A stretch of DNA of 64,000 nt, taken from NCBI GenBank assembly GCA_903848275.1, contig CAINGB010000025.1, positions 4,713 through 68,712 of the forward strand, written 5' to 3'. The position numbers were made by a program, and so were the translations under genes. Under the pieces are notes generated by a model. That model was not told the DNA's origin. It searched no databases and was given only the letters and a program-made list of their open reading frames with translations. This document shows positions 1 to 64,000 of the stretch, in pieces. The stretch comes from Candidatus Uhrbacteria bacterium (GTDB taxonomy: Bacteria > Patescibacteriota > Patescibacteriia > UBA9934). How positions within the stretch are numbered: position 1 is the first letter of the stretch; each line of letters starts with the position of its first letter.

Positions 1-119
1 CCCCACCGACCACAAGACCACCGCCGAGTAAAAGCTGATTACGGCGAACTTGGAGCCACTTTTTTGGTGGTTCCGGCGGTAGACCTGGGGTGAAGTATTG
101 AGGTTCAAGAGCATTCATA

Positions 120-3100
120 TTAAAGGGCGCAGTAGTTGAATTTGATGTTGCTGATGTTGACTTCGCCTACGCCAGTGTAGGTGACGCGAAGAGGTAGATC
201 CTGCTCAGCTGTTTGATCGCAGACAAAACCTTCCGGCCAAGGGAGAGCTACGCCAGTGCCTTCGGTCACGACACCTGTGGTCGAAGTTGTAGTTGCACCG
301 TTTGAAGTTAGGAGTTCAACCACGATACCGGTAAAGGACGAAACAATGGAGCTGAAAGCGTCGGCGATTTCGGTTGAAGCGGCGCCATTGTAAGCGTAGT
401 CAAGGTGATTAGTAGTGTTGGGAATAGTGCCATCTGACGTCAGTGCTGTGAAACGCGCGGCGGAATTACTCGACCAGCCAGCGATAGTACGAATGAGGGT
501 TGATGAACTGGAAGGTAGAGGAGCGATAGTGTAGAGCTCGTAGCCGGCAGCTTTGATTGAGTCGGCATTCGTTGAGGCACTTGAAGGCGAAGAGGCTCGG
601 CTGGCCTGAACTAGAACGATAGCCTTGCGGAAGTTACTCGTGACAGAGGATGTACCATCCAGAAGATGCTGAGCTAGGTTTAGACCGCTGGCAGTATCGG
701 GTTTACCGCTAGTTGTTGTATAGAGATCAATCAAGCCGGCGAGCGTACTTTCGTCAGCCGCGCTGTAGAAAGTACTGGTAGCGACTGGCCCGGAACGAGG
801 CATGTAAACTAGGCCGATGTGGACGTTGTCGTTCTGACGGAAGAGGTCGGAAATAGCTGTGCGCAGATCAGCCTTCACATCATCCAGACTGCTCGACATG
901 GCGGTCGTTAGATCCGTCACGAAGACCACGTAAATATCTGGTGAAGCGACATTATCGAGCGAGACGTCGGCGGTGAGGGTGGCGCCCAAGCGACAGGCTG
1001 GGAAGGTGATGGTAGCGGCGTTTGGGAGAATGGAAGTGGTAGTGGCGGAATAAGAGTAGAGGTCGACGCTAGAGGACGAGGCGGCGCCTGGTTGGTTGTC
1101 GGTCAAGAGCATGGCGTCGGAGAGGAAGGTGTCAGGACAAGTGGATCCACAATCATTGGCACAGACTGGGAACTGGCAGTCGTTGCTCGAGCAGTCGGCG
1201 TCAGAGAGACAAGTAGCACTGAGGCCGCGGATTGGATCCGAACTGTCACCGCCGTTGCACTGACCGACGGTTTGACAGACTTCGGTTTCATTAGCGGCAG
1301 CAATTCCATCGGAGTTAAGGTCGACAGAGATGCGCTGACCATTAGAAGTGCAGGTGCCAGTACCGACATAGGTATAACGGGTACTGGTCATGGTCGAGTC
1401 CCAAGCCGTAACCGGTGAAGAACCATAAATGGCTTCGACAGCGGGAACATAGGAGTTTGGTAAATCGTAAGCGTCGCAGTACTCGCTACCGTTGGCAACA
1501 CCGTCGCCGCAGAATTCGCCGGAGAGGCTGGTGTATTTGCAGCTGACGGAACAAGCCGTACAGGTGGATTCGTAAGCGCTGGTACAACCGGCACCGTTGT
1601 TTGCGCCTTCGTCACACTGCTCGGTGTCGAGTTCGAGGTAACCATCGCCGCAGACGTTAGTTTTACACTGATTGGTACAGGTGTCGCCGGAGTTGGTGTT
1701 GCCGTCGTCGCATTCTTCGCCAGTATCAACCACGCCGTCGCCACAATTATTGAGAGCTTTGCAAGTAATGCCTTCGTAACCTGTTGAGGCATCCGCCCAG
1801 TTGCAGGTTCCTCCATGCGCACCATCATCGTCACAAACACGGGTACGATAGGTTTGATAAGTGTTATTTGAGCAAGTGCCGCCAGCGCCACAGTCGTCAT
1901 CAGTAGTACAGGCCTGGCCGATGAGGGTGGCGTCGTCGCTAAGCTGACAAACGGTAGTTATCGGACAAGCGGTGAATGGTCCATGAAGCTGAACGGTTTC
2001 GTTACTAACGCCACATTTTGCTTGAGCTTTAGCACGAGCCGATCTGACACCAGCCTGACAATCGGCGTCCAATAAAGCTGGGTCACAAGACTGACCTTCC
2101 ATGGTACCGGAATTATTGTTACAGATAGTGCCGGCGTAGGAATCTGGTGCACCATCACAAACTTCCCCACTATCAATCACGCCGTCGCCGCAGTAGCTAG
2201 CTGGGCCTTGGCAGTCCCAAGCACAGGTGTTGTTTGGGTTGGAGTTGTAGTCACCGTTAAGGTAGCCAGATCCAGACGAGCCACCACAATAACGAGTTGA
2301 GCCATCGGTGGAATCAGTGCGGCCACCGTAAGGACGAGAGTCGGTGGAGGCAGAAGTTGAGGAACAGTCGCAGGCTTCGCTACCAGCTAAGCTGCCGTCA
2401 CCGCAGTAGAAGGCATCGACCGTGAGTTTACAAGTTGAGCCGCAGTAACCATAACGACCGTTCAGGGAGCCGTCATCACATTCTTCGCTGGCGGCATCGA
2501 TGAGACCGTTGCCACAAGTGGCGGCGACGCAGGTAGCGGAAGTGTCGGCGATGAAGGCTGAACAGGTGCTGTTGCAAACTTGAGAGATGGTACCGTCAAG
2601 AACAGTGGTGTCCGTGGTCGTGCTGCAAGAAGTGGTGGTGCCGCCGCGCTCGCCGATTTCGCAAACTTCGCTAGCGTTAACCACACCGTCACCGCAGTTA
2701 CCGGTGCTGCCGTAGATGGTAGTGCCGTCGCAGAAGACGGCGGTGGTGAAGCCAGCGGCCGTGCTGAGAGGACTCGAAACTTGGTAAGTGACGGCGTCGG
2801 TAGCACTGGTGTCATAGTCGTAGTACCAGGCACCGGTAGCATATTCGAGGTCAGCGTAGAGGGTGTAGCTTGCGCTGCCGGCTGCTTTGTAGTGGTAAAC
2901 GTGGCTACCAGCTGGACAGATGTACTGACCGTTGGCTTGGTTGACGCAAGTAGCGCTGTCGTAGCTAGCGAGAGGAGCCGTACCGCAACCGAGGAAGGCG
3001 TTAAGAGGATCGGCGACTAAACTGCTGTTGGCCAAAGCGCCACCCAGCAAGTCTGTCCAAGAACCCCAGACGCTAGCGCCGAGGCCACGAACGAAGGTGC

Positions 3101-6100
3101 CGGAACCGAGAGTTGGCACGTCGGAAGTAGCGTAGGTGGAGCTGTAAGTGCTGACTTCACTACTGATAGTGCGGAGGTCGGCCAAGCGTTTAACGTCGCG
3201 AGTTAATTTTATTTTGTTATTAGCACAAGTTTCGCCGGTAGCACAGTCGGCGTCGGCCGTACAAGTCTCAGTCGTGTAAGCTGAGCCGTCGGAACAGAGA
3301 GCGACGTCGCTGACGTTGGTGGCGAAAGAGAGGTTGGCGAGGAGCTGGTCGTAGATGGCGATGGTAGAGTCGCTGGCGCCTTCGTTGTAGGAAATGACGT
3401 AGATATTTGGGTAGAGAGTAGCGCCACTTTGGTTGACGGCGGCGATATAGGTGGTACGGCCGTCTTTAACAGCTTGGAAGCCGTCGGCGGTAGTGACAGA
3501 TGGACTGCCCGAGAAACCTTGAGCTGTGTACCAGGCCAGCGGGCTCAAGTAGTCGGAGTTGGTGACCACACGGTAACCAATAGCGTCGCCGCTGCCGTCA
3601 TTAACTTCGAAGAGATACTCCTTGAGGATATTGTCGGTCGTCGAGTAGTCGGCGGCGTTTTGGACGGTCAGAGCTGGATAGTCGTCCGTGGTGTCGGTGG
3701 TAGCTCCGGCGTCGCGGCAGTAGAAGTCCGAGAAGTTCATCCAACCAGAGCCAATGACAGCGCCGGTAGCCAAACTAGCGTCGTCGCTCCAAGGGAAGAC
3801 GGTGGTTTTGACGTCGGGCCAAGTATTTTCACAGAGGAAAGCGACAACTTTTTGCGTGCCAGCAATAGACGTACCTTCAGAAGTACCGAATTGATCGTAG
3901 TCGATGGTGGCGGTGGCCAATACATTAGCGTCGCCGTTCTTGCCGACAGCGGCGACCGCGGCAGTATCGGTAGCGCTAGGATCTGTGCTGCCGGTAGCAG
4001 TCACGATGGTAGCATTCATGTCGTCGGTCCAAGCCCAATTCCACGAGTAAACGCCGGACAAAGATTCGATTGGTTCGCTGGTCGTGCCGTTAAAAGTGTA
4101 AGCGGTGGCTGTAAAGTCGTGGCTTTCCGTAGCTTGTGAGAAGTAGTTTGGACTATCGGTATTGCCGTCTGTGACAGCTACACTGTCCAAAGTACAGATT
4201 TCTGAACCAGTTGAGAACTCTTGAGTGGCGGCGCCATGTACGTTATACATCGCTACCCCGTCAACAGAATGGACGCCTGGATGTGAAGCGTCAGTAACGT
4301 CGCTGTCAGTCATGACTTCTAGAGTGTAGTGAGCGTTGGCTAGCAAGGGGACGTCGTAGTGCATGGTGACTTTATAGCTAGTTACGTCAGGTGATGTTTC
4401 GATAGCGGTTTGTGAATAGGAAGCGACAGGCACAACACAATCGCCGGCAGCAGCCTCTGCTGAACGACCGGTGAAGAGCTGACGGACGTTAAGCCAGCTA
4501 CGAGAATACCAAGGAAGGTGCGAACTAACAGCCATGGCGAGCGAAGTGTGATCGCTAGGACAGAGGTGGCCAGGAACGGTAGTTAAGTCGAGCTTAGCAA
4601 ACATGAGCGGTTGTGCGGTAGCTGGCGCGGTGGGTGCAGTCAAGAACGTCGAGAGATCCATCTCGCTGCTAAAGAGACCGGATAGCTCGGCATTGCGGCA
4701 GACATTGCGTCCGGTTGGATGCAGGCTGACTGTTGGGCGAGCTAGGCAGCAGTTATTAACGCCGACACCAGTGGCTAATGGCAAATGACAGTCGAGATCG
4801 CTAACAGCTGAGCAGGAGAGAGAATAGGTGGTAGGTGTGGCTGAAGTAGTGATGCCAGAAACTGGTTCCGTGACGTACATGGAAGCAATGGCCAGCTTGG
4901 TAGCTGGGTCGACTTCCTGCGCGGCGTGGAGGTCAATGGCGGCCAATTGAGTGTCGTCAATACGGCTATCGCCACCAGAGGATTCACAAGTAGCGTATTC
5001 ACCAAGGCCGACCGTGCCATCACCGCAGAATGATGGAGTAGTGTAGGAAGTAGAGGAGCCAAGAAGGGTGCAAGATGATGAGCAATACTGTTGACCGTCG
5101 CAGTCTTCACCGGCACCAGTGGCAGCTTGAGTAGTGGCACCATCGCCGCACTTGCTGGCCCAGAAAGCACCACCAGCCGAACCTTCACGGAGACAGGAAG
5201 CGGAACAACCGTCACCACTGACACTATTGCCGTCGTCGCAAGTTTCGTAGTTTGGAGTAATGGTGCCGTCGCCGCAACGAGCGCCACCGATGTCAGCTGA
5301 ACTGACCGTGCCTTCGTTCAAGCAGAGTGAAGAACAACCGTCACCATTGGCCACGTTGCCGTCGTCGCAGTCTTCACCGCCCTGAGTAGGGTCATAAGCA
5401 ATGTCGTTGTTGCCGCAAGTGGTGTCGACAGAACGGGAACCTTCGTCAAGACAAGTGGCGGAACAACCGTCACCGTTCTTGGTGTTGCCGTCGTCGCAAT
5501 CTTCGCCGCTGCCGTCGCCAGCGCGATCGAGATGACCGTTGCCACAAACTGGCGCCCAGGTTGGACCACCGTTGCTACCTTCACGGAGACAGGATGATGA
5601 GCAGCCGTCGGCATTGGCAGTATTGCCGTCTTCACATTCTTCGCCGTGCAGAGTGTCGATGTGTCCGTCGCCACAAATTGCGGCGTAGGCCTGGCTGCCG
5701 CCTGGTGTACAAAGTGAGGTACAGCCGGCTGCAATGTCGTTCTTATTGGTGTCGATAGTAGCGCTTGGCAGCCAGTTGGCGACGTTAATGGTGCTGCTGT
5801 GGCCATTGTCGGTCCAGTTATGGAAGCTCCAGTTGTAACCGGTAGTGGCCAACAGCTGACCGGAGGTGGAACAGGCGTCAGGTACGCCGTAGGCAGAGAC
5901 TGCAAAGTTCTGACGCTCGCCAACCGTGGATGCCGTAGCGGCGTCCGGAGTAACGGCCAAACGGCTGACAGCACAAACGTCGGTGCCAGATTTCACGCCA
6001 AAGGTCCAGGAATAATCACCGGAGTAATTAGTGCGGGTTAAAGCAACACCACTTGGGGTAGCGACGTCACCCGAGATGACTACACGGTAGAAGGTACCAG

Positions 6101-9100
6101 GAGTGAGGTTGGTGCCAGAAGGTAAGGCAATGTCAGCTTGTTTGCAGTGAGTCGAGGCGTCGCTGGCGCAATTGGAGGCGCTCACTGAATAGGCGCGCAC
6201 TTCGTCGCCAACGCCGACGTTACAGAGTTCATTAGGACAAGCGTAGAGTTTAACGGCACCAGGAGCGACAAGCGTCGCGGCGTCCATGTCGGTATTGAAG
6301 GAGGCACCAATTAAACTGTTACGGCAAGCGCCGTCACAGCTTGGCCAGAAATCGGCGACGTAAGGATCCGTAAAGTTAATTGTGAGCACAGCGTTACCGT
6401 CGACATTGCTGGCTTGCTCTTGGGCGGTGACGTCCGTGGTGCCTTCGGCGTTGGCCTGAACGAGAGTGCAATATGAGTTACCGCTGGCACAGGCGTCACT
6501 CGAAGCAAGACCAGCGATACTTGGATCTACTGTCCAGTTGTAGGTGTACTTACTAGCATCGAGAACGACACAGCCGTCGCTTGGTAAGGCGTTGAAGGTG
6601 TCGGTGTTGCCTTGGGCGTCGATGGTGGCGGTAGCCGGCGAAACTGAGACATTATTAACAGCACAGGAAGCACCGGTACTGGAGACTAGGAAATGCCAAG
6701 AGTAATCGGCAGCCATAGCAATGCCGCCAGGGGAAGACTTGGCCGCGGTGCTGACCGTAACCTTGTAACTCGCAGCGTTAGCAAAAGGTGTATTTGGGAC
6801 CCAGGTGAAGGTGGTTGGCGAGGAGTCGGAAATAGTGAGAAGGCCGTCGGCCGTAATGTCCGTGCCGCCAGTGCAAGCGTCGCTGCTACACTTTTCGATT
6901 TTGACGGCGTCGTCGATAGTGCCGCGGTTCATGAGTTCCGTGAATTCAGCGTAAACTACAGCCTGAGGGCAGACGTCCGTAGTGAAAGTAGAGTTTGGTA
7001 CAGCGCTGATGCGACCACCAGGGGTGAGAGTACACTCAGTGACAATCTCTGGAGTTGTCGGAATTTTACCGGTTGAGAAATACCACTGATAGGCCGCTGG
7101 ACCTGGTGGGAGGGTGGTGGTAGTGGCGGCGCCGTAAGTGAAGTTGAGGGTGTTACTCGTGGCACCAGCCGCTGAGGTGATCTGCACTGGTCCGGAGGTA
7201 GCGCCTACTGGAGCCTTGACGGTGACAGCGGTGCTATTCCAGGCGCTGGTTAAAGTAGCTGGGATAGCGGAAAAGAAATCAACTGCGCCTGTACTTGAAC
7301 CGAGACTGCCGGTGATAGTAACCGTGTCACCGGCGGCGCCAGTGTTGGGCGAGATGGAACAGATGCCAGGGCTAGGCGCATTAGAAGTGATAGTGAAATC
7401 AGTAAGAGCCGAAGAGGCGCCGCTTTGGGCGACGAGATAAATGGCAAAATCAGTACCGGCGACAACCGGATTACCGTTTTGATAACTAGCCGGTACAATG
7501 ACAGTAACCTGAGTGTCAGACCAATAATCTGAGCAGGCGGCCGGGAAATCGACGCTAGCCAAGGCTTTGTAACCAGAAGTTTTGTTTTCGAAAAAGACTT
7601 GGCCGATATTGGCACCAAAGTTGCTGCCGGTTAAGGTAATGTAGTCGCCAATGGCAGCTGAGCTTGGGCTGATACTGGCGATGATTGGGACGGTTGTTGT
7701 AGCGGTCGCCAGGCTGTAGAGAATAGTATTGGAAGCCACGCCGCCCACAGTAACGCCGACTGGGTAGCTACCGTCACGAGCCGAAGGAGCCGTAACGTTA
7801 AGGGAACTATCGCTCCAGCCGCTGTAAGAACCGGCCGCGTTAGTACCGAAAGCAACAGTTGAGGTGCTTTGGGCGTCGCCGAAGTCTAAACCAGACAAAA
7901 CCACGGCGTCAGTTGGTGCGCCAGAGGCTGGCAACAGTGAACAAAGTTTAGGATGAACGACGTCGTTCACCACGAAGTCGTCGAAAATTTGACCGTAGTC
8001 GTCGTTACTCGAGTCACTGAGAGGCGTAGTAGCGCCAGTTGTGACCGTAATTGGGCCAGTCACAGCACCAACTGGAACCATCACAATCAAGCCGGTAGAA
8101 GACCAGGTGCTGCAAGATGGGCTGAGAGCGACGACTGTGCCGCCGTTAGCTGCGGTAAAGGTCACGGTTGGTTGTGTGTCGCCGAAGCCAACGCCGTCGA
8201 TAGTCACGAAGGTGCCAACAGCACCGGAGAGTGGCGAGATGCCAGTAATTTCTGGCAAGGCGGTACAAATGCCGTCCACACAGCTATCGCTTGGGCCGCA
8301 GTCGGCGTCAGAAGTACAGATGCTGCCAGAACAAGCGCCGCAGTAGTCGACGTTAGCGCTATCGCCACCACAGTTAAGGCCAGTTTCACCATGCGAGGTG
8401 TCGATAACGTCGTTAAAGCACCAAGGGCCACGGGCCGTAACATGAATGGTGTCGTCGCTCGTGTTGCCGGCGATGTCGGTGACGGTGGTGGCTAGCTTGT
8501 AGCTAGTGCTGTTGACGAGAGCTGTGGTATCCCAGTTAGTGGCGATGGTGGTGTCAGAAAGATCGGGGCCGGTGGCACCAACGGAGTCGAACTGCACGTC
8601 TTCTGCGCTAAAACTGGCGTCCGCCACTTGGCTGTCGTCTGTGGCATGGACTTGGACGAGGGCAGAAGAACCAGATTCCACGCTGCCGCTTGGGATAGTG
8701 ATGACGGCGGTTGGGTTAGCGACGTCGACGAGGTTGCCGGTGGTGAAGGAGGAAGTACAGCTGGTGGTGGTACAGACAAGCGTAGTACCGTTGGTGCTTT
8801 TTACGGCCGTGGAAACACTGACCGAGAAGGCAGTGTCTGCATCAAAACAGAAACGGGTGTCATTTGGTGATGGACAAGCGGCGTTAGGCCGGAAGCTGGC
8901 ACTATTACTGCTAACCGTGATGGTGCCGTCGATGACTGCGCCGCTAGCGGTGTTTTTGACGACTAGATTATTAGCAAGAGTAGCGGCGTCGAGAGTCTTG
9001 GAGAAAGTAACTTTAAGGAGGACGTTGCGGATGGCGACCGGGCCGTCTGGTGAATAGTCCGTCACCGAGAAGGCTGAGGTGCTGCTACTACCGCCGAATC

Positions 9101-9527
9101 CCCCGCCGCTGCCGTTACCACTGCTGGTGTTGCCGCCGCCAGCGCCAGTGGCGTTAAGCAACGCGGAAAGGATGAAGCTGGCAATCGCGAAGGAGAGCAG
9201 GATGATGGCCAGGCCAATGACGCCACGAATGAGGATTTTCTTGGCGCGTTCTAATTTTTCTTCGTTGCCGGCCGCGGTCATCCAAGTAAAGCCACCGTAG
9301 AGGACGATAAGTACTGAGAGAATACCGAGAACGCCAATGACCACGCGGATGATGCGAGCGATGATGATTTTAGGGTCTTCCGCCGTGAGGCCGGAGGCAG
9401 CGCCAACGTCGGCCAGGCTACTGGTGACTTGAGCTAGGAGGTGTGGAGCGTGCAAAAATACGCCAGCCGCAATGAGGCCAAGGACAGAAGGAAGAACGTA
9501 TTTAAGGCGGAACCAACGCATAGCCAA
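120..9527 (-). CDS. Giant (3135 aa) secreted or surface-anchored multidomain protein. N-terminal TM segment plus TrbC/VirB2-like pilin-type domain, then a Gly/Ser linker, Ig/IPT-like repeats, at least 12 Myxococcus-type Cys-rich repeats and a possible vWA-like C-terminus.
   Basis: One uninterrupted 9.4 kb ORF. N-terminus: hydrophobic segment, then ...LYGGFTWMTAAGNEEKLERAKKILIRGVIGLAIILLSFAIASFIL (pilin-like amphipathic/TM helix pair). Repeats CGDGHIDTLHGEECEDGNTANADGCSSSC, CGNGHLDRAG..EDCDDGNTKNGDGCSATC and others match the C-G-D-G-x-E-x-C-D-D-G-N-x-DGC-x-C pattern. IPT-like ITGISPLSGAVGTFVTIDGVGFG. C-terminal DIYVVFVTDLTTAMSS.. segment is vWA-like. Confidence 0.85.
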   Translation of the reverse strand: MAMRWFRLKYVLPSVLGLIAAGVFLHAPHLLAQVTSSLADVGAASGLTAEDPKIIIARIIRVVIGVLGILSVLIVLYGGFTWMTAAGNEEKLERAKKILIRGVIGLAIILLSFAIASFILSALLNATGAGGGNTSSGNGSGGGFGGSSSTSAFSVTDYSPDGPVAIRNVLLKVTFSKTLDAATLANNLVVKNTASGAVIDGTITVSSNSASFRPNAACPSPNDTRFCFDADTAFSVSVSTAVKSTNGTTLVCTTTSCTSSFTTGNLVDVANPTAVITIPSGSVESGSSALVQVHATDDSQVADASFSAEDVQFDSVGATGPDLSDTTIATNWDTTALVNSTSYKLATTVTDIAGNTSDDTIHVTARGPWCFNDVIDTSHGETGLNCGGDSANVDYCGACSGSICTSDADCGPSDSCVDGICTALPEITGISPLSGAVGTFVTIDGVGFGDTQPTVTFTAANGGTVVALSPSCSTWSSTGLIVMVPVGAVTGPITVTTGATTPLSDSSNDDYGQIFDDFVVNDVVHPKLCSLLPASGAPTDAVVLSGLDFGDAQSTSTVAFGTNAAGSYSGWSDSSLNVTAPSARDGSYPVGVTVGGVASNTILYSLATATTTVPIIASISPSSAAIGDYITLTGSNFGANIGQVFFENKTSGYKALASVDFPAACSDYWSDTQVTVIVPASYQNGNPVVAGTDFAIYLVAQSGASSALTDFTITSNAPSPGICSISPNTGAAGDTVTITGSLGSSTGAVDFFSAIPATLTSAWNSTAVTVKAPVGATSGPVQITSAAGATSNTLNFTYGAATTTTLPPGPAAYQWYFSTGKIPTTPEIVTECTLTPGGRISAVPNSTFTTDVCPQAVVYAEFTELMNRGTIDDAVKIEKCSSDACTGGTDITADGLLTISDSSPTTFTWVPNTPFANAASYKVTVSTAAKSSPGGIAMAADYSWHFLVSSTGASCAVNNVSVSPATATIDAQGNTDTFNALPSDGCVVLDASKYTYNWTVDPSIAGLASSDACASGNSYCTLVQANAEGTTDVTAQEQASNVDGNAVLTINFTDPYVADFWPSCDGACRNSLIGASFNTDMDAATLVAPGAVKLYACPNELCNVGVGDEVRAYSVSASNCASDASTHCKQADIALPSGTNLTPGTFYRVVISGDVATPSGVALTRTNYSGDYSWTFGVKSGTDVCAVSRLAVTPDAATASTVGERQNFAVSAYGVPDACSTSGQLLATTGYNWSFHNWTDNGHSSTINVANWLPSATIDTNKNDIAAGCTSLCTPGGSQAYAAICGDGHIDTLHGEECEDGNTANADGCSSSCLREGSNGGPTWAPVCGNGHLDRAGDGSGEDCDDGNTKNGDGCSATCLDEGSRSVDTTCGNNDIAYDPTQGGEDCDDGNVANGDGCSSLCLNEGTVSSADIGGARCGDGTITPNYETCDDGNSVSGDGCSASCLREGSAGGAFWASKCGDGATTQAATGAGEDCDGQQYCSSSCTLLGSSTSYTTPSFCGDGTVGLGEYATCESSGGDSRIDDTQLAAIDLHAAQEVDPATKLAIASMYVTEPVSGITTSATPTTYSLSCSAVSDLDCHLPLATGVGVNNCCLARPTVSLHPTGRNVCRNAELSGLFSSEMDLSTFLTAPTAPATAQPLMFAKLDLTTVPGHLCPSDHTSLAMAVSSHLPWYSRSWLNVRQLFTGRSAEAAAGDCVVPVASYSQTAIETSPDVTSYKVTMHYDVPLLANAHYTLEVMTDSDVTDASHPGVHSVDGVAMYNVHGAATQEFSTGSEICTLDSVAVTDGNTDSPNYFSQATESHDFTATAYTFNGTTSEPIESLSGVYSWNWAWTDDMNATIVTATGSTDPSATDTAAVAAVGKNGDANVLATATIDYDQFGTSEGTSIAGTQKVVAFLCENTWPDVKTTVFPWSDDASLATGAVIGSGWMNFSDFYCRDAGATTDTTDDYPALTVQNAADYSTTDNILKEYLFEVNDGSGDAIGYRVVTNSDYLSPLAWYTAQGFSGSPSVTTADGFQAVKDGRTTYIAAVNQSGATLYPNIYVISYNEGASDSTIAIYDQLLANLSFATNVSDVALCSDGSAYTTETCTADADCATGETCANNKIKLTRDVKRLADLRTISSEVSTYSSTYATSDVPTLGSGTFVRGLGASVWGSWTDLLGGALANSSLVADPLNAFLGCGTAPLASYDSATCVNQANGQYICPAGSHVYHYKAAGSASYTLYADLEYATGAWYYDYDTSATDAVTYQVSSPLSTAAGFTTAVFCDGTTIYGSTGNCGDGVVNASEVCEIGERGGTTTSCSTTTDTTVLDGTISQVCNSTCSAFIADTSATCVAATCGNGLIDAASEECDDGSLNGRYGYCGSTCKLTVDAFYCGDGSLAGSEACDCSSTSASTDSRPYGGRTDSTDGSTRYCGGSSGSGYLNGDYNSNPNNTCAWDCQGPASYCGDGVIDSGEVCDGAPDSYAGTICNNNSGTMEGQSCDPALLDADCQAGVRSARAKAQAKCGVSNETVQLHGPFTACPITTVCQLSDDATLIGQACTTDDDCGAGGTCSNNTYQTYRTRVCDDDGAHGGTCNWADASTGYEGITCKALNNCGDGVVDTGEECDDGNTNSGDTCTNQCKTNVCGDGYLELDTEQCDEGANNGAGCTSAYESTCTACSVSCKYTSLSGEFCGDGVANGSEYCDAYDLPNSYVPAVEAIYGSSPVTAWDSTMTSTRYTYVGTGTCTSNGQRISVDLNSDGIAAANETEVCQTVGQCNGGDSSDPIRGLSATCLSDADCSSNDCQFPVCANDCGSTCPDTFLSDAMLLTDNQPGAASSSSVDLYSYSATTTSILPNAATITFPACRLGATLTADVSLDNVASPDIYVVFVTDLTTAMSSSLDDVKADLRTAISDLFRQNDNVHIGLVYMPRSGPVATSTFYSAADESTLAGLIDLYTTTSGKPDTASGLNLAQHLLDGTSSVTSNFRKAIVLVQASRASSPSSASTNADSIKAAGYELYTIAPLPSSSSTLIRTIAGWSSNSAARFTALTSDGTIPNTTNHLDYAYNGAASTEIADAFSSIVSSFTGIVVELLTSNGATTTSTTGVVTEGTGVALPWPEGFVCDQTAEQDLPLRVTYTGVGEVNISNIKFNYCAL

Positions 9528-9530
9528 AAA

Positions 9531-11408
9531 CTAAGGTGAAACAGGCAAGAGGTCGCAAGTAGCAGACTGAGCGTGGCCGTTGCAGCAGGATGGGCTAGCA
9601 GGATTGACGGCGCAGGCGGCACCGCTAGCGTCTGGACCGTTGGCAGGGACGTAACAGTTTTGGTATTGGTTTTCGATGCCCTGACTGGCCAGAACGCCGT
9701 AGAGATAGGTCTTGCCATCGGTTGAGGCTAAGAAAGTACCGTGTTGAATAGTGGTTTGAGTTTGGGTGGCGGCTTGGTTGACTGGATCGATAACTTCGGC
9801 ACCGGTCTTGTCGAGGCTGACACTACGTGGCAAGAACCACATTTCGTGACTACCGCCGGTTGAAGTCTCTTTGTTGCTCATGCTGACGTTGGCACTGGTG
9901 AGAGACAAGGTACGCATGATGTCGGAGAACGTGATAGTGACGATCTGGTCGAGTGCTTGATCTTCGCCGAGGATGTTGGGAGCGATTGTCGAAATGGTTG
10001 GCCCGACCAAGTTAATGTCGCCCGAGGTTGAGAAGGTCCAATCCGGGAAGTCATCACCAGCTGTGCCGTCCTGGTTACCGTCCAAACTGTTGGCAGCGGC
10101 GTCGGTGATACCGTCATAAGGGAAGCTGTCAGCTTGTGGCGGACTCTTGGTGGTGGTAGCAGCGGCGATTTTGATTGTTAGGTCGTCGTTAGCCGGTAGA
10201 CAGTAGATGGTGGCGCCGCACGAGTTGGTACCGCAGGCATCTGTCGAGGTGAAGGTGATGGTTTTATAGCCGTTGCTCGTTTGGTAGGTACCAGCTTGAG
10301 TAGTGTGGCTGGCGCCGCTAACGGTTTGGATGTTGGAGAAACCGCTAGTTGCCGTGCGAGTACCAGTTGAGGATGTTGGGTCGATGGCTTCATTGAAGGT
10401 GACCTCCACAGAAATGTTACGGTCGAAGGTTTGATTTTGTGCTGGTACGACCGAGACCACGTAAGGTGGGGTCAGATCGATGGTGGTGCCAACGGTGAAG
10501 GACCACTCGTAGCCACCGGAATAGACGCCAGTAAAGGCATCGGCGTTGGCGGCGGTTTTAATGGCGGTATTAAGCGAGACGGTGTAGAGCGTGTTGTCGG
10601 TGGCGGAACCGAGATAACCCTGGGGGATGAAAGTGAAAGTTTTGAGATCGTCAGTAAAATAAACGTCGACGTCGGTGCGGACAGCTTCAAGACCAGTGCT
10701 TGGGTAAACAGAGGAAATAGCAACCATGGAGCTATTAATGAGGGTGCCAGCCGCGGTGTCGTCGGTGATGTCGGTGCCGGTGCCGTTAGTGTTATAGCCG
10801 GTAATAAATGAGGAAATGTCCATTGGCTCAGCAAAAGTGACCATGATGTGGGTGTTGCGGGCGATGTCCGTGGCGTTGCGCTCCGGGTAGTGGTCACGGA
10901 GAATGCCGGCGCCGAGGGAACCAGATAGTGCTTCCACGGAGACGACACCGTTACTCGAGGTATTGTTGCCGGTTCCAGAGCCCGCGCCGAGGGCGTTCAA
11001 AATGAAGGTAGCGATACCGTAAGCGCCGAGAACGATGATGATGCCGATGGTGCCATTAATGAGCGTGCTTTTGGCGCGCTTGATTTTATCTTCGCTACCG
11101 CCGGCAGTCATCCAGAGGACGCCGGCGTAGATAATGAGAATAAGGAATACGACACCGAGCACACCGAGAACGACCGAAATAATGGTACCGATGATAGTTA
11201 ACAGATCTGTATTCGCAAAACCGGCTGTAGCACCGACGTCGGTGAGAGCAGTGGTAGCCGATTGAGCTAAAGCGAAGTGCGGATGAGTAACCACAAAGGC
11301 CGCCAGAGCGGCAGCAAATGTGGTGAATAACGAAGCTCGTTTCAAGATAGAAGAATAGACCACAGGAAAGATGCAAACTGCAGAACCAATGCTCACAGTA
11401 TACAACAC
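9531..11408 (-). CDS. 625-aa surface protein, paralogous at its N-terminus to the giant protein (TM segment plus TrbC/VirB2-like pilin-type domain), with Ig-like repeats and a Cys-rich C-terminus.
   Basis: N-terminus ...IIYAGVLWMTAGGSEDKIKRAKSTLINGTIGIIIVLGAYGIATFILNAL parallels the giant protein's N-terminus. It lies 3 nt upstream of the giant gene on the same strand, so an operon is likely. Confidence 0.8.
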   Translation of the reverse strand: MLYTVSIGSAVCIFPVVYSSILKRASLFTTFAAALAAFVVTHPHFALAQSATTALTDVGATAGFANTDLLTIIGTIISVVLGVLGVVFLILIIYAGVLWMTAGGSEDKIKRAKSTLINGTIGIIIVLGAYGIATFILNALGAGSGTGNNTSSNGVVSVEALSGSLGAGILRDHYPERNATDIARNTHIMVTFAEPMDISSFITGYNTNGTGTDITDDTAAGTLINSSMVAISSVYPSTGLEAVRTDVDVYFTDDLKTFTFIPQGYLGSATDNTLYTVSLNTAIKTAANADAFTGVYSGGYEWSFTVGTTIDLTPPYVVSVVPAQNQTFDRNISVEVTFNEAIDPTSSTGTRTATSGFSNIQTVSGASHTTQAGTYQTSNGYKTITFTSTDACGTNSCGATIYCLPANDDLTIKIAAATTTKSPPQADSFPYDGITDAAANSLDGNQDGTAGDDFPDWTFSTSGDINLVGPTISTIAPNILGEDQALDQIVTITFSDIMRTLSLTSANVSMSNKETSTGGSHEMWFLPRSVSLDKTGAEVIDPVNQAATQTQTTIQHGTFLASTDGKTYLYGVLASQGIENQYQNCYVPANGPDASGAACAVNPASPSCCNGHAQSATCDLLPVSP

Positions 11409-11426
11409 TTTCGAGTGGTGTACGAC

Positions 11427-12527
11427 CTAGGTTGTGGAGAACATTTTAGCGATGGCGGTTTTTAGTTCTATCAGGCCTGTTTTAGCGTGTGCAGAAACTA
11501 AGAGCGCGCAGCTGGCCACGTCGGTCGCGACCGACGTGGCGGGCTTTTTGATGGCGTCGATTTTATTGTAGACCGTGAGTCGTGGGTGATCCGCGATATT
11601 TAATTGTTGCAGCACGTCTTCCACTACCGCCATCTTGGCAACGTACTTAGGATCAGCTACGTCGACGATCTGCAGGAGTAAATCAGCGTTGGCGGCTTCA
11701 GATAAGGTCGAATGGAAAGCGCGGATGAGTTGGGGTGGCAAGCCAGCGATGAAGCCGATGGTGTCGGAGAGCAAAATAGTTTCGTTAAGTTCGGGAATGT
11801 AAACGTCGGCCACGCGGGTGTCGAGAGTGGCGAAGAGTTTATCCGCGGCGTATTCCTGACGCTTGCCGAGGGCGTTTAAGAGCGACGTCTTGCCGGCGTT
11901 GGTGTAGCCAACGAGCGCCACGGTTTTCTTTTCCTGACGACGGCGATGCTGCTGGTGTTGGTCGCGGACGCTTTGGCATTTTTCGAGCTTCTGCAAAATC
12001 TGTTTTTCTTGCTCGCGCAAGTGACGCTTCATGGCTTCTGTGTTGCCTTCCCCACTACCACCGACCGTACCACGACCGCCGCGCTGCCGGCCCAATTCCG
12101 CACCCATGTTGAAAATGCGCGGACCCATGTGGCGCAAACGTGCCAGCTCGATTTCTAATTTGGCCTCGCTCGTCTTGGCGTGTTTGTCGAAGATGTTGAG
12201 GATGAGGTCGATGCGATCCCAGACCTGGATTTTGGCGCCACGCAATAGCTCTTCGAGGTTGAAGATCTGCTGAGGCTTGAGGACTTCGTTGATAATCAAA
12301 AGATCGGCGCCGAGGAGCTTGCCTTCTGCCACGATCTCCTCCACCTTGCCGCTGCCGATGTAGGTGCGATTGTCCGGCTTAGCGCGACGCTGGACAGTTC
12401 TAACTACGGCGACCCCACCGTAAGTTTTGGTGAGCTCCTCAAGCTCGGCCAAGCGCTCTAAAGCCTCGGCCTTCGGCACGGTGAAATGAACGAGGTCAGC
12501 GAGGATAGCGCGGCGGAGAGTGGGCAT
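11427..12527 (-). CDS. hflX: GTPase HflX
   Basis: HflX N-domain followed by G-domain motifs LVGYTNAGKTSLLNALG and DTIGFI. Confidence 0.85.
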   Translation of the reverse strand: MPTLRRAILADLVHFTVPKAEALERLAELEELTKTYGGVAVVRTVQRRAKPDNRTYIGSGKVEEIVAEGKLLGADLLIINEVLKPQQIFNLEELLRGAKIQVWDRIDLILNIFDKHAKTSEAKLEIELARLRHMGPRIFNMGAELGRQRGGRGTVGGSGEGNTEAMKRHLREQEKQILQKLEKCQSVRDQHQQHRRRQEKKTVALVGYTNAGKTSLLNALGKRQEYAADKLFATLDTRVADVYIPELNETILLSDTIGFIAGLPPQLIRAFHSTLSEAANADLLLQIVDVADPKYVAKMAVVEDVLQQLNIADHPRLTVYNKIDAIKKPATSVATDVASCALLVSAHAKTGLIELKTAIAKMFSTT

Positions 12528-12528
12528 A

Positions 12529-13074
12529 TTATTTAGTAGATTTTATCTTTTTGATGGCTCGCGCTACAGAAAATACAAACTCCAAATCTTTTGTTGAGTA
12601 TTCTGAGTCTATAGCAGTCAGGGTTCCTATATGTAGGCGATTTCGCAGAATTCGTACTTTGTCAACATCTTTATAAATCTGTTCGTTGATAACTGAGTGA
12701 TCCCGACAAAGAGTGTTAATATCACCTAAATTTAATTTACCTAGCTTTACATGTTCTATGCTCACTACATGAGAGCCTAAAACGATGCGATCTTGATTAT
12801 TAATTTTATAAAGTTCTCTGGAAATCTTAAAGCTTTTTGTTTCTCTAGTTAAATTTTCTTCAGAGACCATGCTCTTCAAAAACCAAACCAGTAGTGCTTC
12901 GATAATTGAAGCGGTATAAACAATAGCAGTTTTCCTAAAGCTACTTCTGAGCGAAGAGGTGTATGTTGGTAAATCTGATAGATATACTAATTCCATCAAA
13001 TGCTCAAATGCAGTGTAGATGTTTCCCCTTAGAATGTCGTCTTCAACAAAAGAAAAATTGGACATTCTAGACAT
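12529..13074 (-). CDS. Hypothetical 181-aa protein in a low-GC insert. It may be an HEPN/Abi-like nuclease (Rx6H-type motif VRILRNRLHIG); this is speculative.
   Basis: An AT-rich ORF inside a GC-rich chromosome. The only motif is R-x6-H near the C-terminus. No confident homology from sequence alone. Confidence 0.4.
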   Translation of the reverse strand: MSRMSNFSFVEDDILRGNIYTAFEHLMELVYLSDLPTYTSSLRSSFRKTAIVYTASIIEALLVWFLKSMVSEENLTRETKSFKISRELYKINNQDRIVLGSHVVSIEHVKLGKLNLGDINTLCRDHSVINEQIYKDVDKVRILRNRLHIGTLTAIDSEYSTKDLEFVFSVARAIKKIKSTK

Positions 13075-13089
13075 AAATAATATTACAGC

Positions 13090-13263
13090 CTAGGCATCCT
13101 GTAGCATACCGGCCAATGAAGGATAGCCTTTCTCAATAAAAAACTCGCCAAGTTTTTTCTCTGAATGAGCACCAAAATCAGTTCCGAGTTTTTTAGCGAT
13201 GACACTAATTTTAGTATCGAACTTATATATTTCCTCTCGAGTCTTAATTGCCTTCTTTTTCAT
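13090..13263 (-). CDS. Small hypothetical protein (57 aa) directly upstream of the 181-aa ORF. It is not in the supplied ORF track.
   Basis: By my translation it reads MKKKAIKTREEIYKFDTKISVIAKKLGTDFGAHSEKKLGEFFIEKGYPSLAGMLQDA*. It ends 15 nt before the next ORF and has the same low GC. Confidence 0.3.
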   Translation of the reverse strand: MKKKAIKTREEIYKFDTKISVIAKKLGTDFGAHSEKKLGEFFIEKGYPSLAGMLQDA

Positions 13264-13301
13264 ATAACTAAACTATACCAAGATGGTTCTAAGTGGACAA
13301 A

Positions 13302-13760
13302 TTAACCTTTAAGAACTTTATCCACCATTTGCTTAATGCGAGAGCCGTCGGCCATGTCCTTCAGCTTGCCCATAAGAGTGCCCATGGCTTTGCCGAGGTC
13401 GGCCGCAGAGGTGATACCGAGAGCGGCGAGTTCAGCGCGGACTTTGGCTTCTAGTTCACCGTCGGTGATTTGAGCTGGGAGATATTTTTCCAGGATGGCG
13501 ATTTCTTTGCGGGCGGCGTCGGCGAGATCGGCACGAGCGGCGGTGACGAATGATTCGAGACCGTCCTTCAATTTCTTGACGTCGCTCTTGATGACAGCCA
13601 TGACGTCGGCGTCGGCAATTTCCTGACTGGCGACGGTGCCGGCTTCGATCATCTTGTTCTTAATGCTCGAGATGAGCATGCGGATGGTGTCGAGCGTGGC
13701 ACTGTCATGAGCTTTCATGGCGGACTTCATGTCTTCGCGGATTTGTTCGTAGAGGGTCAT
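13302..13760 (-). CDS. yqeY: GatB/YqeY domain protein
   Basis: MTLYEQIREDMKSAMKAHD...ILEKYLP matches the YqeY family N-terminus. The start is probably the 4th codon of the tracked ORF. Confidence 0.75.
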   Translation of the reverse strand: MTLYEQIREDMKSAMKAHDSATLDTIRMLISSIKNKMIEAGTVASQEIADADVMAVIKSDVKKLKDGLESFVTAARADLADAARKEIAILEKYLPAQITDGELEAKVRAELAALGITSAADLGKAMGTLMGKLKDMADGSRIKQMVDKVLKG

Positions 13761-13804
13761 AAAATACAAAACAGGGGAATTAATCCCCTGTTTTATACCA
13801 TCTT

Positions 13805-14059
13805 TTATTGACGACGGCGAGACTGTTGCATGTCTTCTTCCTTTACCTTGCCAGTTTTAAGCAAGTATTCGCGTTTAGCACCCATTTCTAAGCGGCGGAT
13901 AGCGCTGCCATGTTTACGGGTTTTGCTTGGGGCTTTGGCGTGATAGCGGGAGGCGCGCACGGTCAAAACCTTACCACTTTGCTGAATGCGACGTGAAAAG
14001 CGACGGAAAACCGCCTCAAAACTCTCGCCTTTTTTGCGTTTTACTTCAATTGTAGCCAT
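13805..14059 (-). CDS. rpsU: 30S ribosomal protein S21
   Basis: MATIEVKRKKGESFEAVFRRFSRRIQQSGKVLTVRASRYHAKAPSKTRKHGSAIRR. Internal ATG preceded by AGGAAGG. Confidence 0.85.
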   Translation of the reverse strand: MATIEVKRKKGESFEAVFRRFSRRIQQSGKVLTVRASRYHAKAPSKTRKHGSAIRRLEMGAKREYLLKTGKVKEEDMQQSRRRQ

Positions 14060-14124
14060 GAATATACCTTCCTTTCTATTGTTGGATGGGTGGATAGTAC
14101 CGTAAAGGGAGGGTTTGGTCAACC

Positions 14125-15642
14125 TTAGTGCCTACCAAAGAGCTTGCGCTTCTTTTGGATTGGTTCTGGGGCTTTTGGCGCTGGGGCCTTTTTGACCTCC
14201 TCGACAACTGGAACGATGCCGGCTTCGAGATTTTCAGCAGCGATAGCGGTCTTCTCCACGAGTGAGAGCTTGTTCTTGGCGACAATGCGGCGAGCTAGGA
14301 GACCGACCACCTTCTCGATGTCGACAATTTCCTGGGCGCCGGAGTCCATGTCGCGAACAATGATGGTGCCGTCGAGAACTTCCTTTTGACCGAGGATAAG
14401 GGCCATCTTGGCTTTGAGTTTGTCGGCCACTTCGAGCTGAGCTTTTAATGAGCCTTTACCGAAGGCTTCGGCACAACTCATGCCACCGACGCGGATCTTT
14501 TCAAAAACGGCCAAACCCTTGCGACGAGCAGCTTCGCCCAGCTGACAGAAGAAAATGTCGACGCGACGTTCTTCTGCTAACTGGAAAACGCCGGACTGTT
14601 TCATAGCGAGGATGGTTCTGTCGACGCCCAAACCAGCACCCATGGCACCGGTATTCTCGCGACCACCGAGCATTGGGACCAAGCCGTCATAGCGACCACC
14701 GCCACCGAGAGCCAGGCCTTTCATTTCCTCATTCTTGGGGTTCAACATGTAAACCTCGAAGATGCTGTGGGTGTAGTAATCGAGGCCGCGGACCAAGTGT
14801 GGATCAAGCACGTAAGGCACTTCTGCTTCGTCGAGATATTCCAAGGCCTTCATGAAGTGAGCCTTGCTCTCAGCGTCCAAGTAGTCAATGATTTGGGGGG
14901 CGCCGGCCTTCAGCTCGTTCATGCCTGGCTCCTTAGAGTCGAGCAAACGAAGTGGGTTTTTGAGCATGCGCTTCTTATCGAGTTCGGAGAGCTTGTTCTT
15001 GTGTTGCTTGAAGTAGCTCAGCAATTCGCTGATGTAGTCCTTGCGGGAAGCTGGGGTACCGAGGGAATTAACGTGGAGAATGACCTCGACGCCGAGCTCG
15101 CGGTAAAAACGGTGAGCCATGAGCATGACTTGGGCGTCGATGATTGGATCGATGGAACCCAAAGCCTCGAGACCAAACTGTTGCAACTGGCGATAACGGC
15201 CGAACTGTGGGCGGTCATGACGGAAGAATTGCTCGAAGTACCAGAGCTTCACTGGCTGAGGTTGGTTGACCATGCCGTGTTCAATGTAAGCGCGAGCAAC
15301 TTGAGCGGTGCCTTCAGGACGCATGGCCACGCGGTCACCGCCTGGATCTTCAAACGTGTACATTTCCTTAGTCACGACGTCGCTCTCTTTGCCGGCGGTG
15401 CGCTCAAATAAAGCAGCATTTTCCAGGACCGGCAAACGAATGCGATTGAAGCTATAGGACTTGGTGAGACTGGCGGCCACGGTTTCGACGCGGTCCCAGA
15501 ACCATTGTTCGTCGGGCAAAACGTCGCGGAAACCACGGACGAGTTCGGGGGTCTTGCTCTTCTTTTTGGATTCAACTGGAGCACCAGCTGAGCTGGGCTT
15601 CGCGGCGGCGACGATGGTGGGCTTTGGCATAGTAATTATCAA
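14125..15642 (-). CDS. hisS: Histidine--tRNA ligase, with N- and C-terminal extensions
   Basis: Class II HisRS motifs RGFRD, AMRPEGT and a GGRYD-like element, plus an anticodon-binding C-domain. Confidence 0.85.
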   Translation of the reverse strand: MIITMPKPTIVAAAKPSSAGAPVESKKKSKTPELVRGFRDVLPDEQWFWDRVETVAASLTKSYSFNRIRLPVLENAALFERTAGKESDVVTKEMYTFEDPGGDRVAMRPEGTAQVARAYIEHGMVNQPQPVKLWYFEQFFRHDRPQFGRYRQLQQFGLEALGSIDPIIDAQVMLMAHRFYRELGVEVILHVNSLGTPASRKDYISELLSYFKQHKNKLSELDKKRMLKNPLRLLDSKEPGMNELKAGAPQIIDYLDAESKAHFMKALEYLDEAEVPYVLDPHLVRGLDYYTHSIFEVYMLNPKNEEMKGLALGGGGRYDGLVPMLGGRENTGAMGAGLGVDRTILAMKQSGVFQLAEERRVDIFFCQLGEAARRKGLAVFEKIRVGGMSCAEAFGKGSLKAQLEVADKLKAKMALILGQKEVLDGTIIVRDMDSGAQEIVDIEKVVGLLARRIVAKNKLSLVEKTAIAAENLEAGIVPVVEEVKKAPAPKAPEPIQKKRKLFGRH

Positions 15643-16275
15643 CTAGAAATTATATTGGGGAGCGGCGAAGGTGCCAAGGCGGTCGAGCGGGAAACCACGA
15701 ATCCAGACGCGGCCAATGAAGTTCTCAAACGGGATGGTACCAATGATGCGCGAGTCGAGGCTGGCGCCGCGGTTGTCGCCCATGACGAAGTATTGGCCAG
15801 CTGGCACAACAACTTTTTGTGGGTTGCCGGTTGTTTGTGTTTCGTAGCTTTCGTCGAGCACGATGCCATTTGGATGCTCTGTGTTACTGATAGTGATTTT
15901 ACCATCTTTCACTTCTACTGTTTCGCCGGGTAAACCAATGATGCGTTTAATATAGTATTGGTCGCTCTCGCCGACTGCACCAGTGGCCGTGTGCTGCGGT
16001 GGATGAAAGACGATGACTTCGCCACGTACCGGAGCGCGCAAGCGGAAGGACATTTCGTCGACGATGAGATACTCCTTATCATGGAAGGTTGGATCCATGC
16101 TGGCACCTTTGACGACGAACGGTTGAATGAGGAAATAACGAACGATGAAAATGATAACCACGGCGACGATGATGATTTTGCCGATTTCGATCAAGAAAGC
16201 GACGACGGGGTTCTTGAAGAAGCTTCGGCCTGGCACTGGTCCCGCTCCGGCTGTCTCTGGAGTTAGCTCATTCAT
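15643..16275 (-). CDS. lepB: Signal peptidase I
   Basis: VKGASMDPTF (Ser box), YIKRIIGLPGETV, and FVMGDNRGASLDSR (Lys/box E region). Confidence 0.85.
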   Translation of the reverse strand: MNELTPETAGAGPVPGRSFFKNPVVAFLIEIGKIIIVAVVIIFIVRYFLIQPFVVKGASMDPTFHDKEYLIVDEMSFRLRAPVRGEVIVFHPPQHTATGAVGESDQYYIKRIIGLPGETVEVKDGKITISNTEHPNGIVLDESYETQTTGNPQKVVVPAGQYFVMGDNRGASLDSRIIGTIPFENFIGRVWIRGFPLDRLGTFAAPQYNF

Positions 16276-16373
16276 AGGGAAATATGCAAAATTACTCACA
16301 GTATAGCACAAAATAGGAAAAAATCAAGTATGGCATGATTACAAAAAAACAGCCACCGAAGTGACTGATTTTT

Positions 16374-16450
16374 TGGTGGACATTGGTGGGCTCGAACCAC
16401 CGACCTCTGTCGTGTGAGGACAGCGCTCTAACCAACTGAGCTAAATATCC
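16374..16450 (-). tRNA. tRNA-Val (anticodon CAC)
   Basis: Cloverleaf GGATATT/aatgtcc acceptor stem, anticodon stem ctgtc/gacag with loop cTCACAc, T-loop GGTTCGAGCC, and an encoded CCA. A hairpin plus T7 terminator lies downstream (16330-16373). Confidence 0.85.
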
Positions 16451-16518
16451 GTGTATATAACTTCCTGAATTGGCCTTAATTCAGAACGAGGCAATAATAG
16501 TGTTTCGGTTGATAAAAA

Positions 16519-17136
16519 TCAAGTCCTGCGTCTTTTAGTTAGACTGATTTGGATAACGCGGCTCATCGGCCTGTAGTCTTGCTTCATGCCGACTATACAG
16601 GCTTCGATGTAAGCTCTTTGACTGCTCTTTTTCCAAGCTATTTGCTGATAACCAATGCGTGTAGCTATAACATCTAAAAATAAACGAATTGTTCGGCCGT
16701 TGCCTTCACGAAAGGGGTGAATAGCATTGAGTTCGCAATGGATGAGGGCGAGCTTGTCAGTAATCTGCTTCTTAGTGTCATCGATGGAAGGAATATTCTG
16801 CCTGAGAATGCGATCGAAATCTGCTAGAGCCGAGCCGATAAAATTAGCCGAACAGAACATGGCGTCACCCTTACTAATATTTACGGTACGAATTTTACCG
16901 GCCCAGACATAAAGAGGTTCCAGAAAATAATAGTGAATTTTTAATAAAAATGAAACATCGATAACTTTAGGAATGGCGGCATTGGGTCCTAAAAAATATT
17001 CTTTAGCATCTAAGTAAAGAATAGCCTCAGTGTTCTCGAGTTTGGCTTGGTCTTTAATACTGAGTTTATTTTTCAGAACGCCATCTTCCATGCCAGCCTC
17101 GCCGGCAGTCGAACTATACCGAGAAGGCGCGGCCAT
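16519..17136 (-). CDS. fic: Fic/Doc family protein (toxin of a class I FicTA module)
   Basis: Canonical Fic motif HPFREGNGRTIR. Confidence 0.85.
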   Translation of the reverse strand: MAAPSRYSSTAGEAGMEDGVLKNKLSIKDQAKLENTEAILYLDAKEYFLGPNAAIPKVIDVSFLLKIHYYFLEPLYVWAGKIRTVNISKGDAMFCSANFIGSALADFDRILRQNIPSIDDTKKQITDKLALIHCELNAIHPFREGNGRTIRLFLDVIATRIGYQQIAWKKSSQRAYIEACIVGMKQDYRPMSRVIQISLTKRRRT

Positions 17137-17272
17137 ATTGTTTGAGTTTTTTTATGGTGGCAGTGTCTTTTAAGGCGCGGCGTAAACTGATGCCTTCCAT
17201 CTTTAACGATTGTGCAGCCGAAGCACGTATTGCCCTCTTACTAATGACTCTTCGTTTGTTGAGTGCTTTCAT
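17114..17272 (-). CDS. Fic antitoxin (VbhA/YhfG-like, 52 aa). It carries the inhibitory [ST]xxxE[GN] motif and overlaps the fic start by 23 nt in another frame. It is not in the supplied ORF track.
   Basis: My translation: MKALNKRRVISKRAIRASAAQSLKMEGISLRRALKDTATIKKLKQYGRAFSV*. The segment SLKMEG fits S-x-x-x-E-G. Confidence 0.6.
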   Translation of the reverse strand: MKALNKRRVISKRAIRASAAQSLKMEGISLRRALKDTATIKKLKQYGRAFSV

Positions 17273-17371
17273 ACAGTCGCTTTTATTAGCTTAATTATAC
17301 CAGAAATTAGGGTGATAGGCAACCGTGCTGCGTTGTTTAATTCTGATGATTCAGCTATACTCCCAGTAGTT

Positions 17372-18874
17372 ATGTCAGACCAACATTCCGTCGATTTTTT
17401 GCAGCAAAAGTACGAAGTGCCGGTGGAACGCGTAGTGCGGGCCAAGGTTTCGCGTACCGGCCGATATATTGCCGGATTTTTAGTTATTGGCGCGGTGGTG
17501 GGAACCTTTTTTTCTTATAAGTTGGCGCAAATCACGCACGGCGATGAGTCTGACGTGGGTAGTTTGAGTATCTTCTCCACCATTACCTCAAGCATCTCGC
17601 ATCTGGTCGGAAGTCCTGACCGACCGCTAGTTGGCGAGGAAACCGATCGCATCAATTTTTTGCTGATGGGTGTCGGCGGCACTGGACATGATGGTGCACA
17701 ATTGGCGGATACAATTATGTTCGGCAGTTTTAAGCCAAGTACAGCTGAATTGGGTTTGCTCTCAATTCCCCGCGACCTGTACGTAGCCATTCCGGGCTAC
17801 AGCAGCGGCAAGATTAACCACGCCAACGCTTACGGCGAAATGAATGGCACGGGACAGGGTTTAAAGCTGGGGAGCGACGTGGTGAGTAGCGTCGTCGGCC
17901 AACCGATTGATTATACGATTCGCGTCGACTTTGACGGCTTTTCTAAATTGATTGACCAGTTGGGTGGCGTGAATGTTTACATTGATAAGAGTTTTGATGA
18001 CTACCAATTTCCGGAATACGAAGGCTCGCCAACCTACAAGACTCTCCATTTTGTGCAAGGTTATACCCATATGAACGGGGCCGAGGCTTTGGATTACGCC
18101 CGTTCACGACACGGCAACAACGGCGAGGGTACCGATTACGCCCGCGCTGCTCGTCAGCAGAAAATTTTAATGGCGGCTAAAGAGCAAGCTCTGTCGCTTG
18201 GTGTTTTGTTGAATCCGGTTAAACTAACTAAACTTTTCAGCACACTCAGTAGTCATATCGCTACCAATCTCTCAGTCTGGGAGATGATCAAGATGGCCAA
18301 GTATGTGCCGAGCATTGACCCTAAAGCGGTGGCCATGCAGGTGCTCGATACTAGCCCAGGCAGTCCCCTTTACAGCACGACCACGGAAACGGCGGGCTTC
18401 ATTATTTTGCCAAAGAGCGACAATTGGAGCGATATTCAGAAGATTGCGGCCAATATGTTCGTGTCAGCCGGAGCTAAAGCCAGCACTAGTGTACCTGTAG
18501 CTGCGGCTGCTACGCCAGTTGTTAAGGTAGAAATCCAGAACGGGACCGAAGTTTCCGGCCTGGCTTATCAAACGGCAGCTCGTTTAACAGGCTCGAGCTA
18601 TGAGGTGGTCAGTGTGGGCAATGCCACCGACAGAACAGTGGCCAAAACAACTATCTACGACCTGACCAACGGCCGAAAAGCCGCTGAATTGGCAACGTTA
18701 AAGCAGTTTTTGGGAGCTGATGTGGTCCTGACTGGCGAGGGCTGGACTTATGCAGACAACGTGGTGCCGACCAAACTGCAAACGATTTCCAGTAGCGATA
18801 CGGCTAAAACAAGCGAAAAAGTTGACTTTTTGATTATAGTGGGTCAAGATGCGACTTCTCTCGTATTGAAATAA
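17372..18874 (+). CDS. LytR-CpsA-Psr (LCP) family cell-envelope phosphotransferase with a LytR_C-like C-domain
   Basis: DRINFLLMGVGGTGHDGAQLADTIMF...LSIPRDLYV LCP core. The start is taken at MSDQHSV, because the longer ORF would overlap the fic antitoxin. Confidence 0.8.
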   Translation: MSDQHSVDFLQQKYEVPVERVVRAKVSRTGRYIAGFLVIGAVVGTFFSYKLAQITHGDESDVGSLSIFSTITSSISHLVGSPDRPLVGEETDRINFLLMGVGGTGHDGAQLADTIMFGSFKPSTAELGLLSIPRDLYVAIPGYSSGKINHANAYGEMNGTGQGLKLGSDVVSSVVGQPIDYTIRVDFDGFSKLIDQLGGVNVYIDKSFDDYQFPEYEGSPTYKTLHFVQGYTHMNGAEALDYARSRHGNNGEGTDYARAARQQKILMAAKEQALSLGVLLNPVKLTKLFSTLSSHIATNLSVWEMIKMAKYVPSIDPKAVAMQVLDTSPGSPLYSTTTETAGFIILPKSDNWSDIQKIAANMFVSAGAKASTSVPVAAAATPVVKVEIQNGTEVSGLAYQTAARLTGSSYEVVSVGNATDRTVAKTTIYDLTNGRKAAELATLKQFLGADVVLTGEGWTYADNVVPTKLQTISSSDTAKTSEKVDFLIIVGQDATSLVLK

Positions 18875-18879
18875 GTCGT

Positions 18880-20313
18880 ATGTCAGCCGAAAATCCAACG
18901 CGTATTCCAAAAGTGGCCTTGATCGGGCGTACCAACGTCGGTAAGTCGACGCTTTTTAATAAATTGATTGAGGAACAGCGTTCGCTCGTGTCCGACGTCG
19001 CTGGTACCACCCGTGACCGTTTTGAAGCGGACTGTATTTGGCGCGGTCAGGTGATTCGTTTGATTGATACTGGTGGCTTGGACGTCGACCCAAAGCTGGA
19101 GATTGAACGCGGTGTGATTGAGCAAACTGAATACGCGATTAAGGAAGCTGACTTGGTTTGTTTCTTGGTCGATTTGACCGTGGGCCCCACCGTCGACGAC
19201 TACGTAATCGCCAAGAAATTATTCGCGGCTGGTAAGCCAGTAATTGTCGTTGGTAACAAGGGCGATACTCCAGCCCTCCGAGCTAGTGCAGAGAGTGACA
19301 CTTGGAAGAGCTGGCCGCTTAGCCGCCCACTCGCCGTTTCTGCGGCTCGTGGTATTGCCGCTGGTGATTTGCTCGATGAGGTTTACAACGGCTTGAATAA
19401 GGCTGGCGCCCCACCAACCGACGTGACGAACGTTATCCCAATGGAGGTAGCGGTGCTCGGTGAACCAAACGTCGGTAAGTCTACCTTGCTTAACGCGATT
19501 TTGGGTGAGAAGCGTTTTATTGCATCGTCAATTGCGCACACCACTCGTCAGCCAAACGAGGTGAGTGTAAAAATTGGTAAACAGAACTACGTCTTTGTGG
19601 ACACGGCCGGTATTCGCCGTCAGTCACGCCGCTTGCAAGCTGGCAGCTTCCTCGAAAAGCACGGCGTCAAACAAACTGTGGAATTATTGAAGAAGGTAAA
19701 CGTCGTTTTGTTCGTGCTCGACATGAGCCAGAAGATTGACGTGCAGAACAAGCGCTTGGCTGGTTTGATTGCAGAACATGGCACCAGCGTCGTCATTATC
19801 GCCAACAAGTGGGACTTAATTCCAGACAAGGACACCACGACCATTCTCAAGTACGAGGAATATATTCGCGCTCATTTGCCGCAGATCAACTACGCACCAA
19901 TTCTCTTCATCTCCGCTTTGACCGGTCAACGCGTCGGCGACATCATGAAAAAGATTTCGAGCGTGTTCAGCAGCCGCTTTACACAGTTGCTCGATACGGA
20001 ATGTAAGGAGTTTATTTCGAAGTGTATTGCTAAGCACAAGCCAAGCAAGAATAAAGGTACTTGGCACCCGAACATTACGGAGTTCGTGCAGACCACCATC
20101 AACCCACCACGCTTCCGCTTGACCATCAACGCTCCACGCGAAGATGCTTTGGCCGATAGCTACGTCCGATTCTTGGAACGTTTGATGCGTGATGAGTTCA
20201 ACTTTGTCGGCACGCCAGTTTCAATTCGCGTGTTAGCGGTGCAGCGTAAGCATGGTGAAGCACGTACGCCGATGAAACGAGTCAAAACTAAAATGGGAGG
20301 AAGACATAATTAG
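18880..20313 (+). CDS. der: GTPase Der (EngA): two GTPase domains plus a KH-like domain
   Basis: GRTNVGKSTLFN and GEPNVGKSTLLN P-loops. DTGG/DTAG motifs. Confidence 0.9.
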   Translation: MSAENPTRIPKVALIGRTNVGKSTLFNKLIEEQRSLVSDVAGTTRDRFEADCIWRGQVIRLIDTGGLDVDPKLEIERGVIEQTEYAIKEADLVCFLVDLTVGPTVDDYVIAKKLFAAGKPVIVVGNKGDTPALRASAESDTWKSWPLSRPLAVSAARGIAAGDLLDEVYNGLNKAGAPPTDVTNVIPMEVAVLGEPNVGKSTLLNAILGEKRFIASSIAHTTRQPNEVSVKIGKQNYVFVDTAGIRRQSRRLQAGSFLEKHGVKQTVELLKKVNVVLFVLDMSQKIDVQNKRLAGLIAEHGTSVVIIANKWDLIPDKDTTTILKYEEYIRAHLPQINYAPILFISALTGQRVGDIMKKISSVFSSRFTQLLDTECKEFISKCIAKHKPSKNKGTWHPNITEFVQTTINPPRFRLTINAPREDALADSYVRFLERLMRDEFNFVGTPVSIRVLAVQRKHGEARTPMKRVKTKMGGRHN

Positions 20314-20321
20314 TTCGCTCG

Positions 20322-20448
20322 CAACTGCCGTGTCTCCTGTTCCTAGCGGCGCCTCGACAACCGTACCGGCTGGCTCACCTCGTATGACTCGGGGGCCGGC
20401 ACAGGGCCGAGGCTGGCGTCGTCACAGGAGACAACGGCAGTCGCTCGC
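20322..20448. repeat. GC-rich structured intergenic element with a ~20-bp outer stem. It carries a ~40-nt motif shared with 22229-22270.
   Basis: Arms gcaactgccgtgtctcctgt / acaggagacaacggcagtcgc. Shared core ctcacctcgtatgactcggg(g/c)gc(c/t)ggc(a/g)cagggccga. Confidence 0.5.
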
Positions 20449-20523
20449 TCTTAAAGGCCTCCGTCTTGCTAAATAGTTTAAACTACCAACTACTAACTAC
20501 CTACTACCAACTTTCATACTCTA

Positions 20524-21086
20524 TGGCAATCATGATCGTGGGGCTCGGTAATCCAGGTGCAGAGTACAAGAAGACCCGCCACAATGCGGGTTTTTTGGCG
20601 CTTGATAAGTTGGCGGCAGAATGGGGTGCGAGCTGGCGAGTGAATACTACAGCTAAGGCCGAGGTGGCAGAGGTGATTGTTGGCGAGATGAAAATTGTGC
20701 TCGTGAAGCCACAAACTTTCATGAATAATTCGGGGCTCGCAGTAGCGTCGCTTATGCACCGTTATAAGATTACGATTGAACGAGTGTGGGTGGTTTACGA
20801 CGACGCAGCTATTGCGAACGATCAAGTGAGAGTAAGGCGTGGCGGCAGTGCTGGCGGTCACAATGGACTCAAGTCGATTATTGCTCACAACGGCGACCCG
20901 TTTGCGCGTTTCCGTATTGGCTTGGGTAATCCCCCAGAACGAGTACCGCTCGAAGAGTTTGTGTTGCAGAATTTTAAGGCCGATGAGATGACGCTGCTTG
21001 AGGATAAATTAAACGTCGTGATTGAGCTCATTAACGAAGCCCGAGTGACCGGCGTGCAGGAAAAAACGGTAACAATCGCCACATGA
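20524..21086 (+). CDS. pth: Peptidyl-tRNA hydrolase
   Basis: MAIMIVGLGNPGAEYKKTRHNAGF N-terminus. Confidence 0.85.
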
Positions 21087-22171
21087 TCTCCCCCTACCGC
21101 TTAGCCCTGACGCATTTTAACGACCTCACCATCGGCCCAGTCCGCCATGCGAGCTTGCTTGAAGTTTTGGGCAGTGACGAAAAGATTTGGCGAGCAACCA
21201 CCGACGAACTGCAGAGTGGCGGCTTGAGTCGCGGGATGGCGGCGAAGTTTATCGCCTGGCGCACCACGCAAGACCCGCAGGCCCTGCTCGATGATACCTT
21301 GAAGCGTGGGATTAGCTTGGTGACGCTCGATGACCCAGAATACCCAGAACTGCTCCGCGCCATTCATGACGCACCGTATGTGCTCTATTATCGCGGTACG
21401 TTGCCGCCGGCAGATGCATTGCTTGTCGGCGTCGTGGGGTCGCGACAGGCTTCGCAGTATGGTTTAAAAGTAGCTGGTGAATTGTCTGAAGCTCTAGCTA
21501 GGCATCATTTGGTAATAGTAAGTGGCCTGGCCTGGGGTATTGATGAAGAGGCGCACAAAGCGACGGTTAAAGTAAATGGTAAGACGATTGCCGTACTTGG
21601 CTGCGGTTTAGATGCCAATGATTCTTATCGAAAAATACAACTAGCTGAAGAGATCCTCGCTAAAGGCGGAGCGGTAATTAGCGAGTACCCACCAGAGATG
21701 CCTTCGCTTACTCACCATTTCCCAATTCGTAACCGAATAATTTCTGGCATGAGTAAAGGTACCCTGGTGGTCGAGGCAGCTGAGAAGTCTGGCTCACTAA
21801 TAACGGCACGAGCGGCCTTAATGGAAAATCGTGAAGTATTTGCCGTGCCTGGATCTATTCACTCCCCCACTTCTGTTGGTACTAATCGTTTGTGTCGTGA
21901 TGGCGCTCATGTGGTGACCTGTGCCAATGACATCCTTGAAGTACTCGGCGTAACACCAAGAGTGACTTCAACGGAAGTTCCGGCCGCTATGATACCTCCT
22001 GCTGCACCAGAGGCTAGGGCGATTCTAGCGCTACTAAACCACGAACCGAAACACATCGACGATTTGGCTTTGACTGTTAATCTACCGAGCCATACCGTCG
22101 GCGCAACGTTGACGATTATGGAGATTGAGGGTTACGCTCGGCATGTTGGCGGTGGAAATTATACGAGGTAA
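21083..22171 (+). CDS. dprA: DNA processing protein DprA (Smf)
   Basis: Rossmann-like DprA core LLVGVVGSRQAS...VSGLAWGIDEEAHK...VVEAAEKSGSLITA. Start overlaps the pth stop (ATGA). Confidence 0.85.
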   Translation: MISPYRLALTHFNDLTIGPVRHASLLEVLGSDEKIWRATTDELQSGGLSRGMAAKFIAWRTTQDPQALLDDTLKRGISLVTLDDPEYPELLRAIHDAPYVLYYRGTLPPADALLVGVVGSRQASQYGLKVAGELSEALARHHLVIVSGLAWGIDEEAHKATVKVNGKTIAVLGCGLDANDSYRKIQLAEEILAKGGAVISEYPPEMPSLTHHFPIRNRIISGMSKGTLVVEAAEKSGSLITARAALMENREVFAVPGSIHSPTSVGTNRLCRDGAHVVTCANDILEVLGVTPRVTSTEVPAAMIPPAAPEARAILALLNHEPKHIDDLALTVNLPSHTVGATLTIMEIEGYARHVGGGNYTR

Positions 22172-22179
22172 ACGTCAGT

Positions 22180-22420
22180 GAGTTCGCCTAACGCTTCGCT
22201 TCGCCGAAGTCGTCAACCGCACCAGCCGTCTCACCTCGTATGACTCGGGCGCTGGCGCAGGGCCGACTTCAGCTCAGCTCATCGTCAGTCGCAACTCACT
22301 TATCGAGTCAGATGATACAGGTAGCAATGAGGCGAATGAATGCCGGCCCTGCGGAATCCCGCCGAGTCAGACGAGGTATGGTCTGGGATTCTGCGGTTGA
22401 CGGTATGAGTGAGACGAAGT
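22180..22420. repeat. GC-rich structured intergenic element. It carries a direct copy (22229-22270) and an inverted near-copy (~22350-22372) of the motif shared with 20367-20410.
   Basis: gtctcacctcgtatgactcgggcgctggcgcagggccga versus ggctcacctcgtatgactcgggggccggcacagggccga. A reverse-complement-like ccgagtcagacgaggtatgg lies downstream. Confidence 0.45.
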
Positions 22421-22448
22421 GCTATCTGTATCATCTGAATCTGTGAAT

Positions 22449-23705
22449 ATGAAAAATTATAAAGAAGCGGTGCAGCGATTGATTAGTCTCAGTAATTTGG
22501 AAACGCCGTGGCGCGGGAGTCAGGAGAGTTTGCAGGATTCGCTCAAGCGCACCAAGCAGCTGCTAACTAAGCTCGAGTACCCGGAGCGTGAGTTGAAGTT
22601 TGTGCATGTGACCGGCACGAGCGGTAAAGGCAGTGTGACTAATCTGATTCACGAGATGCTCTTGGCGGATGGTCGGACTGTGGCTAGTTATACGTCGCCG
22701 CATACTACCACGCTGCTTGAGAGGTTTAGAGTGAACGAGAAGCTGATCGAACCGAAGCTGCTCGTGCAGGCCATCGAGCTCGTGATTGCGAGTTATGAGG
22801 CTCATCTGGTAGAAGGAAAACAAGCACTCAGCTATTTTGAATTAGCGACCGTGGTGGCGCTGGTAGCTTTCGTGCTGGCGAAGGTTGAATGGTGCGTGCT
22901 CGAGGTGGGACTCGGCGGCCGCTGGGATTCGACCAATGTGATTCCTAAGAAAGAGGTGGCGGTGATTACCAACGTCGACCTTGATCATACGGATATTTTG
23001 GGGAATAGCGTGAAGGAGATTGCGCAGGAGAAAGTGGGAATTATTACGGGACGCTGTGCGGTTATTTCTGGCGTCGTCCAGCCGAATCTAAGGGAGTTGA
23101 TAAGCGACGTGGCGAGCGATAAGAAGGCGAGCGTAAGATTCATCGATGCGCCGAATAGTGATCATCGATTGCACAATGCGTTGATAGCGACGGCAACGGC
23201 GCAAGCGGTGGGAGTAAAGATTGAAGTGATCGAAAAGGCATTGACGAAGACCAGAGGACTGCCCTGCCGGTTTGAAGTGATGAGCGAGAAGCCGCTCGTG
23301 ATTGTCGATGGGGCGCATAATGAGGCCAAGATGAAAGGAACGGTCAGTCTGCTCAAATCGATTAAGCGCGGAAAAGTTCATGTCGTCTTTGGCTGCAAGC
23401 ATAGTAAAGATGCGGGGGCGATGCTAAAGTCGTTAATGCCACTAGCCGATGTGATTCACACGACGCGTTACCAGCATGGTTATGGCGCGCCAGAGAATCC
23501 GGCGGTGCTCGCTAAACTGATTACGAAGAATAAGCGCGGCAAGACCTGGCTCTTTGCCGACGAGGCACTGCATTTTGTACTCGAGGCGATGAAGCCGGAG
23601 GATACGCTACTAATTACTGGATCGCTCTATTTGGCTGGAGAATTGAGAACGCAATGGGTGAGTGAAGAATCAATTGTGAAGAAGCAGTCGAGTCAAGTTA
23701 AATGA
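22449..23705 (+). CDS. folC: FolC-type Mur-ligase family protein (folylpolyglutamate/dihydrofolate synthase-like)
   Basis: HVTGTSGKGSV P-loop, YTSPHTTTLLERFRVNE, and Mur ligase middle and C-terminal domains. Confidence 0.7.
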   Translation: MKNYKEAVQRLISLSNLETPWRGSQESLQDSLKRTKQLLTKLEYPERELKFVHVTGTSGKGSVTNLIHEMLLADGRTVASYTSPHTTTLLERFRVNEKLIEPKLLVQAIELVIASYEAHLVEGKQALSYFELATVVALVAFVLAKVEWCVLEVGLGGRWDSTNVIPKKEVAVITNVDLDHTDILGNSVKEIAQEKVGIITGRCAVISGVVQPNLRELISDVASDKKASVRFIDAPNSDHRLHNALIATATAQAVGVKIEVIEKALTKTRGLPCRFEVMSEKPLVIVDGAHNEAKMKGTVSLLKSIKRGKVHVVFGCKHSKDAGAMLKSLMPLADVIHTTRYQHGYGAPENPAVLAKLITKNKRGKTWLFADEALHFVLEAMKPEDTLLITGSLYLAGELRTQWVSEESIVKKQSSQVK

Positions 23706-23882
23706 CTCAAACTCGTCAGTCGGCCAAGGCTCGGGGTGCAAAAGTTCGTCGGGTCCTGCCGCTGCGGACCCCGCTGGGTGCTCGCAAGCTGCGCGCCCAA
23801 GCAGGGGCCTCCCTTCGCGTCACCCGACTACAGGAATTAGGCCTGCCCCTCGCTACTTGGCCTTATGGGCTGCATAAAAAGT

Positions 23883-23911
23883 TTGACATAACGGGCTCTG
23901 GAGGCTATCGT
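23883..23911 (+). promoter_or_regulatory. Sigma70-like promoter of topA (TTGACA-17-TATCGT), about 11 nt before the ATG, so a near-leaderless mRNA
   Basis: ttgaca taacgggctctggaggc tatcgt, then ATG at 23923. Confidence 0.5.
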
Positions 23912-23922
23912 TCGCAGCAAAT

Positions 23923-26205
23923 ATGTCTAAACTTGTCATTGTCGAGTCCCCTACTAAAGCTAAAACTATTACCAAATTTTTGGGGAAAGAATTCACAATT
24001 CTTTCTTCTTTTGGTCATATTCGTGACTTGCCAAAGAAGTCCACCGCGGTCGACGTCGAGCATGGCTTTACGCCAACTTACGAAGTGCCCGTGGATAAGA
24101 AGGCTAAGGTGACGGCGCTTAAACAAGCGGCCAAGGGTGTAGATGAAGTCTACCTCGCAACCGACGAAGACCGTGAAGGAGAAGCGATTGCCTGGCATAT
24201 TGCTGAGGTGCTTAAGCTCGACGTCGCCACAGCCAAGCGCATTACTTTCCACGAAATTACCAAGGCCGCGATTGTGAACGCGGTGGAGCATCCAAGGACC
24301 ATCGACATGAACATGGTCAACGCGCAGCAGACGCGCCGCATTTTGGACCGTTTGGTTGGTTATGAATTGTCGCCGTTATTGTGGAAGAAGGTGCAGCGCG
24401 GACTTTCGGCTGGTCGCGTGCAGAGCGTGGCTGTGCGTTTGGTAGTTGAACGCGAACTGGAGCGCAACGCTTTTAAGAGCGATGAATACTGGACGATCGA
24501 AGCGACGTTTGAGAAAGACGGCGCGGTGCTGGAAGCTAAGTTGAACAGTATTGACGGCAGGAAGCTGGAGAAGCTCGATATTAAAAATGAGGCCGATGCC
24601 AAGAAGATTGTCGACGACGTGACTGGTGTCAGCTTTGTCGTTGATAAGATTGAGTTAAAAGATGCTTCACGTAAACCGCCGATTCCTTTGACGACGTCGA
24701 GTTTGCAGCAGGATGCATACAACCGTTTGGGCATGAGTGCTAAGCAGACCATGACCTTGGCGCAGAAGCTGTACGAAACGGGTAAGATTACTTACATGCG
24801 TACTGACTCCCAGAATTTGGCGGAGCAGTTTACGAGTGCCACACAAGATTATTTGCAGACGACTTTCGGTGCTGAATACGCCAAAGGTGCAGTTAAGTAT
24901 GCCACTAAGAGTAAGGGAGCGCAGGAAGCGCACGAGGCTATTCGTCCAACTGATGTGACCGCGTCACCTGAGAGCTTGCAAGCGAGTCTCGAAAGTGGCG
25001 AATGGAAACTGTATGATTTGATTTGGCGCCGCACAGTGGCCAGCCAGATGCCAAGCGCCAAGATGCGTCGGACCGCCGTCGATCTACTCGGCAACAAACA
25101 TATTTTCCGCGTGAACGGCAGCACAGTAGTGTTCCCAGGTTTCATGAAAGTATGGCAAGCAAGTGAAGACAAGCTCTTGCCGGTAATGGCGCAAGGTGAC
25201 GTGATTGGTGAGGCCAAGGAGATAAAGCCGGAGCAGCACTTCACCGAACCAGCTGCCCGCTACAGCGATGCGACTTTGATTAAGGCCTTAGAAGAATACG
25301 GCATTGGTCGCCCTTCTACTTACGCCCCAACTTTGACGACGATTATTGACCGCGGCTACGTGCTGCGCGACGATAATAAGAAGCTCTTCCCGTCTGACAT
25401 TGCGATCATCGTGACGGATTTGCTGAAGACGCATTTCCCGAATATTGTCGGCTACGATTTTACCGCCGACATGGAGTTGAAGCTCGACGAAGTGGCTGAG
25501 GGTAAGCAAGACTGGCAGAAGATTTTGGGCGATTTTTATGGCCCGTTCCATGCACAAATTACCGAGAAGACCGGTGATTTAAGCCGGGCTGACGTCATGA
25601 AGGAACGTAGCCTGGGCGTCGACCCTAAAGACGGCCTTGAGATTATTGTACGAACTGGGCGCTTTGGTCCGTACGTGCAACGCGGCATTGTGAGTGATGA
25701 GAATCCGAAACCACCACGCGCCTCGCTGACCAAAGATCAACTGATGGATACGATTACCCTCGACCAGGCCTTGAAATTGTTGCTGCTCCCCCGCTTGGTC
25801 GGTAAGCACACGAATGGCGAAGATATTATTGCCAACCTAGGCCGCTTTGGTCCGTACTTGAAGTGCGGCACGGTGAACATTACTTTGCCGCCGGAAGATC
25901 ACCCGGCGGAAGTGACGCTCGAACGGGCGATTCAGATTTGTACAGAAGGCGTCGCTAAAAAGGCCGCGGCCATGAAGCCACTAGCCGAACTCGGTACTGA
26001 CCCGACGAGTAAAGGTGAGATTGTTATTCGTAGTGGACGCTTTGGTGACTATATTACGGACGGCAAGACCAACGTGACGGTGCCGAAGAAAATTACCTGG
26101 CAAGACGTGACACCGGAAATGGCGATCGAGATGCTAGTCAAGAAGCGAGCGTCGCCCAAGAAGGCTTGGGGGAAGAGGAAGAAGAAGAGTGATGATAATG
26201 ACTAA
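23923..26205 (+). CDS. topA: DNA topoisomerase I with C-terminal GRFGPY repeat tail
   Basis: MSKLVIVESPTKAKTI... Toprim plus Top1A core. Four C-terminal RFGPY/RFGDY repeats. Confidence 0.9.
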   Translation: MSKLVIVESPTKAKTITKFLGKEFTILSSFGHIRDLPKKSTAVDVEHGFTPTYEVPVDKKAKVTALKQAAKGVDEVYLATDEDREGEAIAWHIAEVLKLDVATAKRITFHEITKAAIVNAVEHPRTIDMNMVNAQQTRRILDRLVGYELSPLLWKKVQRGLSAGRVQSVAVRLVVERELERNAFKSDEYWTIEATFEKDGAVLEAKLNSIDGRKLEKLDIKNEADAKKIVDDVTGVSFVVDKIELKDASRKPPIPLTTSSLQQDAYNRLGMSAKQTMTLAQKLYETGKITYMRTDSQNLAEQFTSATQDYLQTTFGAEYAKGAVKYATKSKGAQEAHEAIRPTDVTASPESLQASLESGEWKLYDLIWRRTVASQMPSAKMRRTAVDLLGNKHIFRVNGSTVVFPGFMKVWQASEDKLLPVMAQGDVIGEAKEIKPEQHFTEPAARYSDATLIKALEEYGIGRPSTYAPTLTTIIDRGYVLRDDNKKLFPSDIAIIVTDLLKTHFPNIVGYDFTADMELKLDEVAEGKQDWQKILGDFYGPFHAQITEKTGDLSRADVMKERSLGVDPKDGLEIIVRTGRFGPYVQRGIVSDENPKPPRASLTKDQLMDTITLDQALKLLLLPRLVGKHTNGEDIIANLGRFGPYLKCGTVNITLPPEDHPAEVTLERAIQICTEGVAKKAAAMKPLAELGTDPTSKGEIVIRSGRFGDYITDGKTNVTVPKKITWQDVTPEMAIEMLVKKRASPKKAWGKRKKKSDDND

Positions 26206-26228
26206 CTAATCTTAACGTTATATTTTCT

Positions 26229-26414
26229 ATGTCAAATGTATTAGCGGCATTACTAGCTAATAAATTAGCCAAAAATCCTGATAAATTATTGAAAACTGTT
26301 AAGCCGCTAGGCAAAGTGTTGCTGAAGATATTCGTAATTTTTATTATCTTTGATGTGGTATTTTTTATATTACTTTTTCTCTGGGCAATTATAACTAACC
26401 ACCTTGGTAATTAA
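26229..26414 (+). CDS. Possible small hydrophobic membrane peptide (61 aa), AT-rich
   Basis: ...KIFVIFIIFDVVFFILLFLWAIITNHLGN, a single TM helix. Weak. Confidence 0.25.
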   Translation: MSNVLAALLANKLAKNPDKLLKTVKPLGKVLLKIFVIFIIFDVVFFILLFLWAIITNHLGN

Positions 26415-26442
26415 CTCGGAAAAAAATGATACAATACTCTCA

Positions 26443-26490
26443 GCGGTGTGAGTGAAAACTTCGTTCGGCTAGCCAAGCCGAAGACATCGC
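26443..26490 (+). ncRNA. Small structured RNA, copy 1: P1 helix enclosing a GAAA-tetraloop hairpin and a uucggc...gccgaa hairpin. An extended -10 (tgatacaat) promoter sits directly upstream.
   Basis: P1 gcggtgt/acatcgc. Inner ttcggctagccaagccgaa. Extended -10 at 26427-26435 puts the TSS at the P1 start. Confidence 0.45.
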
Positions 26491-26616
26491 TCAAATAATT
26501 TGCTATAATGCGAGTGTCTCTTGGTTGAGGTAATAACTGAGAGGGTATTATTTCCGAGAGTCATCCTCCGAGAGGCGGGTGACTATTGTTTTATTGGGAG
26601 ATACGAGTCAACGTTT

Positions 26617-26645
26617 TTGACATAGGGACTGATCTAGTTTATAGT
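26617..26645 (+). promoter_or_regulatory. Consensus sigma70 promoter (TTGACA-17-TATAGT) driving sRNA copy 2
   Basis: ttgaca tagggactgatctagtt tatagt. The predicted TSS (~26652) coincides with the first base of P1. Confidence 0.6.
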
Positions 26646-26652
26646 TTATTTG

Positions 26653-26738
26653 CGCTTGTGGGCGAAAGCCCCGTTCGGCCAATATCATAAGCCGAAGACA
26701 AGCGTAAAACAACCCTTTAATGGGGTGTTTTTTTGTTT
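26653..26738 (+). ncRNA. Small structured RNA, copy 2: P1 cgcttgt/acaagcg enclosing gggcGAAAgccc and ttcggcc..gccgaa hairpins, followed by a hairpin plus T7 terminator
   Basis: Perfect 7-bp P1. GNRA hairpin. The second hairpin uses the same ttcggc/gccgaa stem as copy 1. Then ccctttaatggggtgttttttt. Confidence 0.5.
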
Positions 26739-27228
26739 AAGAGTCCAATAGCCATCCTCCACCGATCCTTTTAACGGTTTTCTGACTATTCGTCTTAAGC
26801 TCCTTCCAAGCAGGAGATACACTCCAAAAATGAAAATTGCCATCCCCAACTCTGCGTACTACAACATTAATCCTACGCTTTTTGTCGAGATTAATAATAG
26901 CAGCAAAGGCATAGTAACGAACTGATTTCTCTTGCCGATGACCACTAACATCTGGCTTGCCTACCGTCTGCACAGACTCGCGATGTTCCTGAATAGTGGT
27001 AGTTTTCTTAATTATTAAAACGGCGTCTTCCAAACAGAGAAGTTTATTTTTCTGAACTACCTTAGTTCGTTCCGTTCGAGTGCCATCAAACTGCAAGTGA
27101 TGGAATCCGTCTGAGCTGAAATGTACCATTTGATTAAGAGCTGGGCAATGAACTTTGATAACTGATTTATAAAATTTCTCTGCTTTTGCAAAGATCTTTT
27201 TAAACTCAAATAAATCGCTATTACTCAT
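26737..27228 (-). CDS. Hypothetical protein (163 aa), low GC
   Basis: AT-rich ORF with no recognisable motif. Confidence 0.45.
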   Translation of the reverse strand: MSNSDLFEFKKIFAKAEKFYKSVIKVHCPALNQMVHFSSDGFHHLQFDGTRTERTKVVQKNKLLCLEDAVLIIKKTTTIQEHRESVQTVGKPDVSGHRQEKSVRYYAFAAIINLDKKRRINVVVRRVGDGNFHFWSVSPAWKELKTNSQKTVKRIGGGWLLDS

Positions 27229-27311
27229 ACTTATAAACTATACTTGCACAGGTCTTTCGTCAACATGCGGAACTTGCCACAAAGTGATATTCGGCCTATT
27301 CTCTATAGAGT

Positions 27312-28781
27312 ATGCAGATGCCTTCGTTTGATGATTTAAAGGTGGTGCTCGATGCCAGATACAGCGAGTTTGATTTGATTTTGCTGCAAACGGCGTATGA
27401 ATATGCCAAGCTGGCGCATGAGGGGCAAACTAGGAGTACAGGTGAGCCGTATTTTAATCACGTTTTTCAGACGGCGGTTAAGCTGGCGAAGTTGCGTTTG
27501 CCGAGTGAGGTGATTGCGGCTGGCTTGTTGCACGATGTGCCAGAGGATACTGAGAGAACGCTCGAGGATGTGGAGCGCGAGTTTGGGGCGGATATTGCTG
27601 GCATGGTGGCGAGTTGCACCAAGCTTGGTAAAGTGAAGTACCGTGGCGAGGAGCGTTACATTGAAAACTTGCGTAAGATGTTCGTGGCCATGGCAGAAGA
27701 CGTGCGCGTCATCTTCATTAAGTTTGCGGACCGCATGCACAACATGGAGACGCTCTACGCCAGGCCAGAGCATAAACGCTTGCGGATTGCTAAGGAGGTA
27801 ATGGAGATTTACGCCCCGATTGCCAACAGGCTCGGCATGGCGGAATACCGTGGTCAATTTGAGGATCACGCGTTTAAATATTTGTTCCCTCGCGATTACA
27901 CTTGGACGCAGCATTTGCTCGAGGAACGAGTGCGCAAATTTGGGCCGGCCATGAACCGCGCCATTCCGACGGTGGAAAAAGAATTGAAAGATCATAGCGT
28001 CAACTACGTCGACATCCACGGCCGGATGAAACATTGTTATAGTTTGTATAAGAAGCTCAAAAAGTACGGCAACGACATCGATAAAGTGTACGACATTGTG
28101 GCGCTGCGCATAATTGTACCGAGTGTCAGCGACTGTTATGCGGCGCTTGGCATTCTACACAGCCTGTATACGCCGCTCCCTGGCCGTATTAAGGATTATA
28201 TCGCGCAACCTAAGCCAAACGGTTATAGCTCACTCCACACCACCGTGTTTGACGACCAAGGGGCGATTGTCGAGTTCCAGATCCGTACTCAGCAGATGCA
28301 CGAGGAAGATGAATACGGTATTGCGGCGCACTGGCGCTACAAAGAAGGGTCGGCTAAGAATAAACACGTCACCTGGATGGAGGAGTTTGCTAAAATTCAG
28401 AAAGAAATTAGTGGCGACACCTTCATGGACCATTTGGACAACATGAAGCTCGACATGTTCCGCGACCGGATTTTCGTGTTTACACCGCGCGGTGACGTGA
28501 TCGACTTGCCGGAAGAATCGACACCGGTTGATTTTGCTTACGCTGTACATACCGACATTGGCAACAAGGCGACCATGGCCCAGGTGAACCGTGTAGTGGC
28601 ACCGCTTGATACCACACTCAAAAGTGGCGATGTGGTAGAAATTGTGACCGACAAGAATCGTAAACTGCCGAACGAGGATTGGCTGCGGTTTGTGAAAACG
28701 CACCAGGCCCGCGAGAAAATAAAAGACGCGCTCCGAGCGACGAAGCGGTCGTTTATTGCGAAGATGTTAGGTCGATCTTAG
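27312..28781 (+). CDS. rel: Short bifunctional RelA/SpoT-family (p)ppGpp synthetase/hydrolase: HD, synthetase and TGS domains, no ACT domain
   Basis: HD motif LLHDVPEDT. Synthetase region DIVALRIIV...GYSSLHTTV. TGS IFVFTPRGDVIDLP. Confidence 0.85.
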   Translation: MQMPSFDDLKVVLDARYSEFDLILLQTAYEYAKLAHEGQTRSTGEPYFNHVFQTAVKLAKLRLPSEVIAAGLLHDVPEDTERTLEDVEREFGADIAGMVASCTKLGKVKYRGEERYIENLRKMFVAMAEDVRVIFIKFADRMHNMETLYARPEHKRLRIAKEVMEIYAPIANRLGMAEYRGQFEDHAFKYLFPRDYTWTQHLLEERVRKFGPAMNRAIPTVEKELKDHSVNYVDIHGRMKHCYSLYKKLKKYGNDIDKVYDIVALRIIVPSVSDCYAALGILHSLYTPLPGRIKDYIAQPKPNGYSSLHTTVFDDQGAIVEFQIRTQQMHEEDEYGIAAHWRYKEGSAKNKHVTWMEEFAKIQKEISGDTFMDHLDNMKLDMFRDRIFVFTPRGDVIDLPEESTPVDFAYAVHTDIGNKATMAQVNRVVAPLDTTLKSGDVVEIVTDKNRKLPNEDWLRFVKTHQAREKIKDALRATKRSFIAKMLGRS

Positions 28782-29713
28782 GTGAGGTGCTCAATGAGGG
28801 CCTTCAAGTCGTCCTTAGAGTAGAAGTGAATGATCACCTGGCCGCTGGCTTGGGTGGTCATTTTGATTTCTACTTTGGTGCCGATTTTCTCGCGGAGTTC
28901 GCGTTCGATGGCTTCTAGGTTGGGGTCGCGGAAAAGGTGTGGTTGGCGAACATGGGCACGGACGGTGCGCTCGGCTTCGCGGATGCTGACGCCGCCCTTT
29001 AGCATGCGTTCAAAGAGGTCGCGTTGACGAGCCACGTTGCCTTCTTGCAAGAGCGTGCGGCCGGCGGATTTGCTGATTTTGCCTTCTTTAATGGCGGTCA
29101 GAATATCGTCGGGTAAATCGAGCAAGCGGAGAGCATTCGTGATGAACGGGCGGCTCTTGCCGACGCGCTGTGCCATGTCGTCCTGGCTCAAGCCGAAGTC
29201 TTCCATGAGGGCTTTATAGGCCAAGGCTTCTTCGACTGGATTCAGGTCCGAGCGTTGGACGTTCTCGATGATGGCGAGTTCCAGCTTTTCGCGATCGGTT
29301 GCTTCGCGAACAACGACTGGGACCTTCTCGAGTCCGAGCAAGTTGGAAGCACGTAAACGACGTTCACCGGCGATGAGTTCGTACTGGCCGTTGCCTTTGT
29401 CGGTCACCGTCAGCGGCTGCAAAATACCGTGCTCGCGAATGCTGTCGGCCAAGTCGCTTAGTTCCTCTGGCGCGAACTCGCGGCGGGGCTGACGAGGATT
29501 GGGCACGATTTGCGAAGGGGAAACGTGAATGAGGCGCAGGCCCTCGTCGACCACGCTTTCTAGGATGTTTGGTTGCTCGATAGCTGGAGCAGCTACCGGC
29601 GCCTCACCGGCCCCCTCCACCTCCCCCATACCTGGGGGAGAGTTGCGCACTGGAGTCATTTGGGGAATTAACGAGCCGAGTCCCCGGCCGAGTCCTCCCA
29701 TTGGTTTTGCCAT
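28778..29713 (-). CDS. parB: Chromosome partitioning protein ParB/Spo0J
   Basis: GLGRGLGSL, the ParB box LIAGERRLRAS, and a helix-turn-helix (HTH) region. Confidence 0.9.
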   Translation of the reverse strand: MAKPMGGLGRGLGSLIPQMTPVRNSPPGMGEVEGAGEAPVAAPAIEQPNILESVVDEGLRLIHVSPSQIVPNPRQPRREFAPEELSDLADSIREHGILQPLTVTDKGNGQYELIAGERRLRASNLLGLEKVPVVVREATDREKLELAIIENVQRSDLNPVEEALAYKALMEDFGLSQDDMAQRVGKSRPFITNALRLLDLPDDILTAIKEGKISKSAGRTLLQEGNVARQRDLFERMLKGGVSIREAERTVRAHVRQPHLFRDPNLEAIERELREKIGTKVEIKMTTQASGQVIIHFYSKDDLKALIEHLT

Positions 29714-29722
29714 ATACTTCGA

Positions 29723-30505
29723 TTACTGTTGAACAGGTGCAGCCACGTCTTCCCGCGTCACGAATTCTCGAGCCAAGCGTTCGTAAGCCTTGGCGGCTTT
29801 GCTTTCCGGGTCGTAGTGCAGGATTGACTTGCCGAAACTTGGGGCTTCTGCCAGGCGAATACTGCGCGGAATGACGGAGCGGAAGATTTTGCCTGGGAAA
29901 TGTTTGTAGAGTTCTTGCAGGACTTGATTGCTCAGGTTGGTGCGGGTGTCGAACATGGTAATGACCGCGCCCATGACCTCGAGTTCTGGTTTGAGGTTGG
30001 TGCGAATGAGGTTGACGGTGTGCATAAGTTGGCCGATGCCTTCTAAGGCGTAGTATTCGGCCTGGACCGGAATGAGGACGCTGTCGCTGGCGACTAAGCC
30101 GTTGATGGTGAGGAGGCCGAGAGACGGCGGGTTGTCGATGATGATGTAGTCGTAGTCGTTACGGACTTCGAGTAAGGCTTTGGCGAGTTTGTGCTCGCGG
30201 TTGAATTCATTGACCAATTCCACGGAGCTGCCGGCCAAGTTGGCGCTGCCAGGCAAGATAGACAGGCCGTCGTGGGCGGTGGCAATGATGACGTCCTTGG
30301 CCTTTTGGCTACCTGAGATGACCTCGTAAGTACCCATGAGGTCGCTGACGTCGTGGCCGAAGCCGCTCGTGGCGTTGCCCTGGGGGTCGAGATCCACTAA
30401 TAAAACACGTTTGCCGAAACTGGCTAAATAGGCAGATAAATTGATAGATGTGGTGGTTTTACCCACCCCACCCTTTTGGTTCACGACGGATACGATATAG
30501 GCCAT
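29723..30505 (-). CDS. parA: Chromosome partitioning ATPase ParA/Soj
   Basis: Deviant Walker A VNQKGGVGKTT. Confidence 0.9.
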   Translation of the reverse strand: MAYIVSVVNQKGGVGKTTTSINLSAYLASFGKRVLLVDLDPQGNATSGFGHDVSDLMGTYEVISGSQKAKDVIIATAHDGLSILPGSANLAGSSVELVNEFNREHKLAKALLEVRNDYDYIIIDNPPSLGLLTINGLVASDSVLIPVQAEYYALEGIGQLMHTVNLIRTNLKPELEVMGAVITMFDTRTNLSNQVLQELYKHFPGKIFRSVIPRSIRLAEAPSFGKSILHYDPESKAAKAYERLAREFVTREDVAAPVQQ

Positions 30506-30587
30506 AATGATGGGGAGAGTATAGCAAATAAAATACCACGACGACAGGGCTCGGAACTAAGCCAAGAAATTAGCTATTTACACGTTT

Positions 30588-30902
30588 CTACCTAACCGTA
30601 TCATCACAAACATACATATCCCAATCAGGGTTATATTTTCCATTTTTACAGCATTCGTAATCGTCGTCTCTTGCTCCGTTGGGGTTGTATGTGCTCTTTT
30701 CGTCGTCTATCCAAACTCTACAAGCCTCTAGTGAATCGAGCTCCCCTGAAAGTCTGTCTACGGTTAAGTTTGATGCGTCTGGATAATACATGGCTATCCA
30801 TGTATCCCTAAAAATACACCCCGACCCAAGTAGAAAAAGTGAAATACCTACAATTGTAATTTTTATAAATTTTGAGTTAATCATATCAAACAAGTAATAC
30901 AC
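30588..30902 (-). CDS. Small Cys-containing secreted or lipoprotein-like hypothetical protein (104 aa), low GC
   Basis: N-terminal hydrophobic segment ...ISLFLLGSGC. AT-rich. Confidence 0.4.
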   Translation of the reverse strand: MYYLFDMINSKFIKITIVGISLFLLGSGCIFRDTWIAMYYPDASNLTVDRLSGELDSLEACRVWIDDEKSTYNPNGARDDDYECCKNGKYNPDWDMYVCDDTVR

Positions 30903-31218
30903 TAATTTTTTTAGCTAATTTTGGGACGTCGTGCTTGGCCACATTCCAGACGGCTTCGGGGTCAACGAAGGCGTAATCGTGGATGAGAATATCGCGCAGG
31001 CCAGCCATCTGCTTCCAGGGAATTGATTTGTCCCGTTCTTTGATTTCTTCGGTAATGCGTTTAGTGGCTTCGCCGATTATTTCAAGACGTCTAATAACGG
31101 CGTCGCGGAGTTTGGGGTCACGCAAGAATTCTGCTTTTTTGATGCCCGAAATATACTCGGCTATAGCTGTAGCCGAGTCCAAAATGTGCCCAAGGTAAAT
31201 CAGTGGGTCACGAATCAT
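30886..31218 (-). CDS. hepT: HepT-like (DUF86) HEPN RNase toxin
   Basis: R-x4-H-x-Y motif RDILIHDY near the C-terminus. Confidence 0.75.
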   Translation of the reverse strand: MIRDPLIYLGHILDSATAIAEYISGIKKAEFLRDPKLRDAVIRRLEIIGEATKRITEEIKERDKSIPWKQMAGLRDILIHDYAFVDPEAVWNVAKHDVPKLAKKISVLLV

Positions 31219-31505
31219 AGAATCGTTCTGGCGTCGGCCATGATAGTTTTCTTGAGGCGTGGTGAGATGGACTTATAGCTGACCAAGTCGACTTTGCGAC
31301 CAAGTGCTTTTTGTAGTTTGTAGCGTAAGGCGATAACTTCGAAGAGACCAGTTTTGGGAGCGTATTCAACCAATAGATCGACGTCGCTCTTGGCTTTGGC
31401 TTCACCCCTAGCAAATGAACCAAACAAGGCAGAACGACGTACCCCGGAGCGTTTGAGCACGGGGACGGAGAGGCGTTTGATTTGTTGAAAGGTGAGGGTT
31501 AGCAT
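31215..31505 (-). CDS. mntA: MntA-like minimal nucleotidyltransferase antitoxin
   Basis: GSxxRG...SDxD motif LFGSFARGEAKAKSDVDLLVEY. The internal Met start makes a 4-nt ATGA overlap with hepT. Confidence 0.7.
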   Translation of the reverse strand: MLTLTFQQIKRLSVPVLKRSGVRRSALFGSFARGEAKAKSDVDLLVEYAPKTGLFEVIALRYKLQKALGRKVDLVSYKSISPRLKKTIMADARTIL

Positions 31506-31686
31506 ATCTTGCTTAGAGTATAGCAGATGGAAATGTGAGGTGATAGTGGGACTCGGCCTCGCCTCTCGGGTCGTCGACACTCCCCGAGGGCTGGCCACCA
31601 GCTCGCGGTTCCGATTGGTATCGGAACATCGCTCCGCTGTTCTCGTCCCTCACGCAAGCCAAACTGTTGGCTTGCTCCGCGGCATC

Positions 31687-31714
31687 AAAAAAACAGCCAG
31701 AAGGCTGTGTTTTT
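31687..31714 (-). terminator. Hairpin plus T7 intrinsic terminator downstream of tRNA-Leu. It is A/T-flanked, so possibly bidirectional.
   Basis: aaaaaaacagccagaaggctgtgttttttgg. Confidence 0.6.
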
Positions 31715-31800
31715 TGGTGCCGCGGGAGGGACTCGAACCCTCAATCCCTTACGGGAAACGGATTTTGAGTCCGTCGCGTATACCATTCCGCCACCGCGGC
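31715..31800 (-). tRNA. tRNA-Leu (anticodon CAA), class II with a long variable arm, CCA encoded
   Basis: Reverse complement GCCGCGGTGGCGGAATGG...cggaCTCAAAAtccg...long variable arm...GGTTCGAGTCC..CCGCGGCACCA. Confidence 0.85.
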
Positions 31801-31859
31801 CGGATAGTTCAACGCGGGAAAATAGTAACAAACTGGGGCGATTTAGGCAACCCCTCGGC

Positions 31860-31888
31860 TTGTCAAAAACACTTGTATTTGTTATAGT
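31860..31888 (+). promoter_or_regulatory. Sigma70-like promoter (TTGTCA-17-TATAGT) for elongator tRNA-Met
   Basis: ttgtca aaaacacttgtatttgt tatagt, about 18 nt before the tRNA 5' end. Confidence 0.55.
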
Positions 31889-31906
31889 GCCGTCGTTTCC
31901 TACCCT

Positions 31907-31983
31907 AGCTGGGTAGCTCAGTCGGTTAGAGCGAAGGACTCATAAGCCTTAGGTCGCGGGTTCGATTCCCGCCCCAGCTACCA
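31907..31983 (+). tRNA. Elongator tRNA with CAU anticodon (Met, or Ile2 if lysidinylated). No 3 G-C pairs in the anticodon stem.
   Basis: agctggg acceptor, ctCATaa anticodon loop, GGTTCGATTCC T-loop, CCA encoded. Followed by hairpin cccccactgttcagtgcgaacttggggg plus T-run (31987-32027). Confidence 0.8.
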
Positions 31984-32058
31984 AATGTCCCCCACTGTTC
32001 AGTGCGAACTTGGGGGATTTTTGTTTGACCTTTTTTGTTAAATAGGCTATTATTCCGG

Positions 32059-32135
32059 CGCAGGGTAGAGCAGCCTGGCAGCTCGTCGGGCTCATAACCC
32101 GAAGGTCGTCGGTTCAAATCCGACCCCTGCAACCA
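32059..32135 (+). tRNA. Initiator tRNA-fMet (CAU)
   Basis: C1xA72 mismatch in the acceptor stem, three consecutive G-C pairs (ggg/ccc) closing the anticodon stem, CAU anticodon, and CCA encoded. A hairpin plus T-run follows (32140-32175). Confidence 0.85.
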
Positions 32136-32178
32136 AAAGTCCCCCGTCTAGCACGGAGGATTTTTGTTTTAGCGTCGA

Positions 32179-32700
32179 TTAGAACCAAGCATTCGCGCCA
32201 GCGGAAATGAGAGTGACGAGGAGGCCAGCGACAAGCGTGCCGAGGCCGATGGCTAGGAAGGCTTTACGGAATGGGATTTTGAGAGCGACGGCGACGAGGG
32301 CAGAAGACCAGAGGCCGGCTAGTGGCAGGGGGATGCTGGCGAGAAGAAAGAGGGCAATGGCGCCGTAGCGTTCGTATTGTTTTTTGAGACGGTGCTCGCC
32401 ATGGACGAGAAGGCGGTCGATGGGGGCGACGAGTTTGGGGAAATGTTTGGAGCAGAAGTCGCGGAGGGCGCGAAGTCCGAAGAAGATTGGGAAGAATGGG
32501 ATGAGGGTGCCGAGAACGGCCAGACCGTAAGCGTCCATGGGGTTAATATTCCAGGAATGGATGGCGAGAGGAATGGTTAGGCGGAGCTCGGTCAGCGGGA
32601 GGCCGGAGAGCAACATGGTGGCCAGCCAATGTGGCCAAGAGTCAAAAAAATTTATTATTAACTCAACCATATATACTAGTAAAATGACTAAATGTAGCAA
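32179..32700 (-). CDS. Small multidrug-export-like (COG2426/Sm_multidrug_ex-like) integral membrane protein
   Basis: 4-5 TM helices. PLTELRLTIPLAI resembles the family motif ELRGAIPLG. Moderate. Confidence 0.5.
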   Translation of the reverse strand: MLHLVILLVYMVELIINFFDSWPHWLATMLLSGLPLTELRLTIPLAIHSWNINPMDAYGLAVLGTLIPFFPIFFGLRALRDFCSKHFPKLVAPIDRLLVHGEHRLKKQYERYGAIALFLLASIPLPLAGLWSSALVAVALKIPFRKAFLAIGLGTLVAGLLVTLISAGANAWF

Positions 32701-32718
32701 TACACGACCTGACCCCAG

Positions 32719-33633
32719 TTACCAAGTGAACGTCTTGAAAGCCCAGGCGGCGAGGCCTTTGGCGTCTTTGAAGCGGCTGGATTTTGACTCGGAACCGAGG
32801 ACGACGACGCGGAGGGCGTGGCCATCGTGCTTGATGAGCGTGGCAAAACAGTAGCCAGCTTCTGGGATAAAGCCCGTCTTCCCTGCTACCACCTGATAAT
32901 CGCCAGTATTCATGTAGCTCGCGAGAAGTTCGTCCGTGGCGTCGATGTCGACGGAGTAACCGCTAGCTTGAGTGACGGTGACTTGGCTCTTGGGCATAAT
33001 CGCAGCCATGGTTGGGTTGGCGGCGGCGGCTGAGAGAATTTTGGTGAGGTCGCGAGCGGTTGAGACGTTGCCCGAGTCGACCCCGCTAACGTCGACGTAA
33101 TGCGTGCTCGTCATGCCGAGATCTGCAGCTTTTTTGTTCATGGCAGTTAAGAAATCCTCAGGCGATAAATTTGAGAAACGGGACAGGGCTTTGGTGGCCG
33201 TGTTGTCGCTGCCGACCAAACTGGCGCGCAAAACGTCGCGCATGGTGACAGCGTCGTCAAAGCGGAGGTAGACGCGTCCTCCGCCAACGTAATCATCGCC
33301 GATGACGGTGACGCGGGAGTCGAGTTTAGGATTGGTGTCCATGAAGACGAGGACGGTCATGAGCTTGGTGATGCTGCCAATGGCGCGAACGTCGTCGGGC
33401 TGCTCGGAATAGAGGATGGCGCCGCTGGCGTCGTCGATGACAATCGCGCTCTCCGCTGAGGTGACGATGCCGTAGGAATCGAGATCCGTCTTGGTTGGTG
33501 GCGTGATGCGATCCGCGGCTAATGGCAAAGTGGCGAACCAAGAGGTGGCCGAGTTAAGGGTGGTGCCGGAGCTAGGAAAAAGGTTCATTAGACTGACGGC
33601 GAGTAGTAGTTGAGCGATGATGTTGGGGATCAT
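32719..33633 (-). CDS. dacA: D-alanyl-D-alanine carboxypeptidase (S11 penicillin-binding protein, DacA-like)
   Basis: SxxK (SITK), SxN (GSDN) and KTG (GKTG) active-site triad motifs, plus a signal peptide. Confidence 0.8.
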   Translation of the reverse strand: MIPNIIAQLLLAVSLMNLFPSSGTTLNSATSWFATLPLAADRITPPTKTDLDSYGIVTSAESAIVIDDASGAILYSEQPDDVRAIGSITKLMTVLVFMDTNPKLDSRVTVIGDDYVGGGRVYLRFDDAVTMRDVLRASLVGSDNTATKALSRFSNLSPEDFLTAMNKKAADLGMTSTHYVDVSGVDSGNVSTARDLTKILSAAAANPTMAAIMPKSQVTVTQASGYSVDIDATDELLASYMNTGDYQVVAGKTGFIPEAGYCFATLIKHDGHALRVVVLGSESKSSRFKDAKGLAAWAFKTFTW

Positions 33634-33712
33634 AGTATGAGTTTACGAGTTGGTAGTTAGTAGTTTGTAGTTGGTAGCTTCCGTAATCAGTGAGCCAACT
33701 ACCGACTACCCA

Positions 33713-34273
33713 CTACAAACTACTAACTGCCAAGTTACTGAGCAGTGCATCAATCTTCGCATTGACGTGGAGGGTGCTGTAGTCGGGCAGCTCGGAGACT
33801 TCATGCACGCCGAAGAAGCGGAGGGCGTCCGTGGATAAGCGGTAAGTTGGTTGCATTTTGACGACGTCGTCGCGTTCGTCGACCAGGCCACGAAGCTGTA
33901 AGTTGCGCAGGATGAGGGAGCAATTAACGCCGCGAATGGCTTCGATTTCTGGCTTGGTGAGCGGCCCGCGATAAGCGATGATGGTGAGGGTTTCGAGCGA
34001 TGGTCGAGTCAGTTCTGTGTCGAGCTCGACGTTGGTAGCTTTGGCGACGAGATCCGCGTGCTCGGGGTTGGTGACGAACTGGATCAAGTCATCATCGATG
34101 AGGAGATGGATGCCGGACGATGAGATGTTATGGGAGGCGGCCAGAGTAGTAATAGCGGCGCTAACTTCGGCTTCGGCCACGCCCACAAGTTTGGCCAGTT
34201 GCTTGCGCGAAATCGGTTTCGTTAAGACGAAGAGGAGGGATTCAAGCTGGCTGCAGAGTAATTCAGTGTCCAT
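33713..34273 (-). CDS. scpB: Segregation and condensation protein B
   Basis: Tandem winged-helix ScpB core LESLLFVLTKPIS...IAYRGPLTKPEIEAIRG. Confidence 0.85.
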   Translation of the reverse strand: MDTELLCSQLESLLFVLTKPISRKQLAKLVGVAEAEVSAAITTLAASHNISSSGIHLLIDDDLIQFVTNPEHADLVAKATNVELDTELTRPSLETLTIIAYRGPLTKPEIEAIRGVNCSLILRNLQLRGLVDERDDVVKMQPTYRLSTDALRFFGVHEVSELPDYSTLHVNAKIDALLSNLAVSSL

Positions 34274-34274
34274 A

Positions 34275-34979
34275 TTAATCGATGCGGTGAATCATGATGT
34301 CGCCCCAAGTACTATTCTGCGTTGTACGGATGATGTTGCGGCGAAGAAGTTCGAGGAGAGCCAGGAAGCTCATGACGACGTCGATCTTCTTTTGCGCACC
34401 GGCTGTAACTTGATTAAAGCTCAGGCTCGCATTTAAGGAAATGGCTTCGCGGAGTTCGTCGATGCGTTCTTCCACTGACTTTACTCGCTCTAAGGATACT
34501 GCTGTGAGGGCGAAGAAAGGTTCGAGGCGTTTTTGCACGTCGCGGTAGGCGTCGGCGAGCATGGCTGGGGTGAGAGTTGAGGGTGGGATGAACGACGGGG
34601 CGAGCGAAGACTTGGGCTTGAGGTAAGGCCGGGGGAAGAGGAGATGCTGACCGTAACGTTCTTCCAGGCGTTCGGCAGCGTCGACGAATTCGCGGTAAAT
34701 GCGGAGTTGCTCGGCTAGGACGTCGGAGGCAATGTCCTCGTCGACCAAGCGCAGGAACGGTAGTAACTCGCGGCTTTTGAGGTAGATGAGGCGGGAGGCG
34801 ACGAGGAGGAAGTCGGCGAGGCCGTCGGCGGGGACGTGATTTTCCTGTAAGTACAGCAAAAAATCGTCAGCAACTTTAGCTAACGAAATTTTGGCTATCT
34901 CGAGGTCCTTCTTTTCTATGAGCTCGAGGAGAAGCTCTAGAGGGCCTGAGAATTCCTCGTTTTTGACGGCGAAATCCAT
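34275..34979 (-). CDS. scpA: Segregation and condensation protein A. TGcTATACT extended -10 lies 6 nt upstream of the ATG, so a leaderless mRNA.
   Basis: MDFAVKNEEFSGPLELLLELIEKKDLEIAKISLAKV is a ScpA N-terminus. Confidence 0.85.
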   Translation of the reverse strand: MDFAVKNEEFSGPLELLLELIEKKDLEIAKISLAKVADDFLLYLQENHVPADGLADFLLVASRLIYLKSRELLPFLRLVDEDIASDVLAEQLRIYREFVDAAERLEERYGQHLLFPRPYLKPKSSLAPSFIPPSTLTPAMLADAYRDVQKRLEPFFALTAVSLERVKSVEERIDELREAISLNASLSFNQVTAGAQKKIDVVMSFLALLELLRRNIIRTTQNSTWGDIMIHRID

Positions 34980-34995
34980 GACAGCAGTATAGCAT

Positions 34996-35042
34996 CTGTG
35001 GATAAGTGCTGTATACGTTGAGCGTATACGCTCAACGTATAC
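34996..35042. repeat. Perfect DnaA box (TTATCCACA, minus orientation) followed by a 32-nt perfect palindrome (gtatacgttgagcgtatacgctcaacgtatac) in the scpA promoter region
   Basis: + strand tctgtggataagtgct | gtatacgttgagcgtatacgctcaacgtatac. The palindrome is self-complementary over all 32 nt and contains 3 GTATAC. Confidence 0.7.
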
Positions 35043-35043
35043 A

Positions 35044-36357
35044 CTACGGTCTTAAGCGTTGAACATCCCGAGGGAAAATCGTCGCCTCCTTAACGTTCGC
35101 GAGGCCCAAGATGTTTTGGGTGAGGCGTTGCAGGCCAATAGCGAAGCCGCCTTCGGGGGGAATACCGAATTTGTGCATGGTCAAGTAGTCCTCAAAATCG
35201 GCCGGGTTCAAGCCTTTCTCCACGATGCGGGCGAGCTGTTCGTCGTAGCGGTTAATGCGCATACCGCCGGAAGTGATTTCACTCCCCCAGCCGATGACGT
35301 CGAAAGTGAGGGTGTTGTTCGGGTCGGTTGGATCCACCTTGGCATAGAACGGGCGTTTGGCTGGCGTCCAGTCAGTGACGAAGACAAAGCCGCAGTTGTG
35401 GTGCTTGGGGGCCCATTCTTTGGAGAGCCACTTTTCGGCCGCTGGTGAGAGGTCTGGCTCCCCTGTTTCGTCGACACCGGCTTCGTCGCGGTAAGCGGCC
35501 AGGGCGTCGGCCAGCTTGATACGAGGGAAACGCTCGCCGAGTGGTGGGAGAACGGTTTCGAGAAGTTTTAATTCGACGGTGCAATCACGCTCGACAGAGG
35601 CAACCATCTGGCGAATGGCGGCTTCTTCGATGTCCATGAGCTCGTCGATGCTATCGATGAAACCAGCTTCAAACTCGAGTTGGTTGAACTCGGTCAAGTG
35701 ACGTGAGGTAGCGAATTTTTCGGCGCGGAAGGAGTAGCTCAAACCGTAAACGCCTTCGTAGACGCCCATGGTGATTTGCTTGTAGAGCTGGGCGGACTGG
35801 GTGAGCGTGGCTTCGCGGCCGTAATAGTCGACCTTGAAGAATTCGGCGCCACCTTCACTAGCGGCACCAGCCAGCACGGGGAAGAAAATTTCGGTGTAGC
35901 CCTGAGCTTCCATGAAAGCGCGGTAACCGTGAACCAAAGCGGCCTGCACACGGAAGATGGCGCGCTGCTTAGGGTGACGGAGAGTGACCACGCGGTTGTC
36001 GAGGAGGGTGTCCAAGTTGACGTCGAGCACAGGCTTGCCGATTTCGACTGGCACGACGTCGACAACTGGTGAGAGAATTTCCAAAGTCTCAACTTGCATT
36101 TCGACTTCTTTAATCAACGGATCCTTCGACTTCTTTTCCACGATGAGGCCGGTGACGGCTACGACGGTTTCCACCTGGAGGCCGTGGAGTTGGGTAAGTT
36201 GCTCGGCGTTAAGGACGGTTTGCGCGAGGCCGGAACGGTCGCGGATGATGGCGAAGCCGAACTTGCTCATGTCGCGGAGGGTGTTGAGCCAGCCTTTGAT
36301 GGTGACGACTTCACCTAGATGGCTTGGGAGATCCTTTACTAGAGTTCTGGTATTCAT
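35044..36357 (-). CDS. aspS: Aspartate--tRNA ligase, archaeal/eukaryal type (possibly non-discriminating)
   Basis: Motif 2 FRAEKFATSRHLTEF. Motif 3 GGFAIGLQRL. SGGMRINRYD is AspRS-like. Start taken at MNTRTLVKDL. Confidence 0.75.
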   Translation of the reverse strand: MNTRTLVKDLPSHLGEVVTIKGWLNTLRDMSKFGFAIIRDRSGLAQTVLNAEQLTQLHGLQVETVVAVTGLIVEKKSKDPLIKEVEMQVETLEILSPVVDVVPVEIGKPVLDVNLDTLLDNRVVTLRHPKQRAIFRVQAALVHGYRAFMEAQGYTEIFFPVLAGAASEGGAEFFKVDYYGREATLTQSAQLYKQITMGVYEGVYGLSYSFRAEKFATSRHLTEFNQLEFEAGFIDSIDELMDIEEAAIRQMVASVERDCTVELKLLETVLPPLGERFPRIKLADALAAYRDEAGVDETGEPDLSPAAEKWLSKEWAPKHHNCGFVFVTDWTPAKRPFYAKVDPTDPNNTLTFDVIGWGSEITSGGMRINRYDEQLARIVEKGLNPADFEDYLTMHKFGIPPEGGFAIGLQRLTQNILGLANVKEATIFPRDVQRLRP

Positions 36358-36383
36358 AGGTCGTATTGGTCCAATAGGACCTA

Positions 36384-37688
36384 TTAAGGAGTTGAGCGAT
36401 TTAGCATGCGGGGGAAGGCGATGGTTTCGCGGATGTGGTGGTTGCCGGTGATCCAACGGACGGTGCGCTCGAGACCGATGCCGAAGCCGCTGTGCTGTAC
36501 GGCGCCGTACTTGCGGGTGTTCAAGTACCAGTCATATTCGGCCAAGGGGTAGCCACGATCCACAATTTCCTTTTTGAGCGCGTCGTAGCTTTCTTCACGC
36601 TGACTACCGCCGATAATTTCGCGGCCTTCTTCTGGCGCGATGAGGTCCGCATTCCTGGCGCGGAGGACGCCAGCTTCATCGACGTAACGCTTCATGTAGA
36701 AGGCTTTGACAGCGGCTGGATAATCCTCGATGAAAATTGGCAGTTGATATTTGTTACCGAGGTAGATTTCTTCCTCCGTGCCCATGTCGTCCAAGGGATC
36801 CACGTCGGCGATGCCGTCGGCGATCAAGATGGCTTTGGCTTCCGCGTGCTTGAGGTGGACGAATGGTTCGTCGACTAGTTTTTGTAAGAGCGTGGTGTCG
36901 CGCTCGAGGATTTTGAGCTCGGGGGCGCAGAATTTGAGGACGTCGCCGACGATGCGCTTGACCATCCGTTCCTGCACAGCCATGTTGTCCACTTGGTCGT
37001 GGAAGGCCATTTCCGCGTCCATCATCCAGAGTTCCGAGAGGTGGTGGCGCGTCTTGCTCTTTTCCGCGCGGAAGACGGGGCCGAAGTCGTAAACTTTGCC
37101 GAAGCTCATGATGCCCGCTTCGCTGTAAAGCTGGCCCGATTGCGAGAGATACATGGGATTGCCGTAGTAGTCGACGCTGAAGAGCTGGGTGGTGTCTTCG
37201 CAGCTAGTTGGCTGCAAGATTGGGGTGTCAAAGCGGATGAAACCGGCTTCGTGGAAGAATTGCTCGATGCTGAAGAAGACTTGGTCGCGAATGCGGAGTG
37301 TGGCCCAGGGCGTGGCGCTGCGGAGGTACAAGTCGCGGTTGTCGAAGAGGAAGTCCGGGCCGTGTTCTTTGTTGGCGATTGGGTAATCTTCTGGAGCGAG
37401 CGCGATGATGGCGAAGGCGGTGCCTTGGATTTCGAAGCCGCTTGGCGCACGAGGCTCAGCTTTAACAAGACCGGTGACGGTGACGGAAGACTCGAGGGTC
37501 AGCGACTTGAGGGCGTCCCATTGCTCGGCTGGCAAATCCCCCGCCGAGTAGACGACTTGGACACGGCCGCTGCCGTCGCGGAATTGGAGGAAGAAGATTT
37601 TGCCGCTGCTCCTGAAGTTGTAGGCCCAGCCTTGAAGAGTAATGGTTTCACCGACGAGGGTTGAGAGTTGGGAGATTGAGGGAGTCAT
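36384..37688 (-). CDS. asnS: Asparagine--tRNA ligase
   Basis: FRAEKSKTRHHLSEL, GGSQREE, DWYLNTRKYGAVQHSGFGIGLER (AsnRS-type motif 3). Start taken at MTPSISQLS. Confidence 0.75.
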   Translation of the reverse strand: MTPSISQLSTLVGETITLQGWAYNFRSSGKIFFLQFRDGSGRVQVVYSAGDLPAEQWDALKSLTLESSVTVTGLVKAEPRAPSGFEIQGTAFAIIALAPEDYPIANKEHGPDFLFDNRDLYLRSATPWATLRIRDQVFFSIEQFFHEAGFIRFDTPILQPTSCEDTTQLFSVDYYGNPMYLSQSGQLYSEAGIMSFGKVYDFGPVFRAEKSKTRHHLSELWMMDAEMAFHDQVDNMAVQERMVKRIVGDVLKFCAPELKILERDTTLLQKLVDEPFVHLKHAEAKAILIADGIADVDPLDDMGTEEEIYLGNKYQLPIFIEDYPAAVKAFYMKRYVDEAGVLRARNADLIAPEEGREIIGGSQREESYDALKKEIVDRGYPLAEYDWYLNTRKYGAVQHSGFGIGLERTVRWITGNHHIRETIAFPRMLNRSTP

Positions 37689-37706
37689 ATAGAGATATTG
37701 TTTTGA

Positions 37707-37847
37707 GTTGGTCACGTTTTGTGACCAACTGGCTACCTGGGGACAATCTGTCCCCAGGTAGCCATCGTAAGAATAGTTTTTTTCGTTCTCAAGTGGTGAC
37801 AACCTGTCACCACTTGACCTCAGTCTGTCACAGTTTGTGACAGACTG
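37707..37847. repeat. Four tandem perfect hairpins between the T-box terminator and the asnS start codon. Stems are 9-13 bp, all built around GTCAC/GTGAC or TGTCCCC cores.
   Basis: + strand: gttggtcac gtttt gtgaccaac. ggctacctggggaca atc tgtccccaggtagcc. caagtggtgaca acc tgtcaccacttg. cagtctgtcaca gtt tgtgacagactg. Confidence 0.7.
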
Positions 37848-37995
37848 AAAAATAAAATTCACCCGTACAGAACGACGAGTTAGGCTCATCATTTTGTAAG
37901 GGCGAATCTTCATTAGATCGCGGTGCCACCTCACTTTAGGCTTTTAAGCAATTGTGCGCGCTGGTCGTTAAGCAGCGGGAGGATTGTCAGGCCTG
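37847..37995 (-). promoter_or_regulatory. Candidate T-box riboswitch leader of asnS. It has a promoter (TTGCCA-17-TATAGT), a short specifier hairpin with AAC (Asn) in its loop, a T-box sequence GGUGGCACCGCG that forms a canonical antiterminator (A1 6 bp, 7-nt bulge UGGCACC, A2 6 bp), and an overlapping 13-bp terminator plus U-tract.
   Basis: Minus strand reads cgcug CUUAACGAC cagcg ... aaGUGAGG UGGCACC GCGAUC uaaugaa GAUUCGC CCUUAC a ... terminator attcgcccttaca...tgtacgggtgaat tttattttt. UGGC is complementary to GCCA (G73 discriminator of tRNA-Asn). Confidence 0.55.
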
Positions 37996-38115
37996 GTAAG
38001 ACTATAGCTGAACGGGGATTTGGTGGCAAGCCTCTAGAATAGAAGAACGACACCGGGGGCATGCCGTTCCCCTGGGGGTCGGGCACCTCACGGTGTCGTT
38101 AAAGTAGAGTTGCAA

Positions 38116-38403
38116 TTAGGCGGGCCTGGTACGCCACTCTCCATCGAGGAAAAAGACGGCACGATGCACGAGCCAACCATCCGAGCGACGGAACACCGAG
38201 CCGAAGATGTGCTCATCAATCTTCCATTCCTCGGGGAAATCCTGAGTCGCCAGACGGTGATCCAAGACGTGTGAGGGACAGAGCCAACTGGGGGTTTGGA
38301 TATCAACCAGGCCGCGGGGGAGGTGTTTGGGCTGGTCGGCCTCGTTGTAGGTGCAACCAGCGGGGATGATGGGGATGCCGGAACAATCGACCATTTGAGG
38401 CAT
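38116..38403 (-). CDS. Hypothetical 95-aa Cys-containing protein with its own consensus promoter and SD
   Basis: Promoter TTGACA-17-TATACT at 38441-38469 (minus). GGAG 7 nt upstream of the ATG. No recognisable family. Confidence 0.5.
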   Translation of the reverse strand: MPQMVDCSGIPIIPAGCTYNEADQPKHLPRGLVDIQTPSWLCPSHVLDHRLATQDFPEEWKIDEHIFGSVFRRSDGWLVHRAVFFLDGEWRTRPA

Positions 38404-38440
38404 TGGGAAACTCCAGGTTGGTGATAAGTTGACCTAAATT

Positions 38441-38469
38441 AGTATAGCAAAAAAATGGCCTTTTGTCAA
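38441..38469 (-). promoter_or_regulatory. Consensus sigma70 promoter (TTGACA-17-TATACT) for the 95-aa ORF
   Basis: Minus strand cttgaca aaaggccatttttttgc tatact. Confidence 0.6.
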
Positions 38470-38506
38470 GCCATGGTGTCAATTATTTGGCTAAAATTGG
38501 CTTAGT

Positions 38507-39295
38507 TTATGGGGTTGATGTGAGGGGTAAAATGCCGGTCCAGAAGGGTTGCGTGGGGTGGCCGGGGACGTGGTAAAGGACGGTGTCGTGGACGCAAGCG
38601 GCCAGAGAGGCGACGTCGGCGCCTTTGAGAGGATAGCGGAAAAGGCCGTCGTAGGAGCTGTCGCGAGCGAGGCGGAGGAGTTGGACGACTTCCTGGCGAA
38701 GGGGCGTGGCCAGGAACCATTCGCCGGGGTTTTTGGCAATGCAGTTGGAGCAAACCAGTCCCCCACGGCCGCCATGCCAGCGGAAAGATAGTGGCACGAT
38801 CTCACCCTCGCAACCAACGCAATGGTCGAGCGCGACGTTGTAGCCGAGTTGGCGCATCAAACGTAAGAGAAAGCCGCTCAGCAAAAAAGTGCTGCGGGTG
38901 GGGTGCAGCGTCTGCTGAGCTTCGAGAAAATGGAGCCAAGTGGTTAGCTCGCCGTAGAGTACGGCGTCCTCTTGCTCTTCGTGAATGATTTTGTCGAGGA
39001 GGCCGAGGGAGGTGAGGGCGAGGAGGCGATGGTCGATGGATTCAGCGATGTTTTTGAAGGCGTGTTTACGTTCGACGCCGATGACGGTGACGGAATGCGC
39101 GCCGCGGATAATTTCGAGGTCGAGAATGGCGCAGGGCCCAAGATGTGGAGAGAGTTTGGCGAGAGGTTTAGCGGCGCCACGACCGAAGAACTCGAGCTTG
39201 CCGTGGCCGGGCGTCAACGCTGAATAACGGCGATCGGCTTCGCGCCAAGGAGAAACTGATAATATTATCGCTTCAGTTTTTATACTCGCCCACAT
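38507..39295 (-). CDS. recO: DNA repair protein RecO
   Basis: OB-fold N-domain plus CxxC...CxxC zinc finger (LDHCVGCEGEI...LVCSNCIAK). Confidence 0.85.
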   Translation of the reverse strand: MWASIKTEAIILSVSPWREADRRYSALTPGHGKLEFFGRGAAKPLAKLSPHLGPCAILDLEIIRGAHSVTVIGVERKHAFKNIAESIDHRLLALTSLGLLDKIIHEEQEDAVLYGELTTWLHFLEAQQTLHPTRSTFLLSGFLLRLMRQLGYNVALDHCVGCEGEIVPLSFRWHGGRGGLVCSNCIAKNPGEWFLATPLRQEVVQLLRLARDSSYDGLFRYPLKGADVASLAACVHDTVLYHVPGHPTQPFWTGILPLTSTP

Positions 39296-39305
39296 ACAAC
39301 GAAAA

Positions 39306-39707
39306 CTAAGCGAGGCGGCGGAGGTCGTCGAGATGGGCTTGAAGAACGAGTTGCGCGGCGATGGCGTCTTCCTGGGCTTTGACGCCGAATTCCTGTTGCA
39401 TGCGGCGAGCTTCCGAAGATGAGAATTTTTCGTCCGCTGTGATAATGGGGAGAGGTGTCGACGAAGCTAAAAGATCGATAAACTTTTTAGTGAGATCGAC
39501 CTGAGTCGAGGAATGCTCGGGATTGCTTTGATAAGGCACGCCGACTACGAGAGCGTCGATGCTTTCGGCCTTGGCGAGCTTGAGAATGACGGGAATAGCG
39601 GCATCGCCACCGACGATGACTTCTAGGGGAAACGCCAAGCCGGAGCTGTCGTCGCCGATAGCTAAGCCGATTTTTTTGAGGCCGAAGTCGATGCCGAGGA
39701 AGCGCAC
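39306..39707 (-). CDS. ruvX: YqgF/RuvX-like putative Holliday junction resolvase / pre-16S nuclease (GTG start assumed)
   Basis: VRFLGIDFGLKKIGLAIGDD...IDALVVGVPY RNase H-like fold signature. The longer tracked ORF overlaps the upstream gene. Confidence 0.65.
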   Translation of the reverse strand: MRFLGIDFGLKKIGLAIGDDSSGLAFPLEVIVGGDAAIPVILKLAKAESIDALVVGVPYQSNPEHSSTQVDLTKKFIDLLASSTPLPIITADEKFSSSEARRMQQEFGVKAQEDAIAAQLVLQAHLDDLRRLA

Positions 39708-39708
39708 A

Positions 39709-40155
39709 TTATTTGACGTCAGACTGGAAGTCAACGCGGAGAACTTGACCGTCCACACTGACTGGAAGGTCGTCGGTAACGCTGAAGACCTGGTCGCCGT
39801 TGTCGACATGGAGGAGCGCAATGTAATCCTTGCTCGGGTCGAGCGGGGTGGTTAAGCGAACGCCAGTACCCTCATGCAAACCGTGATCCAAGAAGCCGGA
39901 GGTAGCAATAATTGGACCAGGAGCCTTGCCGATAGCCTCGTGAATAGTAATGAAACCGTCCTTAACCAGGTTGACAGTAAACATTTGCATATTGGCCCAG
40001 CTGGCACCCGGGGTGATGGCGAGGGTGGAGCCTGGAACGTCGACCGGTACATAATCTGGCTTGGCTGGCGGTGCAGCAAAGAAGAGAACGCCGAGGCCGG
40101 TGATGGCGGCGAGAATGACGACGAGGACGACGATGTCAGTTTTTTTGAAGATCAT
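39709..40155 (-). CDS. Membrane-anchored hypothetical protein (148 aa)
   Basis: N-terminal TM helix, then a soluble domain. No recognisable family. Confidence 0.5.
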   Translation of the reverse strand: MIFKKTDIVVLVVILAAITGLGVLFFAAPPAKPDYVPVDVPGSTLAITPGASWANMQMFTVNLVKDGFITIHEAIGKAPGPIIATSGFLDHGLHEGTGVRLTTPLDPSKDYIALLHVDNGDQVFSVTDDLPVSVDGQVLRVDFQSDVK

Positions 40156-40349
40156 ATTTTGGTTAATTGAAGATCCATGAAGGAGGTGTCGGAGGCGTCT
40201 ATACTCTCATAATCGACGAAAAAGTCGAGGCTACCGACGCGCACTTCGTAGCCGCCGTCGTAATGGTTGGGGGTGATGTAAACAGTCTCTCCGCTAACTT
40301 TAGCGACGTGCTGGCGGATGAAGGCTTCGTCGGAGGTTTGATCGCGCAT
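40152..40349 (-). CDS. Small hypothetical protein (65 aa). 4-nt overlap with the downstream gene. TTATCCCCAC motif lies 42 nt upstream.
   Basis: ATGA overlap with the 39709..40155 gene, so translational coupling is plausible. Confidence 0.35.
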   Translation of the reverse strand: MRDQTSDEAFIRQHVAKVSGETVYITPNHYDGGYEVRVGSLDFFVDYESIDASDTSFMDLQLTKI

Positions 40350-40391
40350 ACGAGAGTTAGTGTACCTGAACGGTGACTTGGAACAAGGAGG

Positions 40392-40445
40392 GTGGGGATA
40401 AGTGGTCTACATTCAATGTATACATTGAATGTAGACCACTTATCC
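40392..40445. repeat. 50-nt perfect palindrome (25-bp arms, centre GTATAC) flanked by TTATCC(CC)AC DnaA-box-like motifs. Its right arm overlaps the stop codon of the ABC permease gene.
   Basis: ggataagtggtctacattcaatgta|tacattgaatgtagaccacttatcc. The left end reads gtggggataag (reverse complement cTTATCCCCAC). The right end reads cTTATCCACgg. Confidence 0.8.
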
Positions 40446-41276
40446 ACGGAGGCCGATGAAGTTACCGCTTTCGTAGCGGCGGACGGAGCCGTAGAAGGCG
40501 GCGATGCTGATGAGGAGCCAGAGGAGAGCGATGAGCCAGACGAGGCCGAGGGTGAGCCAGCTGTGGCCCATGACGGCTTCCACGGGGAGACCACCGACGG
40601 TGAGGGACGGAATGAGAACGACGAAGATGAAACGGGCGACTTTTGGAAATAAGGCGGAGGGATACATGGTTGGGTTCATGAAAACCTTAAAGACGGCCAT
40701 GACAGTGTGATTGGAATCGGGAAGATAAAAGGCGGCGGTACCGGCGACCACGCTGACGCTCAAAAAGATCAACATGGTGGCTGGCAACATGGCGGCGAAC
40801 CAAACGAGCGAGAGAGCTGAGCCGGTTATGACAGCATAAGCAATAATCAAAATCACGCCGAGTAAAGCGTCGCCCAAACCAGCGAGGTCGAAGCGACTGG
40901 TCATGGTGCGCACATAAAGATTGCGGGGCGAGAGTAGAAAGCCATCGAATGTTCCCTGCTCGACATAACGCGGTAACCACAAACTGCCACCAGCAAAGCC
41001 GAACGTGAAGCCGTAACACATGAGGTTCATGCCGAGCAGCGCAAAAATTTGAGTGCCGCTCCAGCCGTTGACGCTGCCCATGACCTGGAAGAATAAGATC
41101 CACAAGGCTAAGAAGGCGCAGTCGTTAATCATCATGCCGACGATCTGCAACATGAAAGCAGTACGGAATTCCATGGCGGCACGAAAATTAGTCAGCCAAA
41201 TAATCCGAGCGACCGTGAACTCGGCGATGAGGCCAGAAACGAATGATCGTTTATTTTTAATGCGCTTAGCCCCCAT
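40440..41276 (-). CDS. ABC-2 type transporter permease (second permease of a three-gene system)
   Basis: Polytopic membrane protein with a 6-TM ABC-2 profile. Confidence 0.7.
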   Translation of the reverse strand: MGAKRIKNKRSFVSGLIAEFTVARIIWLTNFRAAMEFRTAFMLQIVGMMINDCAFLALWILFFQVMGSVNGWSGTQIFALLGMNLMCYGFTFGFAGGSLWLPRYVEQGTFDGFLLSPRNLYVRTMTSRFDLAGLGDALLGVILIIAYAVITGSALSLVWFAAMLPATMLIFLSVSVVAGTAAFYLPDSNHTVMAVFKVFMNPTMYPSALFPKVARFIFVVLIPSLTVGGLPVEAVMGHSWLTLGLVWLIALLWLLISIAAFYGSVRRYESGNFIGLRG

Positions 41277-42081
41277 AAATTGATAAGATCTTTTTGGCGC
41301 GACGCCAGCTAAAGGTGGCGAACGATAACATTACGATGCACCAGATTAGTTGAGACAATAACAGCGTCGGAAATTCTGCCGCGAAGTCGCCTGTAAAAGC
41401 TCGAGCAAAAGAAATCATGGCGCCCATAGGCAGCCAAGTCGCCAAGATCTTCAACCAACTTGGGAAAAAGACAACGGGCACGATGGAGCCACCAAGAATC
41501 ATGACGCTTTTGTCGAAAATCCACATGACTGGCTCGGGGTCGTCCAACCAAAATGAAGTTATGCCAATGCAAGCAAAGGAGAACATGGAGAGCAGAAAAC
41601 CGAAGAAGCCGAGGCTTAAGAACTCGACCAGCCAGATTAACGAGAAGTCGACTGGAGGCGCGCCGGCCATGAGGAATAAGATTATAAATGAGATAGTGAG
41701 AGTTGAGATGCAGACCCAGGTTTGACGACCTAGGCGCTTGCAAACCGTGAGAATGATGTAGTCAACAGGCTTGTTTAAGATGCCTTCGACACTGCCGCCT
41801 TTGACGTCAAAAGCAATGTCGCGATAAATGTTACGAACACCGGTTGACCAATAAACGGTGTACATGCCGATGGACCAGAGGGACATGGCTAAGGTGACGC
41901 CCTGAATGGAAGAGCGGGCAGCGAAAGCGAAATGGTAAACAGAAAAGAGCGTCACGAGTGTGACGCTAATAGCACAGCAGTTAGAAAAAATTGTCGCGTA
42001 GTTACTAGAACTATCGCGCGCGGAGATGCGAGCGGCGACCCAGTATTTACGGAGGGACAAATAGCTACTTTTTAGCCCCAT
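41266..42081 (-). CDS. ABC-2 type transporter permease (first permease)
   Basis: Polytopic membrane protein that overlaps both neighbours. Confidence 0.7.
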   Translation of the reverse strand: MGLKSSYLSLRKYWVAARISARDSSSNYATIFSNCCAISVTLVTLFSVYHFAFAARSSIQGVTLAMSLWSIGMYTVYWSTGVRNIYRDIAFDVKGGSVEGILNKPVDYIILTVCKRLGRQTWVCISTLTISFIILFLMAGAPPVDFSLIWLVEFLSLGFFGFLLSMFSFACIGITSFWLDDPEPVMWIFDKSVMILGGSIVPVVFFPSWLKILATWLPMGAMISFARAFTGDFAAEFPTLLLSQLIWCIVMLSFATFSWRRAKKILSIYGG

Positions 42082-42889
42082 AAATATCTTGAATGATTTC
42101 TTCGAGCGATGGTTCGACGGCGACCATTTTCACGGGGCGGTGAGCGAAGTAGTCGTGCTTGAGGGCGTCGGTAGATTCGTCGACCACAATGCGGCCGTGG
42201 TTGACGACCATGGTGCGAGTGCAGAGTGCTTCGATGTCGCCGACGTCGTGACTGGTGAGAAAGAGAGTGACGCCTTCTTCGCGATTGATGCGACCCAAGA
42301 CTTCGCGGAGGGATTTTTTGGCGACGATGTCGAGGCCGATGGTGGGTTCGTCGAGGAAGATGATTTCTGGTTTGTGAATGAGGGCGACGGCGATTTCGGC
42401 CCGCATGCGTTGACCGAGCGAGAGCTTGCGGACGGGACGGTCGACGAATTCAGCGAGATCGAAGAGGCCGATGAGTTCTTTTTGACGACGACGGACGGTG
42501 GCTGGGGAGAGTTCGTAAATGGCGCCGAAGAGTTCGAAGGAGTCGCGGACCGGAAGATTCGGCACGAGTTGGGAGCGTTGGCCGAAGAGGGTGCCAATGC
42601 GGAAGGCCAGCTCGCGGCGGTTTTTGTAAGGGTGGAGGCCGGCCACGGTCATGTTGCCAGACGTGGGGTAAAGAATGCCGGTGAGCATCTTAATCGTCGT
42701 CGACTTCCCTGCCCCGTTCGGGCCAATAAAAGCGACAGCCTCCCCTTCCGGCACCGTAAAGCTGATGTCGTCGACGGCGGTGACAATCTCTTTCTCTGGC
42801 TTAAAAAAGTTGCGCAGGCGGCCTTGTTCTGGTTGACGCACGGCCAGACTAAAGCTTTTGACGAGATGGCTGACGGTGATGGCGGGCAT
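42065..42889 (-). CDS. ABC transporter ATP-binding protein
   Basis: Walker A GPNGAGKSTT, signature LSLGQRMR, Walker B IIFLDEPTIGLD. TGcTATAAT extended -10 immediately upstream. Confidence 0.85.
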   Translation of the reverse strand: MPAITVSHLVKSFSLAVRQPEQGRLRNFFKPEKEIVTAVDDISFTVPEGEAVAFIGPNGAGKSTTIKMLTGILYPTSGNMTVAGLHPYKNRRELAFRIGTLFGQRSQLVPNLPVRDSFELFGAIYELSPATVRRRQKELIGLFDLAEFVDRPVRKLSLGQRMRAEIAVALIHKPEIIFLDEPTIGLDIVAKKSLREVLGRINREEGVTLFLTSHDVGDIEALCTRTMVVNHGRIVVDESTDALKHDYFAHRPVKMVAVEPSLEEIIQDIYGAKK

Positions 42890-43009
42890 AATGAGGTGAT
42901 TATAGCACAATGGGAGGTGCTAGGTGCTACCCAGTACCTAGGGTGAGTTCAAACCCCAATGCACCACCCTGTAAACATTGAGGTTTGAACTCACCGGGGG
43001 ATAATTAGC

Positions 43010-43296
43010 TAGACAAAAGTGCGTTTTTGTGATACTATGCACAGTTACACAGAAACAATAAAAACCTCATGCCTTGTCCACTAGGGGTGGACGCCATTGG
43101 CAGTGAATATAGCAAACAGTTATCGCTGGCCAAGTCTGTCATGGACTTGGACAATGGCGAGTAAAACTCGTCGTAGTCCGGATTCTCACCGTGAGATGAA
43201 GTAGGAAGCGAAAGTAATCGCGTGAGCGGTGAATGCCTTAACCCTTGCTGTGTAAGCCTGCATCAAAGAACAAGCTGAACCCTGTGCCAACAGGGT
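43010..43296 (+). promoter_or_regulatory. Promoter (TAGACA-17-TACTAT) plus a ~250-nt structured 5' leader upstream of the RNHCP gene. The terminal hairpin accctgt gcca acagggt abuts the ATG. Possible riboswitch or cis-regulatory RNA of unknown class.
   Basis: Long untranslated region with multiple predicted helices and no ORF of 60 aa or more. The start codon sits immediately 3' of a 7-bp hairpin with no SD. Confidence 0.35.
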
Positions 43297-43623
43297 ATGA
43301 GGAAAAATTTCCTAGGTAGTGGCAACGATGCCTTTGTTTGCGAGAATTGCAAACTGACCGTCCGGCCGCTGACCAATGGGAGCTACCGTGATCACTGTCC
43401 GCGCTGCTTATACTGCAAACACGTCGACGTAGTGCCAGGAGACCGATTGGCAACTTGCCAGGGGTTGATGGAACCAGTTGGTGTGGAGTACTCGCCCAAG
43501 AAGGGTTGGATGATTCTGCACCGCTGTACACGTTGTACGGAACTGCGTCGTAATAAAGCAGCGTTGAATGATACTGAAGCGGATGACTACGAATTGATTA
43601 TCGCGCTCGCTAGCTCGCCATAA
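43297..43623 (+). CDS. RNHCP-domain zinc-ribbon protein
   Basis: Cys pairs CENC..CPRC..C...CTRC. SYRDHCPRCLYCKH resembles the RNHCP signature. Confidence 0.6.
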   Translation: MRKNFLGSGNDAFVCENCKLTVRPLTNGSYRDHCPRCLYCKHVDVVPGDRLATCQGLMEPVGVEYSPKKGWMILHRCTRCTELRRNKAALNDTEADDYELIIALASSP

Positions 43624-43689
43624 AGAAAACCACCCATGATTGGGTGGTTTTTCGTGTTTCAAAATGAGAGATGGAAATAGGAAAATATT

Positions 43690-44064
43690 TTAGCTTATCC
43701 CATTGTACAACCAAATTAATAAAAATATTGATACAGACTCCTCAATAATACGTCCGAAGCAACCCACCCAGAACCACGTTTGTTGCTTTGTATTTAAATC
43801 CTTATTTTTACCTGACAGAATATAAAATGTACCAAATACTGCTCCACCCAAAGCAAATAAAGTAGTTATAATACTAAATAAACACAGCACTCCAAAACCC
43901 ACTAAAGCTACCCAACCAACCCACTGCCACCCGATTGTATTAGTAAAAAATAGCGCCACGGAGACGGCTATACCGTAGAAAATAATATTTTTAATGGCGT
44001 CTCTCCAAACTTTCCCCGCTACTAGTCTCGCCTGAACAATATCATCGTGTGTCGTTAATGCCAT
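43690..44064 (-). CDS. Hypothetical integral membrane protein (low GC). The internal Met start avoids overlap with map.
   Basis: 3-4 TM helices. AT-rich. Confidence 0.45.
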   Translation of the reverse strand: MALTTHDDIVQARLVAGKVWRDAIKNIIFYGIAVSVALFFTNTIGWQWVGWVALVGFGVLCLFSIITTLFALGGAVFGTFYILSGKNKDLNTKQQTWFWVGCFGRIIEESVSIFLLIWLYNGIS

Positions 44065-44194
44065 AATATAATAATGAGATAATATATGAATTCTCCCATG
44101 TACTCCGAGGATGCTGATGTGTTTGCTTGAGTACGCCAATCTGTTTCGTGGATAACTCCTGTAAAATTGGAATTTGGTGAGTTCGATATTTGAT

Positions 44195-44977
44195 TTAGAT
44201 ACGTACTTTCGGCTGCGGGGTGAGAATTTCGACACCAGCTTCGGTGACAGCAATGGTGACTTCGAAGTGAGCGGCGTCGGAGCCGTCCAGGGTTTTGATG
44301 GTCCAGCCGTCGTCGCCGGTGGTGACGTCGCTGTCGCCGGTGGTCAGCATTGGTTCGATGGCGAGGACCATGCCGGAGACGATTTTGACGGTTGGGAAGG
44401 CTTTGCCGGCGCGGTAGTTAGGAATGTGTGGTGGCTCGTGGACTTTGTGACCCACGCCGTGGCCGACGAGGGCGGTGACGATGCCGTAGCGGCCGTCCAC
44501 AGCGTCCTCTACAGCGTCGCCGATGTCCGCGATGTTGCCACCGAGTTTGACGGCGTCGATACCAGCGTACATGGCGTCGCGAGTGAGGCGTATGAGGGCC
44601 AGGCGTTCCTGACTGACATTGCCGACGGGGACGGTGACCGCCATGTCCGTGGCGAGATTTTCGAGCCAGAGACCAATGTCGAGGCCGACGATGTCCCCTT
44701 CTTTGAGGACTAAATTGCGGTTGCCGAGGCCGTGGACAATTTCGTCGTTAACGGAAATGCAGACGGTCGAGGGAAATGGAATAGAGCCGCCAGCTTTGTA
44801 GCCGCGGAATGAAGGCTTGCCGCCGCCCTTTTCGATAACTTCGGTCGCGATAGCATCGAGCGACCGAATAGTAACGCCCGGTTTGACGGCGTCGACTGCG
44901 GCTTGGAGGGCTTGGGAGAGTAGCAGTCCACCGCGGCGGAGGGCATCTATTTCGGTAGAGGTTTTCGTTAATGACAT
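44195..44977 (-). CDS. map: Methionine aminopeptidase type I
   Basis: Pita-bread fold motifs VHGLGN..., DIVGLDIG, HGVGHKVHEPP. Confidence 0.9.
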   Translation of the reverse strand: MSLTKTSTEIDALRRGGLLLSQALQAAVDAVKPGVTIRSLDAIATEVIEKGGGKPSFRGYKAGGSIPFPSTVCISVNDEIVHGLGNRNLVLKEGDIVGLDIGLWLENLATDMAVTVPVGNVSQERLALIRLTRDAMYAGIDAVKLGGNIADIGDAVEDAVDGRYGIVTALVGHGVGHKVHEPPHIPNYRAGKAFPTVKIVSGMVLAIEPMLTTGDSDVTTGDDGWTIKTLDGSDAAHFEVTIAVTEAGVEILTPQPKVRI

Positions 44978-45040
44978 ATTTATACCGCTCGTTTTGTTGG
45001 GAAATTAGTGAAAACCAGACGATCGACGACCTGACCCCAG

Positions 45041-45586
45041 TCAAAAGATGTTGGCGATATCAGCAGAAACTTCGGCGACAGGACGGTTGCCGTCGATGGT
45101 GTGGACCAGACCGCGCTCAGCGAAGTGAGCGATGACTGGCTTGGTGTCGTGCTCGTAGATGTCGAGGCGGCGAGCCATGGCTTCGGGCGAGTCGTCGTTA
45201 CGGACTTCCACGCCAGCGCGGACGTGCATGCGACTAATCGAGACTTCGCGTGGGACTTCGATGACGATGACTTCAGTTGGGGCGTCGAAAGTGAGGTATT
45301 TGAGGTACTGGGCTTCGTTGCGAGGATAGCCGTCGAGAATATAGCCGTTGACCATGTCGGGCTTGGCCAGGCGGCGCTGCAAAACTTGGGCAGCGACTTC
45401 GTCGGAAACTAAGTGACCGGCGGCTTGAATGGCGTGAATAGACTCGCCGAATTCCCCACCCTCCTGTGCTGCATCACGCAACAAGGCACCCATGGAAAGT
45501 TCCGGGATGCCGAGTTTGTCCGATAAAATTTTAGCTTGAGTACCTTTGCCGCAACCTTGGGGGCCGAGGATGAGAATTTTATGCAT
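45041..45586 (-). CDS. adk: Adenylate kinase
   Basis: ILILGPQGCGKGTQ P-loop and the LID region. Confidence 0.9.
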   Translation of the reverse strand: MHKILILGPQGCGKGTQAKILSDKLGIPELSMGALLRDAAQEGGEFGESIHAIQAAGHLVSDEVAAQVLQRRLAKPDMVNGYILDGYPRNEAQYLKYLTFDAPTEVIVIEVPREVSISRMHVRAGVEVRNDDSPEAMARRLDIYEHDTKPVIAHFAERGLVHTIDGNRPVAEVSADIANIF

Positions 45587-45587
45587 A

Positions 45588-45857
45588 CTATTTGGCGAGC
45601 TCTGCCTGCTGGTCGTCGTAGAGATCTTCAATTTTAGCGATAACACGGTTAGCGGCACCACCCGAAAGTAGGTTACGGCTGAGATCTTTCATGGCCTCTT
45701 CGAAGTAGCCAATGTCGACCTTGCCGCCAGAACGTCTATCCTTCAAAACGATATTCAAGGCGTATTCGGCTAAGCCGCGCTGGTCACCCGAACCAAAGCT
45801 TGAACTACGGACAATAGAGGCGAGATCACGTTCGGTAATCCTTACTAACTTGGCCAT
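45588..45857 (-). CDS. Hypothetical 89-aa protein inserted between secY and adk
   Basis: Tightly packed between the secY stop and the adk start. No recognisable family. It is not IF-1 or L36. Confidence 0.45.
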   Translation of the reverse strand: MAKLVRITERDLASIVRSSSFGSGDQRGLAEYALNIVLKDRRSGGKVDIGYFEEAMKDLSRNLLSGGAANRVIAKIEDLYDDQQAELAK

Positions 45858-45874
45858 AGAGCGAGGTTTAAAGA

Positions 45875-47140
45875 CTAAACATCGTAGCTGCGCATGGTGA
45901 GCTGAGATTCCATCTGTTTGATGATGTCGATGACGACCGATACCACGATGATAACACTGGAGCCGCCAACAATAAAGTTAGCGTTGCCGGTGGCACCTTT
46001 AACGAGGATTGGGAGAACAGCGATGACACCCAAGAAAGTGGCGCCGGTCAAGAGCAGACGGTTAGAAACCCAAGCGAAGTAGTTGGCAGTTGGGACGCCT
46101 GGACGAATACCAGGAACGAAGCCGCCTTGCTTTTGGAGGTTGTCCGCAATGTCGGTTGGTTTGAAGACGATTGAAGCGTAGAAGTAGGTGAAGGCCACGA
46201 CCAAAACGAAGTAGAAGATGCCGTAGAAGGTTTGGTTGGCGAAGAGTTGGATGATGAAGTTAGCGATGTCGCGAATGACTTGAGTGCGGGCGTCGACGAA
46301 GAACTGAGCGACGAGTGGTGGCAAGACAACGATGGACAACGAGAAAATGATAGGAATCATGCCGACCATGTTGACGCGGAGTGGCAAGTGAGACTGCACT
46401 TTGGTTGAGCCGATACGGGCGCCGCGAGCGTATTGAACTGGTACGTTGCGCTGACCTTCAGTAATGACAATGACGCCGATCAAGGTGATGAGGGCCAAAG
46501 CCAAGAAAATGAGAACGTTCATGAGCTGGCTCGAGTTGTATGTAGCAACGGACTGACCGATGAACGATGGGAGGCCAGCGATGATACCGGCGAAGATCAT
46601 GAGGGACACACCGTTGCCGATTTTGCGTTCGCTGATAAGTTCACCTAACCACATGAGGAAGATGGTACCAGCAACCATGGAGACCAAAGCGACAACCCAT
46701 TCGAAACCGGTCAACTGAATGTTGACGCCGAAGGATGAGCCTTTTTGACCGATGAGTTTAAGCAAGGCGAAACCCTGTAAAAGGGCCAAAGGAACCGTGG
46801 CGACACGCGTCCAACGATTGAGCTTTTGGCGACCTTGCTCTTCCTTTTGCATCTCTTCCATACTCGGGAAAATCATGCCGAGAAGCTGGAAGACGATGCT
46901 CGAGGTAATGTAAGGCGAGACACCAAGAGCGACGATAGAGAAGCTCTTGAGTGTACCACCTGAAAAAACGTTCAACAGACCCAAGAACTGGTTGCCGTTC
47001 AACAACGCGCTGAGACCAGCGGTGTTAATACCGGGAACCGGGATATGGGCAGCAATACGGAACAAAGTCACCGCGAACAGCACGAAGAGCACACTCTGAC
47101 GAATCTCTTTAGTTCGCCAGATACGGAGCAATGTTTCCAT
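45875..47140 (-). CDS. secY: Preprotein translocase subunit SecY
   Basis: 10-TM SecY with IFAGIIAGLP-like segments. Confidence 0.9.
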   Translation of the reverse strand: METLLRIWRTKEIRQSVLFVLFAVTLFRIAAHIPVPGINTAGLSALLNGNQFLGLLNVFSGGTLKSFSIVALGVSPYITSSIVFQLLGMIFPSMEEMQKEEQGRQKLNRWTRVATVPLALLQGFALLKLIGQKGSSFGVNIQLTGFEWVVALVSMVAGTIFLMWLGELISERKIGNGVSLMIFAGIIAGLPSFIGQSVATYNSSQLMNVLIFLALALITLIGVIVITEGQRNVPVQYARGARIGSTKVQSHLPLRVNMVGMIPIIFSLSIVVLPPLVAQFFVDARTQVIRDIANFIIQLFANQTFYGIFYFVLVVAFTYFYASIVFKPTDIADNLQKQGGFVPGIRPGVPTANYFAWVSNRLLLTGATFLGVIAVLPILVKGATGNANFIVGGSSVIIVVSVVIDIIKQMESQLTMRSYDV

Positions 47141-47153
47141 ATAGAAAGAAATG

Positions 47154-47588
47154 TTATTCAACCTTACCGCCGGCAGCCACAATTTTGGCTACAGCCGACT
47201 CTGACACCAAACAACCCTTAACGACGACAGCGACAGCAATTTCACCTTGGCCCAAAACTTTGACTGGAACCTTGGTGGTAGTGATGAGGCTCTTGTTGAG
47301 GAGAGTCTTTGGGGTGACCATCTCGCCCGCAATGTACATGCGGCCAATGTCGGTCAAGTTAACAACGACTGCCTTTGGAGCAAAGGAACGGAAACCACGC
47401 AACTTTGGCGTCGACAAGATAAGCTTACGCATACCGAGACGCTTCAAGTTACCGACACCGGAACGGGAGGTCTGACCCTTTTGACCACGACCAGCAGTGG
47501 TACCCTTGCGACCGAGTCCGCGACCATTGCGCTGGACAGTCTTACGAGCACCGAAGGCGGCCTGGATTGTGTTTAGAGAAATGGCCAT
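47154..47588 (-). CDS. rplO: 50S ribosomal protein L15
   Basis: GRGLGRKGTTAGRGQKGQ. Confidence 0.9.
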   Translation of the reverse strand: MAISLNTIQAAFGARKTVQRNGRGLGRKGTTAGRGQKGQTSRSGVGNLKRLGMRKLILSTPKLRGFRSFAPKAVVVNLTDIGRMYIAGEMVTPKTLLNKSLITTTKVPVKVLGQGEIAVAVVVKGCLVSESAVAKIVAAGGKVE

Positions 47589-47593
47589 ATCCG

Positions 47594-48277
47594 TTATTTA
47601 GTCTCGGTGGTTACTGCCTCTACTGCTTTAGGTGCTTTGGCGACAAATGGGCGAAGAGCCTTGAGTGCTGCCATAACAGCTTTGGCGTTGTTGATTTTGT
47701 TGTTGGAACCCATGACCTTAGAGACAGCGTTAGGGACGCCAGCAAGTTCCAAGATAACACGGATTGGACCACCACACTTAAGACCGGTACCTTGTGGAGC
47801 TGGCATCAGGAGGACGCGAGCGGCCGCAAACTTGCGATCGACGATGTGAGGGATGGTTTCGTTGTGGAGTGGGATGGTGACCATGTCCTTCTTAGCCTTA
47901 CGGAAGGCTTTCTCGACAGACATAGCAACGTCAGCGCCCTTAGCAACGCCCATACCAACGCGACCACGACGGTCACCGATGATGAGACAAGCTCGGAAAC
48001 GCATGCGCTTACCACCTTTGGTGACACGAGTCACGCGGGCAAGCTCTAAAATCTTTTGCTCGAACTCGCGTGGTTCACGTTCTGGACGACCGCCGCGGGA
48101 ACCGCCTGCGCCGCCTGCACCACGTCCGCTACCGCCTTGGCCACCTGGACCACGGCTACCGCCCTGTCCAGCACCGGCTGGGCCACGACCACCGGCGGCA
48201 CCCGAACGGGTAGCACGCTGTGGACCGCGACCAGCTGGAGTTGCTGGAACTGCTGCTGTTTTGATTGCTTCAGTCAT
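47594..48277 (-). CDS. rpsE: 30S ribosomal protein S5 with a ~70-aa Gly/Arg/Ala-rich N-terminal extension. L30 is absent between S5 and L15.
   Basis: S5 core RVTRVTKGGKRMRFRA...GTGLKCGGPIRVILELAGV. 5-nt gap to rplO. Confidence 0.9.
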   Translation of the reverse strand: MTEAIKTAAVPATPAGRGPQRATRSGAAGGRGPAGAGQGGSRGPGGQGGSGRGAGGAGGSRGGRPEREPREFEQKILELARVTRVTKGGKRMRFRACLIIGDRRGRVGMGVAKGADVAMSVEKAFRKAKKDMVTIPLHNETIPHIVDRKFAAARVLLMPAPQGTGLKCGGPIRVILELAGVPNAVSKVMGSNNKINNAKAVMAALKALRPFVAKAPKAVEAVTTETK

Positions 48278-48280
48278 AGT

Positions 48281-48637
48281 TTAGAATTCAAGGCCTGCGG
48301 CACGAGCGGCAACGGCCACCGCTTCCACACGACCATGGTAAAGGTATGGTCCACGATCGAAGACGACTTTGGTGACACCAGCGGCCTTGGCCTTGGCGGC
48401 AACTTCGGCACCAACGATAGCAGCGGACTCAAGTGGCTTCTTGTCACCCTTGTTCTTCAAGTCAGAAGCGGCGGCTAGCGTCTTGCCAGTTTCGTCGTTA
48501 ATAACCTGAGCGTACATGTGGGCGCCAGAACGGAAGACGGTCAAGCGTGGGCGTTCAGCGGAACCGCTAATCTTAGCACGAGTGCGGATGGCACGGCGCT
48601 TAGCAGCTGCTCGCTTTTTGAGAATTGGTTTTAACAT
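48281..48637 (-). CDS. rplR: 50S ribosomal protein L18
   Basis: [20 protein letters not shown]. Confidence 0.9.
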
Positions 48638-48646
48638 AGAGGCGGA

Positions 48647-49216
48647 TTATTCCGAGGTCTTAGACGCCTTACCAGCCTTACGACGGATAATTTCGTCAGT
48701 GTAACGGAAGCCCTTACCCTTGTATGGTTCTGGCTTCTTCAAGGAACGGATTTCAGCCGCACATTGACCCAAGACTGCACAGTTGGCAGAGGTGAGAGTC
48801 AAGATGTTCTGCTCAATCTTACCAGCAACTTCTGGTGGCAAAGTGTAGCGAACTTCGTGGGAGAAACCGAGTGCCATGACGAGCACTTGACCCTGCAAGT
48901 TCATTTTGAAACCGACACCGTTCAGCTCAAGAGCTTTCTTGAAGCCGGTGGTGACGCCTTCGACCATCTGCGCCAAAAGTGCACGCATAGTGCCCCACAT
49001 AGCGCGGTCTTCGCGGTCGCCGTCTAAGACGGTAACGTCGAGATAGTCACGACCTTCGTCGTCCTTCTGCTGCGAAACGGCAGCGTGAGGATGGAGGCTG
49101 AGGGTGAGCTCGCCCTTCGGGCCCTTAACCGTAACAGTGGTGACGTCCATCGTTTGCACGATAGTAGCAGTCACACCTGCTGGGAGGAACACCGGTTTTT
49201 TTCCAATGCGCGACAT
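48647..49216 (-). CDS. rplF: 50S ribosomal protein L6
   Basis: MSRIGKKPV...VKGPKGEL. Confidence 0.9.
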   Translation of the reverse strand: MSRIGKKPVFLPAGVTATIVQTMDVTTVTVKGPKGELTLSLHPHAAVSQQKDDEGRDYLDVTVLDGDREDRAMWGTMRALLAQMVEGVTTGFKKALELNGVGFKMNLQGQVLVMALGFSHEVRYTLPPEVAGKIEQNILTLTSANCAVLGQCAAEIRSLKKPEPYKGKGFRYTDEIIRRKAGKASKTSE

Positions 49217-49217
49217 A

Positions 49218-49613
49218 TTAGTAGATTTCGCAAATCAACTCACCGCCCAAGTGACGCTTGCGCGCTTCGGCTCCGGTCATAAGACCGTTTGGTGTGGAGA
49301 CAATGGAGAAGCCCATGCCTGAACGAACGCGATGCAAATCCGTTGACTTCACGTAAACACGCTGACCAGGCTTGCTGATACGGGTGATTGCGCTAATCAT
49401 TGGCGAGTTGCCTTCGTCGTACTTCAAGGTAAGACTCATCATTGGTTTATTACCGTCTTCAAACGCTTCTACATTCGACACATAACCTTGGCCCTGAATA
49501 ATCTTCGCAATGGCGAATTTCATAATAGAGCGAGGCATGGCCACAACCTTCGCGCGGCTCATGCCGGCGTTACGGATGCGGGTAAGCATGTCAGATACTG
49601 GATCGGTCATCAT
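49218..49613 (-). CDS. rpsH: 30S ribosomal protein S8
   Basis: MTDPVSDMLTRIRNA. Confidence 0.9.
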   Translation of the reverse strand: MMTDPVSDMLTRIRNAGMSRAKVVAMPRSIMKFAIAKIIQGQGYVSNVEAFEDGNKPMMSLTLKYDEGNSPMISAITRISKPGQRVYVKSTDLHRVRSGMGFSIVSTPNGLMTGAEARKRHLGGELICEIY

Positions 49614-49614
49614 A

Positions 49615-49800
49615 TTACCAGCTAGCTTTACGAATGCCTGGAATTTCGCCAACGTTGGCTAATTCACGGAAGCAGATACGGCACAAGCCGAAGTCACGGA
49701 GGAAGAAACGGTTACGTCCACAGCGCCAGCATCGGTTGACCTTGCGGGTCATGAATTTTGGCTCTTTTTTGGATTTCGCAATTTGGTTTTCTGTTGCCAT
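49615..49800 (-). CDS. rpsZ: 30S ribosomal protein S14, type Z (zinc-binding, 61 aa)
   Basis: RCWRCGR...CRICFRE Cys4. Confidence 0.9.
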   Translation of the reverse strand: MATENQIAKSKKEPKFMTRKVNRCWRCGRNRFFLRDFGLCRICFRELANVGEIPGIRKASW

Positions 49801-49801
49801 A

Positions 49802-50347
49802 TTACTTTTTTTCGGTCGGGGCGAACGGGAACCCGAGACCCTTGAAGAGTGCCAACCCTTCGGCATGATTCTTGGCGGTGGTCGTGATCGTTACCTGTAG
49901 ACCATGCAACGACTCGACTTCGTCAGGACGAACTTCAGGGAACGGTGTGTGTTCAGTGAAACCGTAGTTGAAGTTACCCTGCTTGTCGACCGAAGACTCT
50001 GGAATACCACGGAAGTCGCGGATACGAGCAAAGACGACGTTCGCTAGCTTGTCCAAGAAGTGCCACATGTGCGGACCACGGATAGTTACCATGGCACCGA
50101 CTACCTGACCTTCGCGGAGTTTGAAACCGGCGACTGACTTACGAGCCTTGGTCATAACTGGCTGTTGACCAGTGATGCGCTTCAAGGTGTCAGCGACGAT
50201 GTCGGCGAACTTGGAGTCCTTGCCCTTGCCGAGGCCAGCGTTCAAAGTCACTTTGACGATGTGCGGTGTCTCGTGGACATTAGTGCGGCCAAACTGTTCG
50301 CGCAAACTGGCGGACAGGGCGCTGAATTTTTCTTTAAGCATTTGCAT
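49802..50347 (-). CDS. rplE: 50S ribosomal protein L5
   Basis: PHIVKVTLNAGLG... Confidence 0.9.
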   Translation of the reverse strand: MQMLKEKFSALSASLREQFGRTNVHETPHIVKVTLNAGLGKGKDSKFADIVADTLKRITGQQPVMTKARKSVAGFKLREGQVVGAMVTIRGPHMWHFLDKLANVVFARIRDFRGIPESSVDKQGNFNYGFTEHTPFPEVRPDEVESLHGLQVTITTTAKNHAEGLALFKGLGFPFAPTEKK

Positions 50348-50348
50348 A

Positions 50349-50654
50349 TTAGCCGATTTCTTCAGTGCCCTTCTTGGAGTGGAGCACGCGAATCTTGCGA
50401 CCTTCCTTGACGACGTAACCGACGCGTCCTGGACCATTCTTGCCGACCATCTGAACGTTTGAGGCGTTCATAGGTGCCGAGAAGGTGATGCGTTGACCGG
50501 CTTGCGTGCCGCGTGGTTTCAAGTGCTTAACGCGCTGGTTAAGACCTTCGACTACGACTTGGTTCTTATCAGGAAAGACCTGACTGATCTTGCCTTCCTT
50601 ACCCTTGTCCTTGCCAACCATGACACGGACGTTATCCCCAGTTTTGATTTTCAT
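50349..50654 (-). CDS. rplX: 50S ribosomal protein L24
   Basis: KIKTGDNVRVMVGKDKGKEGKI (KOW). Confidence 0.9.
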   Translation of the reverse strand: MKIKTGDNVRVMVGKDKGKEGKISQVFPDKNQVVVEGLNQRVKHLKPRGTQAGQRITFSAPMNASNVQMVGKNGPGRVGYVVKEGRKIRVLHSKKGTEEIG

Positions 50655-50663
50655 ATATGGGAA

Positions 50664-51035
50664 TTAGAGCACCTCTGGCGCTAAAGAAATAATCTTGTTG
50701 AAACCGAGGGCGCGTAATTCGCGAGCGACCGGGCCAAAGATACGGGTACCTTTTGGCTCTTTGCTTTCGCGGTTGATAATCACGGCAGCGTTTTCGTCAA
50801 ACATGATGTAGGAACCGTCCTTACGACGCACTTCCTTGCGGGTGCGGACAATGACGGCGTGGACGACGTCACTCTTTTTTACTGCCATGTGCGGCGAGGC
50901 CACCTTGACCGCGCACGTCACAACGTCGCCTAGGCGAGCGTAACGCTTTTTGTAGCCACCAAGGACGCGGATAACCTGGAGCCTCTTGGCACCAGAGTTG
51001 TCGGCGACGTGGATCATCGATCGATGTTGCAACAT
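50664..51035 (-). CDS. rplN: 50S ribosomal protein L14
   Basis: [21 protein letters not shown]. Confidence 0.9.
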
Positions 51036-51046
51036 ATACGTGGGGG

Positions 51047-51310
51047 CTAGTTGGCTACCGCTACAACGCGGAAACGCTTCTTAGCCGAAAGAGGACGGGT
51101 TTCTTCGATGGTCACCTGGTCACCAACCTTGACCTCGGGATTCTCGTTATGAGCGAGGTAAGTCTTGCTGACAGTGTAACGCTTCTGGTACTTGCTGTTG
51201 AGCACGGTGCGGTCAATCTTAACCGTCACAGTCTTTTGCATCTTGGTGGCCACGACGACGCCAGTTAAGCGACGACGACCGGTTGCTGGAATAATTTTTT
51301 CAGTCGTCAT
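51047..51310 (-). CDS. rpsQ: 30S ribosomal protein S17
   Basis: [18 protein letters not shown]. Confidence 0.9.
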
Positions 51311-51312
51311 AC

Positions 51313-51501
51313 TTAAGCTTTAATCGCGTTAAGAGCCGTCATAAGATGAGCGATGCTCTTTTTTGCGAGGGTGATTTCACGAACATTTTTAAGCTGTCCG
51401 ATGGAATGTTTGAATACGAGCTCGTGCAAGAGTCCGCGAGTTTCCGCGAGGAGTCCTTGCAATTCTGCTACGTCTTTGCCTTTATAATCGAGGTATGCCA
51501 T
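51313..51501 (-). CDS. rpmC: 50S ribosomal protein L29
   Basis: 62-aa helical protein with an L29 profile. Confidence 0.85.
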   Translation of the reverse strand: MAYLDYKGKDVAELQGLLAETRGLLHELVFKHSIGQLKNVREITLAKKSIAHLMTALNAIKA

Positions 51502-51504
51502 ACA

Positions 51505-51918
51505 TTACATTCGGGTAACAACTTTGGTCTGAACTGGAAGTTTGTGCATGGCCAAGCGGAAAGCTTCAGTAGCGGTAGCGGCGTCGACACCGTCCATTTC
51601 GAACATGACTGTACCAGCACGAACTGGGGTCATGTAATAATCGACGGCACCTTTTCCTTTACCCATTGGAGTTTCCGAACCGTGGTTCGTAACTGGATGG
51701 TCGGGGAAAATGCGGATCCAGATCTTACCACCGCGTTTGACGGCACGCGTCATGGCGCGACGAGCGGCTTCGATCTGACGGGCCGTGACCCAACCTTCGG
51801 TAATGGCTTTTAGACCAAAGGAACCAAAGGCGACACTGGTCTTTTGCGTAGCCAAGCGATCACCCTGAGTGTGACGCTTCTGCCACTTGCGATATTTCAT
51901 CTTTTTAGGAAGCAACAT
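51505..51918 (-). CDS. rplP: 50S ribosomal protein L16
   Basis: [15 protein letters not shown]. Confidence 0.9.
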
Positions 51919-51927
51919 ACAAATGGG

Positions 51928-52671
51928 TTAAGCGCGACGCGCTGCTGGACGACCACCCTTAGAAGGTGCGCGACCTTGATTTGGACTTGGGTTGGGAACG
52001 CGTGGAGCAACGGCTTCATTCTTCACTACGCCTTCGAAAACTTCGCCGCGGTAGATCCAGACCTTGATACCGATCACACCCTGGAGGGTGGTGGCACGAA
52101 TACGAGCGAACTCAATGTCAGCGCGCAAGTTGTGGAGTGGGATAGAGCCTTGGGAAAGAGTTTCAACGCGGGCAATTTCAGCACCGTTCAAGCGGCCAGA
52201 GAGAGTCAACTTAACTCCCTTTGCACCGGCTTTCATGACGCGTTCGATGGCCATCTTCATGGAGCGACGGAAGGCCATGCGACTTTCCAGTTCGCGGGCG
52301 ATCTGTTCACCGACGACGACGCCAGAGAGAGCAGGACGAGCGATTTCATGAACGTTCAGGTTCATGGTCACGCGGCGACCGCGGTAGAATTCACCCATGA
52401 GCTTCTTCTTAAGCTCTTCGATACCAGCGCCGGCGCGTCCGATGACGAAACCAGGCTTGGCAGCGTAGATGTTGACGGTGACGTTCTTAGGCGTACGGTC
52501 GATTTCGATATGATCGACACCGGCGTCGCGCAAGTTCTTGCGGAGATAGTCGCGAATGCGGACATCTTCCGAAAGTGAGGTCACGAATTGCTTGCCCTTA
52601 GCAAACCATTTGGATTCCCAGCCGTAGATTGTCCAGAGACGAAAGGCTCGTGGATGTACTTTATTTCCCAT
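51928..52671 (-). CDS. rpsC: 30S ribosomal protein S3
   Basis: MGNKVHPRAFRLW...KH domain. Confidence 0.9.
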   Translation of the reverse strand: MGNKVHPRAFRLWTIYGWESKWFAKGKQFVTSLSEDVRIRDYLRKNLRDAGVDHIEIDRTPKNVTVNIYAAKPGFVIGRAGAGIEELKKKLMGEFYRGRRVTMNLNVHEIARPALSGVVVGEQIARELESRMAFRRSMKMAIERVMKAGAKGVKLTLSGRLNGAEIARVETLSQGSIPLHNLRADIEFARIRATTLQGVIGIKVWIYRGEVFEGVVKNEAVAPRVPNPSPNQGRAPSKGGRPAARRA

Positions 52672-52674
52672 AGG

Positions 52675-53010
52675 TTAGGCTTTAGGCGCAACCACGATAG
52701 TGATATGCGACATACGATGACGAATTGGAGTAGCGCGACCGTGGGCTTTTGGCGTGAAGCGGAAGAAGGAAGGACCTTCGTCGACCCAAGCCTTAGTAAC
52801 CACGAGACTGGCCGGATCAAGTTTCAAGTTCTCGGTCGCGTTGGCGACAGCAGAGTTGAGGACCTTGAGAATTGGGAGGGATGACTGTTTTTTGGAGAAG
52901 TTTAACTGCGCGCGGGCTGCAGCCACGTTAAGACCGCGAACGAGTGCCACAAGCAACCGCGTTTTTCGCGGGGCCATGCGGACAAATCGTGCTTTTGCAA
53001 AGGCTTCCAT
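52675..53010 (-). CDS. rplV: 50S ribosomal protein L22
   Basis: AKARFVRMAPRKTRLLVALVRG. Confidence 0.9.
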   Translation of the reverse strand: MEAFAKARFVRMAPRKTRLLVALVRGLNVAAARAQLNFSKKQSSLPILKVLNSAVANATENLKLDPASLVVTKAWVDEGPSFFRFTPKAHGRATPIRHRMSHITIVVAPKA

Positions 53011-53019
53011 AAGACGGTA

Positions 53020-53346
53020 TTAACGGGTGAGCTTTTTGGCGGCAGGAGCAGGTGCTCCCTTCGCGGCTGGAGCGGCAGCAGCGGCTGCAGCCTTACCAGC
53101 GTGACGAACGAACTTACGAGTTGGTGAAAATTCACCAAGCTTGTGTCCGACCATGTTCTCGACGACACGGACAGGGATAAAATCCTTTCCGTTATGGACG
53201 GCGATGGTGAATCCAACCATTTCTGGTGTGATTGAACAAGCGCGGGCCCAGGTTTTGATGATGGTCTTATCGCCTTGGCGGAGCTTACCAACTTTGATGG
53301 CGAGCTTAGCGTCGACGTAAGGACCCTTTTTGATGCTACGAGACAT
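53020..53346 (-). CDS. rpsS: 30S ribosomal protein S19 with Ala-rich C-terminal tail
   Basis: [12 protein letters not shown]...HNGKDFIPV. Confidence 0.9.
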
Positions 53347-53349
53347 AGA

Positions 53350-54195
53350 TTAAACGCCACTCTTCTTAGCGCCACGGCGGCGGACAATGAACTTGTCAGT
53401 GCTGGTGCGACGACGTGACTTAACACCGTGCGCTGGCTTACCCTGTGGGGTCTTGGCATGCTTGAGACCAATGGAGTTACGAGCTTCACCACCACCGTGT
53501 GGGTGATCGACTGGGTTCATAGCCTTACCACGAACGGTTGGGCGGATAGAACGGTGACGGGTGCGGCCGGCTTTACCCCAACGGACTAAGCGCCAGTCTG
53601 GGTTGCTAACTGTACCAATGCTGGCCATACAAGTCTTTGGCACCATGCGCATTTCGCCACTTGGTAATTTGAGCGTGGCCATTTCACCTTCGATGGCAAG
53701 GAGCATGGCACTAGTACCAGCACCGCGAACCATTTGGGAGCCACGACCTGGCTGCAATTCAACGTTGTAAATGGTCATACCGACAGGAATCTTTTCCAAG
53801 GGGAAACGATTGCCGACGCTTGGTTCACCACGTTCCTTCGAGCTGACGAAAACGGCACCAACGGTGACACCTTCAGGAGCTAGGACGTAACGCTTTTCAC
53901 CGTCCTTGTAGGCGACGAGAGCGATACGAGCACCGCGGTTTGGATCGTATTCGATGGTCTGGACAGTGCAAGGGATGTCGTACTTTTCCTGCTTCCAGTC
54001 GATCGTACGGATGTGACGCTTAGCACCACCTCCACGATGACGAACACTGATTTGACCACTGCTGCCACGACCGGCATTCTCTTTCTTGGAGACGAGCAAC
54101 TTCTTGTATGGCTCGTTGGTGGTCAAGTCTTTGAACGATTGAACGCTCGAGACACGACGACCAGCTGAGGTTGGTTTATAAATCTTGATTGCCAT
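53350..54195 (-). CDS. rplB: 50S ribosomal protein L2
   Basis: GRNxxGxITxRHRGGG core. Confidence 0.9.
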   Translation of the reverse strand: MAIKIYKPTSAGRRVSSVQSFKDLTTNEPYKKLLVSKKENAGRGSSGQISVRHRGGGAKRHIRTIDWKQEKYDIPCTVQTIEYDPNRGARIALVAYKDGEKRYVLAPEGVTVGAVFVSSKERGEPSVGNRFPLEKIPVGMTIYNVELQPGRGSQMVRGAGTSAMLLAIEGEMATLKLPSGEMRMVPKTCMASIGTVSNPDWRLVRWGKAGRTRHRSIRPTVRGKAMNPVDHPHGGGEARNSIGLKHAKTPQGKPAHGVKSRRRTSTDKFIVRRRGAKKSGV

Positions 54196-54204
54196 ACAAG
54201 GGGG

Positions 54205-54642
54205 TTAGACCGTTTCGAAGATGTCGAGGTGACTGCCAGTTGGCAAGGTCACGAGCGCCTTCTTCAGGTTATTGGTGCGACCATTGAAACGACCGAAGCG
54301 ACGAGCGGTGCCGCGGATGTTCATGATGTTCACCTTAACTGGGGTGACGTTGTACAACTCGCGAATAGCCTGCTTGACCGTGATGCGGTTGGCGTCGACG
54401 GCGACGTAGAAGGCGTACACGTTCTTAGCAGCCAACTGAGCTGACTTTTCGCTAGCCACTGGGCCGACGATAGTACGAGCAGTCAAGACTGAGAGTGAAC
54501 GAGCAGCGCGAGTGGCTTTAGCTGGAGCGACAGTCTCTGCGACCTTGGCAGCTTTGACCGACTTTTTGATCGGCTTAGCAGCAGCGTCGGGAGCATTGTC
54601 CTTTTTGGCTGTTTTCTTAAAAATTGGCATATTACGAGGCAA
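54205..54642 (-). CDS. rplW: 50S ribosomal protein L23 with Lys/Ala-rich N-terminal extension
   Basis: YAFYVAVDANRITVKQAIRELYNV. Confidence 0.85.
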   Translation of the reverse strand: MPRNMPIFKKTAKKDNAPDAAAKPIKKSVKAAKVAETVAPAKATRAARSLSVLTARTIVGPVASEKSAQLAAKNVYAFYVAVDANRITVKQAIRELYNVTPVKVNIMNIRGTARRFGRFNGRTNNLKKALVTLPTGSHLDIFETV

Positions 54643-55264
54643 AGGTTTCCGTCATCGCGGCCAAACCGGCAGCAGAAACGATCAGGAAACGATACTTGAC
54701 GATGTCGCGGACGTTGAGACTACCAGCGCGGATAATTTCCGTACCTTCGATATTCTTAGCGGCGCGGGCCATCATTTCTTCACCTGGGGCCAACACGAGC
54801 AAGGCTGACTGCTTAGCACCCGGCAAGGCCTGGCGCATAGCGGCGACCAACTTGGTCTTGGCGGCTGGCAAGGTGAAATCCTTGACGGCGATCAGGGCAC
54901 TGTCTTGAACCTTGTCGGTCAAAACCATGCAAAGGGCCAAACGCTTGGTGCTCTTGTTAACTTTGAGGGTGTAGACGCGATCCTTGATTGGTCCAAAGGT
55001 GACACCACCACCCGACCAGATTGGTGAACGGGAGGAACCGTGACGAGCACGACCGGTGCCCTTCTGACGCCATGGCTTCTTACCACCACCGCGCACTTCG
55101 CTGCGGTCTTTGGTGTGGGCGAGGACCTGACGGCTGTTAGCATCTTGGGCGACAATCACAGAGTGAATGACGCTCTTTTTTGGTTTGACGGCAAAGAGTG
55201 CGTCGGACAGGGTAAGCTGACCGGCTGACGAGCCATCGAGATTATAGAGGTTTACTTCTGCCAT
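54632..55264 (-). CDS. rplD: 50S ribosomal protein L4
   Basis: KPWRQKGTGRARHGS. Confidence 0.9.
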   Translation of the reverse strand: MAEVNLYNLDGSSAGQLTLSDALFAVKPKKSVIHSVIVAQDANSRQVLAHTKDRSEVRGGGKKPWRQKGTGRARHGSSRSPIWSGGGVTFGPIKDRVYTLKVNKSTKRLALCMVLTDKVQDSALIAVKDFTLPAAKTKLVAAMRQALPGAKQSALLVLAPGEEMMARAAKNIEGTEIIRAGSLNVRDIVKYRFLIVSAAGLAAMTETFAS

Positions 55265-55875
55265 ACATTTCCTTCAGTGGCGAATATCGTGATAGCACTG
55301 TTACGTGCTCCAGGAATGGCACCTTTGATAGCGATAATGTTCTTTTCCAGGTCGATCGACACAACTTCGAGGTTCTTGACTGTGACCCGATTGCCACCCA
55401 TGCGGCCGGCCATGCGCATTCCTTTGAACACGCGCTGGATGCCACCGGCTCCAATGGAACCAGACTTACGCAATTGGTCTTTGTGACCGTGCGTGGATGG
55501 GTGACCGCGGAAGCCGTGACGCTTGACCACACCTTGGAAACCACGACCCTTGGCCGTACCCACGATGTTGACCATGTCGCCCAGGGCGAACACGTTAGCG
55601 TCTAGCTTAGCTCCACGTTCGACCGTTTCACCCTCAGCGAGAGGAAACTCTTGCGTCTCACGGAAGTTGCCAAGATCTCCGAACTGTCCTTGTTGTGCCT
55701 TGTTGAGGAGGTGACGAGTGCCAAACCCGAGGACCATCGTGGTTTTGCCGTTAGGCGAAACGCGCGTGGCGACCACGGTGCAAGGACCGGCTTCCACCAA
55801 GGTGACTGGGATAACGTTGCCGTTGTCCGCAAACACCTGTGACATGGCGATTTTTTTACCGAGAAGTACCTTCAT
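55252..55875 (-). CDS. rplC: 50S ribosomal protein L3
   Basis: MKVLLGKKIAMSQVF...GKGFQGVVKRHGF. Confidence 0.9.
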   Translation of the reverse strand: MKVLLGKKIAMSQVFADNGNVIPVTLVEAGPCTVVATRVSPNGKTTMVLGFGTRHLLNKAQQGQFGDLGNFRETQEFPLAEGETVERGAKLDANVFALGDMVNIVGTAKGRGFQGVVKRHGFRGHPSTHGHKDQLRKSGSIGAGGIQRVFKGMRMAGRMGGNRVTVKNLEVVSIDLEKNIIAIKGAIPGARNSAITIFATEGNVWQK

Positions 55876-56152
55876 AAAGTGAGTCAACCGTTGGAGCACA
55901 GAGGCCTGATAACGAAAAAGCGTGAAGTTGCATTAAAATGCAGCTTCCGCCTTCAGCAGTTACCCTTCCTAAAATTGCTGTCGGTCTTTGATTAATCTGA
56001 GTTGTAAAACTTCTAGAACACTCTCGCGAAGCTGCGGTAAGGTTTTCTCACGGTGAGATCTTTCTTTCCGGTTCACTATTGAGTGGGATGTCCGAGTCTC
56101 CGTGCTATGCTCGATTGATCGAGGATATGACGGAGACTCGGACGGGGTAAAA
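55876..56152 (-). promoter_or_regulatory. Unusually long (277 nt) structured spacer between rpsJ and rplC. It has a 14-bp hairpin (gtccgagtctccgt...acggagactcggac) and a second hairpin. Possible attenuator or autoregulatory RNA, or a missed small ORF.
   Basis: S10 and L3 are adjacent in most bacteria. Here there is a 277-nt gap with long perfect stems and no ORF of 60 aa or more. Confidence 0.35.
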
Positions 56153-56497
56153 TTACATTTTGATTTCGATGTCGACGCCGGCTGGCAAGTTGAGTGACAT
56201 GAGGGCGTCGATGGTGCGCTCTGTTGGACCGACGATGTCGATGATGCGCTTGTGGATGCGCATTTCGTACTGGTCGCGTGAAGTCTTGTCGATGAAGGTT
56301 GAGCGGTTCACCGTGTAGCGACGTCGTTCCGTCGGCAATGGTACTGGACCAATGACCGTGGCACCAGAACGGATGGCCGTTTTGATGATGGTGTCCGTGG
56401 CGGTGTCGATGATCTTGTGATCATAGGCCTTGATACGGATACGGATGCGCTGCTTAGGAGCTTCAGCTTCAGTAGTTGTTTTTTTGGTGTCAGTCAT
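56153..56497 (-). CDS. rpsJ: 30S ribosomal protein S10
   Basis: [16 protein letters not shown]... Confidence 0.9.
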
Positions 56498-56525
56498 AGG
56501 AGCAAAGAAAGAACAAGGTAACTAA

Positions 56526-57716
56526 TTACTCAATGATTTTGACAACCACACCAGCGCCGACGGTACGGCCACCTTCGCGGATAGCGAAGCGCATCTTGTC
56601 TTCCAAGGCAACTGGGTTGATGAGAGTTACGGTACAAGTGACGGTGTCACCTGGCATAACCATTTCGGTACCTTCTGGGAGGGTGATTTCACCAGTTACG
56701 TCCGTAGTACGGATGTAGAACTGTGGCTTGTAGCCCTTGAAGAATGGCTTGTGACGACCACCTTCTTCCTTGGTCAAAGCGATGATTTCAGCTTCGAACT
56801 TGGTGTGTGGCTTGACCGAACCTGGTTTGGCCAAAACCTGACCACGCTGCACGTCCTCCTTCTTAATACCACGGATCAAGATACCAGCATTGTCGCCAGC
56901 CATACCGGAGTCCAAGGACTTGTTAAACATTTCGATACCAGTAACGGTGGTCTTGGCGGTGTCGGTGATACCAACGATTTCTACTTCGTCACCAACCTTG
57001 ATCTGACCGCGCTCGATACGACCGGTAACAACCGTACCACGACCTTCGATAGAGAAGACGTCTTCGATTGGCATCAAGAAAGTCTTGTCGAGGTCACGAA
57101 CTGGTTCCGGAACGTAGGCATCCAAGGCATCCAAAAGGTCGCGGATTGGCTTGCTGGCAACTTCGTCAGAAGGAGCGGCCAAGGCCTTAGAGGAAGAACC
57201 GCGGATAACTGGGACGGTGTCGCCTGGGAAATCGTACTTCTTCAAAAGGTCGCGAACTTCCTGCTCGACCAAATCAATAAGTTCTGGGTCGTCAACCATG
57301 TCAACCTTGTTCAAGTAGACAACGATAGTTGGCACACCAACCTGCTTGGCCAAAAGAATGTGCTCGCGGGTCTGTGGCATTGGACCGTCAGCAGCAGAAA
57401 CAACGAGAATAGCGGCGTCCATCTGGGCAGCACCGGTGATCATGTTCTTCACATAGTCAGCGTGGCCTGGACAGTCGACGTGAGCGTAGTGACGCTTGGC
57501 AGTCTCGTATTCACAGTGGGCGGTAGAAATAGTGATACCGCGGGCCTTGGATTCAGGAGACTTGTCCAAACCATCCATGCCCTTAGTGGAGGCAGAGTTA
57601 CCCATGGCAGCTGCCACCGCAAGGATGGCCGCCGTGGTGGTGGTCTTTCCGTGGTCGACGTGACCAATGGTACCAACGTTAACGTGCGGTTTGGCTCGGG
57701 AGAACTGTTCTGCCAT
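56526..57716 (-). CDS. tuf: Elongation factor Tu
   Basis: [22 protein letters not shown]-motifs. Confidence 0.95.
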
Positions 57717-57785
57717 AAAAGGATGGGCGGTCGAGAGACCTTAAATGTGAGGGATTAAAGGATTTCTTGTAAAGTGCGTGGCAGG

Positions 57786-57814
57786 AGTATAGCAAAAGTC
57801 CTTTATTTGTGCAA
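57786..57814 (-). promoter_or_regulatory. Sigma70-like promoter for tuf (TTGCAC-17-TATACT)
   Basis: Minus strand cttgcac aaataaaggacttttgc tatact, about 75 nt upstream of the ATG. Confidence 0.55.
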
Positions 57815-57840
57815 GGGCTTAGCTGTGTTCAGACTGACCC

Positions 57841-58383
57841 CTAAAGTGGTTCGAGGTAGAACTGCTCTTCCCCGCCGTTATTTTTTGCTTGGGAAAGCGG
57901 TTGACGGGGTGTTTCGGGCGGTCGTGGTGAGGCCGGAACTGGGGTATTTACAGACTGGCGTGGCTCGGTTCGAGGCTCAGCCTGAGGAATGGGACGGGGC
58001 TCGAGGCGTGGTTCGGGCTCGTAACGAGGGCTCGGGGCGGGTTCGATGATTTCGAGGACGGGTTCGGTAGGTGCGGCCAGAAAGACTGGGTCGATCTCGA
58101 TTTCCCCTATCTCCTCCTCCCCTTCCGCCTCAAACTCGGGCTCGACCCGCTCGGCTGTCTCGGCCTGGTGGCCGTGTGGGTGGCTATGTCCGGCGTGGTC
58201 GTGCTCAGCCTCCAGCTGTTCTATCTCCTCGTCGTCCGGCCCTAGGAAGCCATTGACCAAGGCCTCGTACTGCTCAAACGGCAGAATAACCAGTGGTTCC
58301 CCACCGTGCTCGTTGGTCACAATCAGTCTGTCCCCTGTCCGCCTAGCAAACCGCAAGAGCTTCTGGAATTGATCATTAGCCAT
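57841..58383 (-). CDS. Phd/YefM-like antitoxin-domain protein fused to a long acidic Pro/Glu-rich tail with a His-rich patch. It is an orphan, with no adjacent toxin.
   Basis: N-terminus RLIVTNEHGGEPLVILPFEQYEAL resembles the YefM/Phd core. The tail is EPEPRLEPRPIPQAEPRTEPR..., with HDHAGHSHPHGH. Confidence 0.45.
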   Translation of the reverse strand: MANDQFQKLLRFARRTGDRLIVTNEHGGEPLVILPFEQYEALVNGFLGPDDEEIEQLEAEHDHAGHSHPHGHQAETAERVEPEFEAEGEEEIGEIEIDPVFLAAPTEPVLEIIEPAPSPRYEPEPRLEPRPIPQAEPRTEPRQSVNTPVPASPRPPETPRQPLSQAKNNGGEEQFYLEPL

Positions 58384-58453
58384 ATAGGGCCATCTTAGTA
58401 CTTGGGCCCGGAATGTCAAAACCGAGGCACTGAGCCCCGGTTCGGATGTTGAC

Positions 58454-59263
58454 CTAGCCTCTTGTTTCATTTGCTTTTTCTGCTGCGACTTTCTTTTCAG
58501 CTTCTTCTTGGAGCCACTCAGTTATTTGTTCTATCTCTCTTAAAGCGTTTAGTGCTTCTTCGATTTGCTCATTAAGGAAATCCCTTTCGCGTTTCAGTGC
58601 TCCCAGCCTCTTCTCAGAGGTAGATACGGTATCGGCGACTTGAGCCTTAAATGAATTAGGATCGGTATTTTCCAGCCAAAATTTATGCACAGCAGCTAGA
58701 TTTTTTTCTGCATCTATTATTTTATTGCCTATTTCTTTTGTTAAGAAAGTCGCATTCGTTTGCAAATCCTCCCAATACTTTTGCTTGTTTGCCATTTCTT
58801 TTAATGTAAGGGTGCTGTTTATTTTTTCAATCTCACCATGCATGTCGCGGTAAAAGTCATTAGGGTTGTCATGATACACATCCCTCTCTCCAGCTTTTTC
58901 TCGTTTTTCCGCTTCTTCCCTGCGTCCCTCAATGTAGGCAGCGGTCTCTATAGCATTCGTCATTTGATCTCGTAAACCCGACATTATTGGCCCATCAATA
59001 TTGCGCATGCCTTCGAGCGCTGTAACAGCTCTTTCTACTGCTTCAATTTGCCCGAGAGCACCCTTAAAACCCTCAATTGCTTTCTTTCCTTTTAATGAAT
59101 CAATAACGTTCTCGAGTTTTTTGTAATTGTCGCTTGTACTATACCTATCATGAGGCAATGTTTTAGCGAAGCGCTCGGCTGGGGAAGAAACCTTATCCGC
59201 CTCTTTGGGGACATTAATAAACTCCTTCAATCCGTCCGGTCGCGTTCTTTCTTCAACACCCAT
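58454..59263 (-). CDS. Hypothetical coiled-coil protein (269 aa), low GC. TTATCCCCAC motif lies ~65 nt upstream.
   Basis: AT-rich, charged and helical. No family recognised. Confidence 0.45.
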   Translation of the reverse strand: MGVEERTRPDGLKEFINVPKEADKVSSPAERFAKTLPHDRYSTSDNYKKLENVIDSLKGKKAIEGFKGALGQIEAVERAVTALEGMRNIDGPIMSGLRDQMTNAIETAAYIEGRREEAEKREKAGERDVYHDNPNDFYRDMHGEIEKINSTLTLKEMANKQKYWEDLQTNATFLTKEIGNKIIDAEKNLAAVHKFWLENTDPNSFKAQVADTVSTSEKRLGALKRERDFLNEQIEEALNALREIEQITEWLQEEAEKKVAAEKANETRG

Positions 59264-59344
59264 AAAATAACAAAAATAATCTTACCTGGCGTAATTTTCC
59301 CATAGAGTGCCTCCCACCTGCAAATGAGTGTGGGGATAACACGA

Positions 59345-59821
59345 TTATGTAGAGGTAGTCCTAACCCCCTCGGCGATGTGGAGAATGTGGGATTTGGGGA
59401 CGAGATAAGTTGGGTAATGCTGGCCGTCGACGAGGGCGACTTTTTGTTTGGCGAGGTGTTCTGTTTCGGCGTCGACGAGGAATTTAAGGCCGAAGAGGTT
59501 GATGCTGGCTTTGACTTGGACGTTGTGCGACCAAGAACCGATGAACTCCCAGTTATGAATAGCGCAGCGTTGAGCGTTGGTTAAAAGCCATAGAGTGCCG
59601 GTGACTTGGCTAGCTGGTTGTTTGACAATGCCATAGGAGACAAAGCTGTCGCCCCAAGCGCGACGGAGGGGACGTTGGGCTTTTTTGGGAATATCGTTCA
59701 GCTGTTGCACGCATAAGTGCCAGCCGTCGAGAGAAGCTGGTAGGTGTAGAGCGGAACGACCAGTAATAGCCTTGATCATAGCCGCGTCGCGATTGGCGCC
59801 AAAGCCGAAGTAAAGTTTCAT
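59345..59821 (-). CDS. Gamma-glutamyl cyclotransferase (AIG2/GGCT)-like protein. TTATCCCCAC motif lies ~36 nt upstream.
   Basis: N-terminus MKLYFGFGANRD resembles the YGSN motif of AIG2-like proteins. Moderate. Confidence 0.4.
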   Translation of the reverse strand: MKLYFGFGANRDAAMIKAITGRSALHLPASLDGWHLCVQQLNDIPKKAQRPLRRAWGDSFVSYGIVKQPASQVTGTLWLLTNAQRCAIHNWEFIGSWSHNVQVKASINLFGLKFLVDAETEHLAKQKVALVDGQHYPTYLVPKSHILHIAEGVRTTST

Positions 59822-59930
59822 ACAGAAGTATTGTCCCCTGCCAGAAAAAGTAAAGCAACTGGCCGTGGGGATAAAATCGAATCTGTGCTAGACTGAAAGT
59901 AGCAGTAATTCATTATTAATTAACAGCCCT

Positions 59931-60704
59931 ATGGAAAAGCGCAATAATTGGGCAGTAGTTGGAGGAGTTGTGGTAATAGCAGCGGTGATTGTCGCGATCG
60001 TGCTATTGACGAGAACACCATTAGAACCAGATGGCAAAGGTGACCAGCCGACGAACGTGGTTGACGACACTACAACTGGCGGAGTTGTGAAGGATGATCA
60101 GAAGCCCGTGGTTACAGGAACGGTCTACGAAAACTCGAAGTTCAGTATTGCTATACCAAAAGGTTGGACGGCTAGTGAGGCGATAATCAATATCGACAGT
60201 AAATCAGACGGTGCGACCACGGAATTGAACCCAGCGGCGGTAAATATTACCAATGGCAAATGGATTCTCTACGTCAACGTCGACGCCAACCAGGCTAGCG
60301 GTGTGCCCGGTGGACGATTCGCGGAAATTGGCATGGGTGCGCCGAGTGTGGATGCTGTAGTATTAGTCGAACCAGGCGAATGCGGACGCTCGACTGGCCC
60401 TGAAGGCACGCCAGCGTTTGCGAATTATAGCCGGATTGATGATTTCATTTCAGTAGCTGATGCCACGACTGGCTGTGCCACGCCAACTGACGGGCAGGAT
60501 CACTGGTTCTTCTCGTATTTGACGAGTCCGGGTAATGGCTTCTTTAACGACTACGTACTCGGACAAAACCCAGGCTTAGTGGTAACGATGGCTTATAACG
60601 AAAAGGTGGTGAATAAACTCCCAATTTGGAACAGCGACTCGCTAACTAAAGCACTGAATGACATGACGAGTATCGCGAGTACGTTGAAGATTAAGAATCG
60701 CTAG
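59931..60704 (+). CDS. Hypothetical membrane-anchored exported protein (257 aa)
   Basis: N-terminal TM/signal anchor AVVGGVVVIAAVIVAIVLL, then a Gly/Thr-rich domain. Confidence 0.5.
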   Translation: MEKRNNWAVVGGVVVIAAVIVAIVLLTRTPLEPDGKGDQPTNVVDDTTTGGVVKDDQKPVVTGTVYENSKFSIAIPKGWTASEAIINIDSKSDGATTELNPAAVNITNGKWILYVNVDANQASGVPGGRFAEIGMGAPSVDAVVLVEPGECGRSTGPEGTPAFANYSRIDDFISVADATTGCATPTDGQDHWFFSYLTSPGNGFFNDYVLGQNPGLVVTMAYNEKVVNKLPIWNSDSLTKALNDMTSIASTLKIKNR

Positions 60705-60715
60705 GAGCTTTCGTA

Positions 60716-60800
60716 AAAAATAACTCCCGGAGGGCTTGCCACGTCAGTCGCGACTGACGTGGCTTGCACGCCTCCGGGAGATGTTTTTTTATTTAAGCGG
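60716..60800. terminator. Bidirectional intrinsic terminator: nested perfect palindrome (gccacgtcagtcg|cgactgacgtggc inside ctcccggagg/cctccgggag), flanked by A6 and T7
   Basis: aaaaaataactcccggagggcttgccacgtcagtcgcgactgacgtggcttgcacgcctccgggagatgtttttttattt, between convergent genes. Confidence 0.7.
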
Positions 60801-61239
60801 CGATGGATCGTTCGGCGGCGGCGAGGGCTTTAGCCTGTTGGTCTGGTGTGCGGTGTTGGGCAGCGAAGGTGTCGGAAGCAATGACGTCTGAGGCGGCGTC
60901 GTTCTGCTTGCTGGCCATGCGGATAGCCGAGAGGATGAGGTCGAGTTCTGGGAGTTGGAGTTGATTGGCGAACTTTTTAACGCGGGCGATGGCTTGCGAC
61001 ATGTCGTGCAGTGAAGAGCTGTCCAAGTGTCGGCCGTCGGCAAAGGCGGCGAAGATTGGTTGTAAACTCTGAAGCTCGGCGCTGGCTGACTCGTTGGTGG
61101 TTTGTTCGATGATATTAGGAATGATGTTGGTGGCAATATTGCTGGCGTGTTCGGCGATGGTGCGCAAACGTTCGTGACGGGCAGGGTCGGGCTGTTCTGG
61201 CTGTTCGGATGAATGCATCATATGGATAGAGTTTAGCAC
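60793..61239 (-). CDS. Hypothetical protein (148 aa)
   Basis: ORF only. Last gene of a four-gene minus-strand cluster. Confidence 0.4.
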   Translation of the reverse strand: MLNSIHMMHSSEQPEQPDPARHERLRTIAEHASNIATNIIPNIIEQTTNESASAELQSLQPIFAAFADGRHLDSSSLHDMSQAIARVKKFANQLQLPELDLILSAIRMASKQNDAASDVIASDTFAAQHRTPDQQAKALAAAERSIAA

Positions 61240-61562
61240 TAAACTACGATGTCGTTAATTGCTTCGAGTCGACGAGGATAACTGGCCGAAGGAGAGGCAT
61301 CGACAAGACTTAACGAAAATATATCTACGTCTTGGCCACCCTCGGTAAGTGTGGCGACTGTATTTGTAATAGTGAGGCTGGTGTGAGCCAGGTCATCACA
61401 TGTCCAATGGATACAGTTTTTGTTGGCGTCGACGTCTTCTTCCACAACTGTTTGCCGCAGGACCTTGTTCAAGCCGTTAATTTTAATAATGCAGCCGGCG
61501 CGAAGTGAACGAAATTTCTCCCAATCGGCGGCAGTAATGGGTAGGATAGAAATAGTAGACAT
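61239..61562 (-). CDS. Hypothetical protein (107 aa)
   Basis: ORF only. Stop/start junction with the downstream gene. Confidence 0.4.
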   Translation of the reverse strand: MSTISILPITAADWEKFRSLRAGCIIKINGLNKVLRQTVVEEDVDANKNCIHWTCDDLAHTSLTITNTVATLTEGGQDVDIFSLSLVDASPSASYPRRLEAINDIVV

Positions 61563-61564
61563 AC

Positions 61565-61855
61565 CTATTTAGTAAAGGCGAACGAAGTGATATCGGCAAA
61601 TTTACCACTGCCTTGGCGTGAGCTATCACTGAACTCTTTTTTCTTCAGCTCTCCGTTACGGAGAAGTAAAAGGTAATTTCTATACCCTACGTCCATGTAG
61701 CGATATGGAAGTAGAAAATTCTCGGCTGGTTCGTCGACGATCAGTAGGCTGGTAATAATTTCTGGTGCGCTATCAACCAAAATTATGTCGCCAATGCGGA
61801 GGTTGAAGAATTTGATTTGTGAGAGTTCGCTTAAGGGGAAAGGTTTACTAATCAT
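61565..61855 (-). CDS. Hypothetical protein (96 aa)
   Basis: ORF only. Confidence 0.4.
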   Translation of the reverse strand: MISKPFPLSELSQIKFFNLRIGDIILVDSAPEIITSLLIVDEPAENFLLPYRYMDVGYRNYLLLLRNGELKKKEFSDSSRQGSGKFADITSFAFTK

Positions 61856-61952
61856 AAAAAAATTACTATTAATACCATGCTATCACGTCGGTGCAAACGA
61901 AAACACCACCCACGACGTGCGAGCGGTGTTGTTCTGTTAGCTGACCAATCAA

Positions 61953-63149
61953 TTAAGATGCGTACTCTTTGATACCTGGCTTTCCCGCCAGCTCATCAAG
62001 CGCGTACCCCATTTCGCAGGCAACGCTCCCCCAGTCTGCTAGTTGCTTGAATTCGATATTTGGGAATAGTTCATGCACCATCGTTTCGAATTTTTCACTA
62101 GCGCCACCGGATGTTGAGGTATGATCTTTCAACCATTGTTCAACCAACTCTTTATTGTGCTGCATGCCAATCGATAGTTCAAGAGCCTCGGTATCATAAT
62201 CTTTAGAGTCAGTTTCTTCTCGATCATAAGGGCTCCTTACCATTCTCTTTAATCTCTCTGCATGCCGTACTGCTCTCGGTTCAACCCATGCTCGCCATTC
62301 CGTTACACCTTGCCAAAATTGAGTAAGCGTTTGCTCATTGTCTTCTAATAATTTCGCGATTTCAGGAAAATCTTTAGCGGTGAGCTCCATAACTTTCATG
62401 AACGGTTGCAGTATTCGCCAGGCGCGTCGGATAAAATCTTTTCTTGGCGAGCCCGATTGTTGCCACTCCTCAAAAATGTTGCTCACGAAGTCCGAAGCCA
62501 TTTTTTCGACTTCTTCATTAGTGAGAATGCCTCGTTCTACAAAAAGACTTTGGACATCTTTAACCCTGGTTGCATCGACAAAACCTAGACTCATCTTGAA
62601 AGAATCGAGCATGGATCTCTCGGCAATATGTTTCAGTTCAGGATGTTGTGACAAAACCTCGATCATGAACGGACTGGTGGGGCTAAGACCCGAAAATGCT
62701 AATTCCCTTGCATTAGAAGTATTTTTTTCTATCCAGCTAGATACGAAGCCGCCTGCCTCTTCAGCAAGTTCAACAGCAAGAATAGTACTAACATTCGTCG
62801 CGTCCAATAACGAATTGATAACTTTATCTCCGGATTGTAAAGCTTTAATTATTCGGGTTTTTACCGCCTCATAAACTTCTGGATCATTTTTCATGAGTCT
62901 GTCGATCATGATGCAATAAATGTACGGCATTTCAGAAGCCTGGTTGACGGCCTGAAGGACAACTCTTTTAGCTGCCGCAAAAACTTCTGGATCCTGCAGA
63001 ACTCCGAGACTGCCGTCGGCTGCAGGCCACATGTCTCTCGAAATAGTCTCATTATCCTCCGAGGATATAGCAGCAATGAGTCTTTGTCGCTTTTGCTCGG
63101 GATTTTGTTCGAGCTTGAATCCTGGCTCACCTTTAGAAATTTCAGCCAT
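61953..63149 (-). CDS. Hypothetical alpha-helical protein (398 aa), low GC. First gene of the cluster. TTATCCCCAC motif and a C10 tract lie upstream.
   Basis: AT-rich ORF. TATAAT at about -20. Motif at 63215-63224. C10 homopolymer at 63196-63205. Confidence 0.45.
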   Translation of the reverse strand: MAEISKGEPGFKLEQNPEQKRQRLIAAISSEDNETISRDMWPAADGSLGVLQDPEVFAAAKRVVLQAVNQASEMPYIYCIMIDRLMKNDPEVYEAVKTRIIKALQSGDKVINSLLDATNVSTILAVELAEEAGGFVSSWIEKNTSNARELAFSGLSPTSPFMIEVLSQHPELKHIAERSMLDSFKMSLGFVDATRVKDVQSLFVERGILTNEEVEKMASDFVSNIFEEWQQSGSPRKDFIRRAWRILQPFMKVMELTAKDFPEIAKLLEDNEQTLTQFWQGVTEWRAWVEPRAVRHAERLKRMVRSPYDREETDSKDYDTEALELSIGMQHNKELVEQWLKDHTSTSGGASEKFETMVHELFPNIEFKQLADWGSVACEMGYALDELAGKPGIKEYAS

Positions 63150-63239
63150 ACTAATTAAAATAATTATAACTCACACAAGTTTCTCATAAAGTCACCCCCC
63201 CCCCGCAAATGAACGTGGGGATAAGATTATCTGCAAAAA

Positions 63240-63283
63240 CAAAACGCCCCGGACGCTTGCACGTGTCCAGGGCGTATTTGTTT
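63240..63283 (-). terminator. Intrinsic terminator of fusA (hairpin acgccctggacacgtgcaagcgtccggggcgt plus U-tract)
   Basis: Minus strand aaacaaatacgccctggacacgtgcaagcgtccggggcgttttgtttttg. Confidence 0.6.
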
Positions 63284-64000
63284 TTAGCGAGCGGAGCGCT
63301 TTTTGATGATGTCTTCCGCGATGTTACGTGGGACTTCCTGGTACTCGTGGAATTCCATGGAGTAACTAGCGCGACCTTGGGTCATGGAGCGCAAAGCGGT
63401 GGAATAGCCGAACATTTCGGCGAGAGGGACAAGAGCGCGGACGAACTTGATGTTACCGCGGTCGCCCATTTCCTGGATTTGACCACGCTTGGCGTTAAGG
63501 TCGCCGACGACGGTACCCATGAAGTCTTCTGGGGTGACGGCTTCGACCTTCATGATAGGTTCGAGAATGACTGGCTTAGCTTTGCGGACAGCGTCCTGGA
63601 AAGCCATGGAACCAGCGATTTTAAAGGCTGATTCGTTACTGTCGACGTCGTGATAGGAACCATCGAAGACAGTGGCCTTGATGTTGATGAGCTGGTAACC
63701 AGCCAAGACACCGCGATCCATAGCTTCCTTAGCACCTTTACCGATTGGCGCGATGTACTCCTTTGGCACGGAACCGCCCTTGGTTTCGTCGGCAAAGACG
63801 AAGTTCTCGCCTTCTGGGTCGATGAAAGGTTCAACACGGAGACAAGCGTGACCGTACTGACCGCGACCACCGGACTGTTTGACGTACTTACCTTCACCTT
63901 CGGCACTCTCGCGAATGGTTTCGCGGTAGCTGACCTGTGGGTTACCGACATTGACCTCCACACCGTATTCACGCTTCATGCGGTCGACCATGATTTCCAA
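63284..64000 (-). CDS. fusA: Elongation factor G, C-terminal part (gene continues beyond the window end)
   Basis: EF-G domains III-V: ...VSYRETI..., [16 protein letters not shown]. Confidence 0.9.

What the first reader, a model, noticed from the sequence alone, without database searches (positions are those of the whole stretch)
37847..37995. Candidate reduced T-box riboswitch controlling asnS: ultrashort specifier hairpin with AAC codon, canonical antiterminator and terminator
On the minus strand, the asnS leader starts at a TTGCCA-17-TATAGT promoter and contains:

- A short hairpin cgcug-CUUAACGAC-cagcg with the Asn codon AAC in the terminal loop.
- The T-box sequence GGUGGCACCGCG. It folds into a textbook antiterminator: helix A1 gugagg/ccuuac, a 7-nt bulge UGGCACC, and helix A2 gcgauc/gauucgc with a 7-nt loop.
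- A mutually exclusive 13-bp terminator plus U-tract that reuses the A1/A2 3' strand.

The UGGC bulge would pair with the GCCA end of tRNA-Asn (G73). An ultrashort Stem I with the specifier in a terminal loop is known only for actinobacterial ileS T-boxes.
Basis: partly seen in the sequence, partly recalled or inferred. Interest (0 to 1): 0.65.

Follow-up and report, generated by a model that had tools for sequence, protein, structure and literature searches.

The report
Stripped-down tRNA-Asn T-box riboswitch
The leader of the asparaginyl-tRNA synthetase operon of this candidate-phyla-radiation bacterium looks like a real tRNA-sensing T-box riboswitch, but it lacks nearly all the accessory RNA domains that textbook T-boxes use to hold the tRNA, making it one of the smallest natural designs I know of.

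Summary
On the minus strand, 38029-37848 holds a conserved promoter, a 5-bp hairpin with AAC in its 9-nt loop, the T-box sequence GGUGGCACCGCG inside an A1/7-nt-bulge/A2 antiterminator, and a competing long terminator with a U-tract. These lie upstream of an asnS-aspS operon.

The organism is a Patescibacteria (Uhrbacteria-like) bacterium. Thirty-six distinct orthologous leaders carry the same discriminator. Antiterminator, terminator and the relatives' Stem I all show compensatory changes. One column covaries with both of its alternative partners.

Rfam's T-box model misses the whole clade. Relatives score 30-47 bits against a gathering score of 93; the window gives only a 15.5-bit local hit.

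The clade holds at least four decoding architectures. The window type (5 leaders) is the most reduced:
- no K-turn
- no distal tRNA-elbow platform
- no Stem II or IIA/B pseudoknot
- no Stem III

It is still 86-91% conserved where synonymous sites are 58-67% identical.

Best reading: a functional, transcription-attenuating tRNA-Asn T-box of an architecture outside the four described classes, a new variant of a known kind. tRNA binding and switching are inferred, not shown.

An unproven lead: conserved GAC (Asp) motifs beside AAC suggest possible dual tRNA-Asn/tRNA-Asp sensing.

The parts
38001..38029 (-). Sigma-70-type promoter: TTGCCA, 17 nt, TATAGT. The predicted transcription start is about 37994.
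   Evidence: The scan scores it 10/12. Both hexamers are kept in L161, L002, L003, L004 and in type C relatives while the spacer sequence varies. The start site is inferred, not measured.
37978..37994 (-). 5' segment AGGCCUGACAAUCCUCC. AGGC (37994-37991) can pair with GCCU (37941-37938), a helix I call P0. CUGACA (37990-37985) is invariant in the five type D leaders.
   Evidence: RNAalifold on the 5 type D leaders predicts P0. There is no compensatory change, so P0 is unproven. L168 has the same helix, UAGGC/GCCUA, as a local hairpin.
37959..37977 (-). Ultrashort Stem I: a 5-bp hairpin CGCUG/CAGCG with the 9-nt terminal loop CUUAACGAC. The specifier AAC is at 37969-37967 and is followed by the purine G. 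GAC is at 37966-37964.
   Evidence: The hairpin is identical in all 5 type D leaders while its neighbours vary. The homologous hairpins of relatives covary. Compared with type C GCGG/CCGC, the stem shows a G-C to U-A double change.
37935..37958 (-). Single-stranded linker CGCACAAUUGCUUAAAAGCCUAAA. It takes the place of Stem II, the IIA/B pseudoknot and Stem III. It contains the purine string AAAAG (37945-37941), which fits the RRRxG motif, and the AA(A) that precedes A1.
   Evidence: It aligns to the linker of type C leaders in the R1 alignment. No stable helix is predicted next to A1. The RRRxG-Stem III-AA motif is described in PMC7583486.
37896..37934 (-). Antiterminator (discriminator): A1 GUGAGG/CCUUAC, 7-nt T-box bulge UGGCACC (UGGC at 37928-37925), A2 GCGAUC/GAUUCGC, and loop UAAUGAA. 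The conserved 12-mer GGUGGCACCGCG is at 37930-37919.
   Evidence: Local Rfam T-box hit to model positions 183-216. In 26 leaders 100% of cells are paired and 3 pairs show double changes. In L168-L170 the A2 pair G-C becomes A-U.
37848..37908 (-). Intrinsic terminator: a hairpin of about 22 pairs (5' strand 37908-37885, loop 37884-37880, 3' strand 37879-37856) plus the U-tract 37857-37848. It shares 37908-37896 with the antiterminator.
   Evidence: Calculated at -27.1 kcal/mol. 12 of 22 pairs show double changes across 26 leaders. Alignment column 48 (window position 37899) covaries with both its antiterminator partner and its terminator partner.
37706..37848 (-). Four perfect hairpins of 10-16 bp with GTSAC-type apices (37848-37820, 37817-37789, 37764-37730, 37730-37706). 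They lie in the 5' UTR between the terminator and the asnS start codon.
   Evidence: They are absent from L004 and from nearly all other leaders, where the ATG follows the U-tract directly. Different but similar hairpins are present in L161, L002 and L003. Their function is unknown.
36384..37688 (-). asnS, asparagine--tRNA ligase, 434 aa.
   Evidence: NCBIfam NF003037, 469 bits against a cut-off of 414. The start codon was placed from the translation.
35044..36357 (-). aspS, an archaeal/non-discriminating-type aspartate--tRNA ligase. It starts 26 nt after asnS and is probably co-transcribed.
   Evidence: NCBIfam NF003483, 429 bits against a cut-off of 353. The junction was read. The paralog follows asnS in every architecture type wherever the locus reaches far enough.

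Best explanation
This is a functional T-box riboswitch specific for tRNA-Asn. It controls transcription of the asnS-aspS operon by attenuation.

**Proposed mechanism**
1. Transcription starts near 37994.
2. The nascent RNA forms a 5-bp hairpin that displays the Asn codon AAC, followed by a purine, in its terminal loop. This pairs with the GUU anticodon.
3. If the bound tRNA is uncharged, its 3' end G73-C-C-A pairs with UGGC in the 7-nt T-box bulge. This stabilises the weak A1/A2 antiterminator, and RNA polymerase reads through.
4. If the tRNA is charged or absent, the much more stable terminator forms with the shared strand 37908-37896, and transcription stops in the U-tract.

**What is unusual**
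The decoding part is reduced to the hairpin and single-stranded flanks. It has no K-turn, no distal elbow-binding platform, no Stem II S-turn, no IIA/B pseudoknot and no Stem III. The whole sensor is about 99 nt.

**Shown:** the sequence elements, their conservation, the covariation of both alternative folds, and purifying selection.

**Inferred:** tRNA binding, charge sensing, the start site, and termination in vivo.
For: - **Elements present.** All T-box core elements are at the stated coordinates.
- **Independent model.** A family-specific covariance model built without any window-type sequence finds the leader as the only hit in 64 kb. The hit is global, 38.3 bits, E = 2.3e-7.
- **Conservation.** 36 distinct orthologous leaders share the discriminator.
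- **Antiterminator covariation.** 100% of cells are paired. Pair 12/48 is A-U in 14 leaders and C-G in 12.
- **Terminator covariation.** 12 of 22 pairs have double changes. No shuffle and no slid register reaches the observed values.
- **Switch signature.** Column 48 changes together with both alternative partners, which is the signature of a two-state switch.
- **Relatives are T-boxes.** Eight relatives align globally to RF00230, showing a K-turn, a deletion of the distal Stem I, a Stem II with AGUAGAA, the CCGUUA F-box, in several a Stem III, and the antiterminator.
- **Relatives' Stem I.** It covaries in both helices.
- **Purifying selection.** The five window-type leaders are 86-91% identical. 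Four-fold degenerate sites of the adjacent asnS are only 58-67% identical.
- **tRNA match.** Nine tRNA-Asn genes from other Patescibacteria have anticodon GUU and discriminator G73, matching the C of UGGC.
- **Energetics.** They favour termination by default, -27.1 against -9.7 kcal/mol.
- **Regulated gene.** The downstream gene is asnS.
Against: - **Missing modules.** Published work says transcriptional T-boxes generally need the long Stem I with its elbow-binding motif. [quoted passage not shown] A leader lacking all three might bind tRNA too weakly or too slowly for a kinetic switch.
- **Rfam.** The T-box model gives only a 15.5-bit local hit.
- **No internal covariation.** Within the five window-type leaders the specifier hairpin never varies, so it has no covariation of its own.
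- **tRNA source.** tRNA-Asn of this genome was not available. The G73 evidence comes from other Patescibacteria lineages.
- **No experimental data.** There is no expression or termination data.
- **Unexplained hairpins.** Four extra hairpins of unknown role lie between the terminator and the start codon.
Confidence: 0.8

Rival explanations
1. Dual-tRNA T-box: the leader senses both tRNA-Asn and tRNA-Asp, matching the two synthetases of the operon. The Asp codon GAC would be presented in addition to AAC. Both tRNAs would be read by the same UGGC bulge, because both have G73.
For: - **Window loop.** It reads CUU-AAC-GAC, and CUGACA at 37990-37985 is invariant in all five window-type leaders while the next bases vary.
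- **Type B leaders.** All 11 have a three-way junction with two covarying hairpins. One has the invariant loop core GUGACA and the other has the loop CAAACAA.
- **L171.** It has the normal K-turn Stem I, but its terminal loop is CGUGACA and there is no AAC hairpin.
- **L168.** It has a hairpin with loop AGUGACGC before the AUUAACGAC hairpin.
- **Complementarity.** GUGACAG is the exact reverse complement of the anticodon loop CUGUCAC of E. coli tRNA-Asp. This is from my own knowledge and was not checked for this clade.
- **Operon.** aspS follows asnS in every type.
- **Precedent.** A two-tRNA T-box exists in Clostridium acetobutylicum (Saad et al. 2013, as described in PMC4052509).
Against: - 18 of 36 leaders (types A and C) control the same operon with no conserved GAC motif.
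- In the K-turn types, UGAC arises simply from the K-turn GA plus a variable base.
- The GAC in the window loop abuts the stem and is not followed by a purine.
- In the 7-nt loops of type B, GAC and AAC sit in different registers.
- No tRNA-Asp sequence from this clade was available.
- The conserved GUGACA loop could instead make a tertiary contact.
Confidence: 0.18
2. Relic T-box: the decoding half has decayed. The element now works only as a constitutive, leaky terminator, or as a terminator controlled by something other than tRNA.
For: - The element has lost the K-turn, Stem II, IIA/B and Stem III.
- The literature says these modules are needed.
- Foreign genes and hairpins have been inserted just downstream in close relatives, which suggests a region in flux.
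Against: - The 70 nt upstream of the T-box are as conserved as the discriminator, and far more conserved than synonymous sites.
- The specifier hairpin, the UGGC bulge and the purine string are invariant across relatives with 85-97% AsnRS identity.
- The antiterminator is kept by a compensatory change even where the terminator was left with a mismatch. A plain terminator would not need an antiterminator.
Confidence: 0.07
3. T-box that depends on a helper: the minimal RNA binds tRNA-Asn only together with a trans-acting factor that replaces the missing RNA domains. The factor could be an RNA-binding protein or the paused transcription complex.
For: - The same argument from missing modules applies.
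- The single-stranded flanks CUGACAAYCCUC and CGCACAAYYGC are conserved without any evident pairing.
- L7Ae-type proteins are already proposed to assist T-box K-turns (PMC7583486).
Against: - No candidate protein is encoded next to the leader. The neighbours are ruvX, recO, asnS, aspS, scpA and scpB.
- No known T-box requires a protein.
- This reading is not exclusive of the best explanation.
Confidence: 0.12
4. Translational T-box: the hairpin at 37908-37856 acts as a sequestrator of the ribosome-binding region, as in actinobacterial ileS leaders, rather than as a terminator.
For: - In most relatives the ATG follows the U-tract directly, for example GGCGAAUUUUUCUUUUUAUG.
- In those relatives the 3' strand of the hairpin carries UAAGGG or ACAGGCG 10-20 nt upstream of the ATG. 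The hairpin could therefore also hide the ribosome landing site.
Against: - In the window the start codon is 160 nt downstream of the hairpin, behind four other hairpins.
- A U-tract of 6 or more U directly after the stem is conserved in all leaders. This is the mark of an intrinsic terminator.
Confidence: 0.05

Closest known systems
Class III T-boxes (short Stem I): ileS leaders of Actinobacteria such as Mycobacterium tuberculosis and Nocardia farcinica (Sherwood et al. 2015; classification in PMC10482949)
   Same: - Short Stem I without the distal elbow-binding motif.
- Specifier codon in an apical loop, followed by a purine.
- Same T-box bulge chemistry.
- The type A relatives of the window also have the K-turn, the Stem II with S-turn and the IIA/B pseudoknot.
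   Different: - The window has no K-turn and no Stem II domain, which is described as required in this class.
- The window has no Stem III.
- The loop is 9 nt rather than 5-6.
- The amino acid is Asn and the gene is asnS-aspS.
- The phylum is Patescibacteria.
- The expression platform is an intrinsic terminator with a U-tract, not a Shine-Dalgarno sequestrator.
Class II T-boxes: glycine-specific glyQS/glyQ leaders of Bacillus and Oceanobacillus
   Same: - A flexible single-stranded linker replaces the Stem II domain.
- Control is by transcription termination.
   Different: - glyQS has a long Stem I with a K-turn, an internal specifier loop and the distal tRNA-elbow platform.
- glyQS has a Stem III that is reported as indispensable.
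- The window has none of these.
Two-codon NT-box of Clostridium acetobutylicum (Saad et al. 2013, as described in PMC4052509)
   Same: - An Asn-responsive T-box tied to the tRNA-Asn/Asp charging system.
- A precedent for one T-box reading two tRNAs.
- The GAACA loops of the window's relatives contain the same overlapping GAA/AAC.
   Different: - The NT-box is a full-size Firmicute T-box with a large specifier loop in a long Stem I.
- It senses Asn and Glu.
- The window loop reads UUAACGAC, with no GAA.
- Two-tRNA sensing here is only a hypothesis.
asnS T-boxes of a few Firmicutes (Wels et al. 2008, PMC2494555)
   Same: Same regulated gene and same specifier logic.
   Different: - Those are canonical class I leaders recognised by standard models.
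- This clade falls below the Rfam gathering score.

Membership tests
T-box leader (Rfam RF00230) | The conserved T-box sequence AGGGUGGNACCGCG | tested here: met
   The window has GAGGUGGCACCGCG at 37932-37919. The core 12-mer is identical in 33 of the 36 leaders. The other three have GGUGGCACCACG with a compensating change.
T-box leader (Rfam RF00230) | An antiterminator made of helix A1, a 7-nt bulge and helix A2 | tested here: met
   100% of cells are paired in 26 leaders, and 3 pairs show double changes. The local Rfam alignment covers model positions 183-216.
T-box leader (Rfam RF00230) | A mutually exclusive terminator that shares the 3' strand of the antiterminator and is followed by a U-tract | tested here: met
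   Of 22 pairs, 12 show double changes. The calculated energies are -27.1 against -9.7 kcal/mol. The U-tract is conserved.
T-box leader (Rfam RF00230) | A specifier codon that matches the amino acid of the regulated gene and is followed by a purine | tested here: met
   AAC followed by G lies in the terminal loop, and the regulated gene is asnS. AAC followed by a purine is in a hairpin loop in 35 of 36 leaders.
T-box leader (Rfam RF00230) | The variable base of UGGN is complementary to the tRNA discriminator base | tested here: met
   N is C. Nine Patescibacteria tRNA-Asn genes have G73. The tRNA of this genome itself was not available.
T-box leader (Rfam RF00230) | A covariance-model score at or above the gathering score (93 bits) | tested here: not met
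   No hit at the gathering score. The local hit is 15.5 bits. Eight relatives that keep Stem II and the IIA/B pseudoknot also stay at 30-47 bits.
T-box leader (Rfam RF00230) | A long Stem I with a K-turn, an internal specifier loop and a distal tRNA-elbow platform | tested here: not met
   Stem I is a 5-bp hairpin. The K-turn is present in types A and C but not in the window.
T-box leader (Rfam RF00230) | A Stem III flanked by RRRxG and AA | tested here: not met
   AAAAG and AAAG are present, but only 3 nt lie between them. No helix sits next to A1 in 14 of 36 leaders. A long-range AGGC/GCCU helix might substitute for Stem III, but this is unproven.
T-box leader (Rfam RF00230) | Binding of uncharged cognate tRNA causes readthrough | not testable with these tools
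   This needs in vitro transcription or binding assays.
Class III (short Stem I) T-box | A short Stem I with the specifier in the apical loop | tested here: met
   The class definition is in PMC10482949.
Class III (short Stem I) T-box | A Stem II with S-turn plus the IIA/B pseudoknot, required for tRNA binding | tested here: not met
   The 24-nt linker has no helix and no AGUA/GAA motif. Both elements are present in type A relatives.
Class III (short Stem I) T-box | Translational control by sequestering the Shine-Dalgarno sequence | tested here: not met
   The element has a terminator with a U-tract, and the start codon is 160 nt downstream.
Class II (glyQS-type) T-box | A single-stranded linker in place of Stem II, combined with a long Stem I platform; glycine-specific | tested here: not met
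   The linker feature is met. The long Stem I and the Gly specifier are not.

The most novel reading that the evidence does not exclude
One minimal T-box reads two tRNAs. AAC binds tRNA-Asn. A second conserved motif containing GAC binds tRNA-Asp. That motif is CUGACA at 37990-37985 and/or the GAC in the loop of the window, and the GUGACA hairpin in type B relatives. Both tRNAs report their charge to the same UGGC bulge, because both carry G73. The asnS-aspS operon would then be switched on when either tRNA is uncharged. In addition, the clade would be a natural deletion series showing that a T-box can work with only a codon loop and a discriminator.
Probability: 0.18. Interest if true: 0.85.

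Novelty: new variant of a known kind. Interest (0 to 1): 0.68.

Why it matters
Current structural and kinetic work holds three things about T-boxes:
- A transcriptional T-box needs the long Stem I platform to catch tRNA fast enough.
- Short-Stem-I T-boxes need Stem II.
- The discriminator needs Stem III.

Here one narrow clade of Patescibacteria carries orthologous asnS leaders covering a series of designs:
- the full short-Stem-I set (K-turn, Stem II, pseudoknot, Stem III);
- a form with a K-turn hairpin plus linker;
- the window's form, a bare hairpin plus linker, which keeps a terminator and is under clear purifying selection.

If these minimal leaders work, three consequences follow:
- They define the smallest natural tRNA-sensing riboswitch, about 99 nt.
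- They give a ready-made natural deletion series for testing which contacts are really required.
- They extend T-boxes to a phylum for which I found no published report.

The clade also shows that model-based annotation misses it entirely. T-box counts in uncultivated phyla are therefore probably underestimates.

Tried and rejected
1. **A K-turn in the window.** The 5' half, AGGC-CU-GA-C, resembles the K-turn of type C leaders. No GA-plus-helix partner follows the hairpin, so I do not claim a K-turn.

2. **A CAAU/AUUG helix in the window.** RNAfold predicts it. It is not kept in L003 or L004, so I rejected it.

3. **The recurrent ACAAY in the linker as the true specifier** (AAU and AAC are both Asn codons). 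I rejected this. The motif is absent from several type A leaders and looks like part of the purine-rich linker. The loop AAC is invariant.

4. **A local mini Stem III, GCU-NAAA-AGC.** It has only 2-3 bp and is not kept in L003 or L004.

5. **Other T-boxes in the window.** Three further GGTGGNACC matches lie inside coding regions and have no T-box context.

6. **GTSAC hairpins as a general element upstream of asnS.** The one extra match, in L030, has no similar context. T-box-free relatives show nothing comparable.

7. **The metagenome scan** added no further window-type leaders.

8. **Literature searches** for T-boxes in Patescibacteria or the candidate phyla radiation returned nothing. Sherwood 2015 and Battaglia 2019 are not in the held library, so their content is cited only through reviews.

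9. **A correlation between architecture type and presence of aspS downstream.** There is none. aspS follows asnS in all types.
Full report
**Observation.**
- Promoter: TTGCCA-17-TATAGT at 38029-38001. The scan scores it 10/12.
- Hairpin: CGCUG-CUUAACGAC-CAGCG at 37977-37959, with AAC at 37969-37967.
- T-box sequence: GGUGGCACCGCG at 37930-37919.
- Antiterminator: A1 GUGAGG/CCUUAC, bulge UGGCACC, A2 GCGAUC/GAUUCGC.
- Terminator: it re-uses 37908-37896 and ends in UUUUAUUUUU at 37857-37848.

It has about 22 pairs and is calculated at -27.1 kcal/mol, against -9.7 for the antiterminator. The 12-mer occurs once in the window on either strand. The leader folds better than shuffled sequence, z = -3.5.

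**Context.** The downstream ORF starts at the ATG at 37688 and is asparagine--tRNA ligase (NF003037, 469 bits). Twenty-six nt further on comes a non-discriminating-type aspartate--tRNA ligase (NF003483, 429 bits; 35044-36357). The neighbourhood reads ruvX, recO, leader, asnS, aspS, scpA, scpB. The closest AsnRS relatives are all metagenome-assembled Patescibacteria, mostly labelled Candidatus Uhrbacteria.

**Rfam.** At gathering thresholds the window shows only four tRNAs. At a permissive threshold the T-box model gives a 15.5-bit local hit to the antiterminator. Twenty orthologous loci also give no gathering-level hit. However, eight of them align globally to RF00230 at 30-47 bits, E from 4e-7 to 5e-3. 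Those alignments show a K-turn, a deletion of the distal Stem I, a Stem II with AGUAGAA, the CCGUUA F-box hairpin, in several a Stem III, and the antiterminator. So the clade is a real T-box clade that falls below the curated cut-off of 93 bits.

**Conservation.** The 12-mer lies upstream of asnS in 22 of 80 species-level genome loci. It also appears in metagenome contigs and in every contig fetched through close AsnRS homologues. Together these give 36 distinct leaders. More distant Patescibacteria lack it. Several of them have a tRNA-Asn gene upstream of asnS instead.

**Covariation.** I counted pairs on a 26-sequence alignment of the 3' domain.
- The antiterminator is paired in 100% of cells. 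Three of its pairs carry double changes, and pair 12/48 is A-U in 14 leaders and C-G in 12.
- The terminator has 12 of 22 pairs with double changes.
- No shuffle and no slid register reaches these values.
- Column 48 changes together with its antiterminator partner (column 12) and its terminator partner (column 88). This is what a two-state switch predicts.
- In L168-L170 the otherwise invariant A2 pair G-C is replaced by A-U.
- The Stem I of 14 relatives covaries in both its lower and its upper helix. It has the K-turn pattern: helix, NNU(U)GA, upper helix, loop, upper helix, GA or AA, helix.

**Architectures.** The 36 leaders fall into at least four designs.
- **Type A (8 leaders).** K-turn short Stem I with loop AYUUGAACAC, Stem II, and the IIA/B pseudoknot, whose loop-to-linker pairing covaries. 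Stem III is present in some and absent in others.
- **Type B (11 leaders).** A three-way junction with two covarying hairpins. One has the loop core GUGACA and the other has the loop CAAACAA. A Stem III follows.
- **Type C (10 leaders).** K-turn short Stem I with loop CYGAACAM, followed directly by a linker of about 28 nt. Stem III is present in some and absent in others.
- **Type D (5 leaders: the window, L161, L002, L003, L004).** A 17-nt 5' segment, a bare 5-bp hairpin with loop CUUAACGAC, a 24-nt linker, and then A1.
- **L168 and L171** are singular forms.

A covariance model built from six type C leaders finds the window leader as its only hit in 64 kb (38.3 bits, E = 2.3e-7). It aligns the linker ACAAUUG...AAAAG...AAAGU base for base. 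So type D is homologous to type C over its whole length.

**What the window lacks.** It has no K-turn partner strand, no distal platform, no Stem II, no pseudoknot and no Stem III. The purine string AAAAG and the AAAG before A1 fit the RRRxG...AA motif that normally flanks Stem III (PMC7583486). Only three bases lie between them, as in 14 of the 36 leaders. RNAalifold suggests a long-range helix, AGGC (37994-37991) with GCCU (37941-37938), which would end where Stem III normally ends. L168 has the same helix as a local hairpin. No compensatory change supports it, so I leave it open.

**Selection.** Between the window and the other four type D genomes, four-fold degenerate sites of asnS are 58-67% identical. 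The leader from +1 to the U-tract is 86-91% identical, including the single-stranded flanks. The element is therefore maintained, not decaying.

**tRNA match.** Nine tRNA-Asn genes found by chance in other Patescibacteria loci have anticodon GUU, anticodon loop CUGUUAA and discriminator G73. G73 matches the C of UGGC. The tRNA of this genome itself was not available.

**Mechanism.** The best-supported reading is the standard T-box mechanism acting on transcription, carried out by a stripped-down sensor.
- *Shown:* all core elements, two covarying alternative folds, default-off energetics, and purifying selection.
- *Inferred:* the start site, tRNA binding, charge discrimination, and termination in vivo.

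Because the start codon lies 160 nt beyond the terminator, translational control by this hairpin is unlikely in the window. In most relatives the ATG abuts the U-tract, so the hairpin there could also hide the ribosome landing site.

**Comparison with what is known.**
- PMC10482949 defines four classes:
  - Class I: long Stem I plus Stem II.
  - Class II: glycine-specific, long Stem I plus a single-stranded linker.
  - Class III: short Stem I with an apical-loop specifier, requiring Stem II.
  - Class IV: Stem I of intermediate length.
- The review PMC7583486 states that transcriptional T-boxes generally require the long Stem I platform. [quoted passage not shown]
- Type A relatives are class III in their decoding half but carry a terminator.
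- Types C and D combine the short Stem I of class III with the linker of class II, and often have no Stem III. They fit none of the four classes.
- TBDB searched its short-Stem-I model only in Actinobacteria and in sequences already detected by the Rfam model, so this clade is unlikely to be in it.
- I found no paper linking T-boxes with Patescibacteria or the candidate phyla radiation. The held library is incomplete.

I therefore rate this a new variant of a known kind.

**A lead that goes further.** GAC, the Asp codon, keeps appearing next to AAC.
- The window loop reads UU-AAC-GAC.
- CUGACA at 37990-37985 is invariant in type D, while the following bases vary.
- All type B leaders carry a separate hairpin with the invariant loop core GUGACA.
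- L171 has the usual K-turn Stem I, but its terminal loop is CGUGACA and it has no AAC hairpin.
- L168 has a hairpin with loop AGUGACGC.
- GUGACAG is the reverse complement of the anticodon loop of E. coli tRNA-Asp. This is from my own knowledge and was not checked in this clade.
- tRNA-Asp also has G73.
- The operon encodes both synthetases in all types.
- A two-tRNA T-box has a precedent (Saad et al. 2013, via PMC4052509).

Against this reading: half of the leaders (types A and C) have no conserved GAC, and the motif could serve a tertiary contact. I give it about 0.18.

**Caveats.**
- The five type D leaders are too similar to test their own hairpin or the P0 helix by covariation.
- The start site is predicted, not measured.
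- No tRNA from this genome was seen.
- Nothing here measures binding or termination.

Noticed in passing
window 37706-37848 (minus strand): Four perfect hairpins (10-16 bp, no mismatch and no G.U pair, apices of the type GTSAC-N5-GTSAC) fill the 160 nt between the T-box terminator and the asnS start codon. Three of the four GTSAC-N5-GTSAC matches in the whole window are here, where 0.22 are expected. They are absent from L004 and from nearly all other leaders. Close relatives carry different hairpins of the same style. They may be REP-like or a scar of gene insertion. Their function is unknown.
   Followed up: partly
L161 672-1499; L002 2387-2920; L003 about 2388-2900: In the closest relatives (95-97% AsnRS identity) a foreign gene sits between the T-box terminator and asnS. 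In L161 it is a protein with a weak Bro-N domain hit. In L002 and L003 it is a 177-aa protein that looks NYN/LabA-like to me; I did not test that with a domain search. These inserted genes would come under tRNA-Asn control.
   Followed up: partly
L075 6799-6881; L061 3655-3732; L057 6146-6211: The clade model also finds T-box-like leaders in Saccharibacteria and Dojkabacteria loci (25-35 bits). They have the bulge UGGUA, which implies an A73 tRNA. They have a short K-turn Stem I with terminal loop CCUCCUA or CUUCCUA (possibly CCU, Pro), Stem II-like elements and a terminator. In L061 the next ORF looks like an IS200/RAYT-type transposase; I did not test that with a domain search. So short-Stem-I T-boxes occur in several Patescibacteria lineages.
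   Followed up: partly
L005, L006, L007, L010, L014, L015, L017, L018, L053, L081, L090 (leaders upstream of asnS); L171 about 480-560: Type B leaders fold into a three-way junction with two covarying hairpins, one with loop core GUGACA and one with loop CAAACAA. L171 has a K-turn Stem I whose terminal loop is CGUGACA instead of an AAC loop. It may be an Asp-specific version of the same leader.
   Followed up: partly
L044, L048, L050, L051, L052, L057, L058, L059, L060 (0.1-1.6 kb upstream of asnS): In Patescibacteria lineages without the T-box, a tRNA-Asn (GUU) gene lies upstream of asnS on the same strand.
   Followed up: no
window 35044-36383: asnS is followed after 26 nt by a non-discriminating-type AspRS gene. 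The spacer contains the small hairpin GGUCCUAUUGGACC. This pairing of the two class IIb synthetases is conserved across the whole T-box clade. Whether the organism also has GatCAB was not checked.
   Followed up: partly
window 38046-38100 and 38116-38403 (minus strand): Between recO and the promoter the window has about 480 extra nt that most relatives lack. They contain a long GC-rich hairpin followed by CUUCU (38100-38046), which is also present in L161. They also contain a 95-aa ORF with no family match, whose only relative is an ORF upstream of the leader in L002.
   Followed up: partly
window 40396-40445; 35010-35043; 60729-60772: Other long palindromes: a perfect 50-nt palindrome (25-nt arms, no spacer), a perfect overlapping 18-nt-arm palindrome just downstream of aspS, and a 22-nt-arm palindrome that is 82% complementary.
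   Followed up: no
window 120-9527 (minus strand): A single ORF of 3135 codons, unusually large for a genome of this kind. It was not examined.
   Followed up: no

What the first reader, a model, noticed from the sequence alone, without database searches (positions are those of the whole stretch)
37707..37847. Four consecutive perfect hairpins (9-13 bp stems) in the asnS 5' UTR, between the terminator and the start codon
Immediately after the T-box terminator U-tract come four back-to-back perfect inverted repeats: TGTCACA-N3-TGTGACA, GGTGACA-N3-TGTCACC, GGGGACA-N3-TGTCCCC and GGTCAC-N5-GTGACC. They are built on related GTCAC/GACA cores and end 18 nt before the ATG, which has no SD. Four independently perfect stems in 140 nt is far from random. 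They could be operator sites (the TGTCAC/GTGACA palindromes resemble a dimeric TF site), a REP-like miniature repeat array, or RNA structures that set translation efficiency.
Basis: seen in the sequence. Interest (0 to 1): 0.5.

Follow-up and report, generated by a model that had tools for sequence, protein, structure and literature searches.

The report
Orphan hairpin array from Bro-N cassette
The four perfect hairpins in front of the asparaginyl-tRNA synthetase gene are real, but they are a recent lineage-specific insertion, not a conserved asnS control element; three of them match a previously undescribed hairpin that a widespread Bro-N/DinD-like accessory gene keeps inside its own coding sequence and scatters around itself.

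Summary
Four perfect hairpins (stems 13, 13, 16 and 10 bp) lie at 37706-37848 on the minus strand, between a T-box-like terminator and the asnS ATG (37688). About 0.9 such hairpins are expected by chance in the whole 64 kb window.

The array is not part of the conserved leader. Close relatives (L171, L004 and about 15 other Uhrbacteria) have the ATG about 5 nt after the terminator U-tract. Sister genomes that do carry hairpins have an accessory gene between them and asnS: NYN in L002/L003, and Bro-N/DinD-like in L081.

The Bro-N family holds a 12-13 bp hairpin inside its CDS. It shows strong covariation and frozen synonymous sites: ACA and TGT in 73/73 genes, and the Val third base complementary to the D/N/H/Y first base in 73/73.

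A covariance model built only from those intragenic hairpins hits H1, H4 and H2 in the window, and nothing else there. H4 plus its AGCCA flank matches the conserved hairpin upstream of Bro-N genes. H3 is a palindromised copy of that flank.

Best reading: this is an orphan array of Bro-N-cassette hairpin modules, incidental to asnS. The function of the hairpin family is unknown. It has no Rfam family, and I found no literature on it.

The parts
38001..38029 (-). Promoter-like site TTGCCA-17-TATAGT at the head of the short T-box-type leader
   Evidence: Consensus scan, 10 of 12 matches. The GCTATAGTCT block is conserved in close relatives. Function is inferred.
37919..37937 (-). T-box sequence AAAGTGAGGTGGCACCGCG. 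It includes the UGGC that would pair with the GCCA end of tRNA-Asn.
   Evidence: Conserved in about 20 Uhrbacteria asnS leaders. Folds as the canonical antiterminator with a 7-nt bulge. Rfam does not call it in the window; weak hits appear in orthologs.
37848..37908 (-). Terminator stem (37908-37856) and U-tract TTTTATTTTT (37857-37848) of the T-box-type leader
   Evidence: RNA fold of -34.6 kcal/mol; terminator scan. The same sequence directly abuts the ATG in L171 and L004.
37820..37848 (-). H1: 13-bp perfect hairpin TCAGTCTGTCACA-aac-TGTGACAGACTGA. A member of the Bro-N hairpin family.
   Evidence: Model R1 scores 34.5 bits, E 5e-7. It matches 26 of 29 nt of the hairpin inside the L001/L081 Bro-N CDS, and two of the three differences are compensatory.
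37789..37817 (-). H2: 13-bp perfect hairpin TCAAGTGGTGACA-ggt-TGTCACCACTTGA. A member of the Bro-N hairpin family; its orientation is ambiguous.
   Evidence: R1 scores 23.6 bits on the + strand and 23.0 bits on the - strand, E about 6e-4. Homologous hairpins sit at the same position in L002, L003 and L081.
37764..37792 (-). Promoter-like site TTGAGA-17-TACGAT in the window-specific spacer between H2 and H3
   Evidence: Consensus scan, 9 of 12 matches. It resembles TTGACA-17-TACGAT, which precedes the AGCCA+hairpin module of the Bro-N gene in L170. Function is inferred and weakly supported.
37730..37764 (-). H3: 16-bp perfect hairpin. Its 3' arm, TGTCCCCAGGTAGCCA, is the 5' flank of the Bro-N upstream module. 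Its 5' arm is an inverted duplicate of that flank.
   Evidence: It is not a family member (R1 8.5 bits). L081 has only the 3' arm, 17 nt identical.
37706..37737 (-). H4 with its GGTAGCCA flank: GGTAGCC-AGTTGGTCAC-aaaac-GTGACCAACT. This is the conserved hairpin module found upstream of Bro-N genes.
   Evidence: R1 full-length match, 28.6 bits, E 2.4e-5, with the sense strand preferred. AGCCA plus the hairpin is invariant upstream of the Bro-N genes in L081, L136, L159 and L170. blastx reads it as GSQLVTKRDQLK, against GSQLVTKCDQLK in Bro-N proteins.
37689..37705 (-). A/U-rich unstructured spacer CAAAACAATATCTCTAT before the ATG, with no Shine-Dalgarno sequence
   Evidence: Sequence. ATCT..ATG is shared with the empty-site relatives L004 and L171.
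36384..37688 (-). asnS (asparaginyl-tRNA synthetase, 434 aa)
   Evidence: ORF and homologues.

Best explanation
The four hairpins are an orphan array of cis-elements from an accessory-gene cassette. They are not an asnS regulatory device.

Proposed history:
- In the ancestor of this Uhrbacteria lineage, a Bro-N/DinD-like gene inserted between the T-box terminator U-tract and the asnS start codon. It brought its own promoter and 5' region.
- That gene family carries a structure-selected 12-13 bp hairpin with apex GTNACA-NNN-TGTN'AC. The hairpin sits inside the coding sequence.
- The family also has paralogous copies of the hairpin: a conserved 'AGCCA + hairpin' just upstream of the gene, and extra copies upstream or downstream in either orientation.
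- In the window the gene itself is gone. H1 and H2 are extra family copies. The remains also include a promoter-like spacer, H3 and H4.
- H4 is the upstream module. H3 is a secondary palindrome made by inverted duplication of H4's 5' flank.

What is shown and what is inferred:
- Shown: family membership, insertion polymorphism, and selection for pairing.
- Inferred: the hairpins act as single-stranded (RNA or ssDNA) hairpins, recognised by shape plus the conserved apex. The most likely partner is the Bro-N/DdrC-like nucleic-acid-binding protein, or a host factor that controls or moves the cassette.
- Inferred: for asnS they are passengers. They are transcribed only after T-box read-through. 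They lack U-tracts, so they do not terminate. They leave the AU-rich start region free. At most they stabilise the mRNA 5' part or supply a weak T-box-independent promoter.
For: Insertion polymorphism:
- L171 is closer to the window than the hairpin-bearing L002/L003 are (asnS nucleotide identity 87.9% against about 85.6%). L171, L004 and about 15 other Uhrbacteria have the U-tract, then ATTCT or ATCT, then the ATG, with no hairpins.
- The same site holds an NYN gene in L002/L003 and a Bro-N gene in L081. In each case hairpins precede the gene.

Intragenic Bro-N hairpin:
- In 72 distinct sequences, 89% of cells are paired, against 25-37% when the partners are slid.
- 9 of 13 pairs show compensatory changes. 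0 of 500 shuffles reach the observed values.
- Thr is ACA in 73/73 genes (25% elsewhere in the same genes). Cys is TGT in 73/73 (38% elsewhere).
- The Val third base is complementary to the first base of the D/N/H/Y codon in 73/73.
- The hairpin is kept even where the peptide is replaced (L088, L089, L130, L152).

Family membership of the window hairpins:
- Model R1 was built only from those intragenic hairpins. In the window it finds H1, H4 and H2 and nothing else.
- In 1.33 Mb of CPR asnS loci it finds only the L001-L003 leaders.
- About 20 extragenic copies lie beside Bro-N genes, including a five-hairpin array in L160.
- The AGCCA+hairpin module is shared by the window, L081, L136, L159 and L170.

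Other:
- No hairpin is followed by a U-tract.
- Foldseek places the Bro-N protein model nearest the DNA-binding protein DdrC, with E from 5e-5 to 2e-3.
Against: - No Bro-N gene is present in the 64 kb window, so any partner protein would have to be encoded elsewhere or be absent.
- All four window hairpins are perfect, whereas those in L081 are decaying. That could mean they are still under selection in this genome.
- The array stays open in frame with asnS.
- Single insertion plus precise loss, and repeated insertion at the same site, cannot be told apart.
- The function of the hairpin family is untested.
- The protein model is poor in the N-terminal half (pLDDT 64 overall), so the DdrC resemblance is only a lead.
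- The NYN cassette has no family hairpin of its own.
Confidence: 0.6

Rival explanations
1. A generic selfish palindromic repeat (REP, MITE or PATE-like). It is moved in trans by a transposase and is unrelated to the Bro-N gene. It happened to land in the asnS leader.
For: - The array is absent from orthologous leaders and present or absent among close relatives.
- Copies occur in both orientations and in arrays.
- A GTAG lies in the H4 flank (GGTAGCCA), reminiscent of the 5' GTAG of REPs (own knowledge).
Against: - There are no further copies in the 64 kb window or in 1.33 Mb of CPR loci.
- Every other copy found lies inside or within about 2 kb of a Bro-N gene.
- Copies carry gene-like flanks (GGxAGy...CTGAAAw).
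- No transposase lies nearby.
Confidence: 0.12
2. The hairpins are functional parts of the asnS mRNA leader. They set translation efficiency or mRNA half-life after T-box read-through.
For: - They lie in the 5' UTR, are very stable, and are perfect in this genome.
- At least three other public contigs encode the identical 509-aa read-through ORF, so the array's translation is identical in them.
- 5' stem-loops are known to stabilise bacterial mRNAs (own knowledge).
Against: - They are absent in L171, L004 and all more distant orthologs, where the ATG follows the U-tract directly.
- In sister genomes another gene separates them from asnS.
- The L081 copies are decaying.
- The same hairpins occur in unrelated genomes beside Bro-N genes.
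Confidence: 0.08
3. The hairpins are by-products of mutation. Template switching or fold-back copying at short palindromic nuclei creates and perfects palindromes, and the hairpins have no function.
For: - H3 is an inverted duplication of a flank that is single-copy in L081.
- H5 of L002/L003 may be a similar palindromised 3' flank.
- Other unrelated perfect palindromes occur in this lineage.
- Correction of quasipalindromes by template switching is an established process (own knowledge).
Against: - This does not explain why H1, H2 and H4 share sequence, apex and flanks with Bro-N hairpins from unrelated organisms.
- It does not explain the frozen synonymous sites across 73 diverse genes.
Confidence: 0.12
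4. The repeats are operator sites (double-stranded DNA palindromes) for a dimeric transcription factor that controls asnS or the cassette.
For: - The TGTCAC/GTGACA cores are palindromic.
- One Bro-N promoter (L170) carries a LexA-box-like GAAC-N4-GTTC nearby.
Against: - Perfect symmetry over 26-35 bp, with a different sequence in each copy, is not what operators look like.
- The central N of GTNAC covaries instead of being conserved.
- The stem can be replaced wholesale (L089).
- The sites lie downstream of the T-box terminator.
Confidence: 0.04
5. The array is a guide-RNA array of the TIGR stem-loop type, or a CRISPR-like array.
For: Tandem hairpins with variable palindromic stems occur in CPR bacteria. 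TIGR stem-loop arrays are described as variable but consistently palindromic (PMC12045711).
Against: - The loops here are 3-5 nt. They have no room for box C/D motifs or two 8-12 nt spacers (one search compared).
- No Nop-domain (Tas) or cas gene lies nearby. The neighbours are recO, ruvX, asnS and an aspS-like gene.
Confidence: 0.01

Closest known systems
REP/BIME-type repetitive extragenic palindromes (mobilised by RAYT) and related small palindromic repeats
   Same: Both are short stable palindromes, often in tandem and in both orientations. Both show presence/absence between close strains, stems that change with compensation, and location in transcribed intergenic DNA next to terminators.
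   Different: Copy number is very low and the copies are not dispersed. The copies are bound to one protein-coding gene family, which carries the archetype inside its CDS. No RAYT or IS200-type gene was seen.
Cis-sites embedded in the gene of their own protein: the pT181 origin hairpin inside repC, the phiX174 origin inside gene A, and parS inside parB/spo0J (own knowledge)
   Same: In each case a nucleic-acid site lies within the coding sequence of a nucleic-acid-binding protein and shapes the codons there. Extra copies lie nearby.
   Different: Nothing shows that the Bro-N/DinD-like protein binds, nicks or replicates from the hairpin. The family has no HUH or Rep motifs that I could recognise. 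This is an analogy of layout only.
Integron attC sites and gene cassettes
   Same: Both involve single accessory genes swapped at one fixed site beside hairpin-forming DNA that is recognised by shape.
   Different: attC sites are imperfect, have extrahelical bases and a GTTRRRY core, and follow each cassette. Here the stems are perfect, precede the cassette, and no integrase is present.
TIGR stem-loop arrays (PMC12045711)
   Same: Both are arrays of variable palindromic stems in CPR bacteria and phages.
   Different: TIGR units have large loops with box C/D motifs and two spacers, and they sit next to a Tas (Nop-domain) gene. None of this applies here.
T-box leader (RF00230): the context, not the hairpins themselves
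   Same: The upstream element has the T-box sequence, a UGGN bulge that fits tRNA-Asn, alternative antiterminator and terminator folds, and a U-tract.
   Different: It is very short, about 145 nt, and falls below Rfam's threshold. The four hairpins are not part of it.
Quasipalindrome template-switch mutations (own knowledge)
   Same: This process explains H3, which is a perfect palindrome created from a single-copy flank.
   Different: It does not explain the shared sequence family of H1, H2 and H4.

Membership tests
Bro-N-gene hairpin family (defined here by model R1 from 72 intragenic hairpins) | Significant covariance-model match: a 12-13 bp stem, apex GTNACA-NNN-TGTN'AC, and flanks GGxAGy/CTGAAAw | tested here: met
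   H1 scores 34.5 bits (E 5e-7), H4 28.6 bits (full length) and H2 23.6 bits. H3 scores 8.5 bits and is not a member. There are no other hits in the 64 kb window.
Bro-N-gene hairpin family | Physical association with a Bro-N/DinD-like gene | tested here: inconclusive
   No Bro-N gene is in the window. The sister genome L081 has one exactly at this site. The window also keeps the gene's conserved AGCCA+hairpin upstream module.
T-box leader (RF00230) | Reaches Rfam's gathering score | tested here: not met
   There is no hit in the window even at E up to 10. Orthologs L012 and L018 score 30.5 and 24.5 bits against a cut-off of 93.
T-box leader (RF00230) | Conserved T-box sequence forming an antiterminator with a 7-nt bulge UGGN complementary to the tRNA 3' end, mutually exclusive with a terminator | tested here: met
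   AAAGTGAGGTGGCACCGCG is conserved. It folds with the bulge UGGCACC, and a competing terminator plus U-tract is present. tRNA-Asn genes in related loci end in G73.
T-box leader (RF00230) | Specifier codon for the cognate amino acid displayed in Stem I | tested here: inconclusive
   AAC sits in the loop of GCTGCTTAACGACCAGCG (37976-37959). GAACA motifs occur in orthologs. No structural alignment of Stem I was made.
REP/BIME (RAYT-associated) | Many dispersed extragenic copies in the genome | tested here: not met
   Copies occur only at this locus in 64 kb, and only in the sister leaders in 1.33 Mb of CPR DNA. The whole genome was not available.
REP/BIME (RAYT-associated) | A cognate RAYT/TnpA(IS200-like) gene | not testable with these tools
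   Only a 64 kb window was available. No such gene lies among the ORFs near the locus.
MITE | Terminal inverted repeats flanked by a target-site duplication | tested here: not met
   Comparison of the filled site with the empty sites (L171, L004) shows no duplicated target at the array ends.
Integron attC | An imperfect hairpin with extrahelical bases and R/L core sites (GTTRRRY), placed 3' of the cassette, with an IntI integrase | tested here: not met
   The stems are perfect and lie 5' of the cassette genes. No core sites were seen in the sequence, and no integrase lies in the neighbourhood.
TIGR stem-loop array | Loops carrying box C/D motifs and two 8-12 nt spacers, with an adjacent Tas (Nop-domain) gene | tested here: not met
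   The loops are 3-5 nt. The neighbouring genes are recO, ruvX, asnS and an aspS-like gene. The definition is taken from PMC12045711.
Intrinsic terminators | A G+C-rich stem followed directly by a U-tract | tested here: not met
   The scan finds only the T-box terminator (37880-37861 plus GAATTTTATT). None of H1-H4 is followed by a T-run on the mRNA strand.
Type III toxin-antitoxin RNA repeats (ToxI-like) | Near-identical direct tandem repeats preceding an endoribonuclease toxin gene | tested here: not met
   The units differ in sequence and are palindromes, not direct repeats. An NYN (RNase-like) gene follows the array only in L002/L003.

The most novel reading that the evidence does not exclude
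The GTNACA hairpin may be the cognate, shape-recognised nucleic-acid site of the Bro-N/DinD-like (DdrC-like) protein. It would be embedded in the protein's own coding sequence, in the way an origin or operator sometimes is. The roughly 40-nt satellite copies would act as extra binding or recombination sites that let the cassette, and others such as the NYN gene, insert and excise precisely at places like the asnS start codon. That would make this a previously undescribed kind of gene-embedded, self-propagating hairpin element that is widespread in CPR and other bacteria.
Probability: 0.25. Interest if true: 0.8.

Novelty: new variant of a known kind. Interest (0 to 1): 0.6.

Why it matters
For asnS, the result removes a tempting but wrong reading. 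The hairpins are not a second regulatory layer on the T-box. They are a passenger insertion, and public annotation has even absorbed them into a 509-aa 'AsnRS'.

The wider point is the hairpin family itself. A structure is kept by compensatory change inside the coding sequence of a gene family with thousands of members. Its synonymous sites are frozen in 73 of 73 genes, and it has satellite copies around the gene. Structured elements inside bacterial coding sequences are rarely documented this clearly.

This one offers a tractable case of a nucleic-acid constraint dictating a protein motif (QxVTxC[DNHY]xL). It may also be a handle on how solitary accessory genes move in the small genomes of CPR bacteria.

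The analysis also documents a short T-box-type asnS leader, widespread in Uhrbacteria, that Rfam's model misses.

Tried and rejected
- Rfam on the window, on the leader and on Bro-N loci found no family for the hairpins, only chance miRNA-like hits.
- TIGR-type arrays were considered after a literature hit and rejected on anatomy.
- I first read H4 as a decayed Bro-N gene fragment, from the blastx match GSQLVTKRDQLK. I revised this because the same AGCCA+hairpin unit is a conserved module upstream of intact Bro-N genes.
- I tested whether the flanks GGAAG...AAAATG form a split ribosome-binding site for an internal start. I dropped the idea because the codon after the hairpin is ATG in only about a third of genes.
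- A search for LexA-type boxes (GAAC-N4-GTTC) upstream of Bro-N genes found only L170.
- I looked for wobble asymmetry to distinguish RNA from DNA. Mismatches in CDS copies are mostly C.A on the sense strand (21, against 6 U.G), which is uninformative under coding constraint.
- An exact look-up of the window's AsnRS found nothing. The public gene call is the 509-aa read-through ORF, for which no DNA was retrievable.
- The AlphaFold model of the Bro-N protein is poor across the hairpin-encoded peptide (pLDDT below 50 for residues 55-118), so I cannot say what that peptide does in the fold.
- A profile search of PDB sequences found nothing.
- Three literature searches found no description of the hairpin or of T-boxes in CPR bacteria.

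Full report
**Observation**

The gene is on the minus strand. The asnS CDS runs 36384-37688, with the ATG at 37688-37686. In mRNA order, four perfect inverted repeats follow a U-tract:

| Hairpin | Coordinates | Stem | Loop |
|---|---|---|---|
| H1 | 37848-37820 | 13 bp | 3 nt |
| H2 | 37817-37789 | 13 bp | 3 nt |
| H3 | 37764-37730 | 16 bp | 3 nt |
| H4 | 37730-37706 | 10 bp | 5 nt |

H4 ends 17 nt before the ATG, and there is no Shine-Dalgarno sequence. The window has 10 perfect hairpins with stems of 10 bp or more, against 0.9 expected from Markov simulations. Four of them lie within 143 nt. The leader folds with z = -12.5 against shuffles.

**Context: a short T-box-type leader**

Rfam reports no T-box in the window. 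Other evidence supports one:

- AAAGTGAGGTGGCACCGCG (37937-37919) is conserved upstream of asnS in about 20 Candidatus Uhrbacteria genomes.
- It folds as the textbook antiterminator: helix A1 GTGAGG/CCTTAC, a 7-nt bulge UGGCACC, then helix A2. This competes with a -34.6 kcal/mol terminator (37908-37856) followed by TTTTATTTTT.
- UGGC matches the G73 discriminator base seen in tRNA-Asn genes of related loci.
- Rfam's T-box model gives weak, correctly placed hits in two orthologous leaders.
- A promoter-like TTGCCA-17-TATAGT (38029-38001) would make the leader only about 145 nt long. That probably explains why the model misses it.

**The array is not part of the conserved leader**

In L004 and about 15 further Uhrbacteria, the ATG follows the U-tract by about 5 nt (GAATTTTATTTTT-ATCT-ATG). 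L171 has the same empty site. Its asnS is 87.9% identical to the window's at the nucleotide level, closer than the hairpin-bearing L002/L003 at about 85.6%. The roughly 160-nt array is therefore a presence/absence polymorphism. Either it was inserted more than once at the same spot, or it was lost precisely.

Three sister genomes have hairpins at the same place, but with a gene between them and asnS:

- an NYN-domain gene in L002 and L003;
- a Bro-N/DinD-like gene in L001/L081.

The hairpins differ between genomes by compensated changes and by order. In L081 they are decaying.

**Link to the Bro-N gene**

The L001/L081 Bro-N gene contains, inside its CDS, a 13-bp perfect hairpin that matches 26 of 29 nt of H1. 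I fetched 85 homologous genes from metagenomes and viral contigs. In them the peptide S-[QE]-x-V-T-x-C-[DNHY]-x-L-K is encoded by CAG NNN GTN ACA NNN TGT N'AC N'N'N' CTG.

On 72 distinct sequences:

- 89% of cells pair, against 25-37% when the partners are slid.
- 9 of 13 pairs show changes on both sides.
- No shuffle out of 500 reaches the observed covariation.

Synonymous sites settle the question of what is being selected:

- Thr is ACA in 73/73 genes (25% elsewhere in the same genes).
- Cys is TGT in 73/73 (38% elsewhere).
- The D/N/H/Y codon ends in C in 73/73.
- The third base of Val is always the complement of the first base of the D/N/H/Y codon (GTC/GAC 29, GTT/AAC 25, GTG/CAC 18, GTA/TAC 1).

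Variants with other peptides keep the hairpin: TT-x-CS as ACT/AGT, ST-x-CR as TCG/CGA, and QLYEKIVQL as CAACTGTACGA-aaaaa-TCGTACAGTTG. This is selection on a nucleic-acid hairpin, and the protein sequence accommodates it.

**Family membership of the window hairpins**

Covariance model R1 was built only from those intragenic hairpins. Results:

- Window, filters off: H1 scores 34.5 bits (E 5e-7). H4 scores 28.6 bits, a full-length match that includes the flanks. H2 scores 23.6 bits. Nothing else is significant. H3 and the other perfect palindromes of the window do not score.
- 1.33 Mb from 80 CPR asnS loci: the model hits only the L001-L003 leaders.
- Bro-N loci: besides the intragenic site, it finds about 20 extragenic copies in about 12 loci, in both orientations. 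These include a five-hairpin array downstream of the gene in L160.

A module 'AGCCA + hairpin' lies 20-80 nt upstream of the ATG of Bro-N genes in L081, L136, L159 and L170. The same module is the 3' arm of H3 plus H4 in the window. L081 has only the 3' arm of H3, with 17 nt identical. H3 is therefore an inverted duplication of that flank.

The spacer between H2 and H3 contains TTGAGA-17-TACGAT. It resembles the TTGACA-17-TACGAT promoter that precedes the module in L170.

**Interpretation**

The array is what remains of, or accompanies, a Bro-N cassette inserted at the asnS start. H1 and H2 are extra family copies. The rest is a promoter-like spacer, a palindromised flank (H3) and the upstream module (H4).

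For asnS the hairpins are passengers:

- They are made only after T-box read-through.
- They lack U-tracts.
- They leave the AU-rich start region as it is in genomes with the empty site.

What the hairpin family does is not shown. The pairing constraint together with a conserved apex suggests recognition as a folded single strand. The protein is a plausible partner because Bro-N is a nucleic-acid-binding domain (own knowledge). The predicted structure is poor in the N-terminal half, but its best PDB matches are all DdrC, a DNA-binding DNA-damage-response protein, with E from 5e-5 to 2e-3. That step is inference.

**Rivals**

- A generic REP-like element is disfavoured by the lack of dispersed copies.
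- An asnS-specific RNA device is disfavoured by its absence from close relatives.
- Operators are disfavoured by the covariation.
- Pure template-switch palindromes explain H3 but not the shared family.
- TIGR arrays are excluded by anatomy.

**Novelty**

No Rfam family covers the hairpin, and three literature searches found nothing. I class it as a new variant of a known kind: small palindromic repeat elements, here tied to and embedded in one gene family. The literature search was limited, so 'undescribed' is provisional.

Noticed in passing
L081 10163-10201; L086-L170 (for example L094 1873-1911, L089 1663-1701): A Bro-N/DinD-like gene family of about 275 aa keeps a covarying 12-13 bp hairpin inside its CDS. 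More than 8000 homologues were found at E below 1e-10. Synonymous sites at the hairpin are frozen (ACA and TGT in 73/73 genes). The hairpin survives even where the encoded peptide is replaced.
   Followed up: yes
L160 2195-2400; L120 2855-2948; L136 1911-1942; L170 406-437; L141 274-298: Extragenic copies of the same hairpin lie upstream or downstream of Bro-N genes in unrelated metagenomic contigs, in either orientation. Neighbouring copies differ by compensated pairs. L160 has five in a row.
   Followed up: partly
L002 9387-9920, L003 8583-9100, L081 10001-10828: Sister genomes carry a different accessory gene (NYN-domain or Bro-N) inserted exactly at the asnS start. Each begins with ATATGACT, as asnS does in the window, which suggests a cassette hot spot or deletion between short repeats.
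   Followed up: partly
window 36384-37934 (-): The reading frame of asnS stays open upstream through the whole hairpin array into the T-box leader. A public gene call (P0243, 509 aa) starts there. This is very probably an annotation artefact.
   Followed up: partly
window 11515-11540 and 60738-60763; L003 13322-13347: A second repeated palindrome, GCCACGTC[G/A]GTCGCGAC[C/T]GACGTGGC, with a compensated difference between copies. Each copy is followed by a T-run, so it looks like a terminator. The copy at 60738 is nested in a longer stem.
   Followed up: no
window 35010-35043 and 40396-40445; L001 3654-3689; L003 11874-11913: Long perfect palindromes centred on GTATAC or TATA, 34 and 50 nt, lie in intergenic spots. 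The orthologous spot after the aspS-like gene holds a different perfect palindrome in sister genomes.
   Followed up: no
window 37764-37792 (-): A promoter-like TTGAGA-17-TACGAT lies inside the array. If active, it would transcribe asnS independently of the T-box.
   Followed up: no
window 37848-38029 (-); L004-L020 upstream of asnS: A short T-box-type asnS leader of about 145 nt is conserved across Candidatus Uhrbacteria but missed by Rfam's T-box model. In most genomes the ATG follows the U-tract by about 5 nt, with no Shine-Dalgarno sequence.
   Followed up: partly
window 35044-36354 (-) and 36384-37688 (-): Two class II Asp/Asn-type tRNA synthetase genes lie in tandem: asnS followed by an aspS-like gene. 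Only the first has the T-box-type leader.
   Followed up: no
L170 365-400: The Bro-N gene promoter TTGACA-17-TACGAT encloses GAACGATCGTTC, which resembles a LexA box. That would fit the 'DNA-damage-inducible protein D' label some sources give the family. No other locus showed it.
   Followed up: partly
window 38047-38097 (-): A G+C-rich 10-bp inverted repeat, AACGACACCG...CGGTGTCGTT, lies between a small upstream ORF and the T-box promoter. It is conserved in L081 and is probably the terminator of the upstream unit.
   Followed up: no

Follow-up and report, generated by a model that had tools for sequence, protein, structure and literature searches.

The DNA analysed here, a window of 64,000 nucleotides, belongs to an Uhrbacteria-like genome of the Patescibacteria (CPR) and carries, as originally predicted, eight open reading frames (ORFs) between fusA (end 63284) and tuf (start 57716). 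The 3' part of fusA, encoding EF-G, occupies 63284..64000 on the minus strand, where the window end cuts the gene, and tuf, encoding EF-Tu, lies at 56526..57716 on the same strand, with rpsJ and the S10 operon downstream of it. From fusA towards tuf the interval holds P8, P7, P6, P5, P4, P3, P2 and P1. The usual adjacency of fusA and tuf is indeed broken here; among the non-CPR loci that were examined, 24-185 bp separate the two genes. The original prediction explained this by a single event in which the whole 5.5 kb was acquired horizontally as one AT-rich accessory module, splitting the str operon. This displacement speaks for such an event, as do the mean GC of the interval, which is below that of its flanks, and the lack of a significant Pfam or NCBIfam match for any of the eight proteins. 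Gene by gene, however, the AT-richness holds for only half of the interval: compared with core genes (mean GC3 0.61, sd 0.06), P2 (0.37), P8 (0.41), P6 (0.46) and P7 (0.46) are low, whereas P4 (0.52), P3 (0.59), P1 (0.63) and P5 (0.64) are host-like. Low-GC genes comparable to these are also dispersed elsewhere in the window.

P1 (57841..58383, minus strand, 180 aa) is the gene next to tuf. Its coding sequence begins with Met30 of the listed ORF (58383), in agreement with the 100% identical database protein P0003, and P1 and P2 therefore do not overlap. The protein consists of a weakly Phd/YefM-like N-terminal domain followed by an acidic, Pro-rich disordered region (pI 4.5), with FYLEPL as a conserved C-terminal motif. 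Far from being the orphan that it had been taken for, P1 belongs to a CPR-wide family: a profile search matched 643 proteins, whose named sources are all Patescibacteria/CPR lineages or an unclassified 'bacterium', and a P1-family ORF was present in 17 fetched loci and absent from the 88 others scanned. In 11 of the 17 family loci, namely those with the tuf start inside the locus, this ORF precedes tuf by 112-262 bp and shares its strand; in the remaining six, the downstream gene is the start of a tuf gene at the contig end, called only for its first ~92 codons. Two distant family loci (L104 and L105) have the direct order fusA-P1-tuf, and in another (L001) P1-tuf stands behind a 16S rRNA gene with fusA not nearby. 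In the reading of the interval that we favour overall, P1 is an old companion gene of tuf that has been handed down vertically in many CPR lineages, and the ancestral gene order would have been rpsL-rpsG-fusA-P1-tuf-rpsJ.

The resemblance of P1 to antitoxins raises another possibility, that of an anti-phage defence or toxin-antitoxin islet in which P1 is the antitoxin and its neighbours are toxins or defence effectors. Over its ~45 N-terminal residues, P1 is similar to the helix-strand-strand-helix core of YefM, one of the Phd/YefM type II antitoxins (PF02604), the segment DRLIVTNEHGGEPLVILPFEQYEAL aligns with the corresponding YefM segment, PF02604 matches 29 of 57 P1-family members at E<=0.01, and a disordered C-terminal part with short conserved motifs is likewise antitoxin-like. 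Yet the scores fall short of the Pfam gathering cut-off (21.7 against 29.8 bits), hhalign with YefM returned a probability of 25% over only 24 columns, and a comparison of the two sequences by eye suggests that P1 lacks a counterpart of the first YefM strand. Moreover, the family has features that are foreign to antitoxins, namely the motifs INRDIAxW and W-x-IP and a C-terminal aromatic-acidic tail. Nor does P1 have a toxin partner: wherever a family locus extends far enough (11 loci), the downstream gene is tuf and never a toxin, and the conservation of P1 across CPR beside upstream neighbours that vary does not fit a toxin-antitoxin pair. A defence role would accord with a PRTase-domain protein at the post-fusA site of the related genome L082, which has a weak ShosT match (E 5.6e-4), with a TrwB/DUF87 ATPase ahead of P1 in the P0127 contig and with low-GC Fic and HepT genes elsewhere in the window, but PADLOC was negative for the eight window proteins except for a marginal match of P8 (E 0.004). 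On this evidence, we consider a defence or toxin-antitoxin islet improbable.

P5 (60793..61221, minus strand, ~142 aa), P4 (59931..60704, plus strand, opposite to its neighbours, 257 aa) and P3 (59345..59821, minus strand, 158 aa) are conserved genes specific to a narrow clade. In relatives with 98.5-99% identical EF-Tu (L082-84, L085, L098-100 and L101; the figure for the window was obtained against L082 and L101, and its EF-G is 97.5-98% identical to that of L082 and L085), the three genes have the same order and orientation, except that P5 is not visible in L101, where the contig is cut just upstream (5'). The most likely start of P5, judging from homologs and a common upstream sequence, is the ATG at 61221. 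P5 is 67-84% identical to its positional counterparts in L082, L085 and L098, shares its C-terminal ~50 aa with the PRTase-domain protein a343 of L082, and is predicted to be a small cytoplasmic protein. P4, which is 57-75% identical in L082, L085, L098 and L101, has an N-terminal membrane anchor and an extracytoplasmic domain whose family comprises 157 cluster representatives, some of them fused to ice-binding-like, PG_binding_1, PsbP-like or Kre9 Ig-like domains, and is probably a membrane-anchored surface protein. The GC3 of all three genes is host-like in every genome compared. The trio was probably inserted between fusA and P1 in an ancestor of the narrow clade and has been inherited vertically from then on; the age of this entry is only roughly bounded, since there are ~5 distinct relatives.

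P3 had been described as GGCT-like, and its AF2 model (pLDDT 93.5) agrees: the best Foldseek matches are the human GGCT structures 3cry, 2rbh and 2i5t (E 4e-6, TM 0.62-0.64), with further matches to AIG2-like proteins of Arabidopsis, ChaC2 and GGACT (E 4e-6 to 4e-3 and TM ~0.5-0.64 over all of these). The N-terminal loop of P3, YFGFGAN, matches the YGSN-type substrate loop of GGCT, GGACT, AIG2-like and ChaC proteins, although with Ala in place of Ser, and the invariant Glu92 would be available as a candidate catalytic residue. Unlike GGCT-fold enzymes, P3 matches neither Pfam nor NCBIfam by sequence, even with the threshold at E<=1, is only 10-18% identical to the matched structures and belongs to a tiny family of 20 proteins, all from Uhrbacteria-like CPR; it is 82-90% identical at the same site in the relatives, and the more distant homologs (45-54% identity) are located elsewhere in their own genomes. 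We conclude from the model that P3 is a protein of gamma-glutamyl cyclotransferase fold, and it may be an enzyme. The earlier statement that none of the encoded proteins has a recognisable function is thus too strong for P3 and also for P4, with its surface-protein domain family.

The remaining genes, P8, P7, P6 and P2, make up about half of the interval and are missing, replaced or relocated in close relatives. P8 (61953..63149, minus strand, 398 aa) is strain-specific, has no family match and no counterpart in the fusA-tuf interval of any relative; 5.8 billion proteins yielded a single homolog, P0001 (39% identity), which adjoins adk in L081. P7 (61565..61855, minus strand, 96 aa) and P6 (61239..61562, minus strand, 107 aa) are putative genes: both are ORFans, with no P7 homolog in any fetched locus, and both may not be genes at all. 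Homology to the relatives resumes at the P6 stop codon. P2 (58454..59263, minus strand), a helical, acidic protein of 269 aa, has had its coding sequence alone swapped for unrelated genes in L098 and L082 (332 and 336 aa) and in L085 (197 aa), and L101 has a 71% identical copy at another position. The P3-P1 site accordingly contains P2, a361/c332 or b197, which are unrelated genes, depending on the genome; it is empty in L101, where P2-type and c332-type genes occupy other positions in the interval, and it holds four genes, including the TrwB-like ATPase, in the P0127 contig. By blastn, the homology blocks between the window and L098 are 64000-63267, 61240-60835, 60703-59261 and 58442-56401, and the gaps correspond exactly to P8-P7-P6 and to the P2 coding sequence; around P2, homology to the closest relative stops at the start codon and at the hairpin terminator-like site after the gene. 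GC3 is 0.31-0.46 in all cassette genes, and c332-type genes maintain 0.32-0.36 at 50-62% identity, a depression that could reflect weak selection and fast evolution instead of foreign origin.

These comparisons argue that the fusA-tuf interval is not one island and probably comprises three layers, namely P1, the trio P5-P4-P3 and the cassettes P8, P7-P6 and P2. The single-event explanation is largely refuted and very improbable: P1 is CPR-wide and fixed beside tuf, P5, P4 and P3 keep their positions and a host-like GC3 in relatives, a counterpart in the closest relative is lacking for P8-P6 and P2 only, and no integrase, tRNA or mobile-element flanking direct repeats were seen within the interval. 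Horizontal acquisition still suits the deviant P8, P7, P6 and P2, but core-like genes stand between fusA and tuf in relatives for the other half. The predicted four-gene cluster likewise falls apart into P8, with its own leader and terminator, P7-P6, with a separate promoter-like site, and the conserved P5. Nor is it credible that a chimeric join in assembly or binning put foreign DNA between fusA and tuf, an explanation that we hold to be the least probable of all. The window comes from an uncultured lineage, and its exact P8 and EF-Tu proteins are absent from the assembly collection records; however, two independent assemblies, L086 (ENA) and L087 (Logan), are 100% identical to it over P4-P3-P2-P1 and the start of tuf, a confirmation that extends from P4 to the start of tuf, the same architecture recurs in at least five other genomes, and the homology blocks with L098 are colinear.

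Promoter-like and terminator-like sites, all of them called as consensus matches, lie between the genes and are conserved in relatives, in keeping with the prediction that these genes have their own promoters and terminators, although a scan found fewer terminator-like sites in the sequence than in its shuffled version (7 vs 10.1). Directly 3' of fusA is a terminator-like hairpin with a T-run (63242..63258, minus strand), which has equivalents in L082, L085 and L098. A terminator-like hairpin after P8 is followed by the P7 promoter-like site TTGCAC-N17-TATTAA (61902..61930, minus strand), and the nested inverted repeats I1 and I3 between the convergent P5 and P4 (60715..60789, unstranded) are likely a bidirectional terminator. 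The hairpin CCGGGGC-N5-GCCTCGG-TTTT (58392..58440, minus strand), conserved in L082, L085, L098 and L101, overlaps the P1 promoter-like site TTGACA-N16-TAAGAT, 9 nt upstream of the P1 ATG. As predicted, tuf also has a promoter-like site of its own, TTGCAC-N17-TATACT preceded by TG (57786..57813, minus strand), near-identical in the same four relatives. The str operon would thus be transcriptionally modular here, with a terminator closing fusA and with P1 and tuf each under its own promoter, and because of this modularity the interval may tolerate cassette traffic.

The shared upstream motif and the C10 tract reported earlier are both present. Exact TTATCCCCAC occurs four times in the window, always between genes and on the minus strand, ahead of a gene encoded on that strand, with three copies in the interval (59330, 59865 and 63215); the looser pattern TTATCCNNAC gives five matches in the window, compared with 1.2 expected. 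Leader copy 1 (63150..63228, minus strand), which contains repeats D1 and D4, consists of the TTATCCCCAC box (63215-63224), TTTGC, G10 (63195-63204, the C10 run as read on the coding strand) and TATGAGAAA, with TATAAT 13 nt upstream of the P8 ATG. Leader copy 2 (59264..59342, minus strand) consists of the box (59330-59339), then TTTGC, a G-rich run that is interrupted, and TATGGGAAAA, with TAAGAT 15 nt upstream of the P2 ATG, and is homologous to L098 throughout, up to the P2 start codon. The third box (59865..59874, minus strand) lies upstream of P3 and is conserved there in L082, L085, L098 and L101; downstream of it, 8 nt before the ATG, is the promoter-like site TTGCTT-N17-GACAAT. In total, seven leaders of ~80 nt from five genomes can be aligned (alignment A7). 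They precede cassette genes of four unrelated types and share a TTATCC(C/A)CA box, TTTGC and a tract of 7-10 G, with a good -10-like hexamer and no canonical -35. The tract is G10 in the window (P8) and in L085, G9 and G8 in L101 and G7 in L082, and is interrupted in two of the seven leaders (window P2 and L098).

Promoter homopolymers govern phase variation of Neisseria porA and opc and of Bordetella fim. By analogy, slippage in the G-tract could switch the strain-specific genes of a contingency locus on and off, with the TTATCC(C/A)CA box as a regulator site, possibly for DnaA. The tract does lie in a conserved region upstream of variable genes and differs in length among leaders (G7-G10), and the box in L101 (three copies) and L085 is TTATCCACA, the E. 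coli DnaA-box consensus. However, these length differences are between genomes and not within a population, three assemblies of one species all have the same G7, and the tract is sometimes interrupted, unlike in porA, opc and fim. GC skew across the window gives no sign of a replication origin, so the boxes do not mark oriC, and a literature search found no paper on phase variation in Patescibacteria. We regard a phase-variable locus as unlikely, if less so than the other alternatives.

Under the three-layer explanation, P8, P7-P6 and P2 would be autonomous cassettes, each with a promoter-bearing leader at one end and a hairpin terminator at the other. The same leader and similar hairpins at each cassette site would provide portable homology, and the breakpoints and gene positions suggest recombination through these repeats, by which entire coding sequences are exchanged, lost or moved between strains. 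As with integron cassettes, single-gene units are gained, lost and reordered at a fixed locus; yet integron cassettes are usually promoterless, whereas those of the interval each have a promoter-like leader, and the interval has neither an integrase nor attC-like imperfect inverted repeats after its genes. Replacement-type flexible regions between core genes are known from capsule or O-antigen loci and integration hotspots. The interval resembles them in its conserved flanks, its strain-specific, compositionally deviant content and the exchange of whole genes with breakpoints in conserved flanking sequence. It differs from them in being very small, made of single-gene cassettes and located inside the str operon, in drawing its homology from repeated leaders and hairpins and not from flanking genes, and in that the same cassette types occupy different positions in L101.

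The genes encoding EF-G and EF-Tu in the window are separated by eight ORFs, numbered here from the tuf side. Reading from fusA (63284-64000, minus strand, cut by the window end), these are P8 (61953-63149, minus, 398 aa), P7 (61565-61855, minus, 96 aa), P6 (61239-61562, minus, 107 aa), P5 (ORF 60793-61239, minus), P4 (59931-60704, plus, 257 aa), P3 (59345-59821, minus, 158 aa), P2 (58454-59263, minus, 269 aa) and P1 (ORF 57841-58470, minus), after which come tuf (56526-57716, minus), rpsJ and the S10 operon. Four exact copies of the 10-mer TTATCCCCAC are present in the 64 kb, all of them in intergenic DNA upstream of minus-strand genes, and three of these copies precede P8, P3 and P2; the looser pattern TTATCCNNAC has five matches against 1.2 expected from shuffling. 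A run of ten C at 63195-63204, G10 on the coding strand, lies within the P8 upstream region. ORF, motif and homopolymer scans therefore bear out the structural part of the original prediction, namely ORFs between fusA and tuf, a repeated box and a C10 tract. Misassembly as the source of this arrangement is excluded from P4 to tuf, where two independent assemblies are 100% identical, with P8 to P6 lying outside that check. The window's EF-Tu is 79% identical to that of a Magasanikiibacteriota MAG among GTDB species representatives and 98.5-99% identical to contigs labelled Candidatus Uhrbacteria, and on this basis the window reads as part of a Patescibacteria (CPR) genome.

The original prediction had further described the interval as a lower-GC, apparently acquired island. 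Measured against 44 core genes of the window (mean GC3 0.61, sd 0.06), deviant composition is confined to P2 (0.37), P8 (0.41) and P6 and P7 (both 0.46), with z between -2.5 and -4.0, whereas P1 (0.63), P5 (0.64) and P3 (0.59) differ from the core mean by no more than 0.6 sd; P4 (0.52), at -1.5 sd, is slightly low. Comparable low-GC3 genes are dispersed in the rest of the window, including one for a Fic/DOC family protein (16519-17136, minus, Pfam E 6.9e-16, GC3 0.42) and several ORFans sitting among core genes (12529-13074, 26737-27228, 30588-30902 and 43690-44253; GC3 0.30-0.39). Low-GC accessory genes thus pepper the genome, and low GC marks its accessory-gene class rather than the fusA-tuf interval as such. 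The window also holds a gene for a HepT-like RNase (30886-31218, minus, E 1e-29) and, filling its first 9.4 kb, a single ORF of 3135 aa (120-9527, minus).

Comparison with the closest relatives separates the inherited genes from the variable ones. From fusA to tuf, three relatives (L082, L083 and L084) carry fusA, the PRTase-domain gene a343, P5 (67% identity), P4 on the opposite strand (72%), P3 (88%), a361, P1 (80%) and tuf; L085 carries fusA, P5 (84%), P4 (75%), P3 (90%), b197, P1 (83%) and tuf; and L098, L099 and L100 carry fusA, P5 (70%), P4 (67%), P3 (90%), c332, P1 (92%) and tuf. The contig of L101, cut just upstream and with no P5 visible, reads P2-type gene (71%), P4 (57%), c332-type gene, P3 (82%), P1 (61%) and tuf. 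On the contig of P0127, a database protein from a further relative, a P4-like gene, P3 (67%), a Bestrophin-like gene, a TrwB/DUF87 ATPase gene, two small genes and a 156-aa gene at the P1 position precede tuf. In every genome examined, homologs of P5, P4, P3 and P1 have a GC3 of 0.52-0.61 and the intervening genes one of 0.31-0.40. P1, P3 and P4 are in place in every close relative examined, P5 is in place in L082, L085 and L098-100, and the closest relative, L098, is without counterparts of P8-P6 and P2 only. For P1, P3, P4 and P5, presence in relatives with host-like GC3 is the very observation that the original prediction had named as counting against it, and for these four of the eight genes the single acquired island is refuted. 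There is no tRNA gene within 25 kb of the interval, domain searches found no integrase or transposase domain in the eight proteins, and the repeats detected by repeat search are internal leaders and hairpins rather than the flanking repeats of an island. The observation thus holds, but flexible regions that carry strain-specific genes are of an ordinary kind. Two aspects are less ordinary, an uncharacterised CPR-wide protein gene fixed between the EF-G and EF-Tu genes, and a putative miniature cassette system with a shared leader within the str operon; the main point moves away from foreign DNA splitting a conserved operon.

The gene fixed between those of EF-G and EF-Tu is P1. A small ORF directly upstream of tuf in other CPR loci, fetched via EF-Tu, shares the pattern L-x-LAKKTGDRLIV...VIM-x-L-DEYE-x-L with P1, and a profile of six such proteins retrieves 643 proteins (E<=1e-3), whose source-given names are all of Patescibacteria/CPR lineages or unclassified "bacterium". 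The existence of this family contradicts the view of P1 as an orphan; a Pfam domain is recorded for only one of the 120 members listed. The database protein P0003 is 100% identical to P1 and begins at Met30 of the ORF, which places P1 at 57841-58383 (180 aa), without overlap with P2. An HMM built from 57 members was run against all ORFs of the 105 fetched loci and found matches in 17 of them, none in a non-CPR locus. In all 11 matching loci that contain the start of tuf, the P1 homolog lies 112-262 bp upstream of it on the same strand; in the remaining six, a gene 123-125 bp downstream is cut by the contig end after about 92 codons, and this gene, itself unscored, we take to be tuf. The order rpsL-rpsG-fusA-P1-tuf-rpsJ is seen directly on the long contigs of two distant members (L104 and L105). 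In L001, from a Magasanikiibacteriota MAG, P1-tuf directly follows a complete 16S rRNA gene (3939-5442, Rfam 1426 bits, trmD before it) and no fusA lies within 5.6 kb upstream, so P1 keeps its place beside tuf even away from fusA. The distance from fusA to tuf is 439-3573 bp in seven of the nine CPR loci holding both genes, against 24-185 bp in non-CPR loci and 954 bp in an unclassified locus (L073). Many Patescibacteria thus have an extra gene for an uncharacterised, acidic, disordered protein fixed at this position, which makes P1 a candidate lineage-specific translation-associated factor.

The original prediction had called P1 YefM-like, and of this a weak N-terminal similarity stands: PF02604 matches 29 of the 57 family members at E<=0.01 (best E 1.5e-5), with P1 itself below the curated cut-offs (21.7 versus 29.8 bits for PF02604, 13.3 versus 20.8 for TIGR01552). 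The fold was not confirmed, since the AF2 model of P1 is of low confidence (pLDDT 62), Foldseek with this model gave no match at E<2 and hhalign against E. coli YefM gave a probability of 25%; a PDB sequence-profile search with the family returned no matches. In Phd/YefM systems the cognate toxin gene (Doc, YoeB or RelE-type) adjoins that of the antitoxin in an operon, whereas the downstream neighbor of P1 is tuf, as it also is in L104 and L105, and domain and PADLOC searches found no toxin family in the interval. "YefM-like" therefore stays a weak resemblance. A reading of the interval as a defence or toxin-antitoxin islet draws on marginal hits only and does not fit the fixed pairing of P1 and tuf.

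The P1 family has further conserved features. Its most conserved middle motif, LTEDELLDKINRDIAIW (INRDIAxW, in 54 of 57 members), is lost in the P1 of the window's clade, where a His-rich stretch, EHDHAGHSHPHGH, takes its place at residues ~50-75. The family also has a W-x-IP motif, an acidic disordered region (median pI 4.4) and, in 51 of 57 members, a C-terminal aromatic-acidic motif, [FY][LYE]E[EDGP][PIVL], which is FYLEPL in the window. The acidic-aromatic tail of P1 could dock on EF-Tu, EF-G or the ribosome, much as the archaeal P-stalk and SSB bind partner molecules through their tails. Alternatively, its Phd/YefM-like domain could autoregulate the tuf-S10 transcription unit. The P1 gene accompanies tuf even in a locus where fusA is not its neighbor, and P1 could conceivably be a partner or regulator of the translation apparatus.

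Between fusA and P1, the conserved genes are P5, P4 and P3. Their conserved order in close relatives, together with more distant P3 homologs (45-54% identity) in unrelated contexts, suggests that P5-P4-P3 entered the fusA/P1 junction in a narrow clade, and we regard them as a probable clade-specific core inherited since that entry. P3 is predicted with high confidence (AF2 on an alignment of 20 family members, pLDDT 93.5, pTM 0.87) to adopt a GGCT fold: 20 of its 21 best Foldseek PDB matches are named GGCT-family or AIG2-like, the remaining one being B. subtilis YkqA, and the best is human gamma-glutamyl cyclotransferase (E 4e-6, TM 0.62-0.64), with AIG2-like, ChaC2 and GGACT proteins also matched. 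Sequence searches found no Pfam/NCBIfam match at E<=1 and no PDB profile match at E<=10. The GGCT family has a YGSN(L)-type loop near the N-terminus, whereas P3, taking equivalence by sequence position, has Ala for Ser in the loop Y4-F-G-F-G8-A9-N10, of which Y4, G8, A9 and N10 are invariant in the 20 sequences. The sole invariant acidic residue among them is E92, and the catalytic glutamate is E98 in human GGCT and E82 in GGACT. The YFGFGAN loop may correspond to the substrate loop of this family and Glu92 to its catalytic Glu. The model gives a fold-level annotation to a CPR-restricted, putatively enzymatic GGCT-like family. At the P3 position in L086 (1213-1473) the public gene call lists an antisense ORF of 86 aa, and the GGCT-fold gene is thus missing from the annotation of that identical contig. 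Distant P3 homologs are followed by a gene for a Bestrophin-like (PF14023) protein in two contexts, L102 (8001-9909) and the P0127 contig, which hints at a functional pairing absent from the window.

P4 has an N-terminal membrane anchor and an extracytoplasmic domain that recurs in 157 cluster representatives, in some of them fused to ice-binding-like, peptidoglycan-binding, PsbP-like or Ig-like domains; these fusions point to a putative role at the cell surface. No relatives of P5 were detected outside the clade, and the last ~50 residues of P5 are homologous to the C-terminus of a343, the PRTase-domain protein encoded at the site after fusA in L082 (5938-6969, Pfam E 1.2e-5; PADLOC adds a weak match to ShosT, E 5.6e-4).

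The strain-variable genes P8, P7-P6 and P2 behave as cassettes. By blastn, the window and L098 share colinear blocks at 64000-63267 (94%), 61240-60835, 60703-59261 and 58442-56401 (93%). The gap at 63266-61241 comprises P8, P7 and P6 and lies between the fusA terminator and the conserved AGTGCTAAACTCTATCCAT-ATG that precedes P5 in relatives. The gap at 59260-58443 covers nothing but the P2 coding sequence, in whose place L098 has an unrelated 332-aa gene (hhalign probability 0.1%); homology continues via the upstream leader to the start codon and resumes at a CCGRGGC-N5-GCCTCGG-TTTT hairpin that overlaps the P1 promoter-like site. Remote homology among the genes at the P3/P1 site (P2, c332/a361 and b197) was unsupported (hhalign probabilities 0.1% and 2.4%).

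Seven leaders align over ~80 nt (alignment A7). The genes they precede fall into four unrelated types, namely P8, two copies of the P2 type, three of the c332 type, and b197. The leaders share TTATCC(C/A)CA, TTTGC, a G-rich tract, TATGRGAAAATT and, 13-17 nt ahead of the ATG, a -10-like hexamer. L101 has these gene types at other positions, each with such a leader, and its P3/P1 site is empty. The repeated leaders and hairpins would supply the homology by which whole genes are swapped, lost or moved. The fusA/P1 junction of one Uhrbacteria clade may have become a miniature flexible region exchanging single-gene, common-leader cassettes, a compact model for strain-specific gene turnover in tiny CPR genomes that show no obvious mobile-element machinery here. 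P8 has one homolog among 5.8 billion proteins (39% identity, adjoining adk in another organism), and a look-up of the exact P8 and EF-Tu proteins returned no identical record. A metagenome scan found no relative of P8, viral-contig scans found none of P8 or P2, and PHROGs and PADLOC searches gave marginal matches only; these searches provide no evidence of a phage or defence origin. The leader DNA pattern (~31 bits) has 82 single matches in viral contigs, about chance level by a rough estimate. An RNA structure in the P3 leader was rejected (RNAalifold -3.3 kcal/mol with one covarying pair), and Rfam matched nothing there at E<=1 except a spurious IsrM fragment. The TTATCC boxes in L101 and L085 are identical to the DnaA-box consensus, and an oriC/DnaA box cluster is ruled out by GC skew, which is positive across all 64 kb without inflection, leaving no origin in the window. 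At 40392-40440 (minus), the fourth exact TTATCCCCAC directly follows a perfect palindrome with 19-bp arms (GTGGTCTACATTCAATGTA/TACATTGAATGTAGACCAC). Downstream lie a 65-aa ORF and the gene of a DUF7282 membrane protein (39709-40155); the remaining leader elements are absent there.

The G-rich tracts are G10, G10, G9, G8 or G7, or interrupted, and are compatible with a phase-variable contingency locus, a rather unlikely reading, in which homopolymers of at least 7 are expected in the promoter or 5' region: the P8 leader has its G10 at 63195-63204, and four other leaders have G7-G10. The G7 is identical in three assemblies (L082, L083 and L084). That P1 is an unrecognised CPR-specific translation partner or regulator and, jointly, that the leader-bearing cassettes form a phase-variable, recombination-shuffled set strikes us as rather improbable; if true, this would be the first description of such a contingency system from an episymbiotic CPR bacterium. 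Established knowledge is not overturned. All functions are inferred, and we found no relevant literature on the str operon in CPR, phase variation in Patescibacteria or fusA/tuf synteny.

Predicted transcription signals divide the interval into modules. A hairpin and T-run directly 3' of fusA are found at pattern level in the window, L082, L085 and L098. Promoter-like sites precede P1 (TTGACA-N16-TAAGAT, 9 nt from the ATG) and tuf (TTGCAC-N17-TATACT, with TG upstream), both nearly identical across relatives, and P7 has one (TTGCAC-N17-TATTAA) after the terminator-like hairpin of P8. Such modularity would account for the tolerance of the str operon to DNA inserted between fusA and P1. In L005, another CPR genome, two type-IV-pilin-like genes (2726-5519; prepilin-type N-termini FTLVELL and FTLIELL) lie between fusA and the P1 homolog, an insertion at the same junction as in the window. 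Finally, Doc-type Fic toxins target EF-Tu and are neutralised by Phd, and the Fic/DOC gene at 16519-17136 is a curiosity beside a Phd-like P1 adjoining tuf.
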